Below are positions 1 to 64,000 of a stretch of DNA of 64,000 bases, piece by piece. The notes under the pieces were generated by a model, which worked only from the letters and a program-made list of their open reading frames with translations, did not search any database and had not been told where the DNA came from. This DNA comes from Thermoanaerobaculia bacterium (GTDB lineage: Bacteria > Acidobacteriota > Thermoanaerobaculia > Multivoradales > UBA5704). Location: NCBI GenBank assembly GCA_035536935.1, contig DATLNC010000183.1, positions 188 to 64,187 on the forward strand, in the 5' to 3' direction. Position 1 is the first letter of the stretch, and each line of letters begins with the position of its first letter. Both the position numbers and the translations under genes were made by a program.

Positions 1-1
1 G

Positions 2-610
2 GTCCAGCGCTGCTTCGCGGATCAGGAGGCCCAGGAGGACCCCCTCACCGGCGCGCTCCTGCGCCGCGCCCTGGAGCCCCGGCTCAATCAGGCGTACAGC
101 CGGGTCCTCCAGAACGGCGGCGCCATGTCCGTGATCCTCTGCGACATCGACCATTTCAAGCGGATCAACGACACTTTCGGCCACGCCGTGGGGGACCGGG
201 CGCTCGTCGCCGTCGCGGACGTGCTCAAGGGGAGCCGGCGGGATGGAGACCTCTGCTGCCGTTACGGCGGCGAGGAGTTCCTCCTCCTGGTGGATGGCAT
301 CGGCGGCGAGGATGCCTTGAGCATGGCCGAGCGGCTGCGCCGGACCGTGGAGGAGCTCGCCTTCGAGGTGGAAGGCCAGCGGGTGCCGCTCTCCTTCAGC
401 GCCGGGGTGGCCAGCTTCCCTGACCTCTACATGAAGTCCGCGGCCGAGCTGATCCTGTTCGCGGACGAGGCGCTCTACGAGTCCAAGCGCCGGGGACGCA
501 ACCGCTGCCTCCTCGACCTCGGCCAGGGGAAGTACCTGGATGCCGAGGGGAACGTGCTCGCCTCGGGCGAGGCGGCCGCGGCGCAGGCGGCTCCCCGGAT
601 CTTTGCGTGA
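2..610 (+). CDS. GGDEF-domain diguanylate cyclase, 5' end outside the window
   Basis: The frame is open from the window edge. Motifs: DPLTGALLRR, ILCDIDHFKRINDTFGH, RYGGEEFLLL (GGEEF site), ADEALYESKRRGRNR. ORF 125..610 is the C-terminal part. Confidence 0.85.
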   Translation, partial: VQRCFADQEAQEDPLTGALLRRALEPRLNQAYSRVLQNGGAMSVILCDIDHFKRINDTFGHAVGDRALVAVADVLKGSRRDGDLCCRYGGEEFLLLVDGIGGEDALSMAERLRRTVEELAFEVEGQRVPLSFSAGVASFPDLYMKSAAELILFADEALYESKRRGRNRCLLDLGQGKYLDAEGNVLASGEAAAAQAAPRIFA

Positions 611-663
611 GGGAGACTGATGGAGGCGGTCATCCTAGTCGGCATCGAGGGTTTCGACCGCCT

Positions 664-1440
664 CTATGTCGTCCGGCTCACCGAGGGGAACGAGTTCGTG
701 GTCGAAGAGTAGTCGGCCAGGACGGGGGGCTTCGCCGCGGGATCTTCCAGAAGGCGGAGGGCCGCTTCGAGCACCTCGTGCTGCCGCGGCGGATCGTCCG
801 GAGAATCGAGCGGATAGCCATGGGCGAAGGGGACGAAGAGGGCACGCGGCGGGCGGACCTCTTCCGCGACCTTCCTCAGGAGCATCAGCGTTACGGTGGA
901 GATCCCCTGGCGTTCGAGCTCGGCTGCTACCAGACTCACGGTCTGGTTGCACATCGGTCAGACAGGGACCAGGAGCGCGACATCCACCCCGTCCTCCACC
1001 AGCCGGCGGGCGGCCTCGGGCGCATGGTCGCGCACGAGCCTCCCCGGCGCGGTGATCGAGCCCATGAAGGAGAGATGGCGGTGGTTCAACCCACCGATCC
1101 GGCCGCGCTCCACCAGCTCCCGCGCCCGGTCGAGGGGGAAGGCGAGGTTGGGGTCCCGGTCCATCCCCTCGTGGTCGAAGCTCTGGCTCTTGTGCGTGTC
1201 GATCAGGGTGGAGAGGTCGGCGTCCGCCGGGATCTCGCGGAAGCTGCCGTCGCCTCCGGCAAGGGTCCTCTCGAAGGGCTTCTGCCCGGGGAGCACGAAC
1301 CCCGCGCTGGAGACCAGGGCGAGCCGGCTTTCAGACAGGGGTTTGCGCAGCGGAGCCCAGGGGACCGGATCGATCCGCCGCCAGCGGTATCCCTTGAGGA
1401 ACAGCCGGACCGGAACGCTGAGATCGCCTTCAGTTGCCAG
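664..1440 (-). CDS. GrdB-like (glycine/sarcosine/betaine reductase B family) putative selenoprotein with in-frame TGA at 958-960
   Basis: Same-frame ORFs 958..1296 and 664..954 are separated only by TGA: ...DGVDVALLVPV-[TGA]-PMCNQTVSLVAAELERQGISTV... This gives a U-x-x-C motif, with a hairpin 6 nt downstream. The frame stays open and protein-like upstream of the first canonical start (LSVPVRLFLKGYRWRRIDPVPWAPLRKPLSESRLALVSSAGF). The only start-like codon there is CTG 1438-1440, so the 5' end is uncertain. Confidence 0.6.
925..951 (-). promoter_or_regulatory. Candidate bacterial SECIS hairpin
   Basis: The minus strand reads UGCAACCAGAC-CGUGA-GUCUGGUAGCA. It forms an 11-bp stem with one A.A mismatch and a 5-nt loop containing GU. 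It starts 6 nt after the UGA at 958-960. Confidence 0.45.
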
Positions 1441-1987
1441 CCCGGGTCTCCAGCCGCACCTTGCGGATGAGCACGGGCTCCTTGGGCTCGTGGAAGGCGA
1501 CGTTCCCTTCCAGAAACTTCTCGTTCACCGGCACCGCGCCGATCTTCGCCAGGACGTCCATCCCCTCGATGATCTGGCCGAAGACGGTGAACCGGCCGTC
1601 CAGGTGGGGACGGGGGGCGAGGCAGACGTAGATCTCGGTGCTGCCGCTGTTCGGCGTCTTGTCGTGCGCCAATCCCAGGGCGCCGGCGACGTGCGGGTTC
1701 GAGTTGAACTCGTCCGGCACGGTGGGCCGGCCGCTCTCGCCGCCGTCTCCGGTCTGGATGACGTGCCCGGCGACCACGCGGTAGAAGGGCTTGCCGTCGT
1801 AGAAGCCTTCCTTTACCAGCGCTTTGAAGTTGGCCACGGTCTTGGGCGCGTCCTTCTCGAAGAGCTGGAAGACCATGGTCCCCAGGCTCGTCTCCAGGAC
1901 GGCGACCTCGGTCGGAGCGGGGGCTTGAGCGGAAAGGCTGGCGGTCAGAAGCAGGAGGAGGATCGCGGCTTTTTTCATGGCTGCCAC
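1430..1987 (-). CDS. Secreted cyclophilin-type peptidyl-prolyl cis-trans isomerase
   Basis: Motifs: FYRVVAGHVIQTGD, HDKTPNSGSTEIYVCL, LDGRFTVFGQIIEGMDVL. Signal peptide MKKAAILLLLLTASLSAQA. Start is GTG 1987 or ATG 1978. Confidence 0.9.
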   Translation of the reverse strand: MAAMKKAAILLLLLTASLSAQAPAPTEVAVLETSLGTMVFQLFEKDAPKTVANFKALVKEGFYDGKPFYRVVAGHVIQTGDGGESGRPTVPDEFNSNPHVAGALGLAHDKTPNSGSTEIYVCLAPRPHLDGRFTVFGQIIEGMDVLAKIGAVPVNEKFLEGNVAFHEPKEPVLIRKVRLETRAGN

Positions 1988-1988
1988 T

Positions 1989-3029
1989 TTAGGGCAGCGG
2001 CAGCAACGGGGTCCAGTCCCATTCGGGACATTGTCCTCCGAGAGGGGACATCTCCTGCCGCTCGGTCATCCGGTCCAGCGGCTCGGCCGCCCGGCGGAGG
2101 CTGTCGTACTCGGCCCGGTTGTTGCGCACCGCATCCCCTAACCAGGAGGGTTTCTGCTCCGCGGCGAGGTCTCCGGCGAGGTCCAGGGGGAGGAAGAAGG
2201 CGTCCTCGGGACGTTCCAGCAGCCCGCGGTCCGCGGCCTGGCGGGCGAAGGCGTGGTAGGCGGGAGAGAGGCGGTCGAGCGTGGCGCGCCAGGCCTCCCG
2301 GAACCGGCCCCGGTAGCGGTCGTGCCCGGCGACCGCCGCGGACTCCAACGCCCTCCTCGCCGATTCGGCCCGCTCCGGGGCCTCGGCCCAGGAGGGATCG
2401 AGGATGTCGGGCGGACCGAACAGGGAGAGCTCGGCCCGGCCCCGCGTCCGCAGGTTCCACGCCGCCCGGCTGAGCACGGGGGGCACGTCCTCGCCGGCCG
2501 CCCGTGCCGCTCTCCGGTTGATGGCGGCGATCAGGTCGGAGAGCAGGGCGTCCCCGACCCGGGGGAGCAGCCGGGTGAGGGTCGAGCGGAAGTGCTGCCA
2601 GAGCTGCTCGGGCGTCTCGTTCCAGCGCAGAGTCGAAGGCCGGCGCGGAGGCGGCCGGAAGCGGAGGAGACGGACCCGGTGGAAAGCCAGCGCCGCGCCC
2701 AGCTTCTGGGGGATGGCGGGGTACTGCGCCGCGCCCTCGGGCTCCAGCAGCGCGCCGAGCACCTCCTGCCCGCCGACCACGTCGGCCAGCAGGGGGCGGA
2801 GGTCCTTGCCGTAGAGGTAGAGCCGCAGCCGGATCGTCTTCACCGGCGGAGCGTCGGGCAGGGGGAGCCCCAGGTGGTAGAGGGCGTAGCGCAGGCCCGT
2901 CCCCACTCCGTGGCGGAGCAGGGTCACCCCGAGATGCGACAGGGGGGGCATCGGCCCGGGGGTCAGGAGGGCCCGGCTGTATGCGGGACGCTCCTCGTAA
3001 AGGCCGATGTGTTCCGGCTGTGCCTGCAT
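1989..3029 (-). CDS. Hypothetical protein
   Basis: Coding-like ORF directly upstream of the PPIase gene. Start set at ATG 3027-3029, which is preceded by GGAGAG. No family recognised. Confidence 0.6.
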   Translation of the reverse strand: MQAQPEHIGLYEERPAYSRALLTPGPMPPLSHLGVTLLRHGVGTGLRYALYHLGLPLPDAPPVKTIRLRLYLYGKDLRPLLADVVGGQEVLGALLEPEGAAQYPAIPQKLGAALAFHRVRLLRFRPPPRRPSTLRWNETPEQLWQHFRSTLTRLLPRVGDALLSDLIAAINRRAARAAGEDVPPVLSRAAWNLRTRGRAELSLFGPPDILDPSWAEAPERAESARRALESAAVAGHDRYRGRFREAWRATLDRLSPAYHAFARQAADRGLLERPEDAFFLPLDLAGDLAAEQKPSWLGDAVRNNRAEYDSLRRAAEPLDRMTERQEMSPLGGQCPEWDWTPLLPLP

Positions 3030-3109
3030 GCTGAAGCTCTCCGACCAGATAAGGTAGCACGGAGCCTGGGGTTTCAACCCCAGGCGGAGGACCATGGCAG
3101 AATGAGCCC

Positions 3110-5692
3110 GTGACCGACCTCGCCCTGCCAACTGCCCTTTCCCTGGAGCCCGAGCGCCCGGCCCGGGTATCGCTCGCCTCCCGGATCCGGCCCACTTCCG
3201 ATCCGGACGAGATCCTCGACCTCTTCGTGGACTGGGCCGCCGAGGCCGGGTTCGAGCTCTACCCGGCTCAGGAAGAAGCGCTCCTTGAGATCATGGCCGG
3301 CCGGCACGTGATCCTGAACACCCCGACCGGCTCGGGCAAGTCGCTGGTCGCGCTCGGCCTCCACTTCAAAGCCCTGTGCGAGGGACGGACCTCCTTCTAT
3401 ACGAGCCCGATCAAGGCGCTCGCCTCCGAGAAGTTCTTCGCCCTCTGCGACGAGTTCGGTGCCGAGAACGTGGGCATGCTCACCGGCGACGCCAGCATCA
3501 ACCCCGATGCCCGGGTGCTCTGCTGCACCGCTGAAGTGCTGTCCAACATGGCGCTGCGCCGGGGGGACCGCCTCGACGCCCCCTATGTGGTCATGGACGA
3601 GTTCCACTACTACTCCGACCCGGAGCGGGGCGTGGCCTGGCAGATCCCCCTGATCGTGCTCCCCCGCACGCGTTTCCTCCTGATGTCCGCCACCCTGGGC
3701 GACGTCAGCGGGATCGCCGAGCACGTCCGCCGCCGGACGGAGATCGAGGTCTCCCTGGTCACCTCGGAGCAGCGGCCCGTCCCCCTCGACTTCGACTACC
3801 GGGAGATGCCGCTCCACGAGACGGTCGAGTCCCTGCTCGAAACGGCCAGGTCGCCGATCTACATCGTCAACTTCACGCAGCGGGAGTGCGCCGAGCTGGC
3901 CCAGTCACTCACCAGCATGAAGATCTCCAGCCGGGAGGTGCGCGAGCGCATCCGCGAAGCCATGGGGGGCGTGCGGCTGGATACCCCGTACGGCAAGGAG
4001 TTCCGGCGCTTTCTCTCCTTCGGGATCGGGGTGCACCACGCGGGCCTCCTGCCCAAGTACCGGCTCCTCGTCGAGCAGCTCGCGCAGCAGGGGTTGCTGC
4101 GGGTGATCTCCGGCACCGATACGCTGGGGGTCGGGGTGAACATCCCGATCCGCACGGTGCTCTTCACCCGGCTGGCCAAGTTCGACGGCCGCAAGGTCTC
4201 GCTCCTCTCGGTGCGGGACTTCAAGCAGATCGCCGGCCGCGCCGGGCGCAAGGGGTTCGACACCGAGGGCAGCGTGGTGGCCCAGGCGCCGGAGCACATC
4301 ATCGAGAAGCGCCTGGCCGAGCGCAAAGGGAAGAAAGTACAGGCCAAGTCGGCCGCCAAAGGGGAGGTCACCTGGACCCAGGAGACCTTCGACAAGCTGA
4401 TCACCCGGCCGCCGGAGACCCTGAAGTCCCGCTTCCGGGTCACCCACGGCACGGTCCTCGACCTCCTCCAGCGCGACGCCGAGCTCGACGATCCGGACCT
4501 GCGCAACTTCGACTCCCTGCGCGACCTCATCAGCCACTGCCACGAGGAGGAGGGGTCGAAGGCCCGGCATCTCTCCCAGGCGGCGGTCCTGGTGCGCTCG
4601 CTCTACCGCGCCGGGATCATCCGGATGAAGCGCGACAAGGTGGGCACCTACCTCTGGGCGGTGGTGGCCGAGGACCTCCAGTGGGACTTCTCCCTCCATC
4701 ACGCCCTCTCGCTCTACCTGGTGGAGACGGTCGATCAGCTCAGCCCGGAGTCCGAGACCTACGCGCTCGACCTGATGACCCTGGTCGAGTCGATCCTGGA
4801 GGACCCGGACGTCATCCTCCGCAAGCAGGTGGACAAGATCAAGGGGGAGCTGGTCGCGCAGCTCAAGGCGGACGGCATCCAGTACGAGGAGCGCATGGAG
4901 CGGCTGGAAGAGATCACGCATCCGAAGCCGCTCGCGGACTTCCTCTACGGCACCTACAACCGCTTCCGGGGAGAGCACCCATGGGTGGGCGGGCACGACG
5001 TCCATCCGAAGTCGATCGCCCGCGAGATGTACGAGGGCTACATGTCCTTCGCGGACTATGTGAAGAAATACGGCCTGCAGCGCAGCGAGGGGGTGCTGCT
5101 GCGCTACCTCTCGCAGCTCTACAAGACGCTGGACCAGAGCGTGCCCGAGTACGCGAAGACGGCCGAGGTCTGGGATGCCCTGGGCTACTTCCGGGCGCTG
5201 ATCCACCACACGGACACGAGCCTCCTGGAAGAGTGGGAGAGCCTGCTCCACCCCGAGCTTCGCCTGATGCGCCTGCAGCGCCACCAGGCCGCCGAGGCGC
5301 TCTGGCTCAAGCAGCTGCTCGCCGACCCCAAGGCCTTTGCCGCGAGGATGAGGGCCGAGCTGCACCTGCTCGTCCGCGCCCTCGCCGAGAAGGAGTGGGA
5401 GGACGCCTCCGCGGCGGTGCTCCAGGACGCGGACGATCCCTGGACCCCGGAGCGTTTCGAAGAGTCGCTGAAGCCCTTCTACGAAGAGTACGGCGAGCTG
5501 GTCTTCACCCCGGAGGCCCGCCGCCACCAGCACACCCACATCCGCGAGGTGGACGAGCGCGTCTGGGAAGTGGCCCAGACGATCCTCGACCCGCAGGGCG
5601 ACAACCTCTGGGCCGTGCAGGGGATCGTGGACCTGCGGGACCCGGATGTGATGGACGGCCCGCTGGTGAAGGTGGCGCGGGTGTCGGCGTAG
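3110..5692 (+). CDS. Ski2/DEAD-DEAH-type helicase with a long C-terminal domain (DUF3516-type architecture)
   Basis: Walker A TPTGSGKSLVA, DEFH box VVMDEFHYY, MSATLG, GVHHAGLLP, TDTLGVGVNIP, QIAGRAGRKG. A conserved tail of about 400 aa follows. Confidence 0.85.
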   Translation: MTDLALPTALSLEPERPARVSLASRIRPTSDPDEILDLFVDWAAEAGFELYPAQEEALLEIMAGRHVILNTPTGSGKSLVALGLHFKALCEGRTSFYTSPIKALASEKFFALCDEFGAENVGMLTGDASINPDARVLCCTAEVLSNMALRRGDRLDAPYVVMDEFHYYSDPERGVAWQIPLIVLPRTRFLLMSATLGDVSGIAEHVRRRTEIEVSLVTSEQRPVPLDFDYREMPLHETVESLLETARSPIYIVNFTQRECAELAQSLTSMKISSREVRERIREAMGGVRLDTPYGKEFRRFLSFGIGVHHAGLLPKYRLLVEQLAQQGLLRVISGTDTLGVGVNIPIRTVLFTRLAKFDGRKVSLLSVRDFKQIAGRAGRKGFDTEGSVVAQAPEHIIEKRLAERKGKKVQAKSAAKGEVTWTQETFDKLITRPPETLKSRFRVTHGTVLDLLQRDAELDDPDLRNFDSLRDLISHCHEEEGSKARHLSQAAVLVRSLYRAGIIRMKRDKVGTYLWAVVAEDLQWDFSLHHALSLYLVETVDQLSPESETYALDLMTLVESILEDPDVILRKQVDKIKGELVAQLKADGIQYEERMERLEEITHPKPLADFLYGTYNRFRGEHPWVGGHDVHPKSIAREMYEGYMSFADYVKKYGLQRSEGVLLRYLSQLYKTLDQSVPEYAKTAEVWDALGYFRALIHHTDTSLLEEWESLLHPELRLMRLQRHQAAEALWLKQLLADPKAFAARMRAELHLLVRALAEKEWEDASAAVLQDADDPWTPERFEESLKPFYEEYGELVFTPEARRHQHTHIREVDERVWEVAQTILDPQGDNLWAVQGIVDLRDPDVMDGPLVKVARVSA

Positions 5693-5700
5693 GACCGTCG

Positions 5701-5925
5701 GAACTGACTTCCGGGCGGTGGGAAGTCAGTTCCGGACGATGGGAAGTGACTTCCGGACAGTCGCAAGTGAGCTCCGGAGAGGAGGAAGTGACATCCGGAC
5801 GGTTGGAAGTGAGCTCCGGGCCTTGGGAAGTGAGCTCCGGAGGATGGGATCTCACTTCCGGGTGGTGGGAAGTGACTTCCGAGCGGCGGGGAAGTGACTT
5901 CAGGATGCCCGGAAGTCAGATGCGC
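5701..5925. repeat. Family-A phased palindrome array, copy 1 (11 units of 21 nt)
   Basis: Units start at 5701, 5722, 5743, 5764, 5785, 5806, 5827, 5848, 5869, 5891 and 5912. Core GAAGTGACTTCCGG plus a 7-nt linker RNNNTGG. Confidence 0.95.
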
Positions 5926-5968
5926 GGGAGCCTTCCGGCCCCCGCGCGTTGTTGCGGTCAGCGTCGGC

Positions 5969-6421
5969 TCAGTTGCCGGAAGAAGCCGCCGCGACGGCCA
6001 TGCCCTTGGCCTCTTCGTAGCAGGCGGAGGCGACCGCGCTGTCCTTCTTCAGGCCCAGGGCCTGCCAGCAGGCATCCATCGCGGCCTTCCGGTTGCCCTT
6101 CTCGATCGACATCTGGCCGATGGCAACCAGCGCGTCATGGTTCGGCTGCAGCGCGTTGGAGCTCTGGAACTCCGCCCAGGCCTTCTCCAGGAGCTTCGCC
6201 TTCTTCTTGGCGTCCGTCTCCTTGTCGGCCTTGTCCTTGAAGCGCAGACCCTTGGCGAGGTGGTCGGCGGACTTCACCTGCGGATCCTTGTAGTTGCCAC
6301 CGAAGCTGGTGTTCGAGCCGACGCCGCGGTCACCGGTCGGACTTCCGAATTGCGCGCTCGCCGGAACGGCCAGCGCGAGGGTCAGGACGGCAACGGCGAA
6401 GAGCTTCTTGAAGGTGTTCAT
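5969..6421 (-). CDS. Small secreted helical (TPR-like) protein
   Basis: ATG 6419-6421 is preceded by AGGAGAG. Signal peptide MNTFKKLFAVAVLTLALAVPASAQ. Helical Lys/Ala-rich body. Confidence 0.7.
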   Translation of the reverse strand: MNTFKKLFAVAVLTLALAVPASAQFGSPTGDRGVGSNTSFGGNYKDPQVKSADHLAKGLRFKDKADKETDAKKKAKLLEKAWAEFQSSNALQPNHDALVAIGQMSIEKGNRKAAMDACWQALGLKKDSAVASACYEEAKGMAVAAASSGN

Positions 6422-6789
6422 GACAGGTCTCTCTCCTTTGGTGAGATCTTGCAACTTCTGTTATACGGGTGCAAGGGGTAATTTGTTGAAGCTCACTGCG
6501 CTACCGTCCTCTAGACGGGTCAGGTACTGCCTTGAATCCCTTTCTTTCGCACCTGATTGCGATTGCGATGCCTGCCTCTCCAAATTGATTCCCGGAAGTG
6601 TTTAAACCTTTGTCCTGTCGATGTTTCTGGCTTTCCGGGAGGAAGAGAGGCACGGAGCAGGGCGGATCCGGCGTCCTCCGGAGAGGTCGATCCAGCCCTC
6701 GTCAGGTTGCAGGGGCGAGGAAGTACCCGATTTCCCGCCGCGAAGCACTCTCTTGGGTGAGACCCTTTCGCAAATTTCAAGGAGGAAAA

Positions 6790-7551
6790 ATGTCGCGCAA
6801 GACTTTGGCAGTACTGGCACTCGCTTCGCTGTCGCTGGTTCCCCGGGCGTTCGCCATCACCTATGGCGTGCCCGACGGCGGCGATCATCCGAACGTGGGG
6901 GGAGTGATCCTGCAGGAGCCCGGGGGAGAGAAGTTCCTCGTGTGCACGGGCACGCTCATCTCCCCGACGGTGGTCCTCACCGCGGCGCACTGCATCGACG
7001 CGGGCGCCGCGTATTTCGTCAGCTTCGACCGGGATATCACGTCCAGGTCCAAGCTCTACGCGGGAACGGCGTACGTCCACCCGGGCTACACATTCGCCCA
7101 GAATGACCCCAACGACGTGGCGGTGATCGTGTTTGCGCAGGCGGTCCGGGGGATCACGCCGGCTTCCCTGCCCTCGGCGGGCCTGCTCGACCGCCTGTCG
7201 CTGCACGGCCAGAAGTTCACCGCCGTGGGCTACGGGCTGCACGAGCCGAACATCGGCGGCGGCCCGATCTCGTTCGACGACGTCAGCGACCGCTGGCGCT
7301 CGGTCTCGGAGTTCAACGCGCTGAGCAGCGCCTGGCTGCGGTTGTCGCAGAACCCCGCGACCGGCGATGGCGGGACCTGCTACGGCGACTCGGGCGGTCC
7401 GAACTTCCTCGGCGCGGGCGCCAATGAGACGCCGATCATCGCCGGGGTCACGATCACTGGCGACTACTTCTGCCGCGCCACCAATGCGACCGGCCGGCTC
7501 GACACGCCGTCCGCCCGCTCGTTCCTGGGCGTGTTCGTCACGCTGAATTGA
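6790..7551 (+). CDS. Secreted trypsin-like (S1 family) serine protease
   Basis: GGAGG RBS. Signal peptide MSRKTLAVLALASLSLVPRAFA. Catalytic motifs LTAAHC, NDVAVI, CYGDSGGP. Confidence 0.9.
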   Translation: MSRKTLAVLALASLSLVPRAFAITYGVPDGGDHPNVGGVILQEPGGEKFLVCTGTLISPTVVLTAAHCIDAGAAYFVSFDRDITSRSKLYAGTAYVHPGYTFAQNDPNDVAVIVFAQAVRGITPASLPSAGLLDRLSLHGQKFTAVGYGLHEPNIGGGPISFDDVSDRWRSVSEFNALSSAWLRLSQNPATGDGGTCYGDSGGPNFLGAGANETPIIAGVTITGDYFCRATNATGRLDTPSARSFLGVFVTLN

Positions 7552-7552
7552 C

Positions 7553-7604
7553 CCCGTTCCCCTCTCCCCAGCCCTCTCCCCCGTTCCGGGGGAGAGGGAG
7601 CCGG
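7553..7604. repeat. REP-like hairpin/G4-motif element, copy R1
   Basis: CCCCTCTCCCCAGCCCTCTCCCCC-GTTCC-GGGGGAGAGGG, lying between convergent gene ends. Confidence 0.85.
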
Positions 7605-7611
7605 GCTTCAG

Positions 7612-8937
7612 CTAACCCCTCAGTTCCAGCCCGCTCACCAGGATCGTCGGAGCTCCGATCATCCCGGCGAGCGGCTGGAAGGTGAGGTCCCGCCCGACGC
7701 CCGCGATCCCCTGAAGGAAGTCGCCGATGCCGCCGCAGAGCCAGGCCCGCGCGACCGGCGCGCTCGCCCGGCCGGCCTCGACCGCGAAGCCGCAGACGGG
7801 CAGGGCGAAGGTGCCCGCGCCGAGGTCGAACCGGCCGCCGCCCGTGGTGTCGATCAGGTAATAGCCCTCGGACATGGAGCCCAACAACGAGGCCACCGGG
7901 ATGCGCGGGTCCGGTTTGAGGTAGAGATGGGTGGGCCCGGCGGCAGGTAGATCGCGCCAGCCCGGCCGGCCCGTGCACCCCGAGGCCGTGCCCATCCCCG
8001 GGTGGGACTCGGCCTGCCACCAGGTGAGGAGAGGCTGCCGGAACACCCCTTCCTCGACCAGGACGATCTCGCGGGTGGGCACGCCTTCGCCGTCGACCGG
8101 GGCGTCGAGCACCCCGCCGGCGGAGCCGGGCAACCGGCCGTTGTCGATCAGGGTCAGCTGCTCGCTGCCGATCCGGCCGCGGCGGTCGCGCAGGCCGGAG
8201 AGGAGGGTTCCCGCCCGGGGACCCACCAGCATCGGGAGGAGGCCGCAGAGGAGCCGCGCCACGATCGGGGGCGCGAGCAGGAGCTCGCCATGGTCGCGGT
8301 CCGGCGGAGAGCCCTGCGCGGAGACGGCGAGGCGGTCGGCCAGACGGCGCGCCAGGGCCGTGGGGTGGAACTTGCGCGCATCCCGGGCCGAGAGGTAGAC
8401 CGATGCCGACGACCGGCCGGGACCGGCAGCTTCCAGATGGAGGGTCGCGAGCCGGGCGCGGGTGCGGGCGCGCACTCCCCGGCTGTTGACGACATCGCTC
8501 TCGCTCGATCCGTCCTCCAGCGCGGCGCGCAGCAACCGGGCCCCCGGCAGCTCGGAGGCGAGCTCCCGGCCGAGGCTCTCCAGGAGCTTGAGCCCCTCGC
8601 GCTCGCCCACGAGCGGAGCGTCGAGCTCCGCAGGGTCGCTCCAGGGAGCCGTCTCCAATACCGCGGAGGGCTCGGGCAGGCGCAGCGGCCGGCCGGTCGC
8701 CTCGGGCCAGGGCCAGCCCGGGAGCGGCTCCCCCGTCCCGGCGGCGAAGAAGGACCGGCGCGGATCGCCGGCGCGCACCGCCCAGCCCTGCTCCTGGCTG
8801 AAGACGGAGGAATCGGTGTGCGGCGTGACTTCCAAACGGCGGGAGCGGCCCCGCTTGGCGAAGACCTCCACGTCCGGCATGCCGCGCCGCATCAGCGCGA
8901 CCATGACCTCGTCGAGGAGTGGCGCCGTCAGAGTCAT
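7612..8937 (-). CDS. pmbA: PmbA/TldE-family metalloprotease subunit
   Basis: Start MTLTAPLLDEVMVALMRRG at ATG 8935-8937. TldD/PmbA family fold, directly downstream of tldD. Confidence 0.8.
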   Translation of the reverse strand: MTLTAPLLDEVMVALMRRGMPDVEVFAKRGRSRRLEVTPHTDSSVFSQEQGWAVRAGDPRRSFFAAGTGEPLPGWPWPEATGRPLRLPEPSAVLETAPWSDPAELDAPLVGEREGLKLLESLGRELASELPGARLLRAALEDGSSESDVVNSRGVRARTRARLATLHLEAAGPGRSSASVYLSARDARKFHPTALARRLADRLAVSAQGSPPDRDHGELLLAPPIVARLLCGLLPMLVGPRAGTLLSGLRDRRGRIGSEQLTLIDNGRLPGSAGGVLDAPVDGEGVPTREIVLVEEGVFRQPLLTWWQAESHPGMGTASGCTGRPGWRDLPAAGPTHLYLKPDPRIPVASLLGSMSEGYYLIDTTGGGRFDLGAGTFALPVCGFAVEAGRASAPVARAWLCGGIGDFLQGIAGVGRDLTFQPLAGMIGAPTILVSGLELRG

Positions 8938-8957
8938 TTTGGTCAAGCCGGGGGTGG

Positions 8958-10298
8958 TCAAACCATCCCCCCTTCGGGCACGATCTCCACGCCTTCCAGG
9001 CGCAAAGTCGGGGCCGTGGCCCAGACCGGCAGCTTCTGTCCCCCCTTGGCGCACCAGCCCGCGCCGGCCGGCCGGGCTTCCCTGCCCACGGCGGTGACGC
9101 GGGTCAGCAGGTCGGCCACCCGGCCGCGGAGCACGCACGGTCCGACCGTGTCGCCCAGGGCGCCGCGGCGGATGCGCCGGGCAAAGGGAAGGTGGAGACG
9201 GAACTCGCCCGAGAGCGGATCGAGCGCGCCGCGGCTCGCCTCCTGGAGATAGAGGCCGCCGTCCGCGTCGGTGAGCAGGTCGTCGTCCGTGGCGTCCCCA
9301 TGCAGCATCTCCAGGTGCGTGGACCGGGGGCCCGGAGGGAGATGGCGGGTGCCGCGGCGTCCCGCTCCCGGCACGAACACGGGCGAGGTCCGCGCCCAGA
9401 GGAGGTCGGCGAGCGGCTGCTCCACGACTCCGCCGCGCAGGAGCCAGCGGCGGAAAACGGCCGAGCCCTCGTCGTCCGTGGTCCGCCGCACCTCGGCCGG
9501 GGCCGCGGCCGGATCGTCGAGCACGTCGACGGAGGGGGCGGCCATCGAGACTCCCACCGCCGCCTCCGGGTTCCCTCCCTGGGCGAGGACGTCGGCCTCC
9601 AGGGCATGGGCGACCGCCTCATGGAGAAGGACGGCCACGGCCGCCGGCGCCAGGATCGCGGTCCCCCGGTACGGCTCGGGGAGGGACGCCTGCCGGGCGC
9701 GGAACAGGTGGACGAGGGAGGCGGCGAACGCTTCGATGGCGTTGGCGTCGAGCCGCGGATGGATGGCGCCGTGCCCTCCCCAGGTGGTCTGGGCCTGCAG
9801 GCTGTAGAACGTCTCCGTCTCCTGGCCGGCGACGAGCCGCGAACCCACGACCTGGACCCAGCGGCGATGGCGCCGGACCGTCAGCCGGGAGGGGAACCCG
9901 ACGTGATGGGAGCGGATCGCGCGCGACAGCGCTTCGGGGATGCCGGCCAGCTCGGCCGCAATATGGGGAACATGCGGGTCGGGCTGGAACGGCGGCATCT
10001 TGAAGGCCGGCTCCGGGTAGGTGGCGGAGGGCAGGGCGCGCGCCACCTGCCGCAGGGCCTCGGCGAACGGCCTGGCGTCGACGTTGTCGCGGGCCGCGAG
10101 CCAGGTATGGCCCTCGCGGGAGAGGCGGATGGCGAACCCTTCTTCCCGGCGCACACGGAGGCCGGGCCCCTCGTCCTCGGGAGGCAGCTCGGCCTCCTCG
10201 CGGCGCTCGAAGAAGGCGTCCACCACGTCCTCGGGCTGCTCGGCGATCTGGGAAAGGGTGCGGGCGACGGCGGCGGTGTCCAGCTCGGAGAAAGGCAT
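8958..10298 (-). CDS. tldD: TldD-family metalloprotease
   Basis: HEAVAHALEAD (HExxxH) motif. Length and order match TldD. Start set at MPFSELDTAAV. Confidence 0.85.
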   Translation of the reverse strand: MPFSELDTAAVARTLSQIAEQPEDVVDAFFERREEAELPPEDEGPGLRVRREEGFAIRLSREGHTWLAARDNVDARPFAEALRQVARALPSATYPEPAFKMPPFQPDPHVPHIAAELAGIPEALSRAIRSHHVGFPSRLTVRRHRRWVQVVGSRLVAGQETETFYSLQAQTTWGGHGAIHPRLDANAIEAFAASLVHLFRARQASLPEPYRGTAILAPAAVAVLLHEAVAHALEADVLAQGGNPEAAVGVSMAAPSVDVLDDPAAAPAEVRRTTDDEGSAVFRRWLLRGGVVEQPLADLLWARTSPVFVPGAGRRGTRHLPPGPRSTHLEMLHGDATDDDLLTDADGGLYLQEASRGALDPLSGEFRLHLPFARRIRRGALGDTVGPCVLRGRVADLLTRVTAVGREARPAGAGWCAKGGQKLPVWATAPTLRLEGVEIVPEGGMV

Positions 10299-10318
10299 CC
10301 AGGAGATTGTAGTGCACG

Positions 10319-10418
10319 GAAAAGGACCCAAAGGACACCAAGGACCGCAAGGACATCAAGGACGGGCTTCCGGGTCCTTGCGGTCCTTGATGTCCTTGCG
10401 GTCCTTTATGTCCTTGAT
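10319..10418. repeat. Mirror-image block of 9-nt iterons (5x NNNAAGGAC, centre, 5x GTCCTTNNN)
   Basis: 18-bp perfect inverted repeat 10346-10363 / 10383-10400. Located in the tldD / carboxyltransferase divergent intergenic region. Confidence 0.9.
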
Positions 10419-10443
10419 CCCCCTGGGATAGACTCCCCCTCCT

Positions 10444-11997
10444 ATGGCCCCAACCCAGGCGATCGAGGAGCTCCGGAACCGGCTCGCCGCGGCCGAGCTC
10501 GGCGGCGGGGAAGACCGCATCCGCAAGCAGCACGAGGCGGGCAAGCTCACGGCGCGCGAGCGCGTCGAGCTGCTCCTCGACGCCGGCTCGTTCGTCGAGG
10601 TCGATGCCCTGGTCACCCACCGCTGCACCGACTTCGGCATGCAGAAGCAGAAGGTCCCCGGCGACGGGGTCATCTGCGGCTATGGCACGGTCGAGGGCCG
10701 GCTGGTCTACCTCTTCGCCCAGGACTTCACCGTCTTCGGCGGCTCGCTCTCCGAGACCAACGCCCAGAAGATCTGCAAGATCATGGACCTGGCGGTCGAG
10801 AACGGCGCGCCGGTCATCGGGCTCAACGACTCGGGCGGCGCCCGCATCCAGGAGGGGGTCGCCTCCCTCGGCGGCTATGCCGACATCTTCCTGCGCAACA
10901 CCCTGTCCTCAGGGGTGGTGCCGCAGATCAGCGCGATCATGGGACCCTGCGCGGGCGGCGCGGTCTACTCGCCGGCGATCACCGACTTCATCTTCATGGT
11001 CGAGGGGACGAGCTACATGTTCGTCACCGGCCCCGAAGTCATCAAGACCGTGACCCATGAAGAGGTCACGATGGAAGACCTGGGCGGCGCCAGCGCGCAC
11101 GCGGTGAAGAGCGGCGTCTGCCATTTCACCCGCCCCAACGACGCCGCCTGCCTCGCCGCCATCCGGGAGCTGCTCTCCTACCTGCCGGGCAACAACCTGG
11201 ACGAGCCGCCGCCGGGGCACAGCGAGGACGATCCGAACCGCGAGTCCGAGCTCCTGGACACCCTGGTCCCCGAAGATCCGAACAAGCCCTACGACATCAA
11301 GCCGCTCATCGCGGCGGTGGTCGACGACGGCAAGTTCCTGGAAGTCCACGCGCAGTACGCCAAGAACATCGTGGTCGGGTTCGCGCGCATCGACAACCGC
11401 TCGGTGGGGATCGTGGCCAACCAGCCGGCCTGGCTGGCCGGGGTGCTGGACATCGACGCGTCGCTCAAGGGCGCGCGGTTCGTGCGTTTCTGCGATGCTT
11501 TCAACATCCCCCTGGTTACCTTCGAGGACGTGCCCGGCTTCATGCCGGGGACGCAGCAGGAGTTCGGCGGCATCATCAAGCATGGGGCGAAGCTCCTGTA
11601 TGCCTTCGCCGAGGCTACCGTGCCGAAAGTCACGGTGATCACGCGCAAGGCGTACGGCGGCGCTTATACCGTCATGTCGAGCAAGCACCTGCGGACCGAC
11701 GTCAACTTCGCCTACCCGACGGCGGAGATCGCGGTGATGGGGCCGGAAGGCGCGGTCAACATCCTCTACCGCAGGGAGCTGGAGAAGGCGGGAGAGGACG
11801 CGCCGCGGGTGCGCGCCGAGAAGGTGGCGGAGTACCGCGCCAAGTTCTCGAACCCGTACATCGCGGCCGAGCGCGGCTTCGTGGATGCCGTGCTGGAGCC
11901 GCGCCGGACCCGGCCCGAGATCGTGCGCGCCCTGCGGCAGCTCCGCAGCAAGCGGGCGGCCGTGCCGCCGAAGAAGCATGGGAACATACCTTTGTAG
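10444..11997 (+). CDS. pccB: Acyl-CoA (propionyl/methylmalonyl-CoA) carboxyltransferase beta subunit
   Basis: Full-length match to the carboxyl-transferase family: [42 protein letters not shown]. Confidence 0.9.
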
Positions 11998-12074
11998 CTG
12001 TAGCCTTTTTCTTGACATCCGGGGCCGCGTGGGGCAAATTGACCGGGCTCGGCAGCACCCCGACAGGAGAGGAC

Positions 12075-12374
12075 ATGAGAGAGAAAGATCGAGTACTGAA
12101 GCGCCGGCGCCAGCGCCGGAACAAGCGGTTGCAGAAGCGCGCGCTGGACGAAACGCAGCAGAAGGCGGAGCGCGCCCAGGGCTCCAAGCGGGCTGCGAAG
12201 AAGTCGGCCGCGGGCGAAACCGCTCCTGAGCCGGCCTCCCCCGACGCCGCCGCCGAGCCGAAGAAGAAGGCTCCCGCCAAGAAGGCCCCCGCCAAGAAGG
12301 CTGCTCCCAAGGCAGCCGCTCCTGACGAAAGCGGCACGCCCGAGGCTCCTCCCGAGGGCGGAGAGGGAGCCTGA
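12075..12374 (+). CDS. Small very basic protein with a histone H1-like KKAPAKK tail
   Basis: AGGAGAGG RBS before ATG 12075. [22 protein letters not shown]...[17 protein letters not shown]. Candidate promoter TTGACA (12012-12017), 17-nt spacer, CAAATT. Confidence 0.55.
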
Positions 12375-12396
12375 CGGAGCCCCGCTCCCCCACGTC

Positions 12397-13650
12397 ATGA
12401 CCGATTACCGATCGCTGAAAGCGGTAGACCCCGAGGTCTATCAGGCCATTGCCGAGGAACGCTCCCGCCAGAATTTCGGCCTGGAGCTGATCGCCTCCGA
12501 AAACTTCGTCAGCCGCGCCGTGCTGGAAGCGACCGGCAGCGTCATGACGAACAAGTACGCGGAGGGCTACCCCGGCCGCCGCTACTACGGCGGCTGCGAG
12601 TTCGTGGACGTGGCCGAGCGCCTCGCCATCGACCGCGCCAAGCAGATCTTCGGCGCCGAGCACGTGAACGTCCAGCCCCACAGCGGCACGTCGGCCAACA
12701 TGGCCGTCTACTTCGGCTTTTTAAAGCCGGGCGACAAGCTGATGGGCATGGACCTCTCCTGCGGCGGCCATCTCACCCACGGCCACCGTCTCTCCTACTC
12801 CGGCCGCGATTTTCAAGTGGTGGCCTACGGCGTGGACAAGGAGAGCGAGCGCATCGACTACGACGAGGTCGAGCGCATCGCCATGGAGGAGCGGCCGAAG
12901 CTGATCGTCTGCGGCGCGAGCGCCTACAGCCGGGTCATCGACTTCGAGCGCTTCGGTGCGATCGCCGAGAAGGCCGGCTCCCTGCTGATGGCCGACATCG
13001 CCCACATCGCCGGCCTGGTCGCGGCGGGCATCCATCCGTCCCCGGTCCCGCACTGCCACTTCGTGACCACGACCACGCACAAGACCCTGCGCGGCCCGCG
13101 CGCGGGAATGGTCATGTGCAAGGAGCCGTTCGCGAAGGACCTCGACCGCTCCGTCTTCCCCGGCATCCAGGGCGGACCCCTGATGCACGTGATCGCGGCC
13201 AAGGCGGTGTCCTTCAAGGAGGCGCTGACCGAGGAGTTCCGCGACTATCAGCGGCAGATCGTGGCGAACGCGAAGCGCCTGGCCGAGCGCCTGATCGAGC
13301 GCGGCTTCCGCATCGTGTCGGGAGGCACGGACAACCACGTCTTCCTGCTCGACGTGGCCGCTGCCGGCCTGACCGGCAAGGTGGCCGAGAAGGCGTTGGA
13401 GGCCGCCGGCATCACGGTGAACAAGAACACGATCCCCTACGATACGAACCCGCCGCTGGTCGCCTCCGGCATCCGCCTCGGAGCGCCGGCCCTGACCACC
13501 CGCAACATGCGGGAGCCCGAGATGGAGCAGGTGGGCGACTTCATCGCCGAGGTGCTGCGCTCGCACGAGGATGCCGCGGTGCACGAGCGGGTGCGCGGGC
13601 AGGTGCGGGAGCTGTGCGAGCGGTTTCCGCTCTATGACCCTCTGATGTGA
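12397..13650 (+). CDS. glyA: Serine hydroxymethyltransferase
   Basis: Full-length SHMT: [35 protein letters not shown]. Confidence 0.97.
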
Positions 13651-13826
13651 GGGTAGACCCCTCTACCCGGTGGGTGCGGACCCCAAACGACCGGGTAGAG
13701 CCCTGCGTTTCCTCGATCTTGTCTGAAATTGACCGGGTAGGTTCCTTCTACCCGTTGGTTGGAGCAGATTACCCAACAGGTAGACCCCTCTACCCGCTCG
13801 TTTGAGCCGCCTACCCGCTGGTTTCT
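13651..13826. repeat. Array of GGGTAG-N6/7-CTACCC hairpins (family C)
   Basis: GGGTAGACCCCTCTACCC (13651), CGGGTAGGTTCCTTCTACCCG (13732), GGTAGACCCCTCTACCCG (13769), plus half sites. The array fills the glyA/folC convergent gap. Confidence 0.85.
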
Positions 13827-15062
13827 CTAGTAAAGCGGCCCGTTGGCGGGTTGCGGGACCCCAAACCGCTCCCGCAGCCGCTTGCGGACCTCCCCGATCA
13901 GGTAGATCGAGCCGCAGACCACGAGCCTGACTCCGGGCTGAAGCGCGCGATCGAGCGCCTGTCCCAGATCCGGCACGATCTCGACTTCCCTTCCGGGCAG
14001 AAGCGTGGCCAGCTCCTCCGGTGACCGGGCCCGGTCACTGGCCGGGGTGGTGAGGACGATCCGGCGGGCCCGCTCCGCGAGCGGGCCGAGCATCTCGGCA
14101 ACGTCCTTGTCCCCGAGCACTCCGAAGAGGAGATCGAAAGGACCTTTCAGGAACGCCGCCAGGGCGGCGGCTCCCTCGGGATTGTGGGCGGCGTCGAGCA
14201 GGACTTGCCGGTCCCCGGGGAGATCTACCCTCTCCAGGCGGCCAGGCCAGCGGCAGGAGCGGGCTCCCTCGGCGATCGCCTCGGGGCCGATCCCCAGCTC
14301 CTCGGCGGCGAGGACCGCAAGCGCCAGGTTCCTCGCCTGGTGCGCTCCGGGGAGGGTGAGCTCCAGGTCGTGCTCCCCTTTGGGTGTGGTGAGCCTCACC
14401 CTGTTGCCGTCCTGCCGCAGGGTGACCAGCTCGGGTGCGAAGTGGAGGTCGGTCCCCAGCTCGGCGGCCACGGCCCGGACGGCCGCGGACGGCTCCGGGT
14501 CCTCGAGCCAGACCAGGGCCGGACGGCCAGGCCGGAACGTGCCCGCCTTCTCCCTGGCGATGGCCGCGAGCGTGTCCCCCAAATGCTCGCGGTGCTCCAG
14601 GCTGATGGAGGTGATCAGCGACAGCTCCGGCTCGCAGACGTTGGTGGCGTCCAGCCGGCCTCCCATCCCGACCTCGATGACGGCCAGGTCGACCTGGCGC
14701 TCGGAGAACCAGAGGAAGGCGGCGGCGGTGACCGCCTCGAAGTAGGTCGGCGACTCGGCCTCGACGATCCGTTTGAGCAGCGCGGCGAGCTCTTCGGGAT
14801 GGATGGCGCGGCCGTCGATGCGCAGCCGCTCCTCGACCGATTCCAGGTGAGGGGAGGTGTAGAGCCCGGTCTTGAGGCCGGCGGCGGAGGCCATGGCGGC
14901 GAGCAGGGCCGAGGTCGAGCCCTTGCCGTTGCTGCCGGCCACGAGGACCGTGCGGTAGTGGAGCTGCGGATTGCCGAAACCGGCGAGGAGCTGGCGGACG
15001 CTCTCCAGCCCGAGCCGGATGCCCAGCTTCTCCAGGCGGGCGAGGATCTGCTCCGCGTTCAG
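13827..15062 (-). CDS. folC: Folylpolyglutamate synthase / dihydrofolate synthase
   Basis: [10 protein letters not shown]-loop and Mur-ligase body. The conserved N-terminus [41 protein letters not shown] lies upstream of the first canonical start (GTG 14942). The 5' end is placed at CTG 15060-15062, which overlaps the accD stop. Confidence 0.85.
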
Positions 15063-15910
15063 GGCCGGTACAGGTGTTGGAGGCAGCGGGCGAGCGTCTC
15101 TTTCATCTCGGGCCGCTTGACCACCAGGTCGAGGAAGCCGTGCTCCAGGAGGAACTCGCTGCGCTGGAACCCCTCCGGGAGACTCTGGCGGATCGTCTGC
15201 TCGATGACGCGGGGGCCGGCGAAGCCGATCAGCGCGCCGGGCTCGGCGATGTTCAAGTCGCCCAGCATGGCGAAGGAGGCGGTGACGCCGCCGGTGGTCG
15301 GATCAGTCAGCACCGAGATGTAGGGGAGCCGCGCGTCGCGCAGCCGGGCGAGCGCCGACGCGATCTTGGCCATCTGCATGAGGGACAGGACTCCCTCCTG
15401 CATGCGGGCGCCGCCCGAGGCCGAGACGACGATCAGCGGCCAGCGGCGCTCCAGCGCGCGCTCCGCGGCGCGGGCGATCTTCTCGCCCACCACCGATCCC
15501 ATGGAGCCGCCCATGAACCGGTACTCCATGGAGGCCACCACCACCGGGATCTGCGCCAGCTGGCCCTGCACCACGATCACCGCGTCGCGCTCGCCGACCG
15601 CCTGCTGGTAGGTCTTGATGCGGTCGCGGTAGCGCTTCGAGTCGCGGAAGCCCAGCGGATCGGTGGGGCTGACCCCGGCGAACAGCTCGCGCGGCTCGGG
15701 CTCGTCGAGGAGGAGCGCGATGCGCGCCCGGGCGTCAATCCGCATGTGGTGCTCACACTTGGGGCAGACGCGCAGGTTGCGGTCGAGGTCGCGGGAGTAG
15801 ATGACCTCCTTGCAGCCCTCGCACTTGACCCACAGGCCCTCGGGGACCGAGCTGCGCTGCCGCTCCTGGCGGATGGGCTTGGGCTTCTTGCTTTTTTTGA
15901 ACCAGGCCAT
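15059..15910 (-). CDS. accD: Acetyl-CoA carboxylase carboxyltransferase beta subunit
   Basis: Zn ribbon [26 protein letters not shown] and the carboxyltransferase domain. It keeps the conserved accD-folC order. Confidence 0.95.
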
Positions 15911-15952
15911 GGGAGATCGGGCTCAGAGGGGTGGCCGCTGGCCGCGCGGAGG

Positions 15953-16186
15953 TCAGGCCTCCGCGGACTGCGCTTCTTCGGCCTCGAGGTCGTTGTCGAT
16001 GCCCAGGCGCAGACAGGCTGCGTCATACATCTGCCGCGACGCCTTTTTGGCGTTCTGCAGCTCGGCCAGACGGTCCTTGACCTTCGCGAGCTCCTCCTCG
16101 ATGAGGTGGTCGAGCTCCTCCATCTCCTGGCGAGTCACCGCGAGGGTGTTCTCGTAGAACTTTTTCTGCTGGTCGGTCAGCGTCAT
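15953..16186 (-). CDS. Small coiled-coil protein, unknown function
   Basis: GGAGGAG RBS 5 nt before ATG 16184-16186. 77 aa with coding-like codon usage. Confidence 0.6.
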   Translation of the reverse strand: MTLTDQQKKFYENTLAVTRQEMEELDHLIEEELAKVKDRLAELQNAKKASRQMYDAACLRLGIDNDLEAEEAQSAEA

Positions 16187-16252
16187 GAATCTCCTCCGGT
16201 GCTAGCGGAGGGTGAGGATACTCTGGATCGGCGGGACTGACAAGTTCTGTCC

Positions 16253-18943
16253 CTATTGCGGGGGAGGCTCGCCCTCGGATGCCGCGGCGTCGGCCGCCTG
16301 CTTCTTCTTCTTCGCTTCGGCTTGCAGGCGCTCCAGCTCCTTCTGATACTTCCGCAGCTCGGCTTCCTTCTTCTTGCGGATGGAGGCCTCGCGCCGCGCC
16401 ATCTCCTCCTTGACCATCTTTTCGATCTCGTCCTGGGAGAGGGCCGCGGCCGACTCCGGGGTTGGGACCGGAGCGGCGACCGGGACGGGTGCCGGGGACT
16501 TCGGCGCCTGGGCCGCCGGAGCCTGCCTCTCGGCCGGGGTATTCGCCGGCGCATTCGCCGCGGGCCGGCGCAGGAACAGGAAGGTCAGGATCGCCACCAC
16601 GACCAGGGCGGCAATGATCATATAGAGGAGGTTGCGGCTGCGGGGCGCGGTCTCCCCCACGTGGACTTCGCCCATGGGGGCCACCGCGGCGAGTATTGGC
16701 TCCCGGAGCGGCTCCGGCTCGGGAGCGGGCTCGGGCGGGGCGGGCCACTCGGGAGCGACGAAGGAACCCTCCAGCTCCAGCTCCAGCTCGGGGGCCGGGG
16801 CTGCCGCTGCCGCCGGCGGCGGCACGGCCGCCGGGTAGGCGGGGGCGCTCCAGTCGCCGCTCGCCGGCTCCTCCTCCAGGACCTTGTGCACCCAGGCCGC
16901 CAGGTCGGTGGGATCGGGCGACAGGCCGAGCGCGTGGAGCACGGACTCGATCTTCTGCTTCATCTCGCCGGCGCTGGCGAAGCGGGCCTGCGGGTCGTAG
17001 GCGAGGGCGCGGGCCACGATCTCGTCCACCTCGACCGGGATCGACGGATCGCTCTGCCGCGTGGAGCGGATCTGCCCCTGGCGCACCGCTTCCAGCACGG
17101 AGATCTCGGTGTCGCCGGTGAACAGGCGCTCGCCGGTGAGCATCTCGTAGAGGACGGAGCCCAGGGAGAAGAGGTCCGAGCGCGAGTCGACCGCCCGGCC
17201 CCAGGCCTGCTCGGGGGACATGTACTGCAGCTTCCCCTTGAGCGCGCCCATCTGGGTCTGACCCGCTTTCGACACGGCCTTGGCGATGCCGAAGTCGCAG
17301 AGCTTGACGTCCCCCTCCAGGCTGAGGAGCACGTTCTGCGGCGAGACGTCCCGGTGCACCAGGCCCATCTCCCGGTCCTCGAAGTCCCGCTTGCGGTGGG
17401 CGTAGTCGAGGGCGCTGGCCAGCCGGGCGGCGATGAACAGCGCCAGCCCGAGGGGGAAGCGCACCCCCTTGCGCCGGCCGGCGTTCATCAGCGACCGCAG
17501 GTCCTTGCCGTCGACGTACTCCATCGCAATGTAGTAATCGCGGCCGATCTTGCCGAGGTCGTAGATGTGGACGATGTTCGGGTGGCTGAGCTGCGCCGCG
17601 AGCTTCGCCTCGTCGATGAACATGCCGACGAACTCGGAGTTGTCGGTCATGTGGGACAGGATCTTCTTGATCGCGACCGTCTTCTGGAACCCTTCGACGC
17701 CGCGCATCCGTGCCTTCCAGACCTCGGCCATGCCGCCGGCCGCGATCTTCTCCAGCAGCGTGTACTGGCCGAAGCGCTCGCCGCCCTCCATGGCTTCCGC
17801 GATATCGGAGAGCGGCGGCAGCTGGATGCGCTGCGTGGCGGCTGCGTCCACGACGCTCATGACGCTGCGGCCGGCCGGCGCCGGGATTGGAGTGAGAACC
17901 GGAGCAGCGGCCGGCTCGGGGATGGGCGGCCAGTCGGGCACCTCGGGCGGTTCCGGGAGGGCCTCGATGACGGCCTCCGGCATCTCCTCCGGTTTTTCCT
18001 CCGGCAGGACCTCCACGACCGGGGGAGGCGGCGGCGGCGGTGCCGCGACCACCTCCAGGGGAGGAGCTGGCGGGGGAGGGACCGGTTTCGGCTCGGGCCG
18101 TCGGGGCCGGGCCATCTCCTCCAGAGCGGAGATGTCGATCGGCCCCGTGTTGCGTGCCTTGGCCGGAGCCGGCGCGGCCGGCTTGGGGCGTCCGAGCTCC
18201 AGGGTCGAGAGCGTGCGGCTCAGCATGGCGTCGACGTCCCCGGAAGGCTCGGCCCGGCGGGGCGGAGGCGGGGGCGCAGCGGCCGGCTTCGGGGGAGCAG
18301 GAGCCGGAGCGGCTGGAGCCGGAGCCGGACGCGGTTTGGGCTCGCCGCCCAGCCCGAAGACGCCCGAGAGCGTCTGCTCGAGCTTGCGGTTGAGCTCGTC
18401 GTCGTCCCGGAGCGGGGGAGCGGGCCGGGGCGGGGCGGCCGGAGCCGGACTCAGAATGGGAACGGGAACGGGAGCGGGCCGCGGCGCGGGCGCAAGGAAG
18501 GGGGAGGCGCTCCCGATCTCCTCGTCCGAGTCTGCCTCCACCTCGGCCAGAACGTCGCCGAAGATGTCGTGCGAGGTGAGCATTACGGCGGAAGAGGGCG
18601 AAGCCTTCCTGGCGTTGCGCTGCACCACCAGGCGCAGCTCCTTGTCCGTGAACGGCTTGTTCAGATGGTCGTCGGCCCCGATCTCTGTGAACGGGCCCTC
18701 GCTCTCGGCGAGCAGCGCGACGACGCCGGGGCCTCCGCCCTGCCGGCGGAAGAGGTTGATGATGTTGTCCACACCCGGCGCCTCGGAGCTGATGAGGATC
18801 AGCGCCGGACTCTCGGTGGCCGCCACGTGCACGGCCGATTCGGACTGGTCCGCGACGCGGATGCTCCAGCCGTCAGCGCCCAGAGCGGCGCGAATCCGCT
18901 CGATGTAACGAGGCTCGGGCTCGACGACGAGGATCGAGGACAT
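16253..18943 (-). CDS. Membrane Ser/Thr protein kinase with N-terminal receiver-like domain
   Basis: AGGAGAG RBS. REC-like N-terminus, Pro-rich linkers, Hanks kinase motifs (AAGGMAEVWKA, VAIKK, HRDVSPQNVLL, DFGIAK, SPEQ), TM helix LLYMIIAALVVVAILTFLFL, Lys/Glu coiled-coil tail. Confidence 0.9.
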   Translation of the reverse strand: MSSILVVEPEPRYIERIRAALGADGWSIRVADQSESAVHVAATESPALILISSEAPGVDNIINLFRRQGGGPGVVALLAESEGPFTEIGADDHLNKPFTDKELRLVVQRNARKASPSSAVMLTSHDIFGDVLAEVEADSDEEIGSASPFLAPAPRPAPVPVPILSPAPAAPPRPAPPLRDDDELNRKLEQTLSGVFGLGGEPKPRPAPAPAAPAPAPPKPAAAPPPPPRRAEPSGDVDAMLSRTLSTLELGRPKPAAPAPAKARNTGPIDISALEEMARPRRPEPKPVPPPPAPPLEVVAAPPPPPPPVVEVLPEEKPEEMPEAVIEALPEPPEVPDWPPIPEPAAAPVLTPIPAPAGRSVMSVVDAAATQRIQLPPLSDIAEAMEGGERFGQYTLLEKIAAGGMAEVWKARMRGVEGFQKTVAIKKILSHMTDNSEFVGMFIDEAKLAAQLSHPNIVHIYDLGKIGRDYYIAMEYVDGKDLRSLMNAGRRKGVRFPLGLALFIAARLASALDYAHRKRDFEDREMGLVHRDVSPQNVLLSLEGDVKLCDFGIAKAVSKAGQTQMGALKGKLQYMSPEQAWGRAVDSRSDLFSLGSVLYEMLTGERLFTGDTEISVLEAVRQGQIRSTRQSDPSIPVEVDEIVARALAYDPQARFASAGEMKQKIESVLHALGLSPDPTDLAAWVHKVLEEEPASGDWSAPAYPAAVPPPAAAAAPAPELELELEGSFVAPEWPAPPEPAPEPEPLREPILAAVAPMGEVHVGETAPRSRNLLYMIIAALVVVAILTFLFLRRPAANAPANTPAERQAPAAQAPKSPAPVPVAAPVPTPESAAALSQDEIEKMVKEEMARREASIRKKKEAELRKYQKELERLQAEAKKKKQAADAAASEGEPPPQ

Positions 18944-19027
18944 GGGGAACTCTCCTGCTGAAAGACAAGCCTTTCTAACACTCCCAACCGCGAGAGTCAA
19001 TCGGCACGGCATCCAAGCGCCTGATTT

Positions 19028-19056
19028 TTGAGAGATTTACCACACCAGTGTAGAAT
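19028..19056 (+). promoter_or_regulatory. Sigma-70-like promoter for yebC (TTGAGA-17 nt-TAGAAT)
   Basis: -35 at 19028-19033, 17-nt spacer, -10 at 19051-19056. The ATG lies only 9 nt downstream, so the mRNA would be near-leaderless. Confidence 0.5.
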
Positions 19057-19065
19057 CTGAGGCCC

Positions 19066-19803
19066 ATGTCAGGCCATAGCAAGTGGAGCACGATCAAGCA
19101 CAAGAAGGCGACGACGGACCTCCGTCGCGGAAAGCTGTTCTCGAAGATCCTCAAGGAGATCACCGTGGCGGCCCGGATGGGCGGCGGCGATCCCAAGGGC
19201 AACCCCCGGCTGCGCACCGCGCTCCTCGACGCGCGCTCGAACAGCGTCCCGGGCGACAACATCGACCGCGCCATCAAGAAGGGCACCGGCGAGCTCGAAG
19301 GCGAGACCTATGACGAGGTCATCTACGAGGGTTACGGTACCGGCGGGGTGGCGGTGCTCGTCGAAGCGGCGACCGACAACCGCAACCGCACCACCGCCGA
19401 GGTCCGCCACCTCTTCAACCGCCATGGCGGGAGCCTGGCCGAAGCGGGCAGCGTCGCCTGGATGTTCAAGCGCCGCGGCTGGTTCAGCATCGAGCGCGGC
19501 GCGATGTCCGAGGAGCAGGTGATGGACCTCGCCCTGGAGCTGGGGGTCGACGACATCTCCGTCGAGGAGGACCGGTACGAGATGTACACGGCCCTGGAGG
19601 ACTTCATCACCGTCCAGGAGACGCTCGAGGCGCGTGAAGTCCCCCTCGCGGCCAAGGAGCTGGCGATGATCCCGCAGACCACGATCGAGATCCCCGCCGC
19701 CCGCGCCAACCAGATCCTGCGCCTGCTCGAAGCCCTGGAAGACCACGACGACGTCCAGAAGGTCTGGGCCAACCTCGACATCGACGAGAGCGTAGTGGCC
19801 TAG
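19066..19803 (+). CDS. yebC: YebC/PmpR-family transcriptional regulator
   Basis: MSGHSKWSTIKHKKA...GYGTGGVAVLVE, a full-length family match upstream of ruvC. Confidence 0.95.
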   Translation: MSGHSKWSTIKHKKATTDLRRGKLFSKILKEITVAARMGGGDPKGNPRLRTALLDARSNSVPGDNIDRAIKKGTGELEGETYDEVIYEGYGTGGVAVLVEAATDNRNRTTAEVRHLFNRHGGSLAEAGSVAWMFKRRGWFSIERGAMSEEQVMDLALELGVDDISVEEDRYEMYTALEDFITVQETLEAREVPLAAKELAMIPQTTIEIPAARANQILRLLEALEDHDDVQKVWANLDIDESVVA

Positions 19804-19819
19804 GCTTGGATGAAATAAC

Positions 19820-20323
19820 TTGTTGATTCTGGGCCTCGATCCGGGCAGTCTCCACACCGGCTACGGCCTGGTCGAGAGGCAGGGCTCCGCGCTGCGGGCG
19901 GTCGAGGCGGGCCGGATCTCCTGCCCCAAGACCCAGGCCGTCCCCTTCCGGCTGGCCCACCTCTCGGCCTGCCTCGGCGAGCTGCTGGACCGCTGCCAGC
20001 CCGATCTCGCCGTGCTGGAAACCCCGTTCCACGGCCTGAACAGCAAGTCGCTGATCGTGCTCGCCGAGGCGCGGGGAGTCCTACTCGCGGTCCTCGCCGG
20101 GCGCGGGCTGGAGATCCGGGAGTACACGCCGGCCGAGGTCAAGTCCGCCGTCACCGGCAACGGCCGGGCCGACAAGGACCAGGTGGCGCGCATGGTGCGC
20201 CTGCTTCTCGCCGCTCGCGGAGAGGCGTGGGCGAGCGACGCCACCGACGCTCTGGCCGTCGCCCTCTGCTGCGCGCAACGCCTTCGCCTCGACCGTCTCC
20301 GCGATCAGGTTGTGCTGTCCTGA
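19820..20323 (+). CDS. ruvC: Holliday junction resolvase RuvC
   Basis: TTG start. ILGLDPGSLHTGYG...YTPAEVKSAVTGNGRADKDQV. Confidence 0.93.
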   Translation: MLILGLDPGSLHTGYGLVERQGSALRAVEAGRISCPKTQAVPFRLAHLSACLGELLDRCQPDLAVLETPFHGLNSKSLIVLAEARGVLLAVLAGRGLEIREYTPAEVKSAVTGNGRADKDQVARMVRLLLAARGEAWASDATDALAVALCCAQRLRLDRLRDQVVLS

Positions 20324-20373
20324 GGGGATGTGGCTATAATCGTCTCCTCTCAGGGGCGACAGGCCGATAAAAC

Positions 20374-21195
20374 ATGGCATTCCAGGGATCTCTCAAGGAA
20401 CTACCTCTTCCCGACATCATCCAGCTCGTCTCGGTGTCGGGGAAGACGGGTGTGTTCGAGCTGCGCCGCAACGGGGACTCCACGGGGGAGATCTACCTGC
20501 GCGGCGGCCACATCGTGCACGCGCACGTCGGCGACCTGCAGGGTGAGGAGGCGGTCTACGAGCTCGCCATCTGGCCCGAGGGCGAGTTCGTCTTCACGCC
20601 CGGCATGGAGACCCAGCTCACCACCATCCAGAAGTCGAACACCAACCTCCTGATGGAGGCGGCGCGCCGCATCGACGAGTGGCAGGTGCTCTCCAAGCGC
20701 ATCCCCTCCACCCGCCTGGTGCCCGTCTTCACCAACCAGGCGGCGACCACGTCGGTCTCGCTCACCCCGCAGGAGTGGGGCCTGATCTGCAAGATCGACG
20801 AGCGCCGGTCCATCGAGGAGATCGCGGTCGGCCTGGACATGAGCGCGTTCGAGGTCTGCAAGCTCCTCTACGGGCTGATCACCTCCGGCCTGGTCTCGCT
20901 CAACGAGGACCTGAGCCGCCTGGGCACCGAGCGCCTGCGCACCATGAGCCCGCAGGACCTCCACCAGCTTGCCGAGAGCATCCACCAGCAGGCGCGCGGC
21001 ATCCTCTCCGGCCACCCGCGGCAGATGGAGCTGGACGTCCCGTTCCGCATGAGCAAGGCCGAGATGGACGCCGGCCGCGGCGTCGAGGCCGTCCTCGATC
21101 TCGTCCGCGCCGAGGAGAAGGTCGTCTCCGCCTCCCTCGGACCCCACCAGAGCAAGGCGTTCCTCGAACGGATCGCGCAGCTTCTGGGAGCATAG
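20374..21195 (+). CDS. DUF4388 domain protein
   Basis: N-terminus GSLKELPLPDIIQLVSVSGKTGVFELRRNG...GEEAVYELAIWPEGEFVF is typical of DUF4388. Confidence 0.75.
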   Translation: MAFQGSLKELPLPDIIQLVSVSGKTGVFELRRNGDSTGEIYLRGGHIVHAHVGDLQGEEAVYELAIWPEGEFVFTPGMETQLTTIQKSNTNLLMEAARRIDEWQVLSKRIPSTRLVPVFTNQAATTSVSLTPQEWGLICKIDERRSIEEIAVGLDMSAFEVCKLLYGLITSGLVSLNEDLSRLGTERLRTMSPQDLHQLAESIHQQARGILSGHPRQMELDVPFRMSKAEMDAGRGVEAVLDLVRAEEKVVSASLGPHQSKAFLERIAQLLGA

Positions 21196-21205
21196 AATCC
21201 CGCAC

Positions 21206-22492
21206 ATGAGATGTACCCCTGCCGCGGCCTTGATCCTTCTGGTCCTGGGCGCCGCCCCTCTGCCGGCTCAGGAGCCGGAGGCGACCCCCGCGCCGGAAGC
21301 GACTCCGCCCCCGGAGCCCGCGCCTTCCGAGGCGGCGCCCGGAGAGACTCCGCCTCCGGCTGAAGTCCCGGAGGGGCCCGAGGGAGAAGAGGAGCCCCGG
21401 CCCAAGCCGCCGAGCGAGCGCTATCTGCCGCGGCTCGACGTCTACTTTCCCGAAGGCGATCTCGACCTCAGGGTGAACCGCCTCATCAACAAAGTCTTCT
21501 TCGAAGGCCAGGTGAAGTACAATTTCATCAAGGGTGATATTTCGGCGTTCCTGAGATACCGGTACTACGGCTTTCAGCGCATCACCCAGTTCACCGTGTT
21601 CGATGCGATCGAGTTCGACGATGTCGAAGACTTCAGCAGCGATTTCGACCGGGTGCGCGGCACGCTCCTGCTCCTGCAGTGGCCGCACAGCTACCACCAG
21701 CGCACCTTCGTCCTGGCGGAGCTCGACCGGATCAGCACCAACAAAGAGGACGTGGCCCAGATCCTGCGCCTCGGGCGGACGAACACGTTTCTCCGCCTGG
21801 GCTACCAGCTCGGCACCCCCGAGGACGCCCGGTCGAACGCGATCGTCGGCGAGACCCGCGCCCGCAGCGAGCGGCTGTTCACGGCCTTCCGCGAGATCGG
21901 CCCCGGCGGCTTCGGCTTCACCGGCGCGCTCACCTCGGGCTTCGACATCGGCTTCGGCGACTTCGACTACCTCAAGCTGGAGACCGAGTTGCTGAAGAGG
22001 TTCGACGTCTCCGACCGGACCTTCCTGGTGGGCCGGCTGCACGCCGGCTCCTTCCTGCGCAAGGGCCTCCGGGACCGCGAGGACCTTCCCGACGACTTCA
22101 ACGAGTTCGACGAGCTGTCGATCCCGCTCGGCGAATACTTCCGCCTCGACGGCCGCGAGAACCTCAAGGGGATCAGCGAAAAGCTCCGCGGAACGGACGA
22201 GATTCACACGACCTTGGAGTATTTCTTTCCCTGGTTCCTGGGCGCCGACCACAAATTTCTCAAGCTCAACTGGCAGAACTGGTACTGGATCCTGTACGGC
22301 GGCGTGGGCAATATAGGTTTAGATACAGATATTTACACCGACTTCGGCGCGTACGTCCCAGACGCCGGCATCGGTTTCGAGTCTTCCTTCAATCTCAGAA
22401 AATACAGATTCTTTCTTTCCGGAATCGTGGCACAAGCTTTGAAAGGAGAAGGAGGAGTGGAGGCGCGTGTCTCCGTCAAGTCGTACCGCTGA
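21206..22492 (+). CDS. Secreted, probably outer-membrane beta-barrel protein (Omp85-like C-terminus suspected)
   Basis: Signal peptide, Pro/Glu-rich linker, alternating beta-strand pattern, aromatic C-terminal residues ...VKSYR. The family assignment is weak. Confidence 0.6.
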   Translation: MRCTPAAALILLVLGAAPLPAQEPEATPAPEATPPPEPAPSEAAPGETPPPAEVPEGPEGEEEPRPKPPSERYLPRLDVYFPEGDLDLRVNRLINKVFFEGQVKYNFIKGDISAFLRYRYYGFQRITQFTVFDAIEFDDVEDFSSDFDRVRGTLLLLQWPHSYHQRTFVLAELDRISTNKEDVAQILRLGRTNTFLRLGYQLGTPEDARSNAIVGETRARSERLFTAFREIGPGGFGFTGALTSGFDIGFGDFDYLKLETELLKRFDVSDRTFLVGRLHAGSFLRKGLRDREDLPDDFNEFDELSIPLGEYFRLDGRENLKGISEKLRGTDEIHTTLEYFFPWFLGADHKFLKLNWQNWYWILYGGVGNIGLDTDIYTDFGAYVPDAGIGFESSFNLRKYRFFLSGIVAQALKGEGGVEARVSVKSYR

Positions 22493-22635
22493 ACCCCGCT
22501 CTTCGGTCCACGGCTTGGCAGGACGGCACGTCGTGGAGGAGGAGCGTTCCACGGAAAGTAGGGCAAATTCCGCAGAGGCTGGCCCCTGAAGGGGTCCTCT
22601 GCCGTTTCCCAGGCTAACAGGCCGGAGGAGAGCGC

Positions 22636-23940
22636 ATGAAAAAGCTCAAATTGTTGTTGTTGGTGGCGCTGGTGGGCCTATGGCCCATGCTGGCGTTGGC
22701 AGGAGAGGAGGCAAACGGTCCGACGGCGACAGGCGAGACGGGGCTCTTCACCCTGCTCAGCGGTGAAACCCTGCCTCAAGGCGGGTGGTCTTTCGGTCTG
22801 TATTACAACAACTGGGACCGCCTGATCGACTTCGACGACGATTTCTTCGGCGAGGACATCGACGATGACGGCGCAGAGCCCAGCGTCGACTGGAACCGGA
22901 TCAGCGCCAGCCTGGGCTACGGCATCACGGACCGCTGGGAGCTCAGCCTCATGGTTCCGTACGATGACCTCGAGGTCGACGACGACGACCTGTTCTTCGA
23001 CAATGACGATCTGGATGCCAGCGGCATCGGCAACGCCCGTCTCGGCACTAAGTTCCGGCTGATCGGCAACCGCGGCGAGGAAGGGACGAAGCTGGCCCTG
23101 AACCTCTTCGCCGAGCTCCCCACGGGCGATGACGACGTGGCGTCCGACGACGTCGGGTTCGGCGCCGGCCTCGGCTGGAGCCGCGCGAACTGGGTCTTCG
23201 ACATCGGCTACCGGGCTCCGGGCGACGATGACGAGGTGGACATTTCCGATGAGCTCCACGCGGGCATCGGCTATGCCGCGGGGATCAGCGACCGCTTCGA
23301 CTGGATCACCGAGGTGGTCGGCACCTTCTACGGCAACGGCGACATCGGTTACGAAGATGCCGTCGACCTCACCACCGGCGGCCGGCTCTGGCTCGGCGAC
23401 GGCAACTGGGCATTCAACTTCGCGCTGCGCACCGACTTGATGCAGCTCAGCGACATCGACGAGCACTGCCCGATCGGCGGCCTCCTCGGCCTGTCGCTCT
23501 TCCCCCGGATGTTCCAGGAGGAAGAGGTCATTCCGCCGCCGCCGCCACCTCCGCCGCCTCCGGCTGATGTGCCGCCGCCGCCGCCCCCGGCTCCGCCGCC
23601 ACCCCCGCCGCCTCCGCCGCCAGCTCCGCCGGCGCCTGAGCGGATGGAAGTGACGTGCGACTTCACTTCGGGCAGCGCCCGGACGAGCAACATCTGCAAG
23701 GCCCGCCTCGACGAGGTGGCTCTGCGGATGAAGCAGGAGTCCGACGCGACGGCTCAGGTCATCGGCTATGCCGACGGCACGTCCGGCTCGCAGTCCGCCA
23801 ACCAGCGGGTTGCCGAGCAGCGCGCCGAGGCGGTGAAGAACTACCTGGTGACGCGCCACGGGATCGACCCGAGCCGCATCACCACGGAAGGCCAGGTCAC
23901 CGACAGACTGTCGGCCGTGGTCATCCTCACCATCCCCTGA
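22636..23940 (+). CDS. OmpA-family outer-membrane protein with a poly-proline linker
   Basis: Signal peptide, Asp-rich beta-barrel half, a Pro tract of about 35 residues. OmpA-like C-terminus: ARLDEVALRMK...VIGYADGTSGS..NQRVAEQRAEAVKNYLV. Confidence 0.85.
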   Translation: MKKLKLLLLVALVGLWPMLALAGEEANGPTATGETGLFTLLSGETLPQGGWSFGLYYNNWDRLIDFDDDFFGEDIDDDGAEPSVDWNRISASLGYGITDRWELSLMVPYDDLEVDDDDLFFDNDDLDASGIGNARLGTKFRLIGNRGEEGTKLALNLFAELPTGDDDVASDDVGFGAGLGWSRANWVFDIGYRAPGDDDEVDISDELHAGIGYAAGISDRFDWITEVVGTFYGNGDIGYEDAVDLTTGGRLWLGDGNWAFNFALRTDLMQLSDIDEHCPIGGLLGLSLFPRMFQEEEVIPPPPPPPPPPADVPPPPPPAPPPPPPPPPPAPPAPERMEVTCDFTSGSARTSNICKARLDEVALRMKQESDATAQVIGYADGTSGSQSANQRVAEQRAEAVKNYLVTRHGIDPSRITTEGQVTDRLSAVVILTIP

Positions 23941-23964
23941 CACCAACCGATACGGAAGCACAAA

Positions 23965-23996
23965 GGCCCCGCCGCCAGGCGGGGCCTTTTGTTTGG
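23965..23996 (+). terminator. Rho-independent terminator
   Basis: GGCCCCGCC-gcca-GGCGGGGCC followed by TTTTGTTTGG. Confidence 0.8.
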
Positions 23997-24003
23997 TCCC
24001 GTT

Positions 24004-24130
24004 CCCCCTCGCCCCAGCCCTCTCCCCCGTGCCGGGGGAGAGGGGGCCGAACGGCCGCCATGTGGTTTCTTGCCGGGTATGGGTGGGGGCTCCCTCTCCC
24101 GCGAAGCGGGGGAGGGCAGGGGAGGGGGCT
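24004..24130. repeat. Inverted pair of REP-like hairpin/G4 elements (R2a, R2b)
   Basis: 24004-24049 and 24084-24130 are reverse complements of one another around a 34-nt centre. Confidence 0.85.
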
Positions 24131-24135
24131 TCTTC

Positions 24136-25044
24136 CTACCCTTCCGAAGTATCCAGCCGCTCGCGCCGCAGCGAAGCGATCGCTCCGAGCAGCCCGGCGC
24201 CTCCGCCGAGGAGCACCAGGAGCGCGGCTTGTCCCGGGGTGAGGAACCCCGTGGTGAGCACCGAGGCCGCGAGCGATCCCGTGCTCCGCGCCACGGCGGC
24301 CTGGTAGAGCAGATAGAGCCCGCCGGTGGCGAGCCCGCCGCCGATCAGCCCCTGGAGCAGCCCCTCGGTGTAGAACGGTCCGCGGATGTAGAACTCCGTG
24401 GCGCCCACCAGGCGCAGGATGGAGATCTCCTCCTGGTGCAGAAAAGCGGTCAGGCGGATCACGCTGCCCGTGGTGAAGATCGCCGCTCCCAGCAGCACGC
24501 CGGCCAGGGTCAGCCCGATCCCCCTCCCCAGGGCCACCAGCGTTTCGAGCTGTCCGAGCCACTCGCGATCGTCGTCCACCATCTCGACCTCGGCCCGCTG
24601 CCGCCACGCCTCGATCCAGGCCTGTGCCTCGGATCGCCGCGCGCCAGGGTCTTTCAGGCCGACCTCGATCGACGGCGGCAGCGGCTCCTCCTCCCATCCC
24701 TCGACCAGATCCGACATGCCGGGGAAGGTCTCGCGGAAGCGCGCCCGCGCCGCCGCTGAAGTCACGGCTTGCGCCGAGGCCACCCAGGGAGCCTGGCGCG
24801 CATCGGCCGTCAACTGCACCAGGACCGCATCCGGCGTGCCCGGCTTCAGATAGACCACGATCCGCATCTCGCGGCGCCAGCGCTCCACCGACTCGAGCAG
24901 GTTGCGGCTGGCGAGCAGGAAAGCGCCGCCGAGCAGCAGGCTCACCGCGATGGTCAGAATGGCCACGAGGCTCGTCTTCCAGCCGCGCACCAGGTTCACC
25001 AGGGCCTCGCGGATGAAATAGGTGAGAGCTCCGAGAAGCGTCAT
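24136..25044 (-). CDS. ftsX: Cell-division ABC permease-like protein FtsX
   Basis: Four-TM FtsX architecture. ATGA overlap with ftsE. Confidence 0.9.
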   Translation of the reverse strand: MTLLGALTYFIREALVNLVRGWKTSLVAILTIAVSLLLGGAFLLASRNLLESVERWRREMRIVVYLKPGTPDAVLVQLTADARQAPWVASAQAVTSAAARARFRETFPGMSDLVEGWEEEPLPPSIEVGLKDPGARRSEAQAWIEAWRQRAEVEMVDDDREWLGQLETLVALGRGIGLTLAGVLLGAAIFTTGSVIRLTAFLHQEEISILRLVGATEFYIRGPFYTEGLLQGLIGGGLATGGLYLLYQAAVARSTGSLAASVLTTGFLTPGQAALLVLLGGGAGLLGAIASLRRERLDTSEG

Positions 25045-25760
25045 GGCTCCTGTTGCTCCTCGGGTGTGGACAACCGCGGGGGAGAGGTCCCCTCGAGCTC
25101 GACATCCGCGGCGACCCTGCCTTTCTCGAGCGTGATCACCCGCTTGCCGACGCGCTGGATGAGATCCCGGTCATGGGTGGCGAGGATCACCGTGGTGCCG
25201 CGCAGGTTCACCTCCAGGAAGAGGCGCAGGATCTCCCAGGAGAGGTCGGGGTCGAGGTTGCCGGTGGGCTCGTCGGCGATCAGGATGTCCGGCTCGTTGA
25301 TGAGCGCCCGGGCGATCGCCACGCGCTGCTGCTCGCCGCCGGAAAGCTCGGGCGGAAAGGCGTTGAGGCGATGGGCGAGCCCCACCCGGCGCAGCGCCTG
25401 GAAGGCGAGCTGCTTCCGGGCCGTCAGATCCTGGCCCAGGATGCGCGGCAGGTAGGTGACGTTCTCGAAGACCGTCTTGCGGGAGATCAGCCGGAAGTTC
25501 TGGAACACCACGCCGATGGTGCGCCGCAGGTAGGGGATCTTGCTGCGCGGGATCGAGGCCACGTTGCGGCCGTTGACCACGATCTGCCCTTCGGAGGGGA
25601 TCTCCTCGCGGAAGATCAGCCGCAGAAGCGTGGTCTTGCCCGCGCCGCTCGCGCCCGTGAGGAAGACGAACTGCCCGCGCGGGATCTCGAAGCTGACGTC
25701 GTTCAGCGCCGGCTCCTGGTTGCCCGGGTAGCGCTTGCTGACCTGGAAGAACTGGATCAA
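25041..25760 (-). CDS. ftsE: Cell-division ATP-binding protein FtsE
   Basis: MIQFFQVSKRY, GASGAGKTT, LSGGEQQRVAIARA, ILIADEPTGNLD. The TTG start overlaps the gatB stop (TTGA). Confidence 0.93.
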   Translation of the reverse strand: MIQFFQVSKRYPGNQEPALNDVSFEIPRGQFVFLTGASGAGKTTLLRLIFREEIPSEGQIVVNGRNVASIPRSKIPYLRRTIGVVFQNFRLISRKTVFENVTYLPRILGQDLTARKQLAFQALRRVGLAHRLNAFPPELSGGEQQRVAIARALINEPDILIADEPTGNLDPDLSWEILRLFLEVNLRGTTVILATHDRDLIQRVGKRVITLEKGRVAADVELEGTSPPRLSTPEEQQEP

Positions 25761-27214
25761 GGCACTGTTTCGCTCTCCAGCGCCTGCCGGAGAAGCTGCT
25801 GCACGACCTTGGGGTCCGCCCTGCCGCCCGACCGCTTCATCACCTGTCCCACGAGGAAGCCCATCACCTGGGCCTTGCCCGACCGCACCTGGTTGACCTG
25901 AGCGGGATGGGCCTCGATCACCTCCTCGATCCAGCGCTCGATCTGCGACGTGTCGCTCACCTGTCCCAGGCCGAGCCGCTCCAGCGCGGCGGCGGGCTCC
26001 TCGCCCGACTGCCAGACGGCGGCGAAGACCTCCTTGGCTGCGCTGTGGGAGATCTTCCCCGAGTCCACCAGGCCGACGATCGCGGCAAGGCGGGCAGGAG
26101 GAAGGACCTCATCGATCCCGATCCTGCGCTCCTTGACCTCGCGCAGCACCTCGCCCATGACCCAGTTGGCGACCCCCTTGGGATTTCCGGGGAGCGCCGA
26201 AGCCGAGGCTTCAAAGTAATCGGCGAGCTCGCGCGACGAGGTGAGCACGGAGGCGTCGGCGGCAGAGAGGCCGTACTGGGCGGCGATCCGGTTGCGCCGC
26301 TCCCAGGGCAGCTCGGGCAATCCGGCGCGCACGGCCTCGATGCGCTCGGCGGTCAACACCAGGGCCGGCAGGTCGGGCTCGGGGAAATAGCGGTAGTCGT
26401 GCGCCTCCTCCTTGCTCCGGAGCAGACGGGTCGCGCCGGTTTCGGCGTTGTAGGAGCGCGTCTCCTGGACCACCCGGCCGCCGGACTCGAGGATCTCCAC
26501 CTGGCGCCCGATCTCGTGCTCGATGGCGCGGGCCACGTTGCGGAACGAGTTGAGGTTCTTGACCTCGGCCTTGGTGCCCAGCTTGCTCTCGCCCCGGCGG
26601 CGGACGGAGACGTTGGCATCGCAGCGCAGGCTCCCCTCCTCCATGTTGGCGTCGCTCGTGCCGGTGTAGAGCAGGAGCTGGTGGAGGGTCTGCAGGTAGT
26701 CCGCGGCCTCGGCGGCGCTCGAAATGTCCGGCCGGGAGACGATTTCTACAAGGGGTACACCGCAACGGTTGAAATCCACGAGGCTCTGGCCGGGGAGCGC
26801 GCCGCCGCCCGGCGCCTCGTGCAGGAGCTTGCCCGCGTCCTCCTCGAGATGAAGGCGCTCCAGGCGCACGCTCTTCTCGTGCTGGGTCAGGGGCAGCCCG
26901 CCCCCGTCCGCGAGCGGCCGGTCGAACTGGCTGATCTGGTAGCCCTTGGGGAGGTCGGGGTAGACGTAATTCTTGCGCGCGAAGACCGAGCGCGGATGGA
27001 CGTCGGCTCCGAGGGCGAGCGCCAGCCGCGTGGCCAGGTCGACCGCCTGCCGGTTGACCACGGGCAGCGCGCCGGGGTAGCCCAGGCAGACCGGGCAGAC
27101 GAGCGTGTTCGGGGCCGCGCCGAACCGGTTCGGACAGCGGCAGAACATCTTGGTCTCGGTCAGGAGCTGGACGTGGACCTCGAGCCCGATGACCGCTTCG
27201 TACCCGTGCGACAT
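25757..27214 (-). CDS. gatB: Asp/Glu-tRNA amidotransferase subunit B
   Basis: MSHGYEAVIGLEVHVQL...CPVCLGYPGALP. Start moved to ATG 27212-27214. Confidence 0.95.
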   Translation of the reverse strand: MSHGYEAVIGLEVHVQLLTETKMFCRCPNRFGAAPNTLVCPVCLGYPGALPVVNRQAVDLATRLALALGADVHPRSVFARKNYVYPDLPKGYQISQFDRPLADGGGLPLTQHEKSVRLERLHLEEDAGKLLHEAPGGGALPGQSLVDFNRCGVPLVEIVSRPDISSAAEAADYLQTLHQLLLYTGTSDANMEEGSLRCDANVSVRRRGESKLGTKAEVKNLNSFRNVARAIEHEIGRQVEILESGGRVVQETRSYNAETGATRLLRSKEEAHDYRYFPEPDLPALVLTAERIEAVRAGLPELPWERRNRIAAQYGLSAADASVLTSSRELADYFEASASALPGNPKGVANWVMGEVLREVKERRIGIDEVLPPARLAAIVGLVDSGKISHSAAKEVFAAVWQSGEEPAAALERLGLGQVSDTSQIERWIEEVIEAHPAQVNQVRSGKAQVMGFLVGQVMKRSGGRADPKVVQQLLRQALESETVP

Positions 27215-27313
27215 ATGGGCCGGTAGTCTAGCGCAGATCGGCATGGTCCAGGGCGCGGGCACGGGAGATGCATCCGACTTTGGCATGACGGGTTCTACGG
27301 AGGTGATTGCATC

Positions 27314-27484
27314 ATGAGCGGCCTCAAAGAAGCAGAGCGGGAATTGGAGAAGGTCGAAGAGGTGCTCGCCATGGCGGACCGGGCCATCCAGATCTCGCGC
27401 GTGGAACAGGAGCGGCTTTCGTCCGATCTGGCTTCCGCGATATCCGAGAGCGAATTGAGCGGCCCGGCTGTCGAACAGGTCTAG
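27314..27484 (+). CDS. Candidate 56-aa coiled-coil protein (below the ORF-track cutoff)
   Basis: GGAGGTG lies 8 nt before ATG 27314. MSGLKEAERELEKVEEVLAMADRAIQISRVEQERLSSDLASAISESELSGPAVEQV, then TAG at 27482. Confidence 0.4.
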   Translation: MSGLKEAERELEKVEEVLAMADRAIQISRVEQERLSSDLASAISESELSGPAVEQV

Positions 27485-27492
27485 CAGGCACC

Positions 27493-28383
27493 TCACGGGC
27501 TCGGCAGCTGCGCAAGCTGCGCGGACGCCAAAGGCCTGGCGAGGATGACCGTATAGTAGGTAGGGTGTTCCGCTGCGAGGTGGGCCCGCTCGGCGTCGAT
27601 CACGGACTTGAGAAGGCCGGTTCTTTCGGCAGCAGTCAGGTGCTCCAGGCGAAGGTGTGGATGGATGACGGCCAGGAAATTGCCGCCATAGTCATGACGC
27701 TCGAGCACGTCAAAGTGGCGGTGCAAGGCATCGAGGATCTCCGAGGATCTCACGGCTTCGGTGGGGTCGCGCCAATCGACAGGCAGCTTGAGGCTCCGGG
27801 ACCTTCTTACGGAAGGAGGTAGCTGCGCAAAGATCTCGGAGGCCGCTTCGATGAGGGAGAACGACCACTCGCCACGTGAGGGCCCCACATATTCATCGAT
27901 ATACACCAGAGCTCCGGGCAGCAGCGCGGCTGCCGTGACAGAAAGGCAGGAGTCCAACTCTTCAGCATGGTGGAGAGCCTGGTGAAAGAAGGCCGCGTCG
28001 AAAGCGGCCTCGGGGAGATCGAGCGCGTTCATGTCCCCGCGTTCGTATCTTGCGCCGGTCAGGCCTTGTGCCCGGGCTTTCGCCTCGGCCAGCTGCAAAG
28101 CTTCCGTCGAGAGGTCGATGCCAAGTATGGACGTGCAGAGCCCTTTGGAGAGCAGATCGCGTTCCAGGGCGCCTTCTCCGCAGCCGATGCTGACGGCCGC
28201 CGTGAACGGTGACTGAATGACGGTTCGGAGCCATTCGATGGGCCAGACTTTCGGCGAGCCCGTAACGGATTCGTTGATGTACTCACGGACGATGGCTTCG
28301 TGCATCCAGGTCCGCAAGCTCCCTTCGGCGAAGGTGCGTCCCCAGAAGCGGCTCCCGATGTACGAGCGTAGCTTCATCCACAT
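27493..28383 (-). CDS. Class I SAM-dependent methyltransferase
   Basis: Motif I SIGCGEGALERDL, ILGIDLS, acidic loop. GC is noticeably lower than in the neighbours. The start is uncertain (28377-28407). Confidence 0.8.
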   Translation of the reverse strand: MWMKLRSYIGSRFWGRTFAEGSLRTWMHEAIVREYINESVTGSPKVWPIEWLRTVIQSPFTAAVSIGCGEGALERDLLSKGLCTSILGIDLSTEALQLAEAKARAQGLTGARYERGDMNALDLPEAAFDAAFFHQALHHAEELDSCLSVTAAALLPGALVYIDEYVGPSRGEWSFSLIEAASEIFAQLPPSVRRSRSLKLPVDWRDPTEAVRSSEILDALHRHFDVLERHDYGGNFLAVIHPHLRLEHLTAAERTGLLKSVIDAERAHLAAEHPTYYTVILARPLASAQLAQLPSP

Positions 28384-28396
28384 CTCATTCACTCGC

Positions 28397-28621
28397 GGGC
28401 AAGTCACTTCCCCACGGCCGGGAAGTCATTTCCCACAGCTCGGAAGTCACTTCCCCAGGCTGGGAAGTCATTTCCCGCAGTCCGGAAGTCACTTCCCACC
28501 CTCCGGCAGTCCTTCCGACCGTCCCGCAAGTCACTTCCCATGACCCGGAAGTCACTTCCGACCACCCGGAAGTCATTTCCCAACGCCCGGATCTCAGTTC
28601 AGAACGCCCGGAAGCTGTCTC
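28397..28621. repeat. Family-A phased palindrome array, copy 2 (11 units, inverted orientation)
   Basis: CCGGAAGTCACTTC cores start at 28397, 28419, 28440, 28461, 28482, 28503, 28524, 28545, 28566, 28587 and 28608. Confidence 0.95.
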
Positions 28622-28652
28622 CGAATAGTACTCCGGTACAATCCCTGCCCGC

Positions 28653-29273
28653 ATGAGCTACTGGGTCTGGCGCGACCATCAAGGCGATGTCGAAGTCCGG
28701 TTCACGGGCCGGGGGCCTGCCGGAGAGCGGGACGAGATCCTGGCCTGTATCGAGCGGGGCGCTCCTCCGGTCGCCTGGGCGAAGCAGATCCACTCCGCAA
28801 CGGTCCTGCCCGCCCATCCCGGACATTGCGGCGAGGGGGATGCCCTCTTCGGGGATGCTCCGGACCTCGCGCTGTCCGTGGTGACGGCCGACTGCGTGCC
28901 GGTCCTTCTCGCCGGTCCCAAGGGATTGGCGGCGGTCCACGCCGGATGGCGGGGGCTGGTCGGCGGCGTGATCCCGGCTGCGTTGGAAAAGCTTGGTGGA
29001 GCAGATACGGCCTGGATCGGTCCGGCGATCGGACCCTGCTGCTACGAGGTGGGCGAGGAGGTGGCGGAGCAGTTCCCGGAGGAAACGGTCATTCCCGGAC
29101 CCAAGCCGCACCTGGACCTGGTCGCGGCGGCCCGGCTCCAGTTGAAGGATGTCGAGGAGATCCGCGCCGTGGGGATCTGCACGCGGTGCGCGGCGGACCG
29201 GCTCTACAGCTATCGCAGGGAAGGCAAGGGGGTGGGGCGGAACGTGGCTTTCATCTGGAGGCGGTCCTCCTGA
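28653..29273 (+). CDS. pgeF: YfiH/PgeF-family (DUF152) peptidoglycan editing factor / laccase-domain protein
   Basis: QIHSATV, TADCVPVLL, AVHAGWRG, GPCCYEVG, ICTRC..LYSYRREG. Confidence 0.88.
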   Translation: MSYWVWRDHQGDVEVRFTGRGPAGERDEILACIERGAPPVAWAKQIHSATVLPAHPGHCGEGDALFGDAPDLALSVVTADCVPVLLAGPKGLAAVHAGWRGLVGGVIPAALEKLGGADTAWIGPAIGPCCYEVGEEVAEQFPEETVIPGPKPHLDLVAAARLQLKDVEEIRAVGICTRCAADRLYSYRREGKGVGRNVAFIWRRSS

Positions 29274-29406
29274 AGCTGGCCGCAAGCCGCGCCTTCCCTG
29301 GGAGCGCCGGCGTCTCGCCGGCCCACGCTCCCCGCAACCACGGTGGCCGGCCTTCGGCCAATTGTCTTCAGAATGCCGGCGGGACGCCGGCGCTCCCAGG
29401 GAAAGC

Positions 29407-30498
29407 CTACCTGGCGCCGTTCCCAGGGGAAGCGCCCCGCGCCCTGACGCCGCGCGGATCGCGGCCGAACGCCCGGAGCTGACCGCACGCGGCGCTGACG
29501 TCGTCGCCCCTCCGCCGGCGGACCGTGGCGATCAATCCCTTCTGGCGCAGCCGCTCCTGGAAGCGGTCGGTCGCCTCGTCGTCCGGCGGGATCATGCGGT
29601 CGCCCAGCACCCGGTCCGGGTTGATCGGGATCAGGTTGACCTTGGCGCGCAAGCCGCTCAGCAGCTTGACCAGGCGGTCGGCATCGCGGACGGAGTCGTT
29701 CACGTCCCGGATCAGGATGTACTCGAAGGTGATCTTGCGCCCCTTCTCCAGCGGGTAGCGGCGGAGGGCGGCCATCAGGTCGGCGAGCGGCCAGGTGCGG
29801 TTGATCGGCATGATCCCGGTGCGCTTTTCGTCGTCCGGGGCATGCAGGGAAATGGCGAGGTTGGGGCGGCGCTCCCAGGCGGCCATCTCTTCCAGGCCGG
29901 GCAGGATGCCCACGGTCGAGACGGTGATCCGGTGCGGCGAGATCCACTCGGTGAGGATGTCGAGCGCGGCTTTCACGTTTTCCAGGTTGAGCAGCGGCTC
30001 GCCCATGCCCATGAAGACGATGTTGAGCCCCTCCATGGGGAGGCTCGCATCGGCGCGGATCGCCAGCACCTGGCCCACGATCTCGCCCGCCGTGAGGTTG
30101 CGGCCCGCTCCCCAGTAGCCGGTCACGCAGAACGAGCACGCCAGGGCGCAGCCGGCCTGGCTGGAGATGCAGAACGTCCGGCGGTGGCGCTCGGGGATGT
30201 CGACCGCCTCGATGGTGGCGCCGTCGTGCAGCTTGAACAGGTACTTGCAGGTGCCGTCCGAGGCGAGCCGCTTCTCGGAGATCTCGGGCAGGCCGATGCG
30301 GAAACGCTCCGCGAGACGAGCGCGCAGGTCCTTGCCGAGGTCGGTCATCCCGGAGACGTCGCGGACGGCCCGGGCATAGAGCGCCTGATAGACCTGCTCC
30401 GCGCGGAACGGGCGGTCGATGACCGGCGCGAGCGCTTCGGCGAGGCGCTCCCGGTTCAGGCCGAGAAGGTCGGTGCGGGTCTCGATTGCGGTTTCCAT
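29407..30498 (-). CDS. rlmN: 23S rRNA/tRNA A2503-C2 methyltransferase RlmN (radical SAM)
   Basis: CISSQAGCALACSFCVTG, GMGEPL, full-length match. Confidence 0.93.
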   Translation of the reverse strand: METAIETRTDLLGLNRERLAEALAPVIDRPFRAEQVYQALYARAVRDVSGMTDLGKDLRARLAERFRIGLPEISEKRLASDGTCKYLFKLHDGATIEAVDIPERHRRTFCISSQAGCALACSFCVTGYWGAGRNLTAGEIVGQVLAIRADASLPMEGLNIVFMGMGEPLLNLENVKAALDILTEWISPHRITVSTVGILPGLEEMAAWERRPNLAISLHAPDDEKRTGIMPINRTWPLADLMAALRRYPLEKGRKITFEYILIRDVNDSVRDADRLVKLLSGLRAKVNLIPINPDRVLGDRMIPPDDEATDRFQERLRQKGLIATVRRRRGDDVSAACGQLRAFGRDPRGVRARGASPGNGAR

Positions 30499-30514
30499 GA
30501 TGCTTTTCGGACCC

Positions 30515-30626
30515 CCTCCTCGATCCTCCCGCGCTTCGCGGGAGAGGACGCCGCCTCCCTCATTATGGCAGCAGTGGGCGGGGGGCTCCCTCTCCCGCGC
30601 AGCGGGGGAGGGCTGGGGAGGGGGTT
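30515..30626. repeat. REP-like hairpin/G4 element R3 plus a degenerate partner
   Basis: 30578-30626 reads GGCTCCCTCTCCCGCGCAGCGGGGGAGGGCTGGGGAGGGGG. A degenerate hairpin CCTCCCGCGCTTCGCGGGAGAGG lies at 30523-30550. Confidence 0.75.
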
Positions 30627-30630
30627 CTTT

Positions 30631-30951
30631 TCAAGTCGCCGTGGTGCGGCGCCGGCGCAGCCGCCGGGTGGGATCGATGCCGATCGACCGCAGGAAGTTC
30701 AGGTCGCGGCCGTCGATCTGGAAGACCGGCTCGCCCGTTCCGGAGCGGAAGCTCGGGGCGGTCAGCGAGAGCGGCTCTTCGTCGAGGCTCTCCCGCTTGC
30801 AGTCGACCAGCAGGTAGAGCGCGTAGCCCTCCTCGCGGATCTTCCGCAGCGTCCGATTGACTTCCGCCGAATCGGATATCGCCTCGGAGAGAGCGCGCCG
30901 CAGCTCGCGCAGCATCTGATGGAGCTTGTCGTCCAGCTCGAGGTCCTCCAC
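30631..30951 (-). CDS. Hypothetical small protein
   Basis: 106-aa ORF with a GTG start and coding-like composition. No clear RBS and no family recognised. Confidence 0.45.
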   Translation of the reverse strand: MEDLELDDKLHQMLRELRRALSEAISDSAEVNRTLRKIREEGYALYLLVDCKRESLDEEPLSLTAPSFRSGTGEPVFQIDGRDLNFLRSIGIDPTRRLRRRRTTAT

Positions 30952-31114
30952 GGCCAGGTTTTACGGGGCCGGCTGCCGGGATTATCACCCCTGTCCCAGA
31001 GGGTGTCAAACGACGGCGAGGCATTCAACAAAAGCCCGTGCACCCGCCATTCCACAGAGGGTTGCCCGCTCGGATCGTGTTAGTCTATCGGGCCTTGCCC
31101 AGAGGGATTTTTTG

Positions 31115-32071
31115 ATGCCGCAACCCTTCGTTCAGAGCGGGCTCGAGACCTGGCTCGCCGCCGCCGGCTTCCCGGGGTGCGAGCCCCGGCAGCTGCCCGG
31201 CGACGTCTCGCCCCGGCGCTACACCCGCCTGATCGGAGCGGACGGCGGCAGCGCGATCCTCGCCACCTATCCGCCGGAGATCCGCGCCGCCTGCGCCCGC
31301 TTCCTGCGCACCACCGCGCTGCTGGAGCCGGCCGGCGTCCCCGTGCCGCGGGTGCTCGCTTCGTCCTGCGACGAGGGCTGGATGCTGGTGGAGGATCTCG
31401 GGCCGGAGACGCTGGCCGAGTGGGGCCGCGGCCGGCCGTGGAGCGAGCTGCAGCCGTACTTCGAGCGGGCGCTCGAGCTGGTGGAGCGCATCGGCCGCAT
31501 TCCCGTCGAGAGTGTGGAGGGTCTCAACCCGCGGCTCGGCGGCGAGCTGCTGCGCAAGGAGCTCGCGCAGACCTGGGACCTCTTCCTGGAGCCCAAGGGC
31601 CTCACCGGCGGCGAGCCGCTGACCCGCGCCCTGGGCGCCGCCCTGGATGCGATCTGCGCCAACCTGGACGCGGAGACTCCGATTACCTGCCATCGGGACT
31701 TCATGGTGCGCAACCTGATGCCGGTGTCGGATGGACTGGTCGTGCTCGATCATCAGGACTTGCGCCTCGGGCCTCCGGCCTACGATCTGGCCTCGCTGCT
31801 CAACGACACCCTCTTTCCACCTCCGGAGATGGAGGAGGCGCTGCTCGCCGGGGCATCTTTCGACCCGGTCAGCTATCACCGGGCCGCGGCGCAGCGCACG
31901 CTCAAGGCGATCGGCACCTATGCCTCCTTCGCCTTGCGCGGGGCCGACCGCCATCTGCCGCTCGTGCCGGCGACCCTGGGCCGCTGTCTGGCTCATCTCG
32001 CCCGGGTACCCGAGAGCGCGCCGCTGGTCTCCGACCTGGCCGAGGTCTGGTCCTCCGTGCTGATCTGCTAG
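31115..32071 (+). CDS. APH-fold phosphotransferase (AmgK-like sugar kinase family suspected)
   Basis: GDVSPRRYTRL, CHRDFMVRNLM, LDHQDLRLGPPAYDLASLLND. Confidence 0.7.
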   Translation: MPQPFVQSGLETWLAAAGFPGCEPRQLPGDVSPRRYTRLIGADGGSAILATYPPEIRAACARFLRTTALLEPAGVPVPRVLASSCDEGWMLVEDLGPETLAEWGRGRPWSELQPYFERALELVERIGRIPVESVEGLNPRLGGELLRKELAQTWDLFLEPKGLTGGEPLTRALGAALDAICANLDAETPITCHRDFMVRNLMPVSDGLVVLDHQDLRLGPPAYDLASLLNDTLFPPPEMEEALLAGASFDPVSYHRAAAQRTLKAIGTYASFALRGADRHLPLVPATLGRCLAHLARVPESAPLVSDLAEVWSSVLIC

Positions 32072-32110
32072 ACTGCCTGCGAGGGCATCTTTGCCCCAGG
32101 AGCTTGAAAC

Positions 32111-32302
32111 ATGCCTAGCCTCGGCGTCCCAGAGCTGATGATCATCTTCCTCATCATTGTCGTGTTGTTCGGCGCGTCGCGCCTGCCCCAGATCGGCAAG
32201 GGGCTCGGCGAGGGGATCAGCAATTTCAAGAAGGGGATGAAAGCGGGGAACGATACCCCGGATCAGCTCGAAGAGAAGACCGGTCCTACGCGCAATCCCT
32301 GA
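32111..32302 (+). CDS. tatA: Twin-arginine translocase subunit TatA/E
   Basis: [42 protein letters not shown]. Confidence 0.92.
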
Positions 32303-32325
32303 AGGAAGCGCCTCAAAGGCACTCC

Positions 32326-32346
32326 GGCGCGCCATCCCGGCGCGCC
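32326..32346. terminator. Candidate bidirectional GC hairpin between convergent tatA and the SLT gene
   Basis: GGCGCGCC-atccc-GGCGCGCC, two copies of a self-complementary octamer. There is no clean T tract. Confidence 0.35.
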
Positions 32347-32352
32347 TCTCCT

Positions 32353-33099
32353 CTACCCGGCGCTCTTGACCGGCAGCGCCACGAACGGGTCCCTTCCCCA
32401 GCCCGCTTTCTTCCAGGCCTTCTCGGAGTGCCCGCGGTAGATCGCCAGCACCTTGCGCACGTATTGCCGGGTTTCCCGGAAAGGCGGCACGCCGTTGTAG
32501 CGGGCCACGGTCGCCGGTCCCGCGTTGTAGGCGGCGAGCGCCCGCTCCACGTCGCCGTCGAACTCGCGCAGCAGCCAGGACAGGTACCGGGTCCCGGATT
32601 CCAGGTTCGTATAGGGATCGAGGAGGTCGGGCGTGCCGTAGAGCCCGCCGGTCGAGGGGAGGATCTGCATCAGGCCCATCGCGCCCTTGGGTGACACGGC
32701 GTGCGGGCTGAAGCGGGACTCGGCCTCGACGACGGCGGCCACGAGCAGGCCGTCCACGCGGTGCTTCTGAGCGGTGCGCCAGATCTGGGAGCCGAAGGGG
32801 AGACCCGCGAGGACCTCGCGGCGGGCGGCCTCTGCATCCTCTTCGGGAAAGGCCTTCATCTCGCTCGGATCGCCGGCAAGGGCGGCGTCCAGGTCGCCCT
32901 GGGAGATGGCATGGAAGCTCGAGGTACCGGTCCTCGCTTGGACGACCCAGTTCGCGAGGTCTTGCAGGGCCTGGCTCTCGGGAGGGGAGTCGGGAAGGCG
33001 CAACGGGTCGGGAATGGCGGTGTCGGACGGAGTGGATTTGAAAGAAATCACCAGGAAGATCGTCGCGAGCACCGTGAACGGCACGCGTTTCGGGTTCAT
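32353..33099 (-). CDS. Lytic transglycosylase (SLT domain)
   Basis: AAGGAGGG RBS. TM/signal segment. VEAESRFSPHAVSPKGAMGLMQI, AYNAGP. Confidence 0.88.
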   Translation of the reverse strand: MNPKRVPFTVLATIFLVISFKSTPSDTAIPDPLRLPDSPPESQALQDLANWVVQARTGTSSFHAISQGDLDAALAGDPSEMKAFPEEDAEAARREVLAGLPFGSQIWRTAQKHRVDGLLVAAVVEAESRFSPHAVSPKGAMGLMQILPSTGGLYGTPDLLDPYTNLESGTRYLSWLLREFDGDVERALAAYNAGPATVARYNGVPPFRETRQYVRKVLAIYRGHSEKAWKKAGWGRDPFVALPVKSAG

Positions 33100-33247
33100 A
33101 GCCCTCCTTTGCGCGGTCGCACGGTGAGCCCGCTCCAGGATACGCCGGAGCGGACCTCGTTTGTAAATACAACAGAAACCACCCGCGAAAAACGGCGGTG
33201 GCACACGTTGACTCTGGTTGAATTTCGTGCAGGATCGGTGCCAGAAA

Positions 33248-33574
33248 CTACGAGTCCGAGAGCGGGGGCAGCTTGCGCCGGGCCGACTTCCGGTTGGCGA
33301 GCCCGTAGTCCTCCGAGGCGATCCCCAGGTCGGACACCTTGTTGCGGAGGGTGTTGCGGTGGACTCCCAGCGACTTGGCGGAGCGGCAGAAGTTGCCCCG
33401 GTTGGTCTTGAGGGAGGCCACGATGAACTGGCGCTCGAACTCCCGGCGTGCCTGCTCGAGGGTCAGGCCGCGGCGGACGAGCTCGTCGACGATTTGGAAC
33501 AGGCGTCCATTGAGGTTTTGATCGGCCAAGAACGTTTCCTCGGGGAACATTTGCGCTGCGAACCAGGGAAGCAT
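33248..33574 (-). CDS. Fis-type helix-turn-helix DNA-binding protein
   Basis: C-terminal NRGNFCRSAKSLGVHRNTLRNKVSDLGI. The start may be 33550. Confidence 0.75.
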   Translation of the reverse strand: MLPWFAAQMFPEETFLADQNLNGRLFQIVDELVRRGLTLEQARREFERQFIVASLKTNRGNFCRSAKSLGVHRNTLRNKVSDLGIASEDYGLANRKSARRKLPPLSDS

Positions 33575-33628
33575 CAGACTAGCACAGGCGCCCGGGATTG
33601 CCCAAGCGCCTGTGCGTTCAGCGAGGGG

Positions 33629-34795
33629 TCACTTGGGGGAGAGCCAGTCTCCGATGAAGACTGCGTAGCGCGACTCGATGACCCTGGCGAGCGAGGAGTT
33701 CTTGTGCACGGCCAGCACGGCGAGCTCGCCGACGACGATCGGCGGCAGCCCGTCGCGGTTCTTCCGGTAGATGGTGTACATGTCGCCCGGGGTGACCTCG
33801 GCGTCCTCCCCGCGGTCGATGTAGACCACGTGGTCCTCGGCGATCGAGACCAGGTCATCCTGGGTGAAGAGGATGACGGGATTGTCCCGCAGGTCCTCCT
33901 CGGGCTCCGGGTAGTTGACCGGGCGCAGGGCGCCGATGCGGCCCAGGGGCACCGGCTCGGGCTCGAAGGTGCGGAGCTGCTGCCCCACCAGGATCGGATC
34001 GCAGGAGTGGACGATCTCGCCGATGGCGGTCTCTTCCTGGACCGAGAGCACCCGGATGCGGCCGAGGTAGTGGTAGAAGCGGCCCGTGACCTGCTTGGTG
34101 ACAGGGTGGATGACCTGCCGCTGCGGCTGGATGACGGTGAACAGGGCGCCGGGGCTCATGCCCTCCGCGCGGCCGCCGTCGAGGTAGACGATGTCCCCGG
34201 TCGACAGGTTGTACTTGGCCGTGCCCGGCCGGCCGTACTTGCCGCGGAAGCCGTAGCTCGGGAGCTTGTCGAGGTCGGGGCCGATGGACTCGTACTCCGA
34301 GCCGATGATCGTGTGCTCGAACTTCTCGTCGAGGTCGCCGATGAAGCCCGAGCAGTAGATGTCGCTCTCGCCGCCGAGTGGGACCGGGTCGCCGGCCGCC
34401 TGATCCGAGGTCAGCACGTCGCCGTCGGGCGTGCCGTCGTCTTCGGGCTCGGCTTCCCCGCCTTCTTCCGCTAGGGTGTCCACGGGCGCCACCTCCGGGC
34501 CGAGCACCAGCGGATCGCCCGGATAGATCCAGTGGGCGTCCAGGATGTACTGGTTCCTCTCCCAGATCTGCGGCCACAGGTAGGGGTCGCCGTGGAAGCG
34601 GGCCGCGAGATCCCAGAGGGTATCGCCGCGCTCGATCACGTGGACCTGGCTCCCCGCAGCCGGCTGCGGCGGATTCCAGGCGGTCCAGTGACCGTCCACG
34701 AGGTGGAGGTCTTGCGGCGGACGATCCGCGGCCGCAAGAGATTGAGTAACGAGTAAAACGCCAGCTACGACGAGACCGGCAAGCCGCACTCTCAT
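33629..34795 (-). CDS. LysM-domain peptidoglycan-binding protein
   Basis: GGAGG RBS. Signal peptide MRVRLAGLVVAGVLLVTQSLAAA. LysM motif HVIERGDTLWDLAARFHGDPYLWPQIWERN. Confidence 0.85.
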   Translation of the reverse strand: MRVRLAGLVVAGVLLVTQSLAAADRPPQDLHLVDGHWTAWNPPQPAAGSQVHVIERGDTLWDLAARFHGDPYLWPQIWERNQYILDAHWIYPGDPLVLGPEVAPVDTLAEEGGEAEPEDDGTPDGDVLTSDQAAGDPVPLGGESDIYCSGFIGDLDEKFEHTIIGSEYESIGPDLDKLPSYGFRGKYGRPGTAKYNLSTGDIVYLDGGRAEGMSPGALFTVIQPQRQVIHPVTKQVTGRFYHYLGRIRVLSVQEETAIGEIVHSCDPILVGQQLRTFEPEPVPLGRIGALRPVNYPEPEEDLRDNPVILFTQDDLVSIAEDHVVYIDRGEDAEVTPGDMYTIYRKNRDGLPPIVVGELAVLAVHKNSSLARVIESRYAVFIGDWLSPK

Positions 34796-34918
34796 GAAGG
34801 CCTCCTGAGCGCCAGGGAGGAAAGGCATAGTGAATTCGCTATGCCCTAAGCTACAGTGCCTTGCTGCGGCTGTCAAGTTTACCGCAAGAAGGTTGAAGTT
34901 GTTCTTGAGAGATTTGAT

Positions 34919-34973
34919 CCCATCCCCTCTCTCCCCAACCCTCTCCCCCGCCTGCGCGGGGAAGAGGGAGCCG
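34919..34973. repeat. REP-like hairpin/G4 element R4
   Basis: CCCCTCTCTCCCCAACCCTCTCCCCC-GCCTGCGC-GGGGAAGAGGGAGCC. Confidence 0.85.
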
Positions 34974-34986
34974 GAAATGAGGGCTC

Positions 34987-36006
34987 TTATGGGAGGCTCG
35001 AACGCCGCTCGTCAGCCACGTCGGCGGCCGCGGTACCCGGGAACAGCCGGATGACCTCGGCGTAGGTGGTGCGGGCGCCGTCGATGTCATCCAGGGCTTC
35101 GAGGCACTGCCCGATCTTGAGCATGGCGTCGGGCAGCTTGTTGCCCTCCGGAAAGCGCGAGACCGTTTCGCGGAAGGCGGCCAGGGCTCCCCGCAGGTCG
35201 CCGCGGGCGTAGCGGCACTCGCCGATCCAGTACGAGGCGTTGTCGGCGAGCTCGCTCTTGGGGTTTCCCTGGAGAAAGCGCTGGAAGCTGGTCTCGGCGT
35301 CCACGAAATGGCCCTGGTGGTAGAGCGTGTAGCCGCGGTCGTACAGGGCCTGGGAGGCGGGCGCGAGCACCTCTTCGGTGCCCGGGTCCGGGTCGGCCGG
35401 CTTGGTGGCCGGGGCCGGCGTGGTGGCCGGGGGCTTGACCGGCGGTTTGACCGGCGGTGGTGTTGCCGGACGGGTCTGGGGCCGGGCCGGGGGCGAGTCG
35501 GGAACGTCGATGTCCGCCTCCTCGATCGGCTCCTCAGGCGCCCTCGGCAGGTCCTCGGACGGAGCAGGACGGGCCGGTTCGGTCGTTCTTGGAATGGTAG
35601 TGCTCGGGGCTGGAGTGGGCCGGGGAGGCGCCGTGGTGGTGGTCCGCGGGGTTGCCGGAGGCGTGGCCACCGGCTGCCGGGGCTGGGGTTCAACAATCCT
35701 CGGCGGCGTCTGGCGGGGGGGCGTGACCGACGCCTGGGTGCCCGTCGCGCGGGGAGCCTGCGTGATGGTGGAAGGCCGGGTGCCGGCCGGGCGGCCCACG
35801 GTCTCGACCACCTGCTGGCCCGCCTGCTGGCGGAGCCGGGCGATCTCGACTTCGTCCATGGCCGCCTGGCGCTGCAACTCGACGACTTGGGCGCGCAAGC
35901 GTTGGATCTCCTGCTCCAGGCCCGAGGTGTCGGGCCGCAGAGGAGTGCCGGCGCAGCCGGCCAGGATCAGAAGGCAGAGGGTCGCCAGGGTCGCGCGATG
36001 CATCAT
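34987..36006 (-). CDS. cpoB: Tol-Pal system protein CpoB/YbgF
   Basis: Lipobox-like LILAGC, coiled coil, Pro/Thr linker. C-terminal TPR region YDRGYTLYHQGHF...ASYWIGECRY...MLKIGQC. ATGA overlap with bamD. Confidence 0.85.
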   Translation of the reverse strand: MMHRATLATLCLLILAGCAGTPLRPDTSGLEQEIQRLRAQVVELQRQAAMDEVEIARLRQQAGQQVVETVGRPAGTRPSTITQAPRATGTQASVTPPRQTPPRIVEPQPRQPVATPPATPRTTTTAPPRPTPAPSTTIPRTTEPARPAPSEDLPRAPEEPIEEADIDVPDSPPARPQTRPATPPPVKPPVKPPATTPAPATKPADPDPGTEEVLAPASQALYDRGYTLYHQGHFVDAETSFQRFLQGNPKSELADNASYWIGECRYARGDLRGALAAFRETVSRFPEGNKLPDAMLKIGQCLEALDDIDGARTTYAEVIRLFPGTAAADVADERRSSLP

Positions 36007-36764
36007 GTCTGCGCTCTCCGTTGCGGAATCTCCGCGAGGAAGGGACTTTGAGGGAACTCGGTCCGGAGCCGGTCGAAGGTCTTGTCCGCGTCCTCTTTCT
36101 TGCCCATCAGGTCGTAGGCGAGGCCGAGGTTGTAGATGACTTTGTCCCGGTTCGGGTACTGCGGGTAGTCGCTGAGCAGGACCTCGAAGCGCTGCACCGC
36201 CCCGGCGCCGATGCCGTAGCGGAGGTAGAACCGGCCGATCGCGAACTCGTGCTCGGCGAGGTTGTTCTCCACCAGGGCGATCTGTTCCTGGGCCTGGGCC
36301 GCGTACTCGCTCGTGGGATAGATCCGCATCAGCTCGCGGTAGGCGTCCAGCGCCTTGCGGGTGACGGTCTGGTCGCGGTCCGGCTTTTCCATCCGCTTGG
36401 CCAGGCTGTTGGCGATCTGGAACTGTACGTAGGGCGCCTGCTCGCTGGTGGGAAACCGGTTCAGGAAGTCGCGGTACTTGGCTTCCGCCTGCACATAGTT
36501 CGTGGTGCCCCCCTCCTGGTAGTAGGTGTCGGCAGCCAGGAGCAGGCCTTCGCGGCCGATGGCCGAGTTGGGCTCCACCTCGAAAGCGTGCGTGAAGTAG
36601 GGGCGGGCGCGCGCGTACTTCTGTTGCGCGAGCAGCGCCTTGCCCTGGGCCAGGGATTCTTCCGCCGCGAGTTGGAGGAGAGGGTCCTCGGCCCTGCCGC
36701 TGCGACAGCCGGCGAGCGCAGCGAGGAGAAGCAGCGCGGCCAGCACGGGAAAGGTTCGTCTCAT
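36003..36764 (-). CDS. bamD: Outer-membrane protein assembly factor BamD
   Basis: Lipoprotein signal LLLLAALAGC. TPR body ...YYQEGGTTNYVQAEAKYRDFLNRFPTSE... ATGA overlap with rpe. Confidence 0.88.
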   Translation of the reverse strand: MRRTFPVLAALLLLAALAGCRSGRAEDPLLQLAAEESLAQGKALLAQQKYARARPYFTHAFEVEPNSAIGREGLLLAADTYYQEGGTTNYVQAEAKYRDFLNRFPTSEQAPYVQFQIANSLAKRMEKPDRDQTVTRKALDAYRELMRIYPTSEYAAQAQEQIALVENNLAEHEFAIGRFYLRYGIGAGAVQRFEVLLSDYPQYPNRDKVIYNLGLAYDLMGKKEDADKTFDRLRTEFPQSPFLAEIPQRRAQT

Positions 36765-37423
36765 ACGGTCTCCAACCGAGCGCGAATGCGGAGCTCGGAC
36801 ATAATGGCAACCGGGTCGCTCGCCGCGAAGATTCCCGACCCGACGATACAAGTCTCCACCCCGGCCGCGACCACCTGGGCGATGTTACCGCGATCGATGC
36901 CCCCGTCCATGGCGATTTCGACGGAAACGCCGCTCTCGCGGATCATTTCGCGGAGCCGCCGCGCCTTGTCCAGGGCCCGGGGCAGGAAGGCCTGGCCGCC
37001 GAAGCCCGGGTTGACCGACATGAGCAGCACGAAGTCCGTCTGAGGGAGGACGTCTTCCAGGATCTCGACCGACGTGGCCGGGTTGAGGACCACTCCCGCC
37101 TTGGCGCCGCCCTTCCGGATGTGCGTGAGCAGCCGGTCCAGGTGGACCGCGGCCTCCCAGTGCACGGCCACCCGCGCCGAGCCCGCCTCCAGGTAGTCGT
37201 CCATCAGGCGGTCCGGGTTGGAGACCATCAGGTGGACGTCCAGGGGAAGCTCCGTCCGGCGGCGGAGCGCCTTGATGACCGGGATGCCGAAGCTGAGGTT
37301 GGGGACGAAGTGCCCGTCCATCACGTCCACGTGCAGCAGGTCGGCCCCGCCCCGCTCGCAGAGAGCGAGGGCGCCGGCCATGTCGGCCAGGTCCGCGGCG
37401 AGGAGCGACGGCGCCAGCTTCAT
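36761..37423 (-). CDS. rpe: Ribulose-phosphate 3-epimerase
   Basis: SLLAADLA, HVDVMDGHFVPN, MSVNPGFGGQ. Confidence 0.95.
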   Translation of the reverse strand: MKLAPSLLAADLADMAGALALCERGGADLLHVDVMDGHFVPNLSFGIPVIKALRRRTELPLDVHLMVSNPDRLMDDYLEAGSARVAVHWEAAVHLDRLLTHIRKGGAKAGVVLNPATSVEILEDVLPQTDFVLLMSVNPGFGGQAFLPRALDKARRLREMIRESGVSVEIAMDGGIDRGNIAQVVAAGVETCIVGSGIFAASDPVAIMSELRIRARLETV

Positions 37424-38277
37424 GGAAGGCGATTTTCCGAGGGAGCCGCCGGGGGAGTCGGCGCAGGGGTCGGCGACACGGCCGGGGTCGGACTCGGAGC
37501 GGCCGGGTAGGGGAAGCTGTCCGGAGGCGTGGCGCTGTCGAGAGGGGAGTCGGCGGTGGCCACCACGAGCGAGATGTTGTCCTGCCTGGTCACCGCATGG
37601 CCGGGCAGCGGGTACTGGCGGAGGATCACGCCGGCCGCGACTCCCTCGTAACGCTCGTACTTGACGCTGCCGAAGGTGAAGCCGCGCTGCTCGAACAGCG
37701 GGCGGACATTCTCATAATTGCGGTACACGAGCTCGGGCATGATGTAGCGCTCGGCCGGCACGTTCAGCGAGAGAAAAACATGGACCGGCGTCGAAGGCGG
37801 GATGTCCGCGCCCTGTGCGGGGTCCGAGCCCAGGACCGAGCCGGTGGCCAGCGTGGTGCTGAAGGCGCCCAGGAGCCGACCGACGGTCAAGCCGCTGCCG
37901 GAGAGAGCCGCCTGCGCCGCGGGCAGTGTCTTGCCGCCCAGCTCGGGGACCTGGGCGCGTTGCGGTCCCTTCGAGAGCACGACGGTCACGCCGCTCCCCC
38001 GCTTGACCAGGGTGCGCGCGTCCGGGTTCTGCCGGACCACGTGCCCGACCGGGACCTTCTCGCTGTAGCGCCCCTCGTTCTCCACACCGCGCAGCCGCAG
38101 CCCCTGGTCCGCGAGCCGGGCGGCTGCCTCGCCGCGCGCCAGACCTTCGACCACGGGAACCGTGGTGACGCCGCTGCGCACGAACAGGCTGAACGAGGTG
38201 TACGCCGCGAGTCCGAAGACGAGCAGGATGACCAGGCCGTAACCCAGGTAGATCAGTCCCCGCACGATCTTCGACAT
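37420..38277 (-). CDS. Membrane-anchored protein with three PASTA domains
   Basis: An N-terminal TM helix followed by three PASTA-like repeats (VPVVEGL.., VPELGGK.., IMPELV..). Confidence 0.8.
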   Translation of the reverse strand: MSKIVRGLIYLGYGLVILLVFGLAAYTSFSLFVRSGVTTVPVVEGLARGEAAARLADQGLRLRGVENEGRYSEKVPVGHVVRQNPDARTLVKRGSGVTVVLSKGPQRAQVPELGGKTLPAAQAALSGSGLTVGRLLGAFSTTLATGSVLGSDPAQGADIPPSTPVHVFLSLNVPAERYIMPELVYRNYENVRPLFEQRGFTFGSVKYERYEGVAAGVILRQYPLPGHAVTRQDNISLVVATADSPLDSATPPDSFPYPAAPSPTPAVSPTPAPTPPAAPSENRLP

Positions 38278-38314
38278 GGCCGGCAGTCTACCAAAGGCGG
38301 CATAGAATCCCGCC

Positions 38315-39232
38315 ATGCAGGCGCTTCTTCCTCCTCTGGGTACTCACGTCTCGGTCGCCGGAGGCCTGTCGACCGCCTTCGGCCGCGCCGCCGACCTGGG
38401 CTGCGACGCCATGCAGATCTTCGTGAAGAACGCCAGCCAGTGGCGCGGCAAGGAGATGCTCGACGGCGAGATCGCGAGCTTCCGCGAGGCCCATGCCGGC
38501 AGCGGGGTGGGGCCGCTCATGGCTCACGGCAGCTATCTGATCAACCTGGCGGCCACGGACCCGGTGATCCTGGAGAAGTCGCTGGACGCCCTCACCGACG
38601 AGCTGATCCGCTGCTCGCGCCTCGGGGTCGCCGGCCTGGTGCTCCATCCAGGCGCTCATCTCGGGGCAGGGGAGGAGGCCGGAATCGAGAAGGTGGCGGC
38701 CTCGCTCGACGCGGTCCTCGGCGACCTGCCGGACGTCTCGACCCGGGTGCTCCTGGAGAACACGGCCGGCCAGGGGAGCTGCCTGGGCTGGCGTCTGGAG
38801 CAGCTCGCCGCGATCCGCGCTCAGGTGGCCGAGCCCCACCGGGTGGGCTTCTGCCTGGATACCTGCCATGCCTTTGCCGCGGGCTACGCAATCCACGAGG
38901 AGGCCGGCTTCGCCGACTTCCTGACCGAGGTCGAGGAGCGGCTCGGCCTGGCCACCGTGGGCTGCTTCCATATCAACGACTCGGTCCGCCCCTTCGGCTC
39001 CCGCCGCGACCGCCACGCCCACATCGGGGAGGGGGAGATCGGCCTCGCCATGTTCGAGAGGATGCTGACCGAGCCGCGCGTTCATGCGATCCCCATGGTC
39101 GTGGAAACCGATCCCGAGGACGACATGAAAGGCCACCACAGAGACCTGAACGTTCTGCGGGGCCTGGTGGGATTGAAGAAGAGGCGCAGGCGCCGGGTCA
39201 GGGCTGAGACTCCCTCTCCCTCACGCAGGTGA
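38315..39232 (+). CDS. nfo: Endonuclease IV
   Basis: GTHVSVAGG, MQIFVKN, VLHPG, LENTAGQG, DTCHAFAAGY, HINDS. TAGAAT lies 6 nt before the ATG. The last codons run into REP element R5. Confidence 0.92.
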   Translation: MQALLPPLGTHVSVAGGLSTAFGRAADLGCDAMQIFVKNASQWRGKEMLDGEIASFREAHAGSGVGPLMAHGSYLINLAATDPVILEKSLDALTDELIRCSRLGVAGLVLHPGAHLGAGEEAGIEKVAASLDAVLGDLPDVSTRVLLENTAGQGSCLGWRLEQLAAIRAQVAEPHRVGFCLDTCHAFAAGYAIHEEAGFADFLTEVEERLGLATVGCFHINDSVRPFGSRRDRHAHIGEGEIGLAMFERMLTEPRVHAIPMVVETDPEDDMKGHHRDLNVLRGLVGLKKRRRRRVRAETPSPSRR

Positions 39233-39256
39233 GGGAGAGGGCCGGGGAGAGGGAGG
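39209..39256. repeat. REP-like hairpin/G4 element R5
   Basis: ACTCCCTCTCCCTCAC-GCAG-GTGAGGGAGAGGGCCGGGGAGAGGG. It overlaps the nfo stop. Confidence 0.85.
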
Positions 39257-39262
39257 ATGGGA

Positions 39263-39784
39263 TCAATTCACCCAGCGGTCGACGAGCTTGTTGATGACCG
39301 ACTTGGGATAGCTTTTCGTCGGCGACGGCAGATCCTTGATCGCGCTCTCCACCTGCGCCAGCGAATCCTCGACCGAGGCCACCGGGTTGGCGATGAAGCG
39401 GAGACGCTGGCGGCGGTCCACGACGACCACGGCCGGGGCGGCAGGGCGGCCTTCCTCAGGGGCAATTACCCCGTAGGCCGCGGAGAAGTTGCGGTCGTCG
39501 TGCAGCAGCGGGAAGCGGAGCTTGCGCTCGCGCTGCAGCTTGCGGAGGTCGTCGAGAGGGGTCGGCGACACGGCCAGGATGCGGACCTGGAGCTTGACCA
39601 GGGCCTCCCGGCGGGCGTTCAGGGCGTCGAGGTCGCGCAGCACCCGCTCATCGGCGGGATTGGCGAAGAAGTAGATCACCATGGCCGTCCGGGTCACCTC
39701 GTCCTTCAACATCAGGAGGGCGTCCTCCGTCGAGCTCAGGTCAAAGTTCGGCGCTTCGTCGCCGATGGAGATCGGGCCGGGCAT
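39263..39784 (-). CDS. Peroxiredoxin/redoxin-fold protein without any cysteine
   Basis: AhpC/TSA-like layout: GDEAPNFDL, VIYFF, RILAVS, FPLLHD. The TPxC position reads ANPADERV, and the 173 aa contain no Cys. Confidence 0.7.
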   Translation of the reverse strand: MPGPISIGDEAPNFDLSSTEDALLMLKDEVTRTAMVIYFFANPADERVLRDLDALNARREALVKLQVRILAVSPTPLDDLRKLQRERKLRFPLLHDDRNFSAAYGVIAPEEGRPAAPAVVVVDRRQRLRFIANPVASVEDSLAQVESAIKDLPSPTKSYPKSVINKLVDRWVN

Positions 39785-39805
39785 GCTCTCTCCTCTGAAA
39801 AGGGT

Positions 39806-41128
39806 CTAGCCGGGGAACAAGTTTCTCACGAATTCCTTCTTGGACAGGTCGAAGTAGATCACGACGAACATCAGGAGGAGGATCATCACGAACCCGACCT
39901 GGCTGATGATCTCTTTCATGCGCAGGGGGAGATCGCGCCGGATCACCTCCTCGACCAGCAGGATGGAGATCTGCCCACCGTCGAGGATCGGGATGGGCAG
40001 CAGGTTCATCACCGCGATGCTGATGCTGAGCAGGCCCATGATGGAGAGGAGGTACTTCGGGCCCATCTTCGCCGCCTGGGCGGTCTGGTTGGCGATCTCC
40101 AGGGGGCCGGCCAGCGTGCTCCTGGGCGACACCTCGCGCCTGAAGATCTTGCCCAGGATGTAGAAGGTGTCGCGGACGATCTGGATGTTGTACCGCACCG
40201 CCTCGACCACGGCGCGAGCCGGGCCGTAGCGCTGGAACATGCCGATGCCCACGCCGATCTTGCCTACCTTGCCGTCCAGGTCGGGCGTGACCTGAAGGGT
40301 GCGGAGCTGGCCGTCGCGGCTCACCTGGACCTCGGTGGTCATGCCCGGCCGCGATTCGATCGACTTCACGAAGCTCTCGCCGTCGGCGATCGGATGGCCG
40401 GCCACCGCGCGCAGCTCGTCGCCCGCCCGGAAGCCCGCCTTCTCGGCCGGCGTGCCGGGGATGACGCGGGTGACCTGCGGGCGGATGATCGGGTAGAGGC
40501 CGGCGGTGTCGCCGTTGCCGTCCCGGGGATCGGCCTTGGGGGTGACGGTGGCCGTCAGGACCTGCTTCTCGCGCTGGTACTTGATCGGCACCGGCTGCCC
40601 GCCGCGGGTGGTGAGCTCGATGAGCACCTGCATCCAGTTCTTGATCGGCTTGCCGCCGACCTCGAGGATCACGTCGCCCTTCTGAAACTTCGCCTGCGCG
40701 CCGGAGGAGCCGGCCTCGACCACGCCGATGACCGGGGGGATGGAGGTGGGGTTGCCCGCTTCGATGCCCACCATGAAAAGGCCGGCGAAGATCGCGATGG
40801 CCAGGATCACGTTCATGGCCGGGCCGGCCAGGTAGACCAGGATCCTCTGCCAGCGCGGCTTGCTCAGGAACTCGCGCGGATCGTTGCCGGTCGCCTCCTC
40901 GATGTTCTCGCCGCCCAGCCGCACGTACCCGCCCAGCGGGACGGCCGAGACGCGGTACTCGGTCTCGCCGCGCTGCGTGCTCCACAGCTTGCGGCCGAAG
41001 CCGACCGAGAAGGTGAGCACCCGCACGTCGAATGCCTTGGCGACCAGGAGATGGCCGGCCTCGTGCACGATGATGATCACGCCGAGGGCGAAGACGAAGG
41101 AGAGGATCTGGATCAGGACGTTGGTCAT
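39806..41128 (-). CDS. rseP: RIP site-2 metalloprotease RseP (M50)
   Basis: HEAGHLLVAK, PDZ domains, C-terminal LLPIPILDGG. Confidence 0.93.
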   Translation of the reverse strand: MTNVLIQILSFVFALGVIIIVHEAGHLLVAKAFDVRVLTFSVGFGRKLWSTQRGETEYRVSAVPLGGYVRLGGENIEEATGNDPREFLSKPRWQRILVYLAGPAMNVILAIAIFAGLFMVGIEAGNPTSIPPVIGVVEAGSSGAQAKFQKGDVILEVGGKPIKNWMQVLIELTTRGGQPVPIKYQREKQVLTATVTPKADPRDGNGDTAGLYPIIRPQVTRVIPGTPAEKAGFRAGDELRAVAGHPIADGESFVKSIESRPGMTTEVQVSRDGQLRTLQVTPDLDGKVGKIGVGIGMFQRYGPARAVVEAVRYNIQIVRDTFYILGKIFRREVSPRSTLAGPLEIANQTAQAAKMGPKYLLSIMGLLSISIAVMNLLPIPILDGGQISILLVEEVIRRDLPLRMKEIISQVGFVMILLLMFVVIYFDLSKKEFVRNLFPG

Positions 41129-41218
41129 GAACTAAGCCCTTTGCGCGAGAAAATCGCCGAAGACGGTCGATTATATCGAACCTTCTGAACCGCCTCGGCA
41201 TTCCCCCCGCTCGACCCC

Positions 41219-42061
41219 CTATTGGGGAGGCAGGGGGATCGGCACGCCTTCGACCCGCAGCAGCCAGAGCGCCAGGACCAGGACCGGGGCGGCGAACAGC
41301 ATGGCGTCGATCCGGTCCAGGATGCCGCCGTGTCCGGGCAGGACGTTGCCCGAGTCCTTGACGCCCGAGCCGCGCTTGATCATCGATTCCACCAGGTCGC
41401 CGATCTGGGCAGCCGCGGCGGTCAGGGCGGCGGCGGCCAGCAGCTTGGCGTCGATCCGGCCGAGGCGCCACCAGCTCCAGACGGCGGCGGCCAGGATCGA
41501 GGTCACGAACCCGGCGGCCGCCCCCTCCCAGCTCTTCTTCGGGCTGATCACCGGCGCCATCTTGTGCCGGCCCAGCTTCGACCCCACATAGTAGGCCGCG
41601 GTGTCCCCCAGCCAGACGACGGCGAAGAGCAGGAACACGAGCCAGGGGTCCGCCTCCTTCAGGTAGTGCAGGCTGGAGATCAGCAGCGCGAAGTAGAGCA
41701 CGCCGAAACCCAGGATCCCGAAGGAATCCAGTGTCTCGGCGAGCGGAACCCGGGACAGCAGGATCAGGCTGCCCAGGCCCACGGAGAGCAGGACGGCGGC
41801 GGCGAACAGGTGGAGCCGCGGGTCGAGGAGCTCGCCCCCCTCGATCAGCGAGGCGCTCACGGCCACGGCGGCCAGAGGCACGGCGATCAGGAGCGTCTTG
41901 AGGGGAGCGTGGGGCGCCCGGTTGCGGACGATCTGCAGGTACTCGAACGCGGCCCAGTCGACCATGATGGCGACGAAGACGAAGAACCAGGGTCCCGGCA
42001 GCTTGAAGAGAGCCAGGAGGACGAGGGGAGCGAGAATGACTGCGGTGAGGAGCCTCTGCAT
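41219..42061 (-). CDS. cdsA: Phosphatidate cytidylyltransferase
   Basis: Multi-TM protein. C-terminal signature SMIKRGSGVKDSGNVLPGHGGILDRID. Confidence 0.92.
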   Translation of the reverse strand: MQRLLTAVILAPLVLLALFKLPGPWFFVFVAIMVDWAAFEYLQIVRNRAPHAPLKTLLIAVPLAAVAVSASLIEGGELLDPRLHLFAAAVLLSVGLGSLILLSRVPLAETLDSFGILGFGVLYFALLISSLHYLKEADPWLVFLLFAVVWLGDTAAYYVGSKLGRHKMAPVISPKKSWEGAAAGFVTSILAAAVWSWWRLGRIDAKLLAAAALTAAAAQIGDLVESMIKRGSGVKDSGNVLPGHGGILDRIDAMLFAAPVLVLALWLLRVEGVPIPLPPQ

Positions 42062-42071
42062 GAGCCAGGGC

Positions 42072-42914
42072 TCAGGCCGGGCCTCGTCCGGAGGAGAACC
42101 CGGAGGAGAAAAGACCGCCGCCGGCCGCGGCCTCTTCCTGGGACTCTCCCGTGCGGACCGCGCCGTACCGCCGCTCCCGTCCCTGGTAGGCGAGGATGGC
42201 TTCGAACAGGTCGCGCCGGCGGAAGTCCGGCCATAATGTCTGGGTCACCCAGATCTCGGTGTAGGCGATCTGCCAGAGCAGGAAGTTGCTCACCCGCAGC
42301 TCGCCCGAGGTGCGGACGAGCAGGTCCGGATCCGGCTGGCCCGAGGTGTAGAGATAGCGGTTGAGCGTCTCTTCGTCGATGTCGGCGTGCTTGCCTGCGG
42401 CCCAGTCGGCCACGATGCGGCGGCAGGCATCGACGATCTCGCAGCGCCCCGAGTAGTTGAGGGCGATGTTGAAGCTCATCCCCCGGCAATTCCGGGTGGC
42501 TTCGAGGGTGGCCTCGATCTCGCGCACGACGCTCGGGTCGAGCTCCTGCCAGCGGCCGATGGCATGGAACCGGATGTCGTTGTCGACCAGGTTCTGCCGC
42601 TCCTTGCGCACGTACTCCTTGAGCAGGTTCATCAAGGTCCAGACCTCGAAGCGGGGCCGCTTCCAGTTCTCGACCGAGAACGCATAGAGGGTGAGCACGT
42701 CGAGCCCGAGCTGGGCCGAGGACTCCACCGTGTCGCGCACGGCCGCGACGCCCGCCCGGTGCCCTTCGACCCGGGGCAGGTTGCGCGATTTCGCCCACCG
42801 GCCGTTGCCATCCATGATGATGGCGACGTGCCGCGGCAGCCGGGTCAGGTCCATCCGGCGGACGATCAGCTCTTCGGGTGAGCCAGGGGGGGCGAGTTTG
42901 GAAATATCGGCCAT
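42072..42914 (-). CDS. uppS: Undecaprenyl-diphosphate synthase
   Basis: PRHVAIIMDGNGRWA, FSVENWKRP, RTSGELRVSNFLLWQ. Confidence 0.95.
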   Translation of the reverse strand: MADISKLAPPGSPEELIVRRMDLTRLPRHVAIIMDGNGRWAKSRNLPRVEGHRAGVAAVRDTVESSAQLGLDVLTLYAFSVENWKRPRFEVWTLMNLLKEYVRKERQNLVDNDIRFHAIGRWQELDPSVVREIEATLEATRNCRGMSFNIALNYSGRCEIVDACRRIVADWAAGKHADIDEETLNRYLYTSGQPDPDLLVRTSGELRVSNFLLWQIAYTEIWVTQTLWPDFRRRDLFEAILAYQGRERRYGAVRTGESQEEAAAGGGLFSSGFSSGRGPA

Positions 42915-42926
42915 GTCGAAGGTCCC

Positions 42927-43676
42927 TTAAGGTACCACAACCACCGGATAAGACACGGTCTCCAGAATCAGGCCATGGGCCGGTGCGGTGGGTCCGGCCG
43001 CAGAGCGGGGCCGGCCGGAGAGGAGGTCGGCAAGCTCTTCCGGATCACGCCGGCCGAGGCCTACCTCGATCAACGTTCCCACGAGAGCACGAACCATGCC
43101 GCGCAGGAACCCGTCCCCCGTGATCGTAAAGCGCAACTCGTCTCCCTGTTCCAGCCAGCCGGCGGCGAAGACGCGGCGGAACGGCTGGCCGTGGCTCCCT
43201 CCGGCCAGGGCGAACGCCGAGAAGTCGTGCCTTCCGGGGAGAAAAGAGGCCGCCGACTGCATCCGGATCAGGTCGATCTTCGCCGGCACCTGGACCGCGA
43301 ACGGCGCATCCAGAGGGGAGAGCACCTCGGCGCGGCTCAGCCGGTAGCTGTACTCCTTGCCGACCGCGCTCTTGCGGGCATGGAAGTCCTCGTCCACCAG
43401 CCCGGCGGCCATCACCCGGACGTCCCCGGGCAGGTGCCGGTTGACCCCATGGACCAGGGCCCGGTGAGGGAGCGGCCGGGGGAGGTCCAGGTGGGCGACC
43501 TGCCCCCGCGCATGGACCCCGGCGTCGGTGCGGCTCGCCCCGGTTACCCGGATGGGGGAGTCCACCAATTTCGCGAGGGCTTCCTCCACGATCTCCTGCA
43601 CGGTCAGGGCGTTGTCCTGGCGTTGCCAGCCGGCGTAGCGCTCGCCCCGGTAAGAGATGGTCAGGCGGGCTCTCAT
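42927..43676 (-). CDS. truA: tRNA pseudouridine(38-40) synthase
   Basis: MRARLTISYRGERYAGWQRQ, GASRTDAGVHA. ATGA overlap with the upstream gene. Confidence 0.93.
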   Translation of the reverse strand: MRARLTISYRGERYAGWQRQDNALTVQEIVEEALAKLVDSPIRVTGASRTDAGVHARGQVAHLDLPRPLPHRALVHGVNRHLPGDVRVMAAGLVDEDFHARKSAVGKEYSYRLSRAEVLSPLDAPFAVQVPAKIDLIRMQSAASFLPGRHDFSAFALAGGSHGQPFRRVFAAGWLEQGDELRFTITGDGFLRGMVRALVGTLIEVGLGRRDPEELADLLSGRPRSAAGPTAPAHGLILETVSYPVVVVP

Positions 43677-45019
43677 GACTTGATCATCAGCAACCCGAAC
43701 GGCACCCAGATCGCCAGAAACACCCCGGGCCAGAGCGGAGTCAGGTACGACAGCAGGATCAACCCCGAAAGCACCAGCCATGCCCGCTGCCGGAGGAGCG
43801 CCGCCCAGGGAAGCACCCAGAGTAGATACCAGGGGTACACCGTCGCCGAAAGGAGCAGGAGAGTGCCAAAAAGGCGTCCTGTCCCGACAATTGGGTCGGT
43901 CTCCCGAAGCGAGCGCAGGACCGCCACCGTCATTCCAAGGGCGAGAAGGAGCTTGGCCAGGAGCTGGGGATAGAGGTAGGGATACACCCAATCCCAGGCG
44001 TACCACATCTCTGTCCGGCGCTCCAGAGCCTCCAGTCCCCGGGCGATCGCCGGGGCAAGCCCGGCGGTATCCATCAGGCGCCAGAGCGGCTCGTAGACCG
44101 GACCGTTGAACTCCCAGGAGATCCCGTAGGTAAGGAGGCCGGGCGGAATCCCCCCGGTCGCGGATACGACCGGAAGAGCTGCCGCCGCGATCAAGACGGC
44201 CGCCGTTCCCAGGAGCCGGACACCGCTCTGGCGCGTCCACATGGGCAGGGCCGCGACCGGGAGAATCTTGGCGAGGGCTCCGGCCGCTGCCCAGATCCCT
44301 GAAACGACCTCCCTCCCCCGGGTCAGGGCGAGCACCGCTCCCACCGTCGCCGCCACCCCCAGGGCGTCGACATGCCCCATGCCCGAAACTTCCAGGAGGA
44401 CGAGCGGGTTCCAGGCATACCAGGCGATCCTCCCCTCGGGGAGACCCCGCTGACGGGCGAGCCGGAGGAGCAACGCGCAGGTCCCCAGGTCGGCGGCGGT
44501 GGCCAGGAGCTTCCATCCCAGGAGAGGAAACGGGAGCCGGCTGGCTATACTGAACAGCGTTATCGATAGCGGCGGGTACACCGTCGGGATCTCGGTATGG
44601 GGCAGGCGCTGCCACACCTCGTCGCGAAAAGGGATAAGCTCAGGGGCCGCCGGCGGCAGGGCGTAGGGATTCAGGCCGGCCAGGGCGACCTTCCCGTCCC
44701 AGAGATAGCGCAGCGCGTCGTCCGACAGCGTGAGCGGCAAAAGCAGCAGCGGCAGTCTGAGCAGCAAGGACCCGAGGAGAATCGCCCTGCCGGGGAGCGC
44801 GGCCGTTTCGAGTCGGCCGGATATGAAGGCGAGCCAGAGGAAGCCCGAGCCGAGAAGAATGAGAGTGAGCGGAAGCCGATGAGAGAGATCCGAGAGCAAC
44901 GCCAGGCCTACGGTTGTCCCCATCAGAGGGCCCACCAGCGGGAGCGCCAGCGCCAGGACGGCTTGGCGAGAGAAGGCTTGCCGGGATGAGCTTTCCGGGT
45001 GCAGCGATCCTGCTGACAA
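43673..45019 (-). CDS. GT-C-fold polytopic membrane glycosyltransferase (DUF2029/mannosyltransferase-like)
   Basis: More than 10 TM segments. Loop motif LSDDALRYLWDGKVALAGLNPY. The start may be ATG 44923, which would avoid overlap with the divergent gene. Confidence 0.7.
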   Translation of the reverse strand: MSAGSLHPESSSRQAFSRQAVLALALPLVGPLMGTTVGLALLSDLSHRLPLTLILLGSGFLWLAFISGRLETAALPGRAILLGSLLLRLPLLLLPLTLSDDALRYLWDGKVALAGLNPYALPPAAPELIPFRDEVWQRLPHTEIPTVYPPLSITLFSIASRLPFPLLGWKLLATAADLGTCALLLRLARQRGLPEGRIAWYAWNPLVLLEVSGMGHVDALGVAATVGAVLALTRGREVVSGIWAAAGALAKILPVAALPMWTRQSGVRLLGTAAVLIAAAALPVVSATGGIPPGLLTYGISWEFNGPVYEPLWRLMDTAGLAPAIARGLEALERRTEMWYAWDWVYPYLYPQLLAKLLLALGMTVAVLRSLRETDPIVGTGRLFGTLLLLSATVYPWYLLWVLPWAALLRQRAWLVLSGLILLSYLTPLWPGVFLAIWVPFGLLMIKS

Positions 45020-46467
45020 TCTATTACCTCGTTCTGGGAGTCCTCGCCTTCTACGGCCTGCACCGCCTGGCTCTGGTGATGGTGTATCTGAGGACGCGCC
45101 GGCGCATTCCGCCTCGCCCTGCCGATCCTCCGGAGTGGCCCGTGGTCACGGTGCAGCTCCCACTCTACAACGAGATGTACGTGGCCCAGCGGCTCATCGA
45201 AGCCGTCTGCCGGCTCGACTATCCGCGCGACCGGCTGGAGATCCAGGTCCTCGACGACTCGACCGACGAGACGACCGGCATCGTGGCCCGGGTGGTGGAA
45301 GAGCAGCGCCGCCTCGGGATCGACGTCCATCACCTCCACCGGACCGACCGCCGCGGCTTCAAGGCCGGAGCGCTGGAAGCCGGCCTCGAGCGGGCCCGGG
45401 GTGAGCTGATCGCCATCTTCGACGCCGACTTCGTGCCGCAATCCGAGTTTCTCCGGCAGGCGGTGCCGCACTTCTCCGATCCGGGGCTGGGGATGGTCCA
45501 GGGGAGCTGGGCGCACATCAACCGGGGTTATTCGCTGCTCACCCGCGCCCAGGCGATCCTCCTCGACGGCCACTTCCTGATCGAGCACACGGCGCGCAAC
45601 CGGGGCGGCTGCTTCTTCAACTTCAACGGCACGGCCGGGGTCTGGAGGCGGGAGGCCATCCTCCTGCCGGGCGGCTGGCAGCACGACACTTTGACCGAAG
45701 ATCTCGACCTTTCCTACCGGGCGCAGCTCGCGGGCTGGAAGTTCCTCTACCTGCCGGACCTGGCCGTCCCCTCCGAGCTGCCGGTGGACATCAACGGCTT
45801 CAAGGGGCAGCAGTACCGCTGGACCAAGGGCTCGGTCCAGACCGGCCGCAAGCTCCTGGGCCGGATCCTGCGCGCGCCGCTTCCCTGGAAAGTGAAGTTC
45901 GAGGCCTTCGTCCACCTGACCAACAACACCAGCTACGCGCTGATGGTGGTCATGGCGCTCCTGATCTTCCCGGCCATGCTCATCCGCGCCGATTCCTCTT
46001 GGTGGGACATGCTGATCATCGATCTGCCTCTCTTCCTGGCGGCGACGGTCTCGGTGCTGATCTTCTACATGGCGAGCCAGTCCGCGGCGGGCCTCGGCTG
46101 GAAGGCGCAGGTGCGCTACCTGCCGGCGGTGATGGGGCTGGGGATCGGGCTGTCGGTGAACAATGCGCGGGCGGTGCTCTCCGGGCTGTTCCAGCGCGGC
46201 GGCACCTTCCATCGCACACCCAAGTACCGGATCGAGCACCAGGGCGAGGACTGGCTCAAGAAGCGCTACCGCTCGGGCCGCAACGTCTCGCTCTGGATCG
46301 AGCTGCTGATGGCCCTGTACTTCCTCTCCTGCTTCATCTACGCGGTGGTCCACAGGATGTGGATCTCCCTGCCCTTCCTCCTCCTCTTCGTCCAAGGCTA
46401 CACATACATGACCGTCCTCGCGCTTCTGCCCGCGTTTCGGGACCGCGAGTCGCGCCCGGCCGCCTGA
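44986..46467 (+). CDS. Family-2 processive-type glycosyltransferase (QxxRW)
   Basis: VTVQLPLYNE, VLDDSTD, FDADF, TEDLDLS, GQQYRWTKG. TM helices flank the catalytic domain. Confidence 0.85.
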   Translation: MSFPGAAILLTIYYLVLGVLAFYGLHRLALVMVYLRTRRRIPPRPADPPEWPVVTVQLPLYNEMYVAQRLIEAVCRLDYPRDRLEIQVLDDSTDETTGIVARVVEEQRRLGIDVHHLHRTDRRGFKAGALEAGLERARGELIAIFDADFVPQSEFLRQAVPHFSDPGLGMVQGSWAHINRGYSLLTRAQAILLDGHFLIEHTARNRGGCFFNFNGTAGVWRREAILLPGGWQHDTLTEDLDLSYRAQLAGWKFLYLPDLAVPSELPVDINGFKGQQYRWTKGSVQTGRKLLGRILRAPLPWKVKFEAFVHLTNNTSYALMVVMALLIFPAMLIRADSSWWDMLIIDLPLFLAATVSVLIFYMASQSAAGLGWKAQVRYLPAVMGLGIGLSVNNARAVLSGLFQRGGTFHRTPKYRIEHQGEDWLKKRYRSGRNVSLWIELLMALYFLSCFIYAVVHRMWISLPFLLLFVQGYTYMTVLALLPAFRDRESRPAA

Positions 46468-46545
46468 CGGGCGTACCCCTTGCAGCTTTTGCGGGAACCG
46501 GAAGCCTCCGGGTACCGTCCAAGGGTGAGGGGCTAAAATAGTCGT

Positions 46546-47112
46546 ATGGCCTTCATGGAGCGCATCACACCCCAGGAAGTGACCTTGCGGCCCGCGGTGC
46601 CGCGGGATGCAGACCTGCTGCGCCAATGGCGGGCGGAGCCCAGCGTCCGGCGTTATCAGCCGCTGAACGAGCTGCCGACGGCGCAGCTCCGGGCGGACGT
46701 GGCGAGCCAGCGGATGCCCGACCTCTACCGGGGCCGGGGAGAGAAGTTCCAGTGGATCGTGCAGGTGGACGGCGAGGCGGCCGGCTGGATCACGCTGGTG
46801 GTGAGCAATTGGGAGCACGGCCTGGCCGAGGTCGGCTACGCGCTCACCACCGCCTTCCAAGGGTTGGGAGTGATGACCGACGCCCTGCAGGTGCTCCTCG
46901 ACGACCTTTTCCTGAACACCCTCCTCGAAAGAGTCGAGGCCCGCTGTGCGACCGAGAACGTGGGCTCGCAGCGGGTCCTGGAGAAGAACGGCTTCCAGCG
47001 CGAAGGCCACCTCAAGGGCTACTTCAAGCTCCGCGGGCGGAGAGTGGACAACTACCTCTTCGGCCTGCTTCGAGACGACTACCTCGCCCGACGCCGGGGG
47101 CCGGGGCGGTAG
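46546..47112 (+). CDS. GNAT N-acetyltransferase (RimJ/RimL-like)
   Basis: LRPAVPRDADLL..., VGYALTTAFQGLGVMTDA, NVGSQRVLEKNGFQREG. Confidence 0.85.
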   Translation: MAFMERITPQEVTLRPAVPRDADLLRQWRAEPSVRRYQPLNELPTAQLRADVASQRMPDLYRGRGEKFQWIVQVDGEAAGWITLVVSNWEHGLAEVGYALTTAFQGLGVMTDALQVLLDDLFLNTLLERVEARCATENVGSQRVLEKNGFQREGHLKGYFKLRGRRVDNYLFGLLRDDYLARRRGPGR

Positions 47113-47164
47113 ATGTGCCTCTATCCGCGACGCCTGATATCCTGAGCTGGAATCGAGTTAGGAC

Positions 47165-47782
47165 ATGAGCACCCGGCCCGCTATTGCCAACGCCCCTGAG
47201 TACGAGCCCTCGACGATTGAGGAGTTCCTCGCCTGGGAGGATGACAGATGGGCGGAGTGGGTGGACGGGAAAGTCATCCGAATGGCGGCAGTCACCTACG
47301 GACATCAGGAGATCGTCGGCTTTCTTTGGGGACTTCTGAGCCTCTACATCGAAGCGCACGACCTGGGCTGGATCACGGCGGCCCCGTACGCGATGCATCT
47401 GCCCAGTCGCCAGAGGGTGAGGGAGCCGGATCTGCTTTTCGTATCGCGCGAGCACCTGGCTCTTCGCAGGGACCTCTACCTGGACGGCGCCGCGGATCTC
47501 GTGGTCGAGGTCGTCTCGCTTGACAGCCGCAGGCGGGACCGGGTCGAGAAGGTCATCGACTATGAGACGGAGGGCGTCCGGGAGTACTGGCTGATCGACC
47601 CTCGCCGCAGGCAGGTGGAGCTTCGGCGCTTGGGCGAGGATGGCCGCTACAGCCTGGTCGAGCCCGAGGAGGGGATTTTCACCTCCTCGGCCATCCCGGG
47701 ATTCCGGCTCCGCATCGACTGGCTCTGGCAGCAACCCAAGCCGAAGCTCCTCGACGCCGCCCGCGAGCTGGGCCTCTTCTGA
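47165..47782 (+). CDS. Uma2-family (DUF820) PD-(D/E)xK endonuclease-like protein
   Basis: EWVDGKVIRM, EPDLLFV, ADLVVEVVS, YETEGVREYWLIDP. Confidence 0.85.
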   Translation: MSTRPAIANAPEYEPSTIEEFLAWEDDRWAEWVDGKVIRMAAVTYGHQEIVGFLWGLLSLYIEAHDLGWITAAPYAMHLPSRQRVREPDLLFVSREHLALRRDLYLDGAADLVVEVVSLDSRRRDRVEKVIDYETEGVREYWLIDPRRRQVELRRLGEDGRYSLVEPEEGIFTSSAIPGFRLRIDWLWQQPKPKLLDAARELGLF

Positions 47783-47800
47783 GAGGGTGTTTCTGCCGCC

Positions 47801-48170
47801 GGGCCGATTTGAGGGGCTTAGACTCGATCCAAGAAGCCTAGACCGGGTTCAAGGAGCTTGGATCCGTCCGAAGAAGCTCCGGGCCGATTTAAGCGGCTTG
47901 AATCGGATCTAAGAGGCTTAGAGCCCGATTCAAGCGGCTCCGACCGGATTTAAGAAGCTTAAATCGGATCTAAGAGGCTTGTGTCCGTCCCAAGAGGCTC
48001 AGATCCGATCTAAGAAGCTTCGAGCCGGATTCAAGGAGCTTAGATCCCATCCAAGAAGCTCAGACCGGAATTAAGAGGCTTGGATCCGATCTGAGAAGCT
48101 TCGAGCCGATCCACGGATTTTGGGACGGTTTCAAGGAACGTGGGGCCGGTCCAAGCGGCTTACAGCGCCT
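47801..48170. repeat. Family-B phased array (about 18 units of 20 nt, AAGAAGCTT + RGATCNGATCY)
   Basis: AAG unit starts at 47831, 47851, 47871, 47891, 47911, 47932, 47952, 47972, 47992, 48012, 48033, 48053, 48073 and 48093, continuing to about 48153. Confidence 0.93.
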
Positions 48171-48286
48171 GAATCATCTCCGCGATGCCAGCGCGGATCA
48201 GGGCAACGGAAATCGCGGCGAGGAACAGGCTCGACACCTTTCCGACCGTCCGGCAGGGAGGAGATGAGCTGGTTGCTTTCTTCCCC

Positions 48287-50599
48287 CTACAGCATCTCCA
48301 GGTTCGCGAACTTCGCCACCAGCTTCCTCTTCCCCGCCTTCTCGAAGAAGACGGTGAGCCTCATCTCTTCCCCCTGACCCTCCATCTCCAGGACGACTCC
48401 GGCGCCGAGGGTGGGGTGGCGCACCCGGCTGCCGCGCTTGATCGGACGCCGGGGGACGGCGCTCTCGTCCGGCTCGGGGACCACCACGCGGCCAGTTGGA
48501 CGCGGAGTGTACGGAGAGGGAACCGAGGGACGGGGGGCGGGCTGGAAAGAAGATGAGCGCGCCGGAGGAGCCGCCTGCGGGGGCGCGGCCTGGCCGAAGA
48601 AGGAGTAGATTCCCTGGGCGCGCTCGGTCACCCGGCCCGACAGGTAGAGGTCGGGGCTGTGGTGGACGTCGACGAGCTGGTCCGGCAGCTCTTGAAGGAA
48701 CGGCGACTCCATCTGGTCCTGATAGCGGCCGGCGATGCGGCGCCTCCGGCAGCAGGTCAGGTACAGCTTTTCCCGCGCCCGGGTCATCCCGACGTAGAGC
48801 AGGCGGCGCTCCTCCTCGATGTCGTCCCTCGCGCCCTGGGAGTTGAAGTGCGGAAGGAGCCCTTCCTCGAGACCTGCCACCACCACCGCCTTGAACTCCA
48901 GACCCTTGGCGCTGTGCAGGGTCATCAGCGAGACCCCCTTTTCCACTTGGAGTGAGTCGAGGTCCGTCACCAGGGCAATGTGGTCGAGGAAGGCGGTCAG
49001 GAGATCCTCGTCGCCCTGGTTGTAGCTGCTCGCCTCGGTGAACTCCTGGGCGGCGGAGAGGAACTCCTGGATGTTCTCCAGCCGGGCGACGTCGTCCGGA
49101 TCATCCTGGTTGTAGAGCTTGGCGTAGCCGGTGTCGTCGAGCAGCCGGTCGAGCAGGGCGGGCAGCGGCAGACCCTGGGACGCCTCCTGAAGGCCCACGA
49201 TCAGGTCGCGGAACTTGCGCAGGGCCGTGGCGCTGCGGGCAGGGAGCGTGCCCAGGTCGTCGAGATAGAGAACGTCCCAGATCGGCTGGCCGAGCTGGAC
49301 CGCCCGGTCGCGCAGCAGCTCCAGGGTGGACTTGCCGATGCTCCTCGGCGGCTGGTTGATGATCCGGCCCAGGGAGAAGTTGTCCCGCGGGTTGCGCAGG
49401 ACCCGCAGATAGGCGACCAGGTCCTTGATCTCGGCCCGGTCGTAGAAGCGGACGCCGCCGACCAGCGAGTAGGGGATCTCGCGCTTGAGCAGCTCGTCTT
49501 CGATCGCCCGGGTCTGGGCGTTGGTGCGCACCAGAACCGCGAGGTCCCCGAGCTTGTACTGGTGGCGGAGCTTCTGGATGCGGTCCACGATCCAGTTGGC
49601 CTCGTCGCCCTCGTCCGTGGCCTTGTAGAGCTCGGCCTTGGGGCCGGCGCCGTGCTCGGTCCACAGGCGCTTGCCCCGGCGGTGGACGTTGTTGGCGATG
49701 AGGGCGCCGGAGACGTCTAGGATGGTCTGGGTGGAGCGGTAGTTGCGCTCCAGCTTGCGCACCTCGGCGCCGGGGAAGGTCTTCTCGAAGTCGAGGATGT
49801 TGTCGAGGTCCGCGCCGCGCCAGCGGTAGATCCCCTGGTCCTCGTCGCCCACGGCCGTGAGGTTGCCTTCGGGGCCGATCAGCTCCTGGATGAGGCGGAG
49901 CTGGGCGTGGTTCGTGTCCTGGTACTCGTCCACGAGGAGATACCGGGTGCGGCGACGGATCCGCTCCTTGACCTCCGGGTCGTGGGAGAGGAGCTTGACC
50001 GATAGTGTCAGGAGGTCGTCGAAGTCCACGCCGGAGGCCTGGCCGAGGAGCCCCTGGTACTTCCGGTAGAGCGAGGCGACCTTCTTCTCGAAGAAATTGG
50101 TGGCGGCCGATTCGTAGGCCGCAGGCTCGATGAGCTTGTTCTTGGCGCCGCTGATCTGCGAGAGGACCGAGCGCGGCGAGAAGGCGGTCTCGGAGAGCCC
50201 CTCGGCCGAGAGCGCCTCCTTGACCAGGCCGAGCTGGTCGGAGGTGTCGAGGATGGCAAAGTCCCGCCGCAGGCCGACCCGCTCGCCATAGCGGCGGAGC
50301 AGGATCAGACCATAGCGGTGGAAGGTGCCCACGGAGGTGGGGAGCGGATGAAGGCCGAGGAGGTCTTCGACCCGCTCGCGCATCTCGGCCGCCGCCTTGT
50401 TGGTGAAGGTCATGGCGGCGATGTGGCCGGGATCGACTCCGCGCTCCTCCACGAGCCAGGCGATGCGGTAGGTAATGACGCGGGTCTTGCCCGATCCGGC
50501 GCCGGCGAGGACGAGCTGAGGGCCGTCGCCATGGGTCACGGCGGCGATCTGCTCGGGGTTGAGCTGCTTCTCGAGGTCCTGGGTGCTGGTCCGTCTCAC
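48287..50599 (-). CDS. pcrA: UvrD/PcrA-type ATP-dependent DNA helicase
   Basis: LNPEQIAAV, AGAGSGKT, LLVDEYQDTN, YRSTQ, MTLHSAKGLEF, YVGMTRA. C-terminal Tudor-like tail. Confidence 0.93.
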   Translation of the reverse strand: MRRTSTQDLEKQLNPEQIAAVTHGDGPQLVLAGAGSGKTRVITYRIAWLVEERGVDPGHIAAMTFTNKAAAEMRERVEDLLGLHPLPTSVGTFHRYGLILLRRYGERVGLRRDFAILDTSDQLGLVKEALSAEGLSETAFSPRSVLSQISGAKNKLIEPAAYESAATNFFEKKVASLYRKYQGLLGQASGVDFDDLLTLSVKLLSHDPEVKERIRRRTRYLLVDEYQDTNHAQLRLIQELIGPEGNLTAVGDEDQGIYRWRGADLDNILDFEKTFPGAEVRKLERNYRSTQTILDVSGALIANNVHRRGKRLWTEHGAGPKAELYKATDEGDEANWIVDRIQKLRHQYKLGDLAVLVRTNAQTRAIEDELLKREIPYSLVGGVRFYDRAEIKDLVAYLRVLRNPRDNFSLGRIINQPPRSIGKSTLELLRDRAVQLGQPIWDVLYLDDLGTLPARSATALRKFRDLIVGLQEASQGLPLPALLDRLLDDTGYAKLYNQDDPDDVARLENIQEFLSAAQEFTEASSYNQGDEDLLTAFLDHIALVTDLDSLQVEKGVSLMTLHSAKGLEFKAVVVAGLEEGLLPHFNSQGARDDIEEERRLLYVGMTRAREKLYLTCCRRRRIAGRYQDQMESPFLQELPDQLVDVHHSPDLYLSGRVTERAQGIYSFFGQAAPPQAAPPARSSSFQPAPRPSVPSPYTPRPTGRVVVPEPDESAVPRRPIKRGSRVRHPTLGAGVVLEMEGQGEEMRLTVFFEKAGKRKLVAKFANLEML

Positions 50600-50692
50600 G
50601 GGGGGAGTTTCTACGACGGGCGAGCGGATGGCAAGGGCGCTCCGTCTTCGGATATATTTCCCGTCTTATCGGGACTGAAGCCGGAGGGCGGC

Positions 50693-50938
50693 ATGGGATC
50701 AAGGCACCCCTGGGAGATCACCCTGTGGGAGTTCGTGGAGAAGGTGCGGCGGGATTACGGGATCCAGATCGATCTGGCGGACTTCGATCGGATCACCGTC
50801 TTCGAGAGGGCGGGGCGACGCTATGTCCTATTCATTCGCGATCCGGACGAAATCCTTGAGCTGACCGTCCTCCGGAATCTCTGCTGGCTCTACCATCTGC
50901 CTGCTTTGGATTTCCATCTCGACCCGGAGGAAGATTAA
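50693..50938 (+). CDS. Hypothetical 81-aa protein
   Basis: GGAGGG RBS before ATG 50693. Lower GC than the surroundings. No family recognised. Confidence 0.45.
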   Translation: MGSRHPWEITLWEFVEKVRRDYGIQIDLADFDRITVFERAGRRYVLFIRDPDEILELTVLRNLCWLYHLPALDFHLDPEED

Positions 50939-51231
50939 GCAGCGACTCGGAGCTCGACATCCGGTTCCGAGTCGGGAGCGTCGGGTGTCTGCGAAATGGG
51001 TGTGGCGAGCTCGAACATCTCCCAGTAGCGACGAGGGGCGGGCGTGTACCCAAAGAAGGGCTCGTCACCGGCTTCAAGAGCGAGGCGGATCATCCAGGTC
51101 AGACATTTGGTCAGCTCATGAGGCATATCTTCCAGTCGCCGGGTCTGGATGGCGTACCGGTACTCCAGGCACTGAGCCACCCAGTGCTCCCCCTCCTTGA
51201 ACACCACCGCCCGAATCCTGTACTCCGGCAT
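50935..51231 (-). CDS. Hypothetical 98-aa protein (HicB-antitoxin-like N-terminal fold suspected)
   Basis: GGGAGGA RBS before ATG 51229-51231. MPEYRIRAVVFKEGEHWVAQCLEY resembles the HicB-type beta-strand start. The 3' end overlaps the convergent ORF by 4 nt. Confidence 0.5.
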   Translation of the reverse strand: MPEYRIRAVVFKEGEHWVAQCLEYRYAIQTRRLEDMPHELTKCLTWMIRLALEAGDEPFFGYTPAPRRYWEMFELATPISQTPDAPDSEPDVELRVAA

Positions 51232-51372
51232 GTCTATCCTCCCTCGGTCGCTTCCCAAAACGATTCTACTCCCTTCGCCGCGACTCCGGAATCCCCGGGC
51301 TCCTTCCCGGGTTTTGAGAGGCGCGGCGCTCCGCGCGTACGTATATAAATAGTCAGGGGGATTCCAAGAGCC

Positions 51373-52464
51373 ATGAAGCCGGTCGAGATCAACGATTTCC
51401 TTGCGCAGCAGGTCATCGGACAGGAGGAGGCCCTCCGCTATGTGTCCGTGGCCATCTTCAAGCACCTCCAGGGAGAGAAGTACGGCAACCTCCTCCTGAT
51501 CGGGAACTCCGGCACCGGCAAGACCACCATCATGCGGGCCATCGAGAACCTCTACGCTTCGCGGGAGGACTTCCGCGAGCACCGGGTGGTGCTCATCATG
51601 AACGCCAACACCCTGGCGACCGAGGAGGGAGCCGTCGACACCGGCCGGCTCTTCACCCGCCTCGAGGAGCGCGCCCGCCAGCTCCTCGGCCCCGGCGCCA
51701 CGGCCGAGGAGATCGGCCGCACCATGGAGCGCGCCACCGTCTGCCTCGACGAGATCGACAAGATCTCCGGCCTCCTCGGCGGCAAACCGTACGTCACCGG
51801 CATCAACATCCAGCAGGCCGTGCTCACCCTGATCGAGGGCGAGCGCCACTTCCATCCCATGACCGTGCTCAAGGACGGAGCGGCCGACACCAACGGCGTC
51901 TGGGTGGACACCGGCAAGATGCTCTTCCTCTGCGCCGGCGCTTTCGAGACCCTCTACGACCAGGTGTTCCAGCGCGTCATCTCGCCCAAGAGCGGCATCA
52001 AGCTGCCGACCACGACGACCTACGTCAACGGCAAGATCCAGATCCGCGAGTACTTCACCCTCCGCCACCACTTCCGGCAGGAGGACCTCTTCGAGTACGG
52101 CATGCAGCCGCAGTTCCTCTCGCGCTTCGACAACGCCGTCATCCTGGAGGATCTCACCTCCGAGACCCTGGCGCGGATCTTCGCCGAGCCGCGGGACAGC
52201 GTGTTCAAGTCCTCCCAGGGTTTCTTCCAGAAGTACGGGATCGAGCTGGAGATCACCCCCGGGGCGATCAAGGTCATCGCCGAGGAGGCGGCCAAGAGCA
52301 GCCGCATCGGCGCCCGCGCGCTCAAATCGATCTACGGCCGTATCATCAAGCCGTTCGAGTTCGACCCCTTCTCCCGCGAGGAGGTCCAGCAGAACGGCGG
52401 CGACATGCACAAGCTGCTCATCGACGAGCGCCTGGTAGGCGCCGCGCTCAAGCCGCCGATCTGA
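51373..52464 (+). CDS. ClpX-like AAA+ ATPase lacking the zinc-finger domain
   Basis: INDFLAQQVIGQEEA (compare ClpX LDDYVIGQ), Walker A GNSGTGKT, Walker B CLDEIDKI, INIQQAVLTLIEGE, sensor-2 RIGARALKSI. The GYVG position reads EEGAV. Confidence 0.8.
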   Translation: MKPVEINDFLAQQVIGQEEALRYVSVAIFKHLQGEKYGNLLLIGNSGTGKTTIMRAIENLYASREDFREHRVVLIMNANTLATEEGAVDTGRLFTRLEERARQLLGPGATAEEIGRTMERATVCLDEIDKISGLLGGKPYVTGINIQQAVLTLIEGERHFHPMTVLKDGAADTNGVWVDTGKMLFLCAGAFETLYDQVFQRVISPKSGIKLPTTTTYVNGKIQIREYFTLRHHFRQEDLFEYGMQPQFLSRFDNAVILEDLTSETLARIFAEPRDSVFKSSQGFFQKYGIELEITPGAIKVIAEEAAKSSRIGARALKSIYGRIIKPFEFDPFSREEVQQNGGDMHKLLIDERLVGAALKPPI

Positions 52465-52483
52465 GCCCGACGAAAGGAAAACG

Positions 52484-54502
52484 ATGTCCCTGCGCATCTC
52501 CCTGTTGATGCTCGCCTTGAGCCTCGCTCCCCTGGTCGCGGCCCGCGTGTCGGCCCAGCCTTCCATGACTCCGGACACCGTCCGCCAGACGATCGACAAG
52601 CTGATCGCGAAGCACGGCCAGCAGCATGCCGAGCGCATCCGCCGCGGTGTCGAGCAGGTCGCCCAGCGCTGGTGGGCCGAGGATGGCGACGCCGCGGCCT
52701 TCACCGCTTTCTGCGAGGCAAGCTTCATTGCCGCCGCGGCCGCCCTCGATACCGCCTTCGAGCGCATGGAGCGCGTCTTCGAGCAGGTGGACGGCCATCT
52801 CCACGAGGTGCGCCGCGAGCTGACGACCCCGCTCGACCTGGACACCGGCGACATCTCCTCCGTGGATCAGCTCCTGGCCACGATCGACCTCTCGGCCCAC
52901 GTCAACGACGACCTGTTCCGGACGAAGGTGGCCTTTCTCGCCCTGCTCAACTTCCCGGTGCACACGCTGCAGGAGCGGCTCGAGAAGGGGGCGGGCTGGG
53001 ACCGCGAGGCCTGGGCGCGCTCCCGGATGATGGACCGCTTCGTCCTGCGCGTGCCCGCGTCGGTGCAGCAGCCGGCCACCGAGGCCTTCACCGCCGCGGA
53101 CCAGTACATCGCGAACTACAACATCCGCATGGACCGCCTGGTCACCCCGGACGGAAAGCGCCTGTTCCCCGAGAACCTGCGGCTCATCACCCACTGGGGG
53201 CTGCGCGACGAGCTCGGCTCGCACTACGCCGACACGACCCCGGCCGGGTTGGCGAAGCAGCGGATGATCCTCAAGGTCATGGAGCGGATCGTCCGTCAGG
53301 AGATCCCGGCGGCGGTGATCGACAACGCCGATGTGCTCTGGGATCCTGTCAACAACAAAGTCCAGGGAGGACCAGCTGAGCGCGAGCCGGACACCCGCTA
53401 TGCCAAGCTGCTCGACGTCTTCCACGCGGTGCGCAAGGTCGATCCGTTCAGTCCGACCGATCCGACGTACATTGACCGCAAGTTCAACCTGGAGCGCCAG
53501 ATCCCGGAGAACGAGGTTGAGGCGCTGCTCGTCTCCGCGCTGGAATCGCAGGAGGTCAAGGACCTTGCCCGCCTGATCGAGAAGCGTCTGGGCCGCAAGC
53601 TGGAGCCGTTCGACATCTGGTACGCCGGCTTCAAGTCGCGGGGCAGCTATAGCGAAACGGAGCTCGACCGCATCGTCCAGGAGAGGTATCCGACTGTCGA
53701 GGCGTTCCAGGCGAAGCTGCCGCAGGTGCTCCAGGGGCTCGGGTTCACCCCGGAAAAGTCGCGCTGGCTCTCCGAGCGGATCGTGATCGATCCGGCCCGC
53801 GGGGCTGGCCACGCGCTCGGCGCGGTGCGGCGCGAGGACAAGGCCCACCTGCGCACCCGCGTCCCGCGCGGCGGCATGGACTACAAGGGCTACAACATCG
53901 CCATCCACGAGCTGGGACACAACGTGGAGCAGGTCTTCTCGCTGAACGGGATCGACCGCTGGTCCCTCTCCAGCGTGCCGAACAACGCGTTCACCGAGGC
54001 GATGGCCTTCGTCTTCCAGAACCGGGATTTGGAGCTGTTGGGTCTGCAGAAGCCGAGCGCCGAGACGCGCCAGACGCAGGCGCTCTCCACCCTCTGGAAC
54101 ACCTACGAGATCGGCGGGGTCGCGCTGGTCGACATGCGGGTCTGGCGGTGGATGTACGAGCACCCCGAGGCCACGCCCGCCGAGCTGCGGGAGGCGACGC
54201 TGTCGATCGCCCGCGACGTCTGGAACCGCTGGTATGCCCCGGTCTTCGGGGTGAAGGACTCGGACATCCTGGCCATCTACTCCCACATGATCGTCTACGG
54301 CCTCTACCTGCCGGACTACCCGATCGGGCACATCATCGCCTTCCAGATCGCGGACAAGCTGGAGGATGGGGACTTCGGCGCCGAGTTCGAAAGGGTAACC
54401 CGCCAAGGCCGGCTCACCCCCGACGCCTGGATGCGTGGCGCCGTGGGTGGGCCGATCTCGACGAAGGCGCTGCTCAAAGCGGCGCGCGAAGCCCTCAAGT
54501 AA
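52484..54502 (+). CDS. Secreted gluzincin metallopeptidase (M2/M3-like)
   Basis: AAGGAA RBS. Signal peptide MSLRISLLMLALSLAPLVAARVSAQP. IAIHELGHNVEQ ... NNAFTEAMAF gives HExxH plus a downstream Glu. Confidence 0.75.
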   Translation: MSLRISLLMLALSLAPLVAARVSAQPSMTPDTVRQTIDKLIAKHGQQHAERIRRGVEQVAQRWWAEDGDAAAFTAFCEASFIAAAAALDTAFERMERVFEQVDGHLHEVRRELTTPLDLDTGDISSVDQLLATIDLSAHVNDDLFRTKVAFLALLNFPVHTLQERLEKGAGWDREAWARSRMMDRFVLRVPASVQQPATEAFTAADQYIANYNIRMDRLVTPDGKRLFPENLRLITHWGLRDELGSHYADTTPAGLAKQRMILKVMERIVRQEIPAAVIDNADVLWDPVNNKVQGGPAEREPDTRYAKLLDVFHAVRKVDPFSPTDPTYIDRKFNLERQIPENEVEALLVSALESQEVKDLARLIEKRLGRKLEPFDIWYAGFKSRGSYSETELDRIVQERYPTVEAFQAKLPQVLQGLGFTPEKSRWLSERIVIDPARGAGHALGAVRREDKAHLRTRVPRGGMDYKGYNIAIHELGHNVEQVFSLNGIDRWSLSSVPNNAFTEAMAFVFQNRDLELLGLQKPSAETRQTQALSTLWNTYEIGGVALVDMRVWRWMYEHPEATPAELREATLSIARDVWNRWYAPVFGVKDSDILAIYSHMIVYGLYLPDYPIGHIIAFQIADKLEDGDFGAEFERVTRQGRLTPDAWMRGAVGGPISTKALLKAAREALK

Positions 54503-54504
54503 GG

Positions 54505-55122
54505 CTAGCGGGTAACGCCGCCGTACCCGCCGGCTCCCACCGACGCGTTGGCCGTGGTGCTCTCCCGGCTCCAGGCCTCCTGCGTGTCGCGCACGGCCTG
54601 GTTGCTCAGGCTGAAGTCGATGTCATAACCCTCGAGCGACAGCTCCTTGAGTACCACCGCCGGGATGATCTGCGACAGCTCGATCAGGAAGGGCGTCAGC
54701 TCCTTGAGGTTGCGCAGGGAAATCTCCGCCGTGGTGCCCTGGTGCAGGCCCAGGGCGGTGGCGTGCAGCATGGTGTAACTGATGGTCGCCAGGGACAGGG
54801 CGGTGTAGTCGTCGCGCAGGGCGCGGCTGACCTCTTCCTTGCGCACCTTGTCATAGACGCCGGCCAGGCCGCCGAGCACGCCGGTCACGGTCTCCTTGAC
54901 CGCGGCCGCCACTCCTCCGCCCGGCATGCTGCCGAGGTGGGTCTCCAGGTTCTCGACATGGGTCTTGAGCAGGCCCGCGAGCTTGTTGATCAGGCCCAGG
55001 GCCTGGGGGTAATCCTTGAATGTATCGTCCTTGCGCTGGCGCTCCAGCGCCTCGAGGATGTGCTTCTCGACCGCTGCCATGTCGGCAACGTAGGGTCGGA
55101 TCTCTTCACGGTTGTCTTTCAT
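54505..55122 (-). CDS. Ferritin-like four-helix protein (DUF892/YciE-like suspected)
   Basis: GGAGG RBS before ATG 55120-55122. AAVEKHILEALERQ ... HVENLETHL pattern. Confidence 0.55.
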   Translation of the reverse strand: MKDNREEIRPYVADMAAVEKHILEALERQRKDDTFKDYPQALGLINKLAGLLKTHVENLETHLGSMPGGGVAAAVKETVTGVLGGLAGVYDKVRKEEVSRALRDDYTALSLATISYTMLHATALGLHQGTTAEISLRNLKELTPFLIELSQIIPAVVLKELSLEGYDIDFSLSNQAVRDTQEAWSRESTTANASVGAGGYGGVTR

Positions 55123-55195
55123 TGCTGTACCTCCTGCTGGAGACGTAGCAAGACGCTTGCCCAACGTTTTTCCACGCTGGCACGTCTACAGGGTT

Positions 55196-55741
55196 GTGAA
55201 CTTGCCCTTGACCACGAACGCCATCCTGGACAGGACCGACAGCGTGACAGGCACCGATCGGCTCGCGGAGCTTTTCGATTCGCACCAGAACCGGCTGTTC
55301 CACCTGGCCCTGCGGCTCTGCTCCGACCGCGAGGAGGCCCGGGATCTCGTTCAGGAGGCGTTCCTGCGGGCGGCGCGCCAGCCCCGCTCGGTTCCCGAGG
55401 GCGAGCCCGGCGGGGAGGCGTGGCTGGTCCGCACCCTGGTCAACCTCTGCCGTGACCGTTACCGCCGCCTCGCCGTGCGATCCAAGGCTCGGGGGGAATT
55501 GAGCCGGGAGGGGAGGGGGGAGCGCGCCCATCCCGAGGAGGCCCATGTGGCCAAGGCGACCGTGCAGGCCGCCCTCGCCCATCTCGCCCCCCGGCGCAGG
55601 GCTGCGATCGTCCTCCACGAGTTGGAAGGCCGGCCGGTGCGCGACGTGGCCCGGCTGCTGGGCGTGACCGAAGTGACTGTCCGCTGGCATCTGCTTGCCG
55701 CCCGCCGGGAGCTGGCCAAGGTTCTGGGAGAAAAGCCATGA
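55196..55741 (+). CDS. ECF-type sigma-70 family sigma factor
   Basis: Region 2 FDSHQNRLFHLALRLCSDREEARDLVQEAFLRA. Region 4 RRAAIVLHELEGRPVRDVARLLGVTEVTVRWHLLAARRELA. Start is GTG 55196 or 55244. Confidence 0.85.
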   Translation: MNLPLTTNAILDRTDSVTGTDRLAELFDSHQNRLFHLALRLCSDREEARDLVQEAFLRAARQPRSVPEGEPGGEAWLVRTLVNLCRDRYRRLAVRSKARGELSREGRGERAHPEEAHVAKATVQAALAHLAPRRRAAIVLHELEGRPVRDVARLLGVTEVTVRWHLLAARRELAKVLGEKP

Positions 55742-56232
55742 GTGATGAGCTGCGCTCGATCCTGAGTAAGGGAGACCCCGCGGCCGGAGATCCCGGGCTG
55801 ACTCCGGACGAGGTCCAAGGGATGAGGCGGACCGTGCTGTCCGCGGTACCCGAGCCTCGCCGGCGGGGGTGGCTGGTGCCGGCGATGGTCACGGCAGCGG
55901 CCCTGATCCTGGCCGCGGTGATCGCGCTCAGCCTCTGGCAACCGGAGCCGGTGCAGGAAGCCGTCCGACCCCCTCTCCCGCTTGCGGGAGAGGGTAGGGG
56001 AGAGGGTCCGGTGATGGAGGCGGAGAAACCCCCTCCCCAACCCTCCCCCGCTGCGCGGGAGAGGGGGCCGGAGCCCGTACCGCGGAAGAAGAAGGTTGTT
56101 CATCCCGAGCCGGAGCCGGTGGTTCTTGCCCAGGCAGAGATCCCGCCGGCCGACCACGGCCCGACACAGATCCAGTTTTCCACGCCGGGCGGTACCCGAA
56201 TCATCTGGGTGCTCCAGCCGGCCACCGAATGA
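55738..56232 (+). CDS. Putative anti-sigma factor (single-pass membrane protein)
   Basis: ATGA overlap with the sigma gene. One TM helix WLVPAMVTAAALILAAVIALSLW. The extracytoplasmic part contains two REP elements in frame. Confidence 0.65.
   Translation: MSDELRSILSKGDPAAGDPGLTPDEVQGMRRTVLSAVPEPRRRGWLVPAMVTAAALILAAVIALSLWQPEPVQEAVRPPLPLAGEGRGEGPVMEAEKPPPQPSPAARERGPEPVPRKKKVVHPEPEPVVLAQAEIPPADHGPTQIQFSTPGGTRIIWVLQPATE
55968..56072. repeat. Inverted pair of REP-like hairpin/G4 elements (R6a, R6b) inside a CDS
   Basis: 55968-56010 and 56028-56072. G4 motif GGGAGAGGGTAGGGGAGAGGG at 55986-56006. Confidence 0.85.
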
Positions 56233-56957
56233 GACCCAGGAGGAAAGAGACCATGAGATCCCTTCGACCCATCGCCGCCCTGCTGCTGCTCCTGGCCTGC
56301 CCCCTCATGGCCTCCGCGGCACAGGACAGGCCAGAACCGTCCTATGGCTCCCGCTACGACATCCGCTACCTGTCGGTGCATGCAGCCGAGTCCCTGGTCT
56401 GGGACCTGTGCCCGCAGAAGAACGCCTGCGTGGTCCGGGGTCTGGCCAACGCCAACGGCCGGGGAGCCGTCCTGGAGGTGAACGCCGACCACGAGACCCA
56501 CGCGCGCATCGCCAAGGCCCTGGCCGAGCGCGACTCCGCCCCCCCGACCCAGGTCTTCCAACTCGTCCTCCTCGCCGCGGGCAACAAGTCCAACGGACCG
56601 GCCCCGACTCTCTCCGAAGGCGCCCAGAAGGCGCTCGACGACATGAAGAAGTTCCTGCCGTTCACCCACTACCGCATGCTCGACACGGCCCTGCTCCGCG
56701 TCACCCAGGACGACGTGGCCCAGGCGCAGATCGCCGGCCTCCTGGGGACCCGGTACAAGGTGGCGATGCGGTTCCGTGCGGGAGGGACTGACGGCAAGTC
56801 GCTGTTCATCGACGGCTTCGGGCTCGACGAGATGAATGACCGCGACCTCATCCAGACCTCCTTCTCCATGGATGTGGGGGAGACGGTCGTCGTCGGCACC
56901 TCCTCGGTCGGAGCCGAGCAGGACTCCCTGGTAGCCATCCTCACCGCCCTGCCTTGA
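56229..56957 (+). CDS. Secreted protein with secretin-N (NolW-like) type repeats suspected
   Basis: Signal peptide MRSLRPIAALLLLLACPLMASA. GAVLEVNADHETHARIAKALAERD pattern. Start is 56229 (ATGA coupled) or 56253 (GGAGGA RBS). Confidence 0.6.
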   Translation: MRPRRKETMRSLRPIAALLLLLACPLMASAAQDRPEPSYGSRYDIRYLSVHAAESLVWDLCPQKNACVVRGLANANGRGAVLEVNADHETHARIAKALAERDSAPPTQVFQLVLLAAGNKSNGPAPTLSEGAQKALDDMKKFLPFTHYRMLDTALLRVTQDDVAQAQIAGLLGTRYKVAMRFRAGGTDGKSLFIDGFGLDEMNDRDLIQTSFSMDVGETVVVGTSSVGAEQDSLVAILTALP

Positions 56958-57066
56958 CGCCCGGCTGACTCCCGCCTTAGTGTCCGAGCGCCCGCACCGG
57001 GTCCAGAACCCGGCGGGCGCTCGTCCGTACATAGAAGTCGCCGTAATCCTTCGAGAGGGAAATGTC

Positions 57067-60000
57067 ATGAAGAGATCGCTTCTCTGCCTCCTCGCGCTCG
57101 GTATCGCCCTGGTCTCGGCCCTGCCGATCGCCTCGGCCCATGAAGGTCCCCACGGCCCTCGCGCCCGTGCGCAGGACCAGCAGAAACCTCCCGAGGCCAA
57201 GCCGCCCGAGGAGCGCCAGAAGGACGAGCAGAAAGAGGAAGAGGAGCTGCAGGAGAAGCAGAAGCGCGAGCAGGAGCCCGAGGAGAACGCCTCCGAGCTT
57301 CAGAAGGAGCAGAAGGAGGGCGGCGCGCCTCCTCCGGGCGAGATCGCCACCAAAGAGGGCGAAGGGGAGGAGAAGGAGAAGAAGGAAGAGAAGTGGGACG
57401 TCAACAACCCCGCCATGGGGCCCTCCAAGGACGTCCAGATCGACGTCGCCGAGGGCACCTGGATGAGCCTCGACGTCAGCCCCGACGGCAAGGAGATCGC
57501 CTTCGACCTCCTGGGCGACCTCTACACCATCCCGATCGGCGGCGGCGAGGCCCGCGCCCTGACCAGCGACGTGGCCTGGCAGATGCAGCCCCGCTACAGC
57601 CCGAACGGCAAACAGATCGCCTTTACCAGCGACCAGGGCGGCGGCGACAACGTCTGGGTCATGGACCGCGACGGCAAGAACGCGAAGCAGGTCACCAAGG
57701 AGAGCTTCCGCCTGCTCAACAGCCCATCGTGGGAGCCCGGCGGGGAGTACATCGTGGCGCGCAAGCACTTCACCGCCCAGCGCTCCCTCGGCGCCGGCGA
57801 GATGTGGCTCTACCACCGCAGCGGCGGCGGCGGCCTCCAGATGACCAAGAAGCCGAACGACCAGAAGGACGCGGGCGAGCCCGTGTTCTCCCCCGACGGC
57901 CGCTACCTCTACTACAGCCAGGACGTCACCCCCGGCCCGATCTTCGAGTACAACAAGGACCCCACCACCGAGATCTTCGTCATCCAGCGCCTCGACCGCC
58001 AGAGCGGCGAGACCGAGCGCTTCGTGGTCGGAGCCGGCGGCTCCATCCGCCCGACCCCGTCGCCGGACGGCAAGCTCCTGGCCTTCATCCGCCGGGTCCG
58101 CGGCAAGAGCGTCATCCACCTGCAGGACCTGCGCTCGGGCGAAGAGTGGCCGATCTACGACGGGCTCGACCGCGACATGCAGGAGACCTGGTCGATCCAC
58201 GGCGTCTACCCCTCCATGGCCTGGCTCCCCGACTCCAAATCGCTGGTCTTCTGGGCCGGCGGCAAGATCCACCGCATCGAAACGGCCAGCCGCAAGGTGA
58301 GCGACATCCCTTTCCATGTGAAAGCCACGAAGAAGGTCTATGAGGCCGTGCGCTTTCCGGTCGAGGTGGCGCCGGACGAGTTCCCCACCCGCATGTTGCG
58401 CTGGACCCAGGTCTCGCCCAAGGGGGACCGCGCCGTCTACCAGGCCCTCGGGCACCTCTACGTGCGCAACCTGCCGAACGGCACGCCCAAGCGCCTGACC
58501 CGGCAGGACGACCACTTCGAGAACTTCCCCTCCTTCTCCCGCGACGGCAAGTGGATCGCCTATACGACCTGGAACGACAAGGAGCTGAGCACCGTCCGCG
58601 TCGTCTCGGCCGACGGCGGCCAGGGCCGGGTGGTGGTGGACGCTCCCGGACACTACGTGGAGCCGGTCTTCTCGCCGGACGGCAAGACCATCGTCTTCCG
58701 CCGGGCGGAGGGCGGCTTCCTCCGCTCGCCGGCATGGTCGCGGGAGGTGGGCATCTACAAGGTCGCCGGCTCGGGTGGAAAGCCCGAGCTCATAACCGAA
58801 GAGGGCTTCACCGCCCACTTCGGCGCCAGCAACGACCGCCTCTTCGTGGTGCGGCCGGGCGAGAAAACCGAGCTCGTCTCGCTCGGGCTCGATGGGAAGG
58901 ACGAGCGCGTCCACTTGAGCAGTGAGAACGCCCTGGAAATGCGGGTTTCCAACGACGAGCGCTGGGTCGCCTTCGTGGACCACTTCAACGCCTACGTGGC
59001 CCCGTTCGTGGTCACGGGGCAGCCGATCGAGATCGGTCCGGAGACCTCCGCGATCCCGGTGACCAAGGTCACCCGCGAGGCGGGGCAGTACCTCCACTGG
59101 TCCGGCGACTCGAAGCAGCTCCACTGGACGCTCGGCCCCGAGCTGTTCAGCCTCGACCTCAAGAACGCCTTCACCTTCCTGGAAGGATCGCCCGAGAAGC
59201 TGCCCGATCCGCTGACGAGCGGGGTGGATATCGGACTCCGCGCCAAGGCCGACAAGCCCGCGGGGACGGTCGCGGTGGTCGGAGCCCGCATCGTCACCAT
59301 GAAGGGTGAGGAGGTGATCGAGGACGGCACGGTGGTGGTCGAGGGCAACCGCATCCGCGCGGTCGGACCCCGCGGCCAGGTCCCGGTGCCGAAAGACGCC
59401 CACGTGGTGGATGCCAAGGGCAAGACCGTCATCCCCGGCCTGGTGGACGTCCACTGGCATGGCGCCTTCGGGACGGACGACATCATTCCGCAGGAGAACT
59501 GGAACACCTACTCCACCCTGGCGTTCGGCGTGACCACGCTGCACGACCCCTCGAACGACACGGGCACGGTGTTCTCGGCGGCCGAAATGCAGCGCGCCGG
59601 GATGATCGTCTCGCCGCGCATCTTCTCGACCGGCACGATCCTCTACGGCGCCACGCTCCCGGTCACGGCCAAGGTGGAGAGCCTGGAAGACGCGCGCGGC
59701 CACATCCGGCGCATGAAGGCGGCCGGGGCGATCAGCGTCAAGAGCTACAACCAGCCGCGGCGCGAGCAGCGGCAGCAGATCCTGGCCGCGGCGCGCGAGA
59801 TGGGCATCATGGTGGTGCCGGAGGGCGGCTCGCTCTTCCAGCACAACATGTCCGAGGTCGTGGACGGCCACACCGGCATCGAGCACTCGATCCCTGTGGC
59901 AAAGATCTACAACGACGTCAAGCAGCTCTGGAGCGGGACGAAGGTCGGCTACACCCCGACCCTGATCGTGGGCTACGGCGGCATCTGGGGCGAGAACTGG

Positions 60001-60531
60001 TTCTACGCCCACGACAACGTCTGGGCCAACGAGCGCCTGCTGCGCTTCGTGCCGCGCGAGCAGCTCGACGAGCGCTCCCGCCGGCCGTTCATCGCTCCCG
60101 AGGAGGAGTGGAACCACTTCAACAACGCCAGGGTCGCGGCCGAGCTGCAGGACGCCGGGGTCGAGGTCCAGCTCGGCGCTCATGGCCAGCGCGAGGGGTT
60201 GGGCGCGCACTGGGAGCTGCGCATGTTCGTCCAGGGAGGCATGACCCCGCTGGAGGCGCTCCGGGCCGGCACGATCGACGGTGCCCGCTACCTCGGCTTG
60301 GACAAGGACATCGGCTCCCTCGAGCCGGGCAAGCTGGCCGACCTGGTCATCCTGGACGCGAACCCGCTGGAAAAGATCGAGAATGCCGAGCAGGTCGGGC
60401 TGGTGATGCTCAACGGCCGGCTTTACGAAGGCCAGAGGCTGGACGAGGTGGGCAATCATCCGCACAAGCGCGAGCCCTTCTTCTGGGAGCGCAAGGCGCC
60501 CGCGTTCGGGGAGGTCAAGGCGGTCCCGTGA
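57067..60531 (+). CDS. Secreted beta-propeller (TolB/PD40-like) plus amidohydrolase fusion protein
   Basis: Signal peptide, Lys/Glu-rich region, repeated PD40-like SPDGK motifs. C-terminal metal-hydrolase motifs PGLVDVHWH, EGGSLFQHN, ADLVILDANPL. Confidence 0.85.
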   Translation: MKRSLLCLLALGIALVSALPIASAHEGPHGPRARAQDQQKPPEAKPPEERQKDEQKEEEELQEKQKREQEPEENASELQKEQKEGGAPPPGEIATKEGEGEEKEKKEEKWDVNNPAMGPSKDVQIDVAEGTWMSLDVSPDGKEIAFDLLGDLYTIPIGGGEARALTSDVAWQMQPRYSPNGKQIAFTSDQGGGDNVWVMDRDGKNAKQVTKESFRLLNSPSWEPGGEYIVARKHFTAQRSLGAGEMWLYHRSGGGGLQMTKKPNDQKDAGEPVFSPDGRYLYYSQDVTPGPIFEYNKDPTTEIFVIQRLDRQSGETERFVVGAGGSIRPTPSPDGKLLAFIRRVRGKSVIHLQDLRSGEEWPIYDGLDRDMQETWSIHGVYPSMAWLPDSKSLVFWAGGKIHRIETASRKVSDIPFHVKATKKVYEAVRFPVEVAPDEFPTRMLRWTQVSPKGDRAVYQALGHLYVRNLPNGTPKRLTRQDDHFENFPSFSRDGKWIAYTTWNDKELSTVRVVSADGGQGRVVVDAPGHYVEPVFSPDGKTIVFRRAEGGFLRSPAWSREVGIYKVAGSGGKPELITEEGFTAHFGASNDRLFVVRPGEKTELVSLGLDGKDERVHLSSENALEMRVSNDERWVAFVDHFNAYVAPFVVTGQPIEIGPETSAIPVTKVTREAGQYLHWSGDSKQLHWTLGPELFSLDLKNAFTFLEGSPEKLPDPLTSGVDIGLRAKADKPAGTVAVVGARIVTMKGEEVIEDGTVVVEGNRIRAVGPRGQVPVPKDAHVVDAKGKTVIPGLVDVHWHGAFGTDDIIPQENWNTYSTLAFGVTTLHDPSNDTGTVFSAAEMQRAGMIVSPRIFSTGTILYGATLPVTAKVESLEDARGHIRRMKAAGAISVKSYNQPRREQRQQILAAAREMGIMVVPEGGSLFQHNMSEVVDGHTGIEHSIPVAKIYNDVKQLWSGTKVGYTPTLIVGYGGIWGENWFYAHDNVWANERLLRFVPREQLDERSRRPFIAPEEEWNHFNNARVAAELQDAGVEVQLGAHGQREGLGAHWELRMFVQGGMTPLEALRAGTIDGARYLGLDKDIGSLEPGKLADLVILDANPLEKIENAEQVGLVMLNGRLYEGQRLDEVGNHPHKREPFFWERKAPAFGEVKAVP

Positions 60532-60562
60532 TACCCTAGCGGGCACATTCCGCGGAGGCAGT

Positions 60563-61366
60563 ATGACCACGAAGAAGGACGGCGAAGGCCAGGGCAGCTA
60601 CGTCTTCCGTGTCCGCGAGGACACCCGGCGCTACGTCCAGGACCTGCTCAACGAGAACGACCGGCTGCGCCGGCTGGTGGCGGGGCTGGAGAGCGACAAG
60701 GGCCGTCTCCTGGGCGAGAAGATGTCGCTCCAGGAGAAGGTCCTGGCCCTGCGCGAGGAGCTCGACCGGGTCTCCCACGAGCAGGCCGACCTTCGCCGCC
60801 AGCTCGCCGACGTGGAGGCCTCCAACCAGAAGTACTCGCACCAGTACATCGAGGTGGAGAGCCAGAACAACAACCTGGCGAACCTCTACGTCGCGAGCTA
60901 CCAGCTCCACAGCACGCTCGACCGGGCCGAGGTGGTCTCCGCGATCAAGGAGATCGTCATCAACCTGATCGGCTCCGAGGAGCTGGCGATCTACGAGATG
61001 AGCCCGGACGGCACGGCGCTGCGGCTGGCAGGCTGGTTCGGCATCGACCCGGCCATCTACGGCACCGTGACGGTCGGCTCGGGGATCATCGGGAAGACGG
61101 TCGCGACCGGCGAGATCTGGCTCCCCGGCAAGGGCATGGACCTCCAGCCCGCGCCGCGGGAGTCGAACCTCTCGGTCTGCATCCCGCTGAAGCTGGAGGA
61201 AAGGGTGATCGGAGCGCTCGCCGTCTTCCGCCTGCTCCCCCAGAAGACCGCCTTCGAGGCGATCGACTACGAGCTCTTCAACCTGCTGGCCACCCACGCC
61301 GCCACGGCCCTGTATCTTTCCCGGCTCCACGCCGAGAGCCAGGCAGCAGTGAAGTCAGTTCCCTGA
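60563..61366 (+). CDS. Coiled-coil plus GAF-domain protein
   Basis: GGAGG RBS. Coiled coil of about 100 aa, then a GAF-like region LDRAEVVSAIKEIVINLIG...GIIGKTVATGE...VIGALAVFRL. Confidence 0.8.
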   Translation: MTTKKDGEGQGSYVFRVREDTRRYVQDLLNENDRLRRLVAGLESDKGRLLGEKMSLQEKVLALREELDRVSHEQADLRRQLADVEASNQKYSHQYIEVESQNNNLANLYVASYQLHSTLDRAEVVSAIKEIVINLIGSEELAIYEMSPDGTALRLAGWFGIDPAIYGTVTVGSGIIGKTVATGEIWLPGKGMDLQPAPRESNLSVCIPLKLEERVIGALAVFRLLPQKTAFEAIDYELFNLLATHAATALYLSRLHAESQAAVKSVP

Positions 61367-61560
61367 CGTCTGACATGACTTCCGGGGGCTCGGATCTCAG
61401 TTCCGGGCCGCCGGAAGTGAGTTCCGGGGGGCGGGAAGTGACTTCCGGACAGGGGGAAGTCATTTCCGGACGTTGGGAAGTGAGTTCCGGGCCTTGAGAA
61501 GTGAGTTCCGGACGGTGGGAAGTGAGCTCAGATCGCTCGGAAGTGACTTCCGAGCCGTAC
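61351..61560. repeat. Family-A phased palindrome array, copy 3 (10 units, exact 21-nt phase)
   Basis: Units start at 61351, 61372, 61393, 61414, 61435, 61456, 61477, 61498, 61519 and 61540. Confidence 0.95.
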
Positions 61561-61561
61561 C

Positions 61562-62257
61562 TCAGTGGCAATACCGGGTCAGATCCTTGCGGTTGAGCAC
61601 CCGGATCCGGTGGTCCGGCTGCACGGCGATGAGTCCGCGCTGCTTCAATTCCACGACAACCTGGTTCACCCGCTCGCGGGAGGCTCCCACGATCTCGCCG
61701 AGGTCGCTCTGGGTGAGGCGCAGCGGGATCGTCACCTGGCCTCCCGCCTCGCGGCTGCCGTAACGGTCGGCCAGGGCGAGGATCTGGCGGGCGACCCGGC
61801 CGGCCACGTCCAGCGTGCAGAGCGCCTGGATCTGCTCGTTCGCGAAGCGCAGGCGGATCGAGAGCAGCCGCACCAGGTTGTTGGCGAGCGGCGTCATGTT
61901 GCGCAGGCAGCTCTGGAAGGTGCTGCGGTCCATCCAGAGAAGCCGGGACTTCTCCGTGGTCACCACGTTGGCGGAGCGGCCCGAGCTGTCGATCAGGCTC
62001 ATCTCGCCCACCGTGTCCCCGCGGCCGAGGAAGGCGAGGATGACCTCGCGGCCGTCCTCGTGGCTGACGTAGATCTTCACCGTCCCCTCGAGGATGACGT
62101 AGACCACCTCCCCGGGCTGCTCGACCGTGATGAAGTTCGTGCCGGCCGGGACGGAAGAGGAGCGCAGGAGCCCGTTCAGGTGGGCGAGGTCCTCGGCGGA
62201 CAACCCCTGGAAGAGCTCCAGCTCCCCCAGGGCACGGGGATCTTCGATGGCGGGCAT
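61562..62257 (-). CDS. Crp/Fnr-family transcriptional regulator
   Basis: cNMP-binding LFQGLSAEDLAHL...GDTVGEMSLID. C-terminal HTH TQSDLGEIVGASRERVNQVVVELKQRG. Start at ATG 62255-62257. Confidence 0.9.
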   Translation of the reverse strand: MPAIEDPRALGELELFQGLSAEDLAHLNGLLRSSSVPAGTNFITVEQPGEVVYVILEGTVKIYVSHEDGREVILAFLGRGDTVGEMSLIDSSGRSANVVTTEKSRLLWMDRSTFQSCLRNMTPLANNLVRLLSIRLRFANEQIQALCTLDVAGRVARQILALADRYGSREAGGQVTIPLRLTQSDLGEIVGASRERVNQVVVELKQRGLIAVQPDHRIRVLNRKDLTRYCH

Positions 62258-62268
62258 TGCGGGGGATT

Positions 62269-63414
62269 CTAACGCCCCAGGAGCCCGGCCAGTACCTCCA
62301 CCCCGCGCCCGACCACGTCCGGAGGCGCGGCCGTGAAGCAGACCCGGAGGTGGGTCGGATAGGGTCCGAAGCTCTGGCCGGGCGCCGCGAACAGCCCGCG
62401 CTCCACGCAGTCCTCCAGCATCCCCGGCAGCCCGCGCCCGTCCAGATGGTCCGCCACGTCCATGAACAGGAAGGTGCTCCCCTGCGGCGGCTCCAGGCCC
62501 AGGCGCGCGGCCGCCCGGTCTCCGGTCTCCTTGTACAGCCGGCGGGCGTTCTCGATCCATCTGTCTCCGAGCTCGCTCATGGCCCGCAGGGCCGCGATCT
62601 GGGAGGCAGTCGGCGTGCTATAGAAGCTGTGCAAGCCGATCTTCCGCAGCTCGTCGACCGCCTTGGCCGGACCCACGATGTAGCCGCAACGGTTGCCGGC
62701 CATGCCGTAGGCCTTGGAAAAAGAGTGGGTGGAGAAGGTGCGCTCCGGCGCCAGCGGGCGGGTGTAGGTGTGCTCCCCCTCGAAGACGTAGTCCTCGTAG
62801 ACTTCGTCGGCGATGAGCCAGAGGTCCTCGCTCTGGGCCCAGGCCACCAGGGCCTCGATCCAGGAGCGCGGGATGGTCCGGCCCGCGGGGTTGTTCGGCG
62901 TGCTCAGATAGAGGGCCACAGTGCGGGCGGTCTTCTTGGCCCTCACCGCCTCGACCGCCGTCTCCGGGGAATCGACCGCGCCGAGGAAGGGGACGTCGAC
63001 CGGCACCCCGTGGAAGGAGCGGACGATGCCGGTGATCAGCGGCCAGTGGGGGGCAAGGATGAGGACCTCGTCTCCTGGGGCCACGATCGCGCCGGCCACG
63101 GCGCCGAGGCCGCCGGTGGCCCCGGCCGCGACCAGCACGTTTTCCCGGCTGGTGGGGACGCCGGTGCGCTCGCGCGCCCGCCCGGCGATGGCGTCGAGGA
63201 GGGCGGGCATGCCCTGGGGCGCGGCGTAGCGGTGCATCCCGGGGTGGTCCGCGACCCGGATGTCCTCCATGCGGCAGCCCTCGGCGGGCTCCATCCAGGT
63301 GTCGCCGACGTGGAGCGGATAGACCTCGCCCTGGAAGGTGGCGAGGCGGTGGGCGAGCGCCGAGTAGACGTTGCCGGCGATGTCCTGGACCGACGGCGAG
63401 AAGCGTGGCGGCAT
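62269..63414 (-). CDS. Class I/II PLP-dependent aminotransferase
   Basis: NPAGRT, SFSKAYGMAGNRCGY (PLP lysine), full-length fold-type I pattern. Confidence 0.88.
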   Translation of the reverse strand: MPPRFSPSVQDIAGNVYSALAHRLATFQGEVYPLHVGDTWMEPAEGCRMEDIRVADHPGMHRYAAPQGMPALLDAIAGRARERTGVPTSRENVLVAAGATGGLGAVAGAIVAPGDEVLILAPHWPLITGIVRSFHGVPVDVPFLGAVDSPETAVEAVRAKKTARTVALYLSTPNNPAGRTIPRSWIEALVAWAQSEDLWLIADEVYEDYVFEGEHTYTRPLAPERTFSTHSFSKAYGMAGNRCGYIVGPAKAVDELRKIGLHSFYSTPTASQIAALRAMSELGDRWIENARRLYKETGDRAAARLGLEPPQGSTFLFMDVADHLDGRGLPGMLEDCVERGLFAAPGQSFGPYPTHLRVCFTAAPPDVVGRGVEVLAGLLGR

Positions 63415-63432
63415 CAGATCACCAAGACGCTT

Positions 63433-64000
63433 TTACCAGGAAATGATCAGCCCGACCGAAGCCTCGCCCTGGAACAGGCCCTCGTCGGACCTGAACCGGT
63501 CGTTGCGGTCGTCGAAGCCCGTTTCCAGGTCCACCCAATAGCCCCGGCCCTCGAAGCGCAGGCCGACGTTTTCGGCGAAAAAGACCTTGATACCGCCGCC
63601 GAAGTTGCCCGAGAAGCGGCTCTCGGCTTCCACATCCGGGCGGTCGGGCTCGATGCGCGCGATGCCGAGGCCGCCGGAGAAGAAGCCCTGGACCTGGCCC
63701 GGCCCCCACTGATAGAGGATGCCGGCGTTGACGATGTCGACCGTCACGTCCCCGAGGCTCTGCTCCGGGGTGAAGAGGCCCGCGTCGACGATGAACTCGC
63801 TGTTCTGGCGGTTGGCGATGAACTCGACCTGCCAGTTGGGGTTGAGCGGCACGTCGAAGATGACGCCGAACGAGGCGCCTTCGTCCACCCGGACGTCCCG
63901 CTCGTCGAGGAAGTCGCCGTCGACGTTGAACTCGCCGTCGAAGCGCCAGCCCGCGTAGGGCGTCAGCTCGAAGCGGTGGGTCTGGGCGAGGGCGGCGGCG
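63433..64000 (-). CDS. Outer-membrane beta-barrel protein, 5' end outside the window
   Basis: The frame is open to the window edge (..AAALAQTHRFELTPYAGWRFDG..). Alternating beta-strand pattern, C-terminal ...GLIISW. Confidence 0.7.
   Translation of the reverse strand, partial: AAALAQTHRFELTPYAGWRFDGEFNVDGDFLDERDVRVDEGASFGVIFDVPLNPNWQVEFIANRQNSEFIVDAGLFTPEQSLGDVTVDIVNAGILYQWGPGQVQGFFSGGLGIARIEPDRPDVEAESRFSGNFGGGIKVFFAENVGLRFEGRGYWVDLETGFDDRNDRFRSDEGLFQGEASVGLIISW

Follow-up and report, generated by a model that had tools for sequence, protein, structure and literature searches.

PrdB is the 26-kDa selenoprotein subunit of the clostridial D-proline reductase (TIGR04483), and a "proline reductase PrdB" family carrying a UxxC motif (pfam07355) has been listed in selenoproteome surveys since 2005 (Zhang and Gladyshev, 2005, 2006, 2008; PMC1088965, PMC2398784, PMC1794560). 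In the Sargasso Sea data this was the third most abundant selenoprotein family, with 42 Sec forms against 1 Cys form (PMC1088965), and in the GOS data it was again among the top families, with 235 Sec against 110 Cys forms (PMC2398784). PrdB has also been listed for Anaeromyxobacter and Geobacter, which are non-Stickland bacteria (PMC1794560), and the family is still equated with D-proline reductase in recent reviews (PMC9312934, PMC13188914). Our literature search found no paper that sets the orphan branch of this family apart.

The gene described here lies in a 64-kb stretch of DNA from a Thermoanaerobaculia bacterium, referred to as the window. Minus-strand translation of 1440..661 gave LATEGDLSVPVRLFLKGYRWRRIDPVPW...ALLVPV*PMCNQTVSLVAAELERQGISTV...SRTT*, in which the sole internal stop of the 1440..664 frame is TGA 960-958 and the terminal stop is 666-664. 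The context around the TGA reads ...DVALLVPV-U-PMC-NQTVSLVAAELERQGISTV..., and the Cys partner of the UGA in this U-P-M-C motif is encoded at 951-949. The in-frame TGA, the motif, the downstream hairpin and the neighbouring genes, all described in an earlier note on this DNA, were found again at the same positions, the gene being on the minus strand. The coordinates of these features are collected in the table.

Table. Features at the PrdB-like locus, in positions of the 64-kb window.
Feature	Position	Strand	Remarks
PrdB-like (GRDB family) selenoprotein gene, predicted	664..1440	minus	About 258 codons including Sec, from CTG 1440-1438 to TAG 666-664
Presumed initiation codon CTG	1438..1440	minus	Homologous start-codon position
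GGAG, Shine-Dalgarno-like	1448..1451	minus	7 nt upstream of the CTG, within Leu-Glu codons of the cyclophilin gene; putative role
UGA, predicted to be read as selenocysteine	958..960	minus	First residue of U-P-M-C; TGA and Cys codons alternate in relatives
Predicted SECIS hairpin	925..951	minus	Starts 6 nt after the UGA; one A.A mismatch
Cyclophilin-type peptidyl-prolyl isomerase gene, signal-peptide-like N-terminus	1430..1978	minus	Pfam Pro_isomerase, 130 bits
GGDEF diguanylate cyclase gene, convergent, cut by the window end	2..610	plus	Pfam GGDEF, 146 bits

The read-through product exceeded the gathering threshold of the Pfam family GRDB (PF07355) with 38.7 bits against a cut-off of 22; residues 12-152 aligned with positions 206-345 of the 347-position profile, that is, with its C-terminal part only. 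The relationship to the GRDB family suggested earlier was thus borne out, the nearest curated model being PrdB and not GrdB. The best NCBIfam match, TIGR04483 (PrdB), scored 114 bits where its cut-off asks for 300; lower scores were obtained with the models of GrdB (TIGR01917; 40.6 bits, cut-off 602), GrdF (51.4 bits, cut-off 800), GrdH (53.3 bits, cut-off 775) and the TIGR01918 subfamily (43 bits, cut-off 65.45); NF040794 and NF040795 are the NCBIfam models of the GrdF/GrdH group, alongside TIGR01917 for GrdB. Since the protein fell below the cut-off of all curated NCBIfam models, it is best described as a PrdB-sized relative of protein B that is neither PrdB nor GrdB. The gene is placed as a member of a stand-alone "PrdB-like" branch of the GRDB family, which is widespread and functionally uncharacterised.

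The start of the gene was unusual. The frame upstream of GTG 1296 contains no ATG, GTG or TTG as far back as the preceding in-frame stop, so that CTG 1440-1438 is the sole candidate at the conserved N-terminus. This N-terminus (M-[GA]-x-x-x-[ED]-[FL]...R.F...Y.WRR) has its start codon at one fixed position in the family, occupied by ATG in 46, GTG in 13 and TTG in 12 of 71 homologous loci; the CTG, proposed earlier as the only available start, sits exactly there, in the window as well as in the closely related locus L008. The junction between the cyclophilin and selenoprotein genes is 11 nt shorter in the window than in the related loci L001, L002 and L005 and in the dataset X4, and in the ATG-type relatives, with the longer junction, 18 nt separate the same upstream GGAG from the start. 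In the window the selenoprotein gene begins before the cyclophilin gene ends: the two share 11 nt, the cyclophilin stop TGA (1432-1430) being located 5 nt past the CTG, inside selenoprotein codons 3-4. An assembly error behind the CTG was ruled out: an independent assembly of the source run from soil (X1, Logan contigs) reproduced 934-2100 with zero differences, and related strains in three other soil datasets, X2, X5 (118x) and X6 (185x), kept the short junction and the CTG while adjacent bases differed. The CTG at the start position is therefore real and not an artefact. Comparison of the window with L008 over codons 2-48, the 47 codons from the CTG to the first canonical start, revealed 1, 1 and 8 differences at codon positions 1, 2 and 3, and this third-position bias (binomial probability of at least 8 of 10 about 0.003, a value that rests on only 10 differences) indicates that the region is under purifying selection and still translated. 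Initiation at CUG in this lineage is the reading that these comparisons favour; translation would start at CUG 1440-1438, probably assisted by the upstream GGAG and by translational coupling to the cyclophilin gene that it overlaps.

The same junction could be read as the mark of a gene that is dying in this lineage, the 11-nt deletion together with an ATG-to-CTG change having removed the start and left an untranslated or barely translated relic. This would account for the shortened junction and for the lack of a canonical start before GTG 1296, and CUG is a poor initiator in E. coli. A relic is nevertheless very unlikely, given that the window, L008, X2, X5 and X6 have all retained the CTG, the intact reading frame, the TGA and the SECIS while neighbouring bases differ, and that the differences between the window and L008 accumulate at third codon positions not only before codon 49 but also in codons 49-160 (5/2/19) and after the UGA (4/3/18). 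Moreover, the deletion itself places the GGAG at the ideal spacing of 7 nt from the CTG. A translated gene with a CUG start remains the preferred reading.

Conservation at and beyond the TGA was followed in a species scan with one genome per species, which yielded 80 loci from about ten phyla. Their hosts include Thermoanaerobaculia, Holophagales and other Acidobacteriota, Binatia, Myxococcota, Desulfobacterales (Desulfobacterota) and Thermodesulfobacteriota, as well as Verrucomicrobiota, Spirochaetales, Sumerlaeota, Nitrospirae and Brocadia. Across these 80 species-representative loci, at least 72 genes had TGA at the column of interest and 2 had TGC (L040 and L062), and the block PxCNQ..L.AAELER.GI.TV on its 3' side was conserved in all loci. 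In L008, which is 94% identical to the window, the 4/3/18 distribution of differences after the UGA indicates that the downstream part is translated and subject to purifying selection.

When 5.8 billion proteins were searched, 3,366 matches were returned; clusters at 50% identity numbered 734 (E-value up to 1e-10). Two classes were found among the best matches: proteins of about 247 residues that read through the column with C-P-M-C (74% identity to the window protein), and far more numerous proteins of 160 residues that end in ...ALLVPV (95% identity), which represent genes that gene callers ended at the TGA. Within the best 120 of the 3,366 matches, 97 stop exactly before the column, whereas Cys occupies it in 20, Gly in 2 and "W", taken here to be a TGA called as Trp, in 1; among 150 representatives at 50% identity, 50 end before the column, 30 have Cys and 6 have Ser. 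The Cys forms were compared in nine loci with TGC or TGT at the column (L040, L062, L084 and L086-L091), seven of which came from other collections; a DNA-pattern scan of metagenomes gave 4 loci and was supplemented by 4 look-ups. These Cys forms are single polypeptides. Taken together, the comparison with relatives shows UGA 960-958 to behave as a sense codon that alternates with Cys, in agreement with the selenoprotein that the earlier note had proposed; whether homologues have Sec or Cys at this column was a check that the note had suggested.

The hairpin that follows the UGA consists of a 5' arm UGCAACCAGAC (951-941), the loop CGUGA (940-936) and a 3' arm GUCUGGUAGCA (935-925). It is divided into a lower stem of 3 bp (951-949 with 927-925) and an upper stem of 7 bp (947-941 with 935-929), which are separated by a conserved unpaired A.N (948 and 928) and capped by a 5-nt loop with an invariant G939 and U938. 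The fold of 76 nt had a z-score of 0.17 against shuffled sequences, its stability being unexceptional in DNA of 68% G+C; since the fold energy did not stand out from that of the shuffles, stability was not used as evidence for a SECIS, and support was drawn from comparison with relatives.

The structure was evaluated in 72 distinct Sec-form sequences (alignment A4). The cells assigned to pairs were paired in 94.6% of cases, against 16-47% when the 3' arm was slid by 1-3 columns, and compensatory changes on both sides were present in 5 of the 10 pairs (42 cells), values that none of 500 shuffles reached. An absence of covariation had been named in advance as a result that would speak against the proposal; covariation was instead found. 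The wobble base of an Asn codon (AAC/AAU) tracks the first base of a Val/Ile codon (GUC/AUC) as 57 C-G and 12 U-A pairs, and the first base of a Thr/Ala codon (ACC/GCC) tracks the wobble base of a Ser/Gly/Cys codon (xGU/xGC) as 27 A-U and 38 G-C pairs, while CAA..UUG and GGU..ACC were seen once each. Several of these pairs couple a synonymous wobble base with a non-synonymous change, which points to a constraint acting on the RNA. Ser in the 3' arm is always encoded by AGY and never by UCN, so that the paired G is kept; at position 13, counted from the U of the UGA, the Sec forms have an A that never pairs, and the loop is NGUNN, its G and U being invariant in 73 of 73 Sec forms.

In the Cys forms the hairpin has decayed. 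The Val codon of the loop (GUN) is replaced (TMC, ASD, AAC and others), the GU is kept in only 1 of 9 sequences, and the stem retains a mean of 6.9 of 10 pairs (n = 9). The minimum free energy over 27 nt averaged -14.0 kcal/mol in the Sec forms and about -4.6 kcal/mol in the Cys forms (-5.1 with TGC, -3.7 with TGT). Such decay is the pattern expected if the hairpin serves UGA recoding. Judged from covariation in the Sec forms and loss in the Cys forms, the hairpin is predicted to be a genuine bacterial-type SECIS, and the SECIS proposed in the earlier note thereby gains comparative support. No SECIS model of Rfam matched the hairpin: Rfam had no match in the whole window at the gathering threshold, and with E-values up to 10 on 860-1010 it returned a lone chance match to a miRNA on the wrong strand, which was rejected.

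The UGA might also be recoded to a residue other than Sec, either to Cys by a selC* opal-suppressor tRNA(Cys) or through near-cognate read-through. Recoding of this kind has a precedent, as selC* tRNA(Cys) that mimics tRNA(Sec) is reported from Firmicutes, Thermodesulfobacteria, Nitrospirae and Proteobacteria, and unusual suppressor allo-tRNAs from Acidobacteria (PMC5389517); phyla of this sort contribute some of the 80 loci. In that same paper, however, selC* is not reported for Acidobacteria, which are on record with selenoproteins (PMC1794560), and three surveys count the family as selenoproteins. No tRNA of the suppressor kind was seen in the window or in 92 loci, which is weak evidence given the short flanks. 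We regard a non-Sec residue as highly improbable. Of the Sec machinery itself, selA, selB and selD were absent from the 59 ORFs covering the window (Pfam scan), the window contained no tRNA, and no tRNA-Sec was found in the short flanks of the 92 loci.

Genomic context analyses revealed no partner for the gene. Housekeeping genes account for the 59 ORFs of the window, and neither GRDA or Gly_reductase nor any prd or grd gene was found among them. When ORFs within 7.5 kb on either side of 81 loci were clustered by all-against-all BLASTP, no neighbour family occurred in more than 15 loci, barring the gene itself and its antisense shadows, and the recurring neighbours were confined to single lineages: ABC transporters in Desulfobacterales, SDRs, and an alpha/beta-hydrolase-OsmC protein (9 loci). 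The Pfam-annotated contexts of Sec and Cys forms contained no Gly_reductase (PrdA/GrdE) or GRDA domain. The stand-alone character attributed to the gene at the outset therefore holds across these loci. The cyclophilin gene adjoins upstream in only 8 close relatives, which makes it a case of lineage synteny and not a family-wide partner, and a functional link to it was ruled out on this distribution and on the apparent secretion of the cyclophilin. The Cys forms of 380-420 aa carry a conserved C-terminal extension of about 160 aa; in a Rosetta-stone search this extension had no Pfam match and no homologue in any locus flank. Fusions of homologues with HTH_3 and AMP-binding domains were seen as single cases.

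These contexts bear on whether the protein could be a true subunit of D-proline or glycine/betaine reductase whose partner genes (prdA; grdE, grdA, etc.) lie elsewhere in the genome. The best curated model is indeed TIGR04483 PrdB, and homologues bear the JGI label "D-proline reductase (dithiol) PrdB". The bit scores nevertheless stay far from the cut-offs (114 against 300 for PrdB, 40-53 against 600-800 for GrdB, GrdF and GrdH), no partner was linked in the 81 loci from about ten phyla, and the gene is carried by soil Acidobacteriota, Binatia, Verrucomicrobiota and comparable groups, which are not Stickland fermenters. The known prd and grd genes are operonic (PMC13188914). A classical reductase subunit is thus as improbable as recoding to a residue other than Sec.

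The weakest alternative, a split gene in which the UGA is a true stop and a 96-codon ORF restarts at ATG 954-952 to give subunits of about 160 and 96 residues, matches the output of gene callers (160+95 aa in L001-L003, 112+96 aa in L092/L093) and the presence of an ATG 3 nt after the TGA in the window, but it deserves hardly any credence, because about 20 Sec forms have ACG, TTC, TTT, ATT, ATA, GTC, GTT, CTG or CTC instead of ATG after the Pro codon, so that no start is available there, because the Cys forms are single polypeptides with Cys in the exact column, and because the covarying hairpin and its loss in the Cys forms would be left without a role. The two-ORF annotation encountered everywhere, an outcome that the earlier note had held against its own proposal, is accordingly a gene-caller cut. 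The locus is thus very probably a single gene. Its product would be a cytoplasmic selenoprotein with a length of about 258 residues, the UGA would be decoded by means of the SECIS, and translation would start at CUG in this lineage.

The structure was approached through an AlphaFold2 model of P0001, a Cys homologue 70-74% identical to the window protein. The model is an alpha/beta fold of high confidence (pLDDT 92.7, pTM 0.92), in which the C/U-x-x-C site, with Cys161, lies between the strand 154-158 and the helix 164-177. Redox-active CxxC and UxxC centres typically sit where a helix begins, at its N-terminus, and the position of the motif in this strand-helix turn suggests that Sec and the Cys encoded at 951-949 form a redox pair. 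A sequence search of the PDB with the family profile gave nothing with an E-value below 0.6, and Foldseek of the P0001 model against the PDB gave a best E-value of 0.02 with TM-scores of at most 0.35, i.e., no solved relative; no clue to function came from either search. Outside the motif the invariant charged residues are R12, R22, H83, D89, D96, N98, R105, R134, E176 and R177, and these suggest a substrate pocket rather than a mere electron carrier.

In the proposed mechanism, SelB with Sec-tRNA(Sec) would bind the hairpin on the translating mRNA and insert selenocysteine. Sec161 and Cys164 would then constitute a redox-active selenol/thiol pair cycling through a selenenylsulfide, as in PrdB: the selenolate would attack the substrate, Cys164 would resolve the adduct to give the selenenylsulfide, and a dithiol donor such as thioredoxin would re-reduce the pair. 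This cycle is based on analogy with PrdB (PMC13188914). By the same analogy we infer that the protein functions as a selenol/thiol reductase, and since none of the lineages links it to a pyruvoyl partner (PrdA/GrdE), to GrdA or to GrdC, the substrate is presumably not the proline or glycine of the classical complexes. A bolder proposal, which we hold as a doubtful conjecture, is that the orphan PrdB-like proteins are self-contained reductases in which Sec attacks a substrate carbon and displaces a good leaving group with no pyruvoyl partner, and that in this lineage a conserved CUG start, coupled to the upstream gene, serves to keep expression low. Direct attack of Sec on a substrate carbon has been proposed for betaine reductase. 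If the conjecture is true, such self-contained reductases would represent an unrecognised activity, the reductive cleavage of C-N or C-X bonds, that is common among bacteria of soils and the sea.

The family to which this gene belongs is abundant, with about 3,400 database matches and a place among the top selenoprotein families in ocean metagenomes, and it combines a strong preference for Sec over Cys with the lack of a solved structure and of a close fold match in the PDB. Automatic annotation systematically breaks it into 160-aa stumps and 95-aa orphans (112+96 aa in the CTG lineage), and many homologues are named "D-proline reductase" in organisms without such an enzyme. The value of the locus lies in clean SECIS evidence, in a family that emerges as both orphan and mis-annotated, and in a conserved CTG start, which would illustrate, on a small scale and in nature, how initiation in Acidobacteriota can be non-canonical. 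With a covarying SECIS model and a confident fold prediction, the family offers a tractable target in the search for a new selenoenzyme activity.

Compared with the bacterial SECIS of the E. coli fdhF type (bSECIS), the hairpin of the window has in common a stem-loop inside the coding region just 3' of the UGA and a G-U in the apical loop. The fdhF minimal SECIS element lies 11 nt downstream of the UGA; here the upper helix begins about 10 nt and the loop 17 nt after it, and a loop start at 17 nt falls inside the bacterial SECIS consensus window. It differs from fdhF in its 5-nt NGUNN loop and in the conserved 1x1 A.N mismatch, in place of which fdhF has a bulged U.

With respect to GrdB, GrdF and GrdH, the window protein is homologous to their C-terminal half (profile about 206-425) and has Sec in the equivalent place, but those proteins have about 430 aa and it lacks their N-terminal domain of about 200 residues; it also has U-P-M-C-N-Q-T where GrdB has UxxCxxC (PMC13188914), and its gene stands without grdA, grdC, grdD or grdE as neighbours. 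Clostridial PrdB is closer, with a similar length (about 240-260 aa), a Sec that lies near the position seen here (161), the U-x-x-C motif and a homologous alignment that spans residues 21-227 of the window protein; the differences are the score on the PrdB model, well under its cut-off, and the absence of the PrdA pyruvoyl proprotein, PrdC and other prd genes nearby in the 81 loci. By its described features, the "PrdB" of the selenoproteome surveys also resembles the gene, as to the Pfam domain, the U-x-x-C motif and the predominance of Sec over Cys (here at least 72 against 2), although those papers lump this group with true PrdB and assign it the function of that enzyme, and the window gene stands out by its soil Acidobacteriota (Thermoanaerobaculia/Holophagales-like) lineage and its CTG start. 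The gene thus very probably belongs to a kind of selenoprotein that has been counted since 2005, of which it would be a well-supported and ordinary member, its one oddity being the conserved CTG.

The public gene calls cut the selenoprotein gene into two pieces of 160 and 95 aa, or of 112 and 96 aa in the CTG lineage (the window, L008 and related strains), where callers resort to GTG 1296 (relatives' loci L001-L003, L092 and L093). The truncated N-terminal piece bears the NCBI/JGI names "selenoprotein B family protein" and "D-proline reductase PrdB". The "W" found at the Sec/Cys column in two to three database proteins reads as a TGA called as Trp. The Binatia genome L012 has the gene twice, at a distance of about 4 kb, with TGA at 10134 and 14317 and an intact hairpin in both copies.

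A 30-codon ORF overlaps the selenoprotein gene at its 3' end, and a 380-aa ORF lies further upstream.

Small and flanking ORFs around the selenoprotein gene (window positions)
Feature	Position	Strand	Remark
30-codon ORF MEAVILVGIEGFDRLYVVRLTEGNEFVVEE	620-712	+	GGGAG 5 nt upstream
380-aa ORF	1989-3131	-	immediately upstream of cyclophilin gene

In L001, L004 and L008 a convergent gene of far greater length has a C-terminus identical to the final 20 residues of the 30-codon ORF, and because of this identity the ORF looks like a remnant left after a rearrangement near 646, the position at which the match of the X3 and X4 contigs to the window breaks off. This rearrangement also looks like the event that introduced the GGDEF gene at the locus. 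The 380-aa ORF had no match in a Pfam scan, and its conservation was limited to close Thermoanaerobaculia/Holophagales relatives.

In some relatives (P0022 and some representatives) the Sec/Cys column is occupied by Gly (GPLC) or by Ser while the second Cys is retained, so that the requirement for the first redox residue is not universal. The homologues P0128, P0133, P0159, P0161 and about 15 further representatives are Cys forms of 380-420 aa, in which about 160 residues at the C-terminus form an extension conserved from one protein to another; this extension had no match in a Pfam search and no homologue among the flanks of the fetched loci.

Residues 255-314 of the homologue P0214, around CxxC, gave a weak, sub-threshold Pfam match to "UGSC family" (PF24696; E-value 9e-4), and a distant relationship is thus possible between the PrdB-like family and UGSC, another selenoprotein family, which is abundant in the marine setting.

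Follow-up and report, generated by a model that had tools for sequence, protein, structure and literature searches.

What kind of element occupies the gap behind a helicase gene of a soil acidobacterium, where near-palindromic units follow one another head to tail at intervals of two helical turns? The array lies in a stretch of 64,000 nt with a G+C content of 67.8% (hereafter the window), which derives from an uncultured soil acidobacterium of the class Thermoanaerobaculia; the homologues of its DUF3516 helicase come from metagenome-assembled Thermoanaerobaculia (Acidobacteriota). A first-pass annotation had described the array as one of three copies of a dispersed element of about 220 bp, built from phased palindromes and not recognised as a described repeat family. 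Our analysis confirms that the feature is real, far beyond chance, and without a family match in the libraries and literature searched.

Copy 1 of what we call the family A array is located at 5700-5931 on the plus strand. It begins 7 nt past the stop of the DUF3516 DEAD-box helicase gene (3110-5692), and its other neighbour is a convergent gene of 161 aa with its stop at 5969; both stops, as previously given, were confirmed by the ORFs. The array consists of 11 head-to-tail units, the last one degenerate, each composed of the core GGAAGTGACTTCCGG and a linker of 6 nt (7 nt in one case). With the G1 of GGAAGT taken as the unit start, the units begin at 5700, 5721, 5742, 5763, 5784, 5805, 5826, 5847, 5868, 5890 and 5911, that is, nine of the ten steps are 21 nt and one is 22 nt. 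The phase, the unit number and the single longer step thus agree with the first-pass annotation, the start list of which was shifted by one base. TRF reports a period of 21 with 9.6 copies at 5700-5901. Between the array and the convergent gene, a GC-rich hairpin of the form GCGCGGG-N12-CCCGCGC (5922-5947, no strand assigned) is found, which is distinct from the array units and is overlapped by the last, degenerate one. It looks like a terminator stem lacking the T tract, and it is retained, with both arms altered, in two related genomes (L004 and L061).

Two further copies, which had been placed near 28397 (inverted) and 61351, are indeed present. Copy 2 (28397-28622, minus strand; TRF span 28401-28614) has 11 units with one 22-nt step and occupies a divergent gap between a SAM-methyltransferase gene (27493 to ~28377, minus strand) and a YfiH/Cu-oxidase_4 gene (28653-29273, plus strand), which starts with the ATG at 28653. 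Copy 3 (61350-61559, plus strand; TRF span 61380-61557) has 10 units, every step being 21 nt, and takes up all 195 nt that separate a GAF-domain gene from the Crp/Fnr-family gene convergent with it; the stop of the former (61364-61366) sits within the first, degenerate unit, and that of the latter is at 61562-61564 on the minus strand. The convergent setting noted earlier for copy 1 recurs in copy 3 and not in copy 2, and overall the arrays occupy convergent, divergent and co-directional gaps of housekeeping chromosome. In copies 2 and 3, TRF also detects a 42-nt super-period. An array of the same class with another unit sequence, family B, extends over 47805-48166 (no strand assigned) between a Uma2-family gene (47165-47782, plus strand) and uvrD (48287-50599, minus strand); it comprises about 17 units of the type GATYYAAG-NNN-CTTRRATC-S with a period of 20, two of them being 21. 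The four arrays together make up ~1.5% of the window.

All 32 family A units of the 64 kb are extragenic. Searching the window for the 15-nt core at no more than two mismatches gave 24 matches, every one inside copies 1-3, as compared with 0.21 ± 0.46 expected by chance (100 dinucleotide shuffles). The surroundings are those of a core chromosome. A Pfam scan of 49 window ORFs, comprising all long ORFs with a coding-type third-position GC, recovered ordinary chromosomal genes (SHMT, GatB, RuvC, YebC, UppS, CdsA, RseP, BamD, UvrD) and, among these 49, no transposase (Y1 included), replication, partition or cas genes. No toxin gene adjoins the arrays in the window, and scans for promoters and terminators around copies 1 and 2 gave no match. 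The view that the family is undescribed is borne out by the collections searched: Rfam gave no match at gathering score across the whole window and, on the array region, only two miRNA models at E = 0.13-0.31, which is at chance level and far below their gathering scores; plasmid and phage collections contained nothing similar by blastn; and no description of such arrays was found in the literature searched.

The family A unit is made up of two inverted GGAAS half-sites around TGA, followed by CCGG and a free linker of 6 bp. Its near-palindrome is 13-15 bp long and has a centre of 1 nt, which makes it a poor hairpin. Among the 29 unfiltered units of the window, A3, A4, T6, A8 and T11 are nearly invariant and G1, G2, G7, C12, C13, G14 and G15 are strongly conserved, while positions 5 and 9 can be either G or C and the six bases of the linker vary almost freely; pairwise identity in this set is 79% for the core versus 43% for the linker. 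Position-by-position conservation was also followed in a wider set of 133 units. The palindrome is flanked by CCGG and by G/T-rich linkers (RCGGTG or NNGCAG), and the linker pattern RNNNTGG proposed in the first pass describes about half of the units and misses the rest. The centre and flanks render the unit asymmetric, and within an array every unit points the same way; orientation can be read from the central G, from the 3' position of CCGG and from the G-richness of one strand (top strand G 39%, C 22%), and all three agree.

Are the three copies then duplicates of one larger element, as had been suggested? Units of the same array are 69.0% identical and units of arrays lying 20-55 kb apart are 68.6% identical, which points neither to fresh local amplification nor to block copying of one 220-bp element. 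Units at matched positions are no more similar than others, and common termini, terminal inverted repeats and target duplications are absent across copies 1-3. The claim of a dispersed ~220-bp element was thus not upheld. The related claim that variant units are collinear between copies is weak: no diagonal stands out in unit-by-unit identity matrices, and only three unit pairs between copies reach 18-20 of 21 identical positions, in the same order and at different offsets. A MITE was rejected on the same grounds, as there are no shared termini, no collinear diagonal and no difference in unit identity within and between arrays.

The phase is the most robust property of the arrays. Over 12 arrays from several genomes, 96 spacings are 21 nt, 20 are 22 nt and one is 20 nt, with a mean of 21.16 bp, and the two-turn geometry noted earlier was right. 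Deviations in length are almost exclusively +1, with 17% of units being 22 nt. The units are ~30% divergent, yet contain very few insertions or deletions; in other words the period is protected, length changes being rare despite this divergence. The period is also common to units of different sequence. In a sample of 177 kb, consisting of the window and contigs L003, L004, L061, L062 and L063, all 11 non-coding tandem arrays of at least 70 bp show a period of 21 (or 42, 63) or 20, and these 11 arrays are built from at least six different unit sequences; three further arrays are contributed by L064, L066 and L067. Some arrays are composite. In both L008 and L045, a block of about nine ACGGAGAGGCTTCCGCGTCTC units stands between small groups of family A units (the inner block of L008 is family H), and seven such units in L045 are nearly identical; in L036, about 14 units of the type CCCCATC-NNG-ATGGGG abut family A units; and the array at 17185-17277 of L063 is 95% matching. 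The family A units on either side of the family H block in L008 are 14/21 nt out of register, so the phase holds within blocks and not across them. The motifs CTTCCG and GTSAS are common to family A and some other families, and the unit families that share them may, judging from these motifs, have descended from one another.

Related loci were sought in metagenomes with a two-unit pattern, which returned 54 loci. About a dozen of them contain true family A arrays of 6-17 units, all on short contigs with 62-69% G+C. Family A is present at three loci of the window and at no fewer than 12 others on contigs from metagenomes. In several of these arrays, GGAAGTGAC and GGAACTGAC units alternate, together with alternating linkers, which produces a 42-nt super-period. 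A two-unit pattern run on a genome collection gave two chance matches without arrays, the source genome not being among the matches. L017 and L021 represent one locus in two genomes and differ by two in unit number. It is important to note that L030, a contig of 35% G+C with a similar core, was not counted as a sign of conservation across phyla, for it was selected by the search pattern and is possibly coding.

Comparison of orthologous gaps reveals how the arrays change. In the gap 3' of the helicase gene, L005 and the window do not differ. In L003 (a closed genome of 8.38 Mb) and L004, the helicase protein is 97-98% identical and third codon positions are 88.6-88.8% identical; here, a PIN toxin-antitoxin pair stands directly after the helicase stop and is followed by a family A array of 11-12 units. 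This array aligns unit by unit with copy 1, the end units being best preserved, at an identity of 70-75%, which is about that of any two units. The arrays therefore diverge faster than synonymous sites (70-75% vs ~89%). Unit number also differs, being 11 in the window and at least 12 in L004. Nearly all units of L003 and L004 have switched the linker end from GTG to CAG and, in parallel, the core G2 to T, and a few units of the old type survive in L004. Such a mosaic would be expected if dispersed arrays exchange units, or if a putative reader protein has come to accept a different sequence. The L004 array is antisense to both of its flanking genes. In L061, where the helicase is 93% identical, the same gap carries about 10 units of GGTCAGGCGCGTCGTGAGAGA with a period of 21. 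A comparable picture emerges at the Crp 3' gap: in L066 (Crp 97% identical), a CAG-type family A array in reversed orientation relative to Crp is followed by a MazE/PIN cassette, and L064 (Crp 94% identical) has a MazE/PIN cassette and then a 430-nt family B array with a period of 20. The PIN cassettes adjoining the arrays of relatives are two-gene modules with a protein antitoxin. For the gap of copy 2, candidate orthologues were discarded, since the best methyltransferase matches on long contigs are paralogues in other contexts. In short, related genomes retain an array at the corresponding gaps, and the arrays evolve by gain and loss of units, exchange of unit types and occasional replacement of the family, while the period survives. 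The arrays are dispersed, non-coding, head-to-tail repeats that behave as minisatellites.

At which level the units are read, as folded nucleic acid or as duplex DNA, was approached through the palindrome. Over 146 units from 15 arrays, the five base pairs of the unit hairpin can form in 75.5% of cells, compared with 77.8 ± 0.7% after shuffling of the 3' partners, and all 500 of 500 shuffles scored at least as high as the real units. The covariation score of these 146 units is 0.070 versus 0.092 in shuffles, and a separate count agrees; positions 5 and 9 pair less often than independence would predict, and changes there break the pair more than expected by chance. A unit hairpin in RNA or single-stranded DNA was consequently rejected for want of covariation. 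Compensatory changes in family B, convincing by eye, were dismissed by permutation (P = 0.81), as were hairpins between neighbouring units, the complementarity of adjacent units being no higher than that of permuted ones (P = 0.13). The predicted folds of whole arrays are much more stable than those of dinucleotide shuffles (z = -6.6 and -8.0). The RNA folding energy is nevertheless equal for the real and the permuted unit order (z between -0.9 and +0.5), which means that the stability of the array fold follows from the palindromic nature of its units, and a dedicated array-wide fold was rejected accordingly. The idea that the period serves intrinsic curvature fared little better. In wedge-model trajectories, computed with the Bolshoy-Trifonov and De Santis parameter sets, the end-to-end ratio was 0.35-0.37 for a positive control of phased A-tracts and 0.72-0.99 for the arrays; the predicted curvature would thus be modest, with models and families in disagreement.

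How, then, might the arrays be read? Conservation of specific core positions extends over loci and genomes, with free linkers and no local homogenisation, which suggests that something recognises the sequence of the core. Because pairing is not maintained and orientation to the neighbouring transcripts is not kept, the simplest reader would be a dimeric protein on duplex DNA, and these three features speak indirectly for recognition of the units as duplex. We therefore propose, with a probability of roughly 0.45, that the arrays are a lineage-specific class of dispersed, helically phased minisatellites, the core of which is read as duplex DNA by a putative dimeric protein. The 21-bp step, corresponding to two turns of B-DNA, would bring successive dimers onto one face of the helix, and an array of ~210 bp could be coated cooperatively. 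Such a protein may serve the host, by forming an architectural or insulating complex in the gaps, or may merely serve the propagation of the repeat. The array of protein-binding sites envisaged in the first-pass annotation is, from the sequence comparisons, plausible; its "same face of the helix" is a matter of geometry and not evidence of binding.

Several observations count against a protein-read array. The many unit families would require many proteins, or one that tolerates different sequences. The phase is lost across blocks in L008, and the homogeneous blocks of L045 and L063 indicate recent amplification, which is typical of neutral or selfish satellites. Amplification of whole units could pass on the 21-bp period without selection, the gaps shared with toxin-antitoxin cassettes suggest permissive sites, and the predicted curvature is modest and model-dependent. 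Against pure duplex binding there is, in addition, the strong G-richness of the top strand, which the model does not need. A broader version of the proposal, which we consider unlikely, is that of a chromosome-wide system in which intergenic arrays of ~200 bp would be loading platforms for abundant architectural DNA-binding proteins and would be defined by the 21-bp period, not by sequence. One face of the DNA would be covered by a single tolerant protein or by a group of paralogues evolving together, which would mark or insulate gene boundaries, and the unit sequence would turn over quickly alongside the specificity of the protein. Turnover of specificity would explain the parallel changes from GTG to CAG and from G2 to T, as well as the replacement of families at the same gap.

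The readings that dispense with a binding protein of this kind have to be weighed against the proposal of a protein-read minisatellite. A neutral or selfish library of minisatellites, arising by mutation followed by slippage, unequal exchange and ectopic conversion and having no host function, is a viable model that we consider less probable than the protein-read array. The period would then be inherited simply because whole units are copied, and the host would tolerate arrays in gaps that accept extra DNA. Much of the comparative record is what such a library would leave behind: turnover that outpaces synonymous sites, variable unit number at orthologous loci, old and new unit types mixed in one array, composite arrays whose blocks of other families are in part nearly identical and hence recent, families replaced at orthologous gaps, the descent suggested by CTTCCG and GTSAS in distinct families, and the use of all gap types, including those beside toxin-antitoxin cassettes. 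Drift plus amplification does not, however, predict position-wise conservation of the core with free linkers and no homogenisation. Nor does a neutral origin sit well with deviations that are almost only +1 (20 spacings of 22 nt vs one of 20 nt) or with ~30% unit divergence accompanied by very few indels, and the presence of one family in many unrelated gaps needs a kind of movement that slippage cannot give. The two readings overlap, as a selfish repeat can also depend on a reader protein.

In a REP/BIME origin, short palindromes would be mobilised as single-stranded DNA hairpins by a domesticated Y1 (HUH) transposase (RAYT), and the resulting clusters may bind gyrase or IHF or stabilise mRNA. 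The units are indeed short, intergenic, high-copy near-palindromes that occur in clusters; two families, A and B, are present in the window, just as some genomes have several REP families; variable cluster size and replacement by related families are seen in SMAG clusters (PMC2613905); and tandem reiteration is known for REP clusters (PMC3733652). We nonetheless find this origin quite unlikely, given that a GTAG/CGTC tag is absent beside the palindrome and has no fixed position in the units, that the stems of families A and B lack compensatory changes, that the units are uniformly head to tail without inverted doublets or alternation, that the period is fixed at 20-21 bp as against 50-103 bp without a rule in SMAG, and that no Y1 transposase occurs among the 49 window ORFs scanned. 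An element acting in RNA, in which an array transcribed as part of a 5' or 3' UTR would present a long imperfect duplex or repeated motifs and thereby block exonucleases, end transcription or sequester an RNA-binding protein, is very unlikely. Copy 1 lies between the helicase stop and the terminator-like hairpin and so is probably part of the helicase transcript, array folding exceeds that of dinucleotide shuffles by far, and GGA motifs occur in each unit. But this stability is automatic from palindromic units, covariation is lacking both within and between neighbouring units, copy 2 lies between divergent promoters, the array of the Crp gap is inverted in L066 and that of L004 is antisense to both neighbours, and a 21-nt period common to unrelated units has no rationale in RNA. 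Least credible of all is a coding origin, in which 21 nt would be seven codons and the reverse strand would read as heptads of the type xxPEVTS. The period is divisible by three, some frames are open across the arrays, and the similar array of L030, on its low-GC contig, lies inside an open frame of 151 codons; the frame is nevertheless broken by the 22-nt units (17%), the period of family B is 20, unit variability shows no three-base periodicity, the gene callers skip the arrays in L003, L004, L005, L061 and L066, and the arrays fit exactly between complete genes. Coding heptad repeats were on this basis excluded.

REP, BIME, SMAG and MIRU are long-known and still poorly understood repeats of bacteria, and beside them the arrangement described here stands out for its regularity: a two-turn period persists while the sequence, number, orientation and even family of the units change between close relatives. 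If a protein reads the arrays, they would offer a tractable example of a bacterial chromatin-like or insulating structure, from a soil lineage that is large and uncultured, and a natural experiment in the co-evolution of sites and their reader. If there is no protein reader, they would show that satellite DNA can behave in a compact bacterial genome as it does in eukaryotes. Either way, the arrays are ready-made strain markers for the lineage.

Among the known systems, the arrays share with dispersed minisatellites (VNTR/MIRU-like) head-to-tail units, several loci and a unit number that varies between relatives. As in MIRU, one unit family stands in tandem over many intergenic gaps with a copy number that varies between strains. 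Mycobacterial MIRU units are 46-101 bp long, follow the direction of the operon and can include small coupled ORFs, whereas family A units are 21 bp, near-palindromic, found in either orientation and in any gap type. The direct repeats of about 20-22 bp in helical phase (here 21.16 bp on average) resemble plasmid iterons and centromeres, arrays typified by phased repeats of about 17-22 bp. In the iterons of R6K and RK2, the 20-bp repeats of pSK41 parC and F sopC, each repeat is bound by protein and the array is coated cooperatively, which offers a model of how the present arrays could function. However, such plasmid arrays are single loci beside rep or par genes, and here 64 kb of housekeeping chromosome contain three arrays or more, with no rep or par nearby and with many unit families. 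That the array is neither an intrinsic terminator nor a CRISPR, as the first pass had held, is supported; CRISPR was set aside because the unit is 21 nt with a patterned 6-nt linker, as against repeats of 24-48 bp with unique spacers, and no cas gene is among the window ORFs scanned. A type III toxin-antitoxin RNA (ToxI-like, with ~36-nt repeats upstream of a toxN-type gene) was likewise rejected, the unit being 21 nt and no toxin gene adjoining the arrays of the window.

Read across unit borders, the chain ACTTCC-N8-GGAAGT has the same 6-8-6 layout as the Neisseria repeat dRS3 (ATTCCC-N8-GGGAAT). dRS3 also forms intergenic mosaic arrays and attracts insertions, and in NIMEs its copies are separated by repeat segments of 50-150 bp. 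The units of family A, by contrast, abut one another at a 21-bp period, and no association with an integrase or phage was seen. dRS3 has been named CGTC-1 (PMC3733652). The comparison with REP-type repeats draws on PMC2613905, PMC3733652 and PMC2817692. A REP is marked by a GTAG or CGTC tetranucleotide at one end of its palindrome (PMC3733652); REPINs are inverted doublets, BIMEs alternate in orientation, and head-to-tail dimers are rare in REP families (PMC3733652 among the sources); and the SMAG clusters of Stenotrophomonas maltophilia consist of repeats of 50-103 bp that follow no rule (PMC2613905). The present arrays differ in having no GTAG/CGTC tag, no stem covariation, no inverted doublets and no co-amplified flanking DNA. 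REPs are high-copy, extragenic, imperfect palindromes of 20-40 bp; the family A units are likewise abundant and extragenic, with a palindrome of only 13-15 bp. They resemble these clusters in their abundant, intergenic, GC-rich palindromic units of ~20-25 nt in a genome of ~66-68% G+C, in their head-to-tail reiteration at several loci, and in a strain-variable unit number with replacement by related families. Of the behaviours described so far, the closest is therefore that of REP/BIME repeats, and of the SMAG clusters above all.

PIN-type toxin-antitoxin cassettes adjoin the repeat arrays in the loci of five relatives, and they do so at both gaps compared, that is, 3' of the helicase gene (L003 12592-13256; L004 12595-13256; L061 12691-13103) and 3' of the Crp/Fnr gene (L064 1226-1857; L066 1208-1926). 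In the window, the arrays stand without such cassettes. Either insertion hot spots are formed by the array borders or by the gaps themselves, or the cassettes and arrays move jointly. The helicase 3' gap of a further relative, L062, holds a PIN cassette and no array; 3' of the cassette lies a long GC-rich inverted repeat (13440-13970), in which GGGCGGGGGCGCCCTCTCCCGCGAAGCGGGGGAGGG and its complement enclose about 450 nt.

Array edges carry further elements. The sequence CCGGTACAAT, which includes a -10-like TACAAT, is found at 28633-28642 of the window, bordering array copy 2 and 10 nt upstream of the yfiH ATG. In L003 (~13271-13280) and L004 (~13277-13286), the same motif, on the gene's sense strand, sits in the stretch from the array to the antitoxin start. 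Beside array copy 1, a GC-rich hairpin (5922-5947) separates the array from the convergent gene's stop codon. L004 (~13720-13757) and L061 (~13506-13536) retain this hairpin with both arms altered (GCGCGGG/CCCGCGC versus GAACGAGGG/CCCTCGTTC). The hairpin and its counterparts are probably a terminator stem; the T tract demanded by the terminator-scanning tool is missing from 5922-5947.

Arrays of other kinds occur in the same genomes. Between a Uma2-family gene and uvrD, the family B array of the window (47805-48166) comprises approximately 17 units with a period of 20 nt (21 nt in two cases), and is built from inverted GATCTAAG half-sites whose centres alternate between 3 nt and 1 nt. A test for hairpin covariation in this family found none (P = 0.81). 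A family B array also lies at L064 1899-2322, and the corresponding gap in the window holds family A copy 3. Upstream of a carboxyltransferase gene (ATG 10444), the gap at 10322-10415 contains five AAGGAC hexamers, then GGGCTTCCGG, then five GTCCTT hexamers, with a spacing of exactly 9 nt in each set of five (9 matches versus 0.27 expected). Because the 3-nt spacers of the two arms show no complementarity, this stretch looks more like a motif array than a hairpin. Comparable AAGGAC runs are found at L003 9932-9983, L061 14433-14467 and L062 20517-20585.

Of the window's tandem arrays of 70 bp or more, a single one is intragenic: a CCG-triplet repeat of about 35 imperfect copies (23532-23636) inside an OmpA-family gene (22636-23940). 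A small protein of 108 aa with a Fis-type HTH_8 domain (33248-33574, minus strand) is conceivable as a candidate architectural DNA-binding protein, but nothing ties it to the arrays.

Among metagenomic contigs, the analysis's own search pattern retrieved an 11-unit array with the core GGAAATGACTTCTGG and an exact 21-nt period in a contig of 35% G+C (L030 327-521). This array may be coding; it falls within a 151-codon open frame with heptads such as GTPEVIS. Three other contigs carry composite arrays (L008 500-860; L045 1-230; L036 1000-1420), in which blocks of other 21-nt families, ACGGAGAGGCTTCCGCGTCTC and a CCCCATC-NNG-ATGGGG type, are flanked or abutted by family A units. Seven units in L045 are almost identical, which indicates that this block was amplified recently. 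In L063, a more distant relative (helicase identity 77%), two abutting 21-nt arrays with unrelated units share a single divergent gap (16993-17277), where 9.3 copies of GCTTTCCATTAGGGGCGGCGG are followed by 4.4 copies of TTCCGCCGGGGTCTCCGGAGC (95% matches).

Follow-up and report, generated by a model that had tools for sequence, protein, structure and literature searches.

A dispersed 21-bp-period minisatellite family in a Thermoanaerobaculia genome, with one array at the junction of a methyltransferase gene and pgeF

The tandem array between a methyltransferase gene and pgeF (copy 2) is a member of a dispersed intergenic 21-bp minisatellite family, family A, in the genome of an uncultured soil Thermoanaerobaculia (Acidobacteriota) bacterium, of which a stretch of 64,000 nt was analysed (the window). 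An actinobacterial host, which GC content and the DUF3516 helicase would suggest, was rejected, as the source names of PgeF and methyltransferase homologues indicate Thermoanaerobaculia. Alignment with relatives indicates that copy 2 lies exactly on a lineage-specific rearrangement junction. The array units are tentatively read, with a probability of roughly 45%, as double-stranded DNA sites that would be recognised by a putative dimeric protein and would together form a phased platform. The features concerned are collected in Table 1.

Table 1. Arrays, genes and sequence elements in the window
Feature	Position	Strand	Basis or description
Family-A array copy 1	5700..5923	+	11 units; flanked by the stop codons of a DUF3516 helicase gene and a 163-aa ORF
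Lineage-specific segment (methyltransferase ORF, array and tail)	27485..28653		blastn against relatives
Class I SAM-dependent methyltransferase	27493..28383	-	Methyltransf_11/25/31 domains
Family-A array copy 2	28399..28622	-	11 units of 21 nt, one 22-nt step
30-nt tail, from last unit to pgeF ATG	28623..28652	+	ordered blocks shared with the tail in BP_59 (L019)
TACTAT, -10-like hexamer	28627..28632	-	sequence reading; faces the array and the methyltransferase
TACAAT, -10-like hexamer	28637..28642	+	10 nt upstream of the pgeF ATG
pgeF (YfiH/Cu-oxidase_4 family)	28653..29273	+	domain match; start the same as in relatives
Family-B array	47811..48170	+	~17 units of 20-21 nt, TCTAAG-AAG-CTTAGA type
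Family-A array copy 3	61350..61551	+	~10 units; a GAF-domain and a Crp-like gene end on either side, the array taking up all the DNA between their stop codons

Read on the minus strand, each unit of copy 2 is composed of a 13-bp dyad-symmetric core (GGAA-S-T-S-A-S-TTCC) and an 8-nt G-rich linker. By sequence reading and a core search, plus-strand cores were located at 28399, 28421, 28442, 28463, 28484, 28526, 28547 and 28568, all eight within 2 mismatches of GGAAGTSACTTCC, and degenerate units that are still in phase were found at 28505, 28589 and 28610. The only 22-nt step is that from 28399 to 28421, every other step being of 21 nt. Tandem Repeats Finder reported the array at 28401-28591 (period 21, 9.0 copies, score 166) and, in a second report, at 28401-28614 with a period of 42. 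When up to 3 mismatches were allowed, 66 core matches were counted in the window, against 18.5 ± 4.6 in shuffled sequence (66 was reached in 0 of 100 shuffles), and nearly all of them fall inside the three family-A arrays. In copy 2 the G-rich reading, GGAAGTGACTTCC-GGRCNGTG, falls on the minus strand, and in copies 1 and 3, of which copy 2 is the reverse complement, on the plus strand. The core search, Tandem Repeats Finder and the orientation agree with the inverted array of 11 units phased at 21 nt that had been given in a preliminary description of this DNA, the coordinates of which were all correct; its placement between two divergent start codons also held, and the array was found to fill essentially the whole 269-nt gap.

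Copy 2 has the features by which family A is recognised, namely 21-nt units, no fewer than 9 of them head to tail, with the core GGAASTSASTTCC and a linker rich in G. Besides the relative BP_59 (L019; assembly GCA_034667225.1), about 12 high-GC metagenome contigs were found to carry related arrays, with 9-16 units each and most often 11. The position of copy 1 is conserved in BP_59, its units having been turned over, and other orthologous arrays likewise keep their position and differ by whole units (11 in L092 versus 9 in L102, and 11 in L041 versus 16 in L072). These comparisons indicate that family-A arrays gain and lose whole units and outpace their flanks in evolution. Units of a GTAAGT...GCAG type were found in three arrays (L019, which is the one from BP_59, L066 and L042) and are absent from the scored units of the window; such genome-specific unit types suggest concerted evolution. 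The family-B array, located between the Uma2 and UvrD/PcrA stop codons, has the architecture of family A with an unrelated sequence. The period of 21 recurs in unrelated palindromic arrays on the same contigs that had not been searched for (families C and D in L099, E and F in L066, and an array in L059), and several array families are stacked back to back after a terminator in L099. The earlier view that the family is not confined to terminator zones is borne out by two related metagenome contigs, in which an orthologous array lies between a terminator hairpin and lepA. The orientation of the arrays relative to neighbouring genes is mixed.

Positional homology, unit by unit, was not significant in a permutation test, even between the orthologous copy 1 and L019 arrays, and an all-against-all BLAST of 544 array-flanking ORFs returned orthologous loci only, without a recurring neighbour gene. 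No shared leader or tail was detected across the flanks of 15 arrays, barring the tail of copy 2 and L019, and no terminal inverted repeats or target duplications were seen at family-A arrays. A tail common to L041, L072, L058 and L084 was rejected, being the 3' end of an orthologous convergent gene (authors' translation), as was an association with viruses, for which there were matches at 8 loci only, with arrays of 3-4 units. Variable DNA was observed beside arrays: vapBC has been inserted in L019, a brnTA-like pair separates arrays in L066, and in the window the neighbour is the translocated methyltransferase.

The junction was delimited by blastn of positions 24000-32000 of the window against relatives. 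With L023 and L026, the match extends over 24121-27484 at 92% and resumes at 28654; with L021, only the end of the left block is matched (27121-27484, 86%), and the match resumes at 28659. The homology of pgeF to its relatives starts at 28654, one base into the start codon. The segment 27485-28653 replaces a 5.6-kb block of L023 and L026 encoding HTH_31, 500-aa, 385-aa, Pterin_4a and 144-aa proteins. The synteny comparison that had been called for in the preliminary description was run in this way, and it indicated that the array is lineage-specific, no tandem repeat being present upstream of pgeF in five relatives (L021, L023, L026, L147 and L149; PgeF 88-92% identical). In four of these five, pgeF is the last gene of a co-directional operon and has a Shine-Dalgarno sequence (GGAGGAAG), whereas the window pgeF has neither GGAGGAAG nor the upstream operon. 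Orthologues of the methyltransferase (83-87% identical) are located elsewhere in the relatives, where they close a gas-vesicle operon or adjoin sulfite reductase genes and have no neighbouring array, and the DNA homology of this gene to relatives is limited to 27533-28389. Its ATG at 28383 is also the start of the 296-aa gene called on a Logan contig of identical sequence. The alignments show a translocated methyltransferase ORF that was set head to head with pgeF, the latter having lost its upstream operon and Shine-Dalgarno sequence. This rearrangement is recent, and the position of the array between the two promoters is its secondary outcome, with no conserved regulatory design. The array had also been said to border a lower-GC stretch; the lower GC was confirmed (0.61-0.63 across 27100-28750, with flanks of 0.68-0.73 on either side), but it belongs to the methyltransferase gene, and since the orthologues of this gene are also low in GC (0.61 and 0.58), it is no sign of foreign DNA.

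The TACAAT hexamer lies where it had been placed previously, 15 nt past the array end at 28622 and 10 nt before the pgeF ATG, and may be the promoter of a pgeF mRNA with little or no leader. Between it and the window pgeF there is no Shine-Dalgarno sequence, and no -35 box could be recognised for it. Its reading as a -10 box is supported by the recurrence of the 10-mer CCGGTACAAT by a second array; a consensus promoter scan of 27000-29400 found no full -35/-10 site. Among the high-GC loci compared, CCGGTACAAT occurs only twice, in each case immediately beyond the same array end in family A and ahead of an ATG; the chance of meeting this 10-mer in a given 100-nt stretch is about 5e-5 (authors' estimate from base composition). 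The second occurrence is in the tail of L019 (2818-2925), which leads from the copy-1 orthologue of BP_59 into a vapB-vapC cassette. The blocks CGCCCGGAAGC, TGTCTC, CCGGTACAAT and GCCCGC-ATG are common to this tail and that of copy 2 and are ordered alike, and CCGGAAGCT and CCGGTACAAT are each confined to these two tails among the high-GC loci compared, with neither their order nor the array end differing; both are also carried by L020, an identical Logan copy of the window region. The tails of copy 2 and of the copy-1 orthologue appear to be homologous, on the evidence of two loci, a unique 9-mer, the 10-mer and a gapped alignment, L019 not being singled out in an ungapped scan with the copy-2 end. 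On the other strand, TACTAT might, if used, make the whole array a ~240-nt leader of the methyltransferase.

The constraint on the units was evaluated with 178 units from at least 8 genomes, chosen by core similarity (≤3 mismatches), which slightly inflates the conservation of the core. Information content was found to be symmetric about position 7, the six arm pairs having 1.5/1.6, 1.1/1.4, 1.8/1.7, 1.6/1.5, 0.8/1.2 and 1.7/1.6 bits, and just 0.2-1.0 bits were found in the linker. G and C are exchanged for one another at core positions 5, 7 and 9, with pair counts of 52 for C..C, 22 for G..G and just 4 for the compensated C..G. Pairing in the hairpin within the core was 78.7% versus 80.7% in shuffled units (the observed value was reached by 499 of 500 shuffles), and pairing in the hairpin between units was 82.2% versus 83.2% (474 of 500); for both hairpins, cells changed on both sides were fewer than expected. 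Hairpin covariation was consequently ruled out, pairing being at or under shuffle level. The transcript hairpins that had been suggested for copy 2 did not survive this comparison, as their arms change without compensation. The arms that do not covary and the G/C switching at positions 5, 7 and 9 fit phased double-stranded DNA sites for a dimeric protein. The exact 21-nt spacing would follow from tandem duplication alone, and a constraint on it is argued only by its recurrence in unrelated families.

The same figures weigh on an explanation at the RNA level, in which tandem hairpins would serve as terminators, as REP-like 3' stabilisers, as a 5' leader of the methyltransferase or, with a GGAAG per unit, as a CsrB-type protein sponge. 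An array-sized transcript of copy 2 folds far better than shuffles (-128 kcal/mol, z = -6.2), as does the other strand (z = -5.3), so that thermodynamics alone would permit an RNA role; copies 1 and 3 directly follow stop codons, with the G-rich strand as the sense strand of the upstream gene; C-to-T changes in family D of L099 preserve G-T pairing on one strand, as judged by eye; and a GGA motif is present in every unit, at a putatively CsrB-like density. This explanation is nevertheless considered distinctly improbable, because neither hairpin covaries, the mixed orientation does not follow the neighbouring genes, the arrays of L099 and L102 lie downstream of an intrinsic-terminator-like hairpin, there is no U-tract after the arrays and no Rfam match was obtained even at E ≤ 1. 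The single hairpins are also weak, with energies of -1 to -3 kcal/mol within the core and -6 to -7 kcal/mol between units, and the frequent variants GGAACTGACTTCC and GGAAGTGAGTTCC weaken the hairpin to -1 to -2 kcal/mol. Far less credible still is a coding origin, whereby an 89-codon ORF on the minus strand (28654 to 28385) would encode a small W-E-V-T-S-G-x repeat protein. It is true that 21 nt equals 7 codons and that this ORF ends 2 nt before the methyltransferase ATG; nonetheless, the consensus unit is free of stop codons in five of its six frames, so that chance alone would give open frames, the reading frame is shifted by 22-nt steps, and the identical Logan contig has no gene call here. 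The coding repeat was rejected on the third-position GC of the repeat frame (~0.6, against 0.8-0.95 in genes of this genome, authors' count) and on the AT-rich relatives of the family, where open frames extend no more than a few dozen nt beyond the arrays.

A selfish or near-neutral minisatellite, spread by slippage, unequal exchange and gene conversion, is doubtful as an explanation but draws on much of the family's behaviour. Copy 2 would then be junction filler with accidental effects on genes, arrays would persist where they are harmless, and the core would be kept only via a recombinase or transposase encoded elsewhere, or by biased conversion. Gaps between stop codons are filled exactly by copies 1 and 3, the family-B array and an array of Parabacteroides distasonis at NZ_OY725768.1 5421-5700; higher-order duplications are evident along with unit gain and loss; and the genome-specific unit types, the loss of positional unit homology even in orthologous arrays, the variable DNA beside arrays (vapBC, the brnTA-like pair and the methyltransferase) and the back-to-back families of L099 all agree with such spreading. 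What speaks against it is that the core is far more conserved than the linker in the same units, a result not predicted by homogenisation alone, and that the exact 21-nt recurrence in unrelated families calls for an extra cause. Moreover, no transposase, RAYT or integrase was found in the 64-kb window or recurring beside arrays, and the arrays are devoid of terminal inverted repeats, target duplications and a shared leader or tail.

Under the preferred reading of the units as protein-binding sites, each one would be a 13-bp two-fold-symmetric site (GGAA-N-T-N-A-N-TTCC) of the type bound by a dimeric sequence-specific protein, and about 11 such sites every 21 bp, or two helical turns, would all be presented on the same face of the helix. 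The putative protein could then assemble into a cooperative filament or wrap ~230 bp long. At copy 2, the complex would be located directly upstream of the -10-like TACAAT of the tail, from which a leaderless pgeF transcript might start, and would also cover whatever drives the methyltransferase, or form its leader; both genes would then have in the array an insulator or a platform for protein binding upstream of them. As copies 1 and 3 are located between stop codons without an apparent promoter role, any effect of copy 2 on pgeF and the methyltransferase may be incidental. Putative resemblances of the core to ETS sites, lambda Int arm sites (AAGTCACT), the EbfC GTnAC motif, the Noc half-site, GntR-type GT-N-AC, the CsrA GGA motif and sigma-54 sites are taken as leads to a binding protein only.

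A wider proposal, which is held to be unlikely, is that arrays with a 21-bp period constitute an unrecognised class of bacterial chromosomal elements, each a set of about 10 operator-like palindromes two helical turns apart, with several families per genome, each having its own putative DNA-binding protein and forming ~230-bp filaments; between genes, these filaments could insulate, block the way or serve as promoter modules that can be moved. Acidobacteriota may not be the limit of the class, similar 21- or 42-nt arrays with GGAARTGAC-like cores having been found in a Streptosporangiaceae metagenome-assembled genome, in contigs with a GC of 0.30-0.56 and in the cultured Parabacteroides distasonis. 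Conservation of the core across phyla was rejected as an argument, the binomial P-values being invalid, since most positions are dictated by the pattern searched for and by its reverse complement GGAANTNACTT, and the rest are favoured by the rotation step. Position 7 is the sole free position that looks constrained, being G or A and never C or T in the AT-rich families.

Compared with known systems, the array family is an undescribed variant of REP/BIME-like or BrickBuilt-like repeats. The REP/BIME elements of Proteobacteria are bound as DNA by gyrase, IHF and Pol I. Like family A, they are short imperfect palindromes with many dispersed intergenic copies, found mostly between convergent genes in clusters of a dozen units or so at most, with a species-specific sequence and several families per genome. 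In contrast to their alternating inverted pairs with variable linkers, family-A units run head to tail at a strict 21 bp and show no hairpin conservation by covariation. REP elements carry GTAG/CGTC tags (PMC3733652) on a palindrome of 20-40 bp, whereas the palindrome of the unit is of 13 bp and the consensus GGAAGTGACTTCCGGRCNGTG has no tag. Each array has one orientation, as seen from linker polarity and G-richness, and not the alternating one of REPINs, and no Y1_Tnp (RAYT) domain was found among 30 proteins scanned in the 64-kb window. BrickBuilt of Porphyromonas gingivalis is a ~20-nt tandem repeat (unit 23 nt) without spacers at ~19 intergenic sites, the unit number of which varies between strains at conserved loci; it has no Rfam match, and bidirectional or mobile promoter activity has been proposed for it (PMC4596501), in parallel with the promoter-like tail of copy 2. 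Its unit, AGAYCATARTATCCTCTCRTRTG, is unrelated to that of family A, and no palindrome is described in PMC4596501. Furthermore, BrickBuilt has a conserved leader and tail and IS5-like terminal inverted repeats, whereas family A lacks the leader, tail, terminal inverted repeats and target-site duplications of MITE or BrickBuilt types, and copies 1 and 3 abut stop codons.

With regard to mechanism, the closest likeness is to plasmid iterons and partition centromeres (F sopC, R1 parC and R6K/RK2), which consist of ~5-12 direct repeats spaced at about two helical turns, each repeat being an often dyad-symmetric site at which a Rep or Par dimer binds, with cooperative assembly of the protein along one DNA face. 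Family A shares the direct repeats about two turns apart (21 bp, occasionally 22) and the symmetric 13-bp core, a likeness of mechanism and not of membership. Iteron and centromere arrays occur once per replicon near rep or par, whereas at least 3 copies of family A, in addition to family B, are present in 64 kb of housekeeping chromosome that is syntenic with relatives and has no rep or par gene adjacent to the array. A BLAST of the copy-2 array against plasmids and phages gave no match, nor did a low-GC relative array against plasmids. Mycobacterial MIRU, other bacterial VNTRs and Borg repeats resemble family A in being intergenic and tandem, in changing by whole units and in evolving faster than their flanks, but the units of MIRU are of 40-100 bp and are tied to operon junctions and small ORFs. 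Borg repeats are said to be perfect direct repeats. In PMC9879509 they are described as arising independently at each site, whereas in family A one palindromic unit family is common to dispersed loci.

Other classes were also set aside. CRISPR arrays consist of 23-50 nt repeats and unique spacers of similar length with cas genes nearby; in family A, the 13-nt cores and 8-nt linkers are variants of one consensus, and no cas domains were found in the window proteins scanned. As an intrinsic terminator or REP-like 3' stabiliser, the element would be at odds with the missing covariation and U-tract and with the location of copy 2 and the lepA arrays away from 3' ends. Rfam gave no match at gathering score in the whole window nor at E ≤ 1 in 28300-28720, and no tRNA or tmRNA genes were found in the window. 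A type III toxin-antitoxin (toxI-like) locus, in which tandem repeats immediately precede a ToxN-type endoribonuclease gene and share its transcript, does not agree with a downstream gene for a class I methyltransferase or with the unrelated neighbours of the other arrays. Searches of the literature for the core sequence returned papers on eukaryotic ETS sites only and nothing specific on such arrays.

As phased platforms for protein binding, the arrays would amount to a chromosomal version of plasmid iterons and centromeres, scattered over housekeeping regions of a poorly known phylum. If merely selfish minisatellites, they would still be a new repeat type for the REP/BIME/MITE catalogue, with a strict 21-bp period, a 13-bp dyad and no hairpin covariation. 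The arrays flag places where rearrangements and insertions of toxin-antitoxin cassettes concentrate, and are likely to break short-read assemblies of Thermoanaerobaculia; as unit number differs between close relatives, they may also be of use in strain typing. The occurrence of an array in the cultured Parabacteroides distasonis would make the question testable at the bench. Finally, because an array-linked tail with a -10-like box fronts two unrelated genes, the arrays could, if the proposal is true, account for the renewed expression of genes whose native promoters are lost in rearrangements.

The preliminary description of copy 2 as 11 units in 21-nt phase, laid down as the reverse complement, was borne out by the unit positions, by Tandem Repeats Finder, which called periods of 21 and 42, and by strand comparison. 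Eight units have cores with at most two mismatches to GGAAGTSACTTCC on the plus strand (starts at 28399, 28421, 28442, 28463, 28484, 28526, 28547 and 28568), three are degenerate (28505, 28589 and 28610), and the spacing is 21 nt throughout, except for a first step of 22 nt. The family-A unit reads GGAAGTGACTTCC plus the linker GGRCNGTG on its G-rich strand, and copy 2 is inverted because this strand is the minus strand there and the plus strand in copies 1 and 3. With up to three mismatches allowed, the window contains 66 matches to the core, compared with 18.5 ± 4.6 in shuffled sequence, and nearly all of these 66 fall within the three arrays. Family B, with an unrelated core, has the architecture of family A and takes up most of the space that separates the stop codon of Uma2 from that of UvrD/PcrA. 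Among its arm variants, some appear to be compensated, or compatible with G-T pairing, when read on the plus strand.

Arrays, flanking features of copy 2 and the Parabacteroides distasonis array
Feature	Position	Strand	Remarks
Family A, copy 1	5700-5923	G-rich strand +	
Family A, copy 2	28399-28622	G-rich strand -	eleven in-phase units
Family A, copy 3	61350-61551	G-rich strand +	
Family B array	47811-48170		~17 units of 20-21 nt, core TCTAAG-AAG-CTTAGA
Class I SAM-dependent methyltransferase	27493-28383	-	
TACAAT	28637-28642	+	10 nt before pgeF ATG
pgeF	ATG at 28653	+	
P. distasonis array	L162 2495-2760 = NZ_OY725768.1 5421-5700		fills gap between convergent lysO and S41 peptidase genes

Pattern scans of genome and metagenome collections, followed by Tandem Repeats Finder on the returned loci, turned up family-A arrays on roughly a dozen high-GC contigs, in addition to the array of the relative BP_59. 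The arrays contain 9-16 units, most commonly 11, with steps nearly always of 21 nt and occasionally of 22 nt, and many of them alternate GGAACTGACTTCC and GGAAGTGACTTCC over 42 nt. They lie between stop codons, in co-directional spacers and, in L092 and L102, between a terminator hairpin and lepA, so that the earlier argument against a purely terminator role stands; no gene was found to recur beside them. Orthologous arrays keep their ends and differ by whole units (11 vs 9; 11 vs 16), and no unit-by-unit correspondence was found between copy 1 and its BP_59 orthologue. T or A at position 2 and a GCAG linker are variants common to BP_59 (L019), L066 and L042 and present in no window unit, a distribution that suggests within-genome homogenisation. 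Further 21-nt arrays with unrelated palindromic cores are present on the family-A contigs L099, L066 and L059: in L099 (1-1162), three sequence-unrelated families (cores GGAAGT.ACTTCC, CCCATC..GATGGG and CCCGAG-TCG-CTCGGG) stand back to back downstream of an intrinsic terminator, and in L066 (700-2340) three array families surround a brnT/brnA-like toxin-antitoxin pair.

Similar cores in 21-nt arrays were also found in a Streptosporangiaceae MAG (L010), in a Bacteroidetes MAG (L018) and on many contigs with a GC content of 0.30-0.56, one low-GC host looking like a Bacteroidota or FCB-group organism; since the search patterns imposed core and period, these finds show occurrence beyond the clade and not conservation. 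The P-values computed for conservation of the core across phyla are biased and carry no weight here. The isolate genome of the actinomycete Streptomyces hawaiiensis (L009, 380-570) carries a variant array of ~8 units of 21-22 nt, GGAGATCACTTCCGGGCGGGC, with a half-core resembling family A. BLAST from one of the arrays retrieved beyond the clade led to a 6.6 × 42-nt array in P. distasonis, a cultured member of the gut Bacteroidota; each unit of that array comprises a pair of 21-nt half-units whose cores, GGAAATGACTTTT and GTAAAATGCCTTCC, are A-like. The record concerned is labelled a plasmid, yet ribosomal and other core genes are aboard.

Across 178 units, information is symmetric about position 7 of the 13-bp core and high at positions 1-4, 6, 8 and 10-13, G and C switch at positions 5, 7 and 9, and conservation of the linker is poor. 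At arm pair 5/9, 52 units have C..C, 22 have G..G and only 4 have the compensated C..G. When 106 two-unit segments were aligned and compared with shuffles, pairing was no better than in the shuffles for a hairpin within the core (78.7% vs 80.7%) or between units (82.2% vs 83.2%), and changes affecting both sides were fewer than expected. Single hairpins are weak; transcripts of the whole array are predicted to fold strongly, because any tandem palindrome would do so. The transcript hairpins proposed in the preliminary description are thus unsupported, and an RNA role appears improbable. The geometric point of that description, that a protein bound to the array, or hairpins formed in a transcript, would sit on or next to both promoters, stands. 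The array as a coding sequence was considered and rejected.

Taken together, these patterns favour a role at the level of DNA over one at the level of RNA. The best fit is an array of phased sites at which a dimeric protein would bind DNA (probability roughly 0.45, the binder being putative), because half-sites are conserved independently, G/C swaps are tolerated and the two-helical-turn spacing recurs in unrelated families. A selfish or neutral minisatellite is a less likely alternative. Family A behaves similarly to BrickBuilt, a minisatellite-MITE from P. gingivalis (PMC4596501), but no terminal inverted repeat and no leader or tail common to the family-A arrays was found. Likewise, its behaviour resembles that of REP/BIME clusters, but the GTAG/CGTC tag and inverted pairing are absent, and its geometry resembles that of plasmid iteron and centromere arrays, but without an adjacent rep or par gene. 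No match to the array was found in Rfam or in plasmid and phage collections. With the defining features of each of these kinds lacking and no database match, family A is therefore classed here as a new variant among dispersed intergenic repeats.

The flanking methyltransferase, the pgeF start and the position of TACAAT were all as previously described. The host is not an actinomycete, the nearest homologues of PgeF and the methyltransferase being in MAGs named Thermoanaerobaculia or Acidobacteriota; run SRR8543488 contains an identical 2.2-kb Logan contig. The remaining window genes are ordinary housekeeping genes, syntenic with relatives, and no transposase, integrase, rep, par or cas gene was found in the window. 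An AAA+ ATPase gene overlapping the start of a 687-aa ORF forms a two-gene module at 51349-54502; the ORF has no Pfam match. The 579-codon gatB ORF was rejected as an artefact, the true gatB being ~486 aa with a start near 27217. It adjoins a conserved ORF (27316-27484; a 58-aa gene call in relatives), and homology to relatives stops exactly at the stop codon of this ORF, which lies 8 nt from the stop of the convergent methyltransferase gene.

The comparison of syntenic loci proposed in the preliminary description was made with five relatives whose PgeF is 88-92% identical (L021, an 8.38-Mb genome; L023, from MAG BP_59; L026; L147; L149), and no tandem repeat was found near pgeF in any of them. 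In all but L023, pgeF ends a co-directional operon in the order Pterin_4a, hypothetical protein, often GDSL lipase, pgeF; in L023 a co-directional gene lies upstream of it at a distance of 168 nt. GGAGGAAG precedes pgeF in all five. The window matches L023 DNA at 92% over 24121-27484 and again from 28654, and the 1169 nt between (27485-28653), standing in place of 5.6 kb in L023, contain the methyltransferase ORF, the array and 30 nt, nothing more. Same-clade methyltransferase orthologues (83-87% identity) lie at other loci, with nucleotide homology limited to 27533-28389. In L153 the orthologue adjoins sulfite reductase genes, and in the close relative L150 (2674-8891) it closes a gas-vesicle cluster (gvpL/F, gvpG, gvpA, gvpK), with no array beside it in either. 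The L150 context suggests that the role of the gene is connected with gas vesicles, and it shows the window gene to be displaced from this operon. Its GC content of 0.62 is shared by orthologues (0.61 and 0.58) and is therefore a property of the gene itself, not a sign of recent import. From the make-up of the segment and the contexts in relatives, it follows that both genes have lost their ancestral upstream regions.

Copy 1 keeps its position in BP_59 (L019; flanks 89-93% identical, array ~72%), where the array is followed by a ~90-nt tail and a vapBC-like cassette of RHH antitoxin and PIN toxin (2923-3583) with its own Shine-Dalgarno, the cassette standing between the array and the helicase stop codon. 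The window has no such cassette, and copy 1 directly abuts that stop codon. The BP_59 tail has blocks in common, in the same order, with the end of copy 2 and the 30-nt tail that follows it, namely CGCCCGGAAGC, TGTCTC, CCGGTACAAT and GCCCGC-ATG; among the high-GC loci compared, CCGGAAGCT and CCGGTACAAT are each confined to these two tails. TACAAT is 28 nt upstream of the vapB ATG in BP_59, with a Shine-Dalgarno between, and 10 nt upstream of the pgeF ATG in the window, with none. No full promoter was found in the copy 2 region by consensus promoter scan; TACTAT on the minus strand (28632 to 28627) faces the array and, beyond it, the methyltransferase. Elsewhere in the window, GATAGACT (10429-10448) lies 9 nt before a carboxyltransferase ATG, in an arrangement like that of TACAAT and pgeF, as a candidate leaderless promoter. 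The same divergent gap, shared with a PmbA/TldD-like gene, contains a ~97-nt hairpin-capable inverted repeat of 9-mers (10322-10418; five AAGGACnnC units, the 10-nt loop GGGCTTCCGG and five complementary GTCCTTGnn units).

The simplest reading of the shared blocks is that pgeF may now lie downstream of a re-used array end whose promoter-like tail faces outward, and such a tail would give a leaderless or near-leaderless pgeF mRNA. Array and tail make up everything between the methyltransferase and pgeF start codons. Copy 2 owes its position to a lineage-specific rearrangement, and the array with its promoter-like tail is now the entire control region of two displaced genes.
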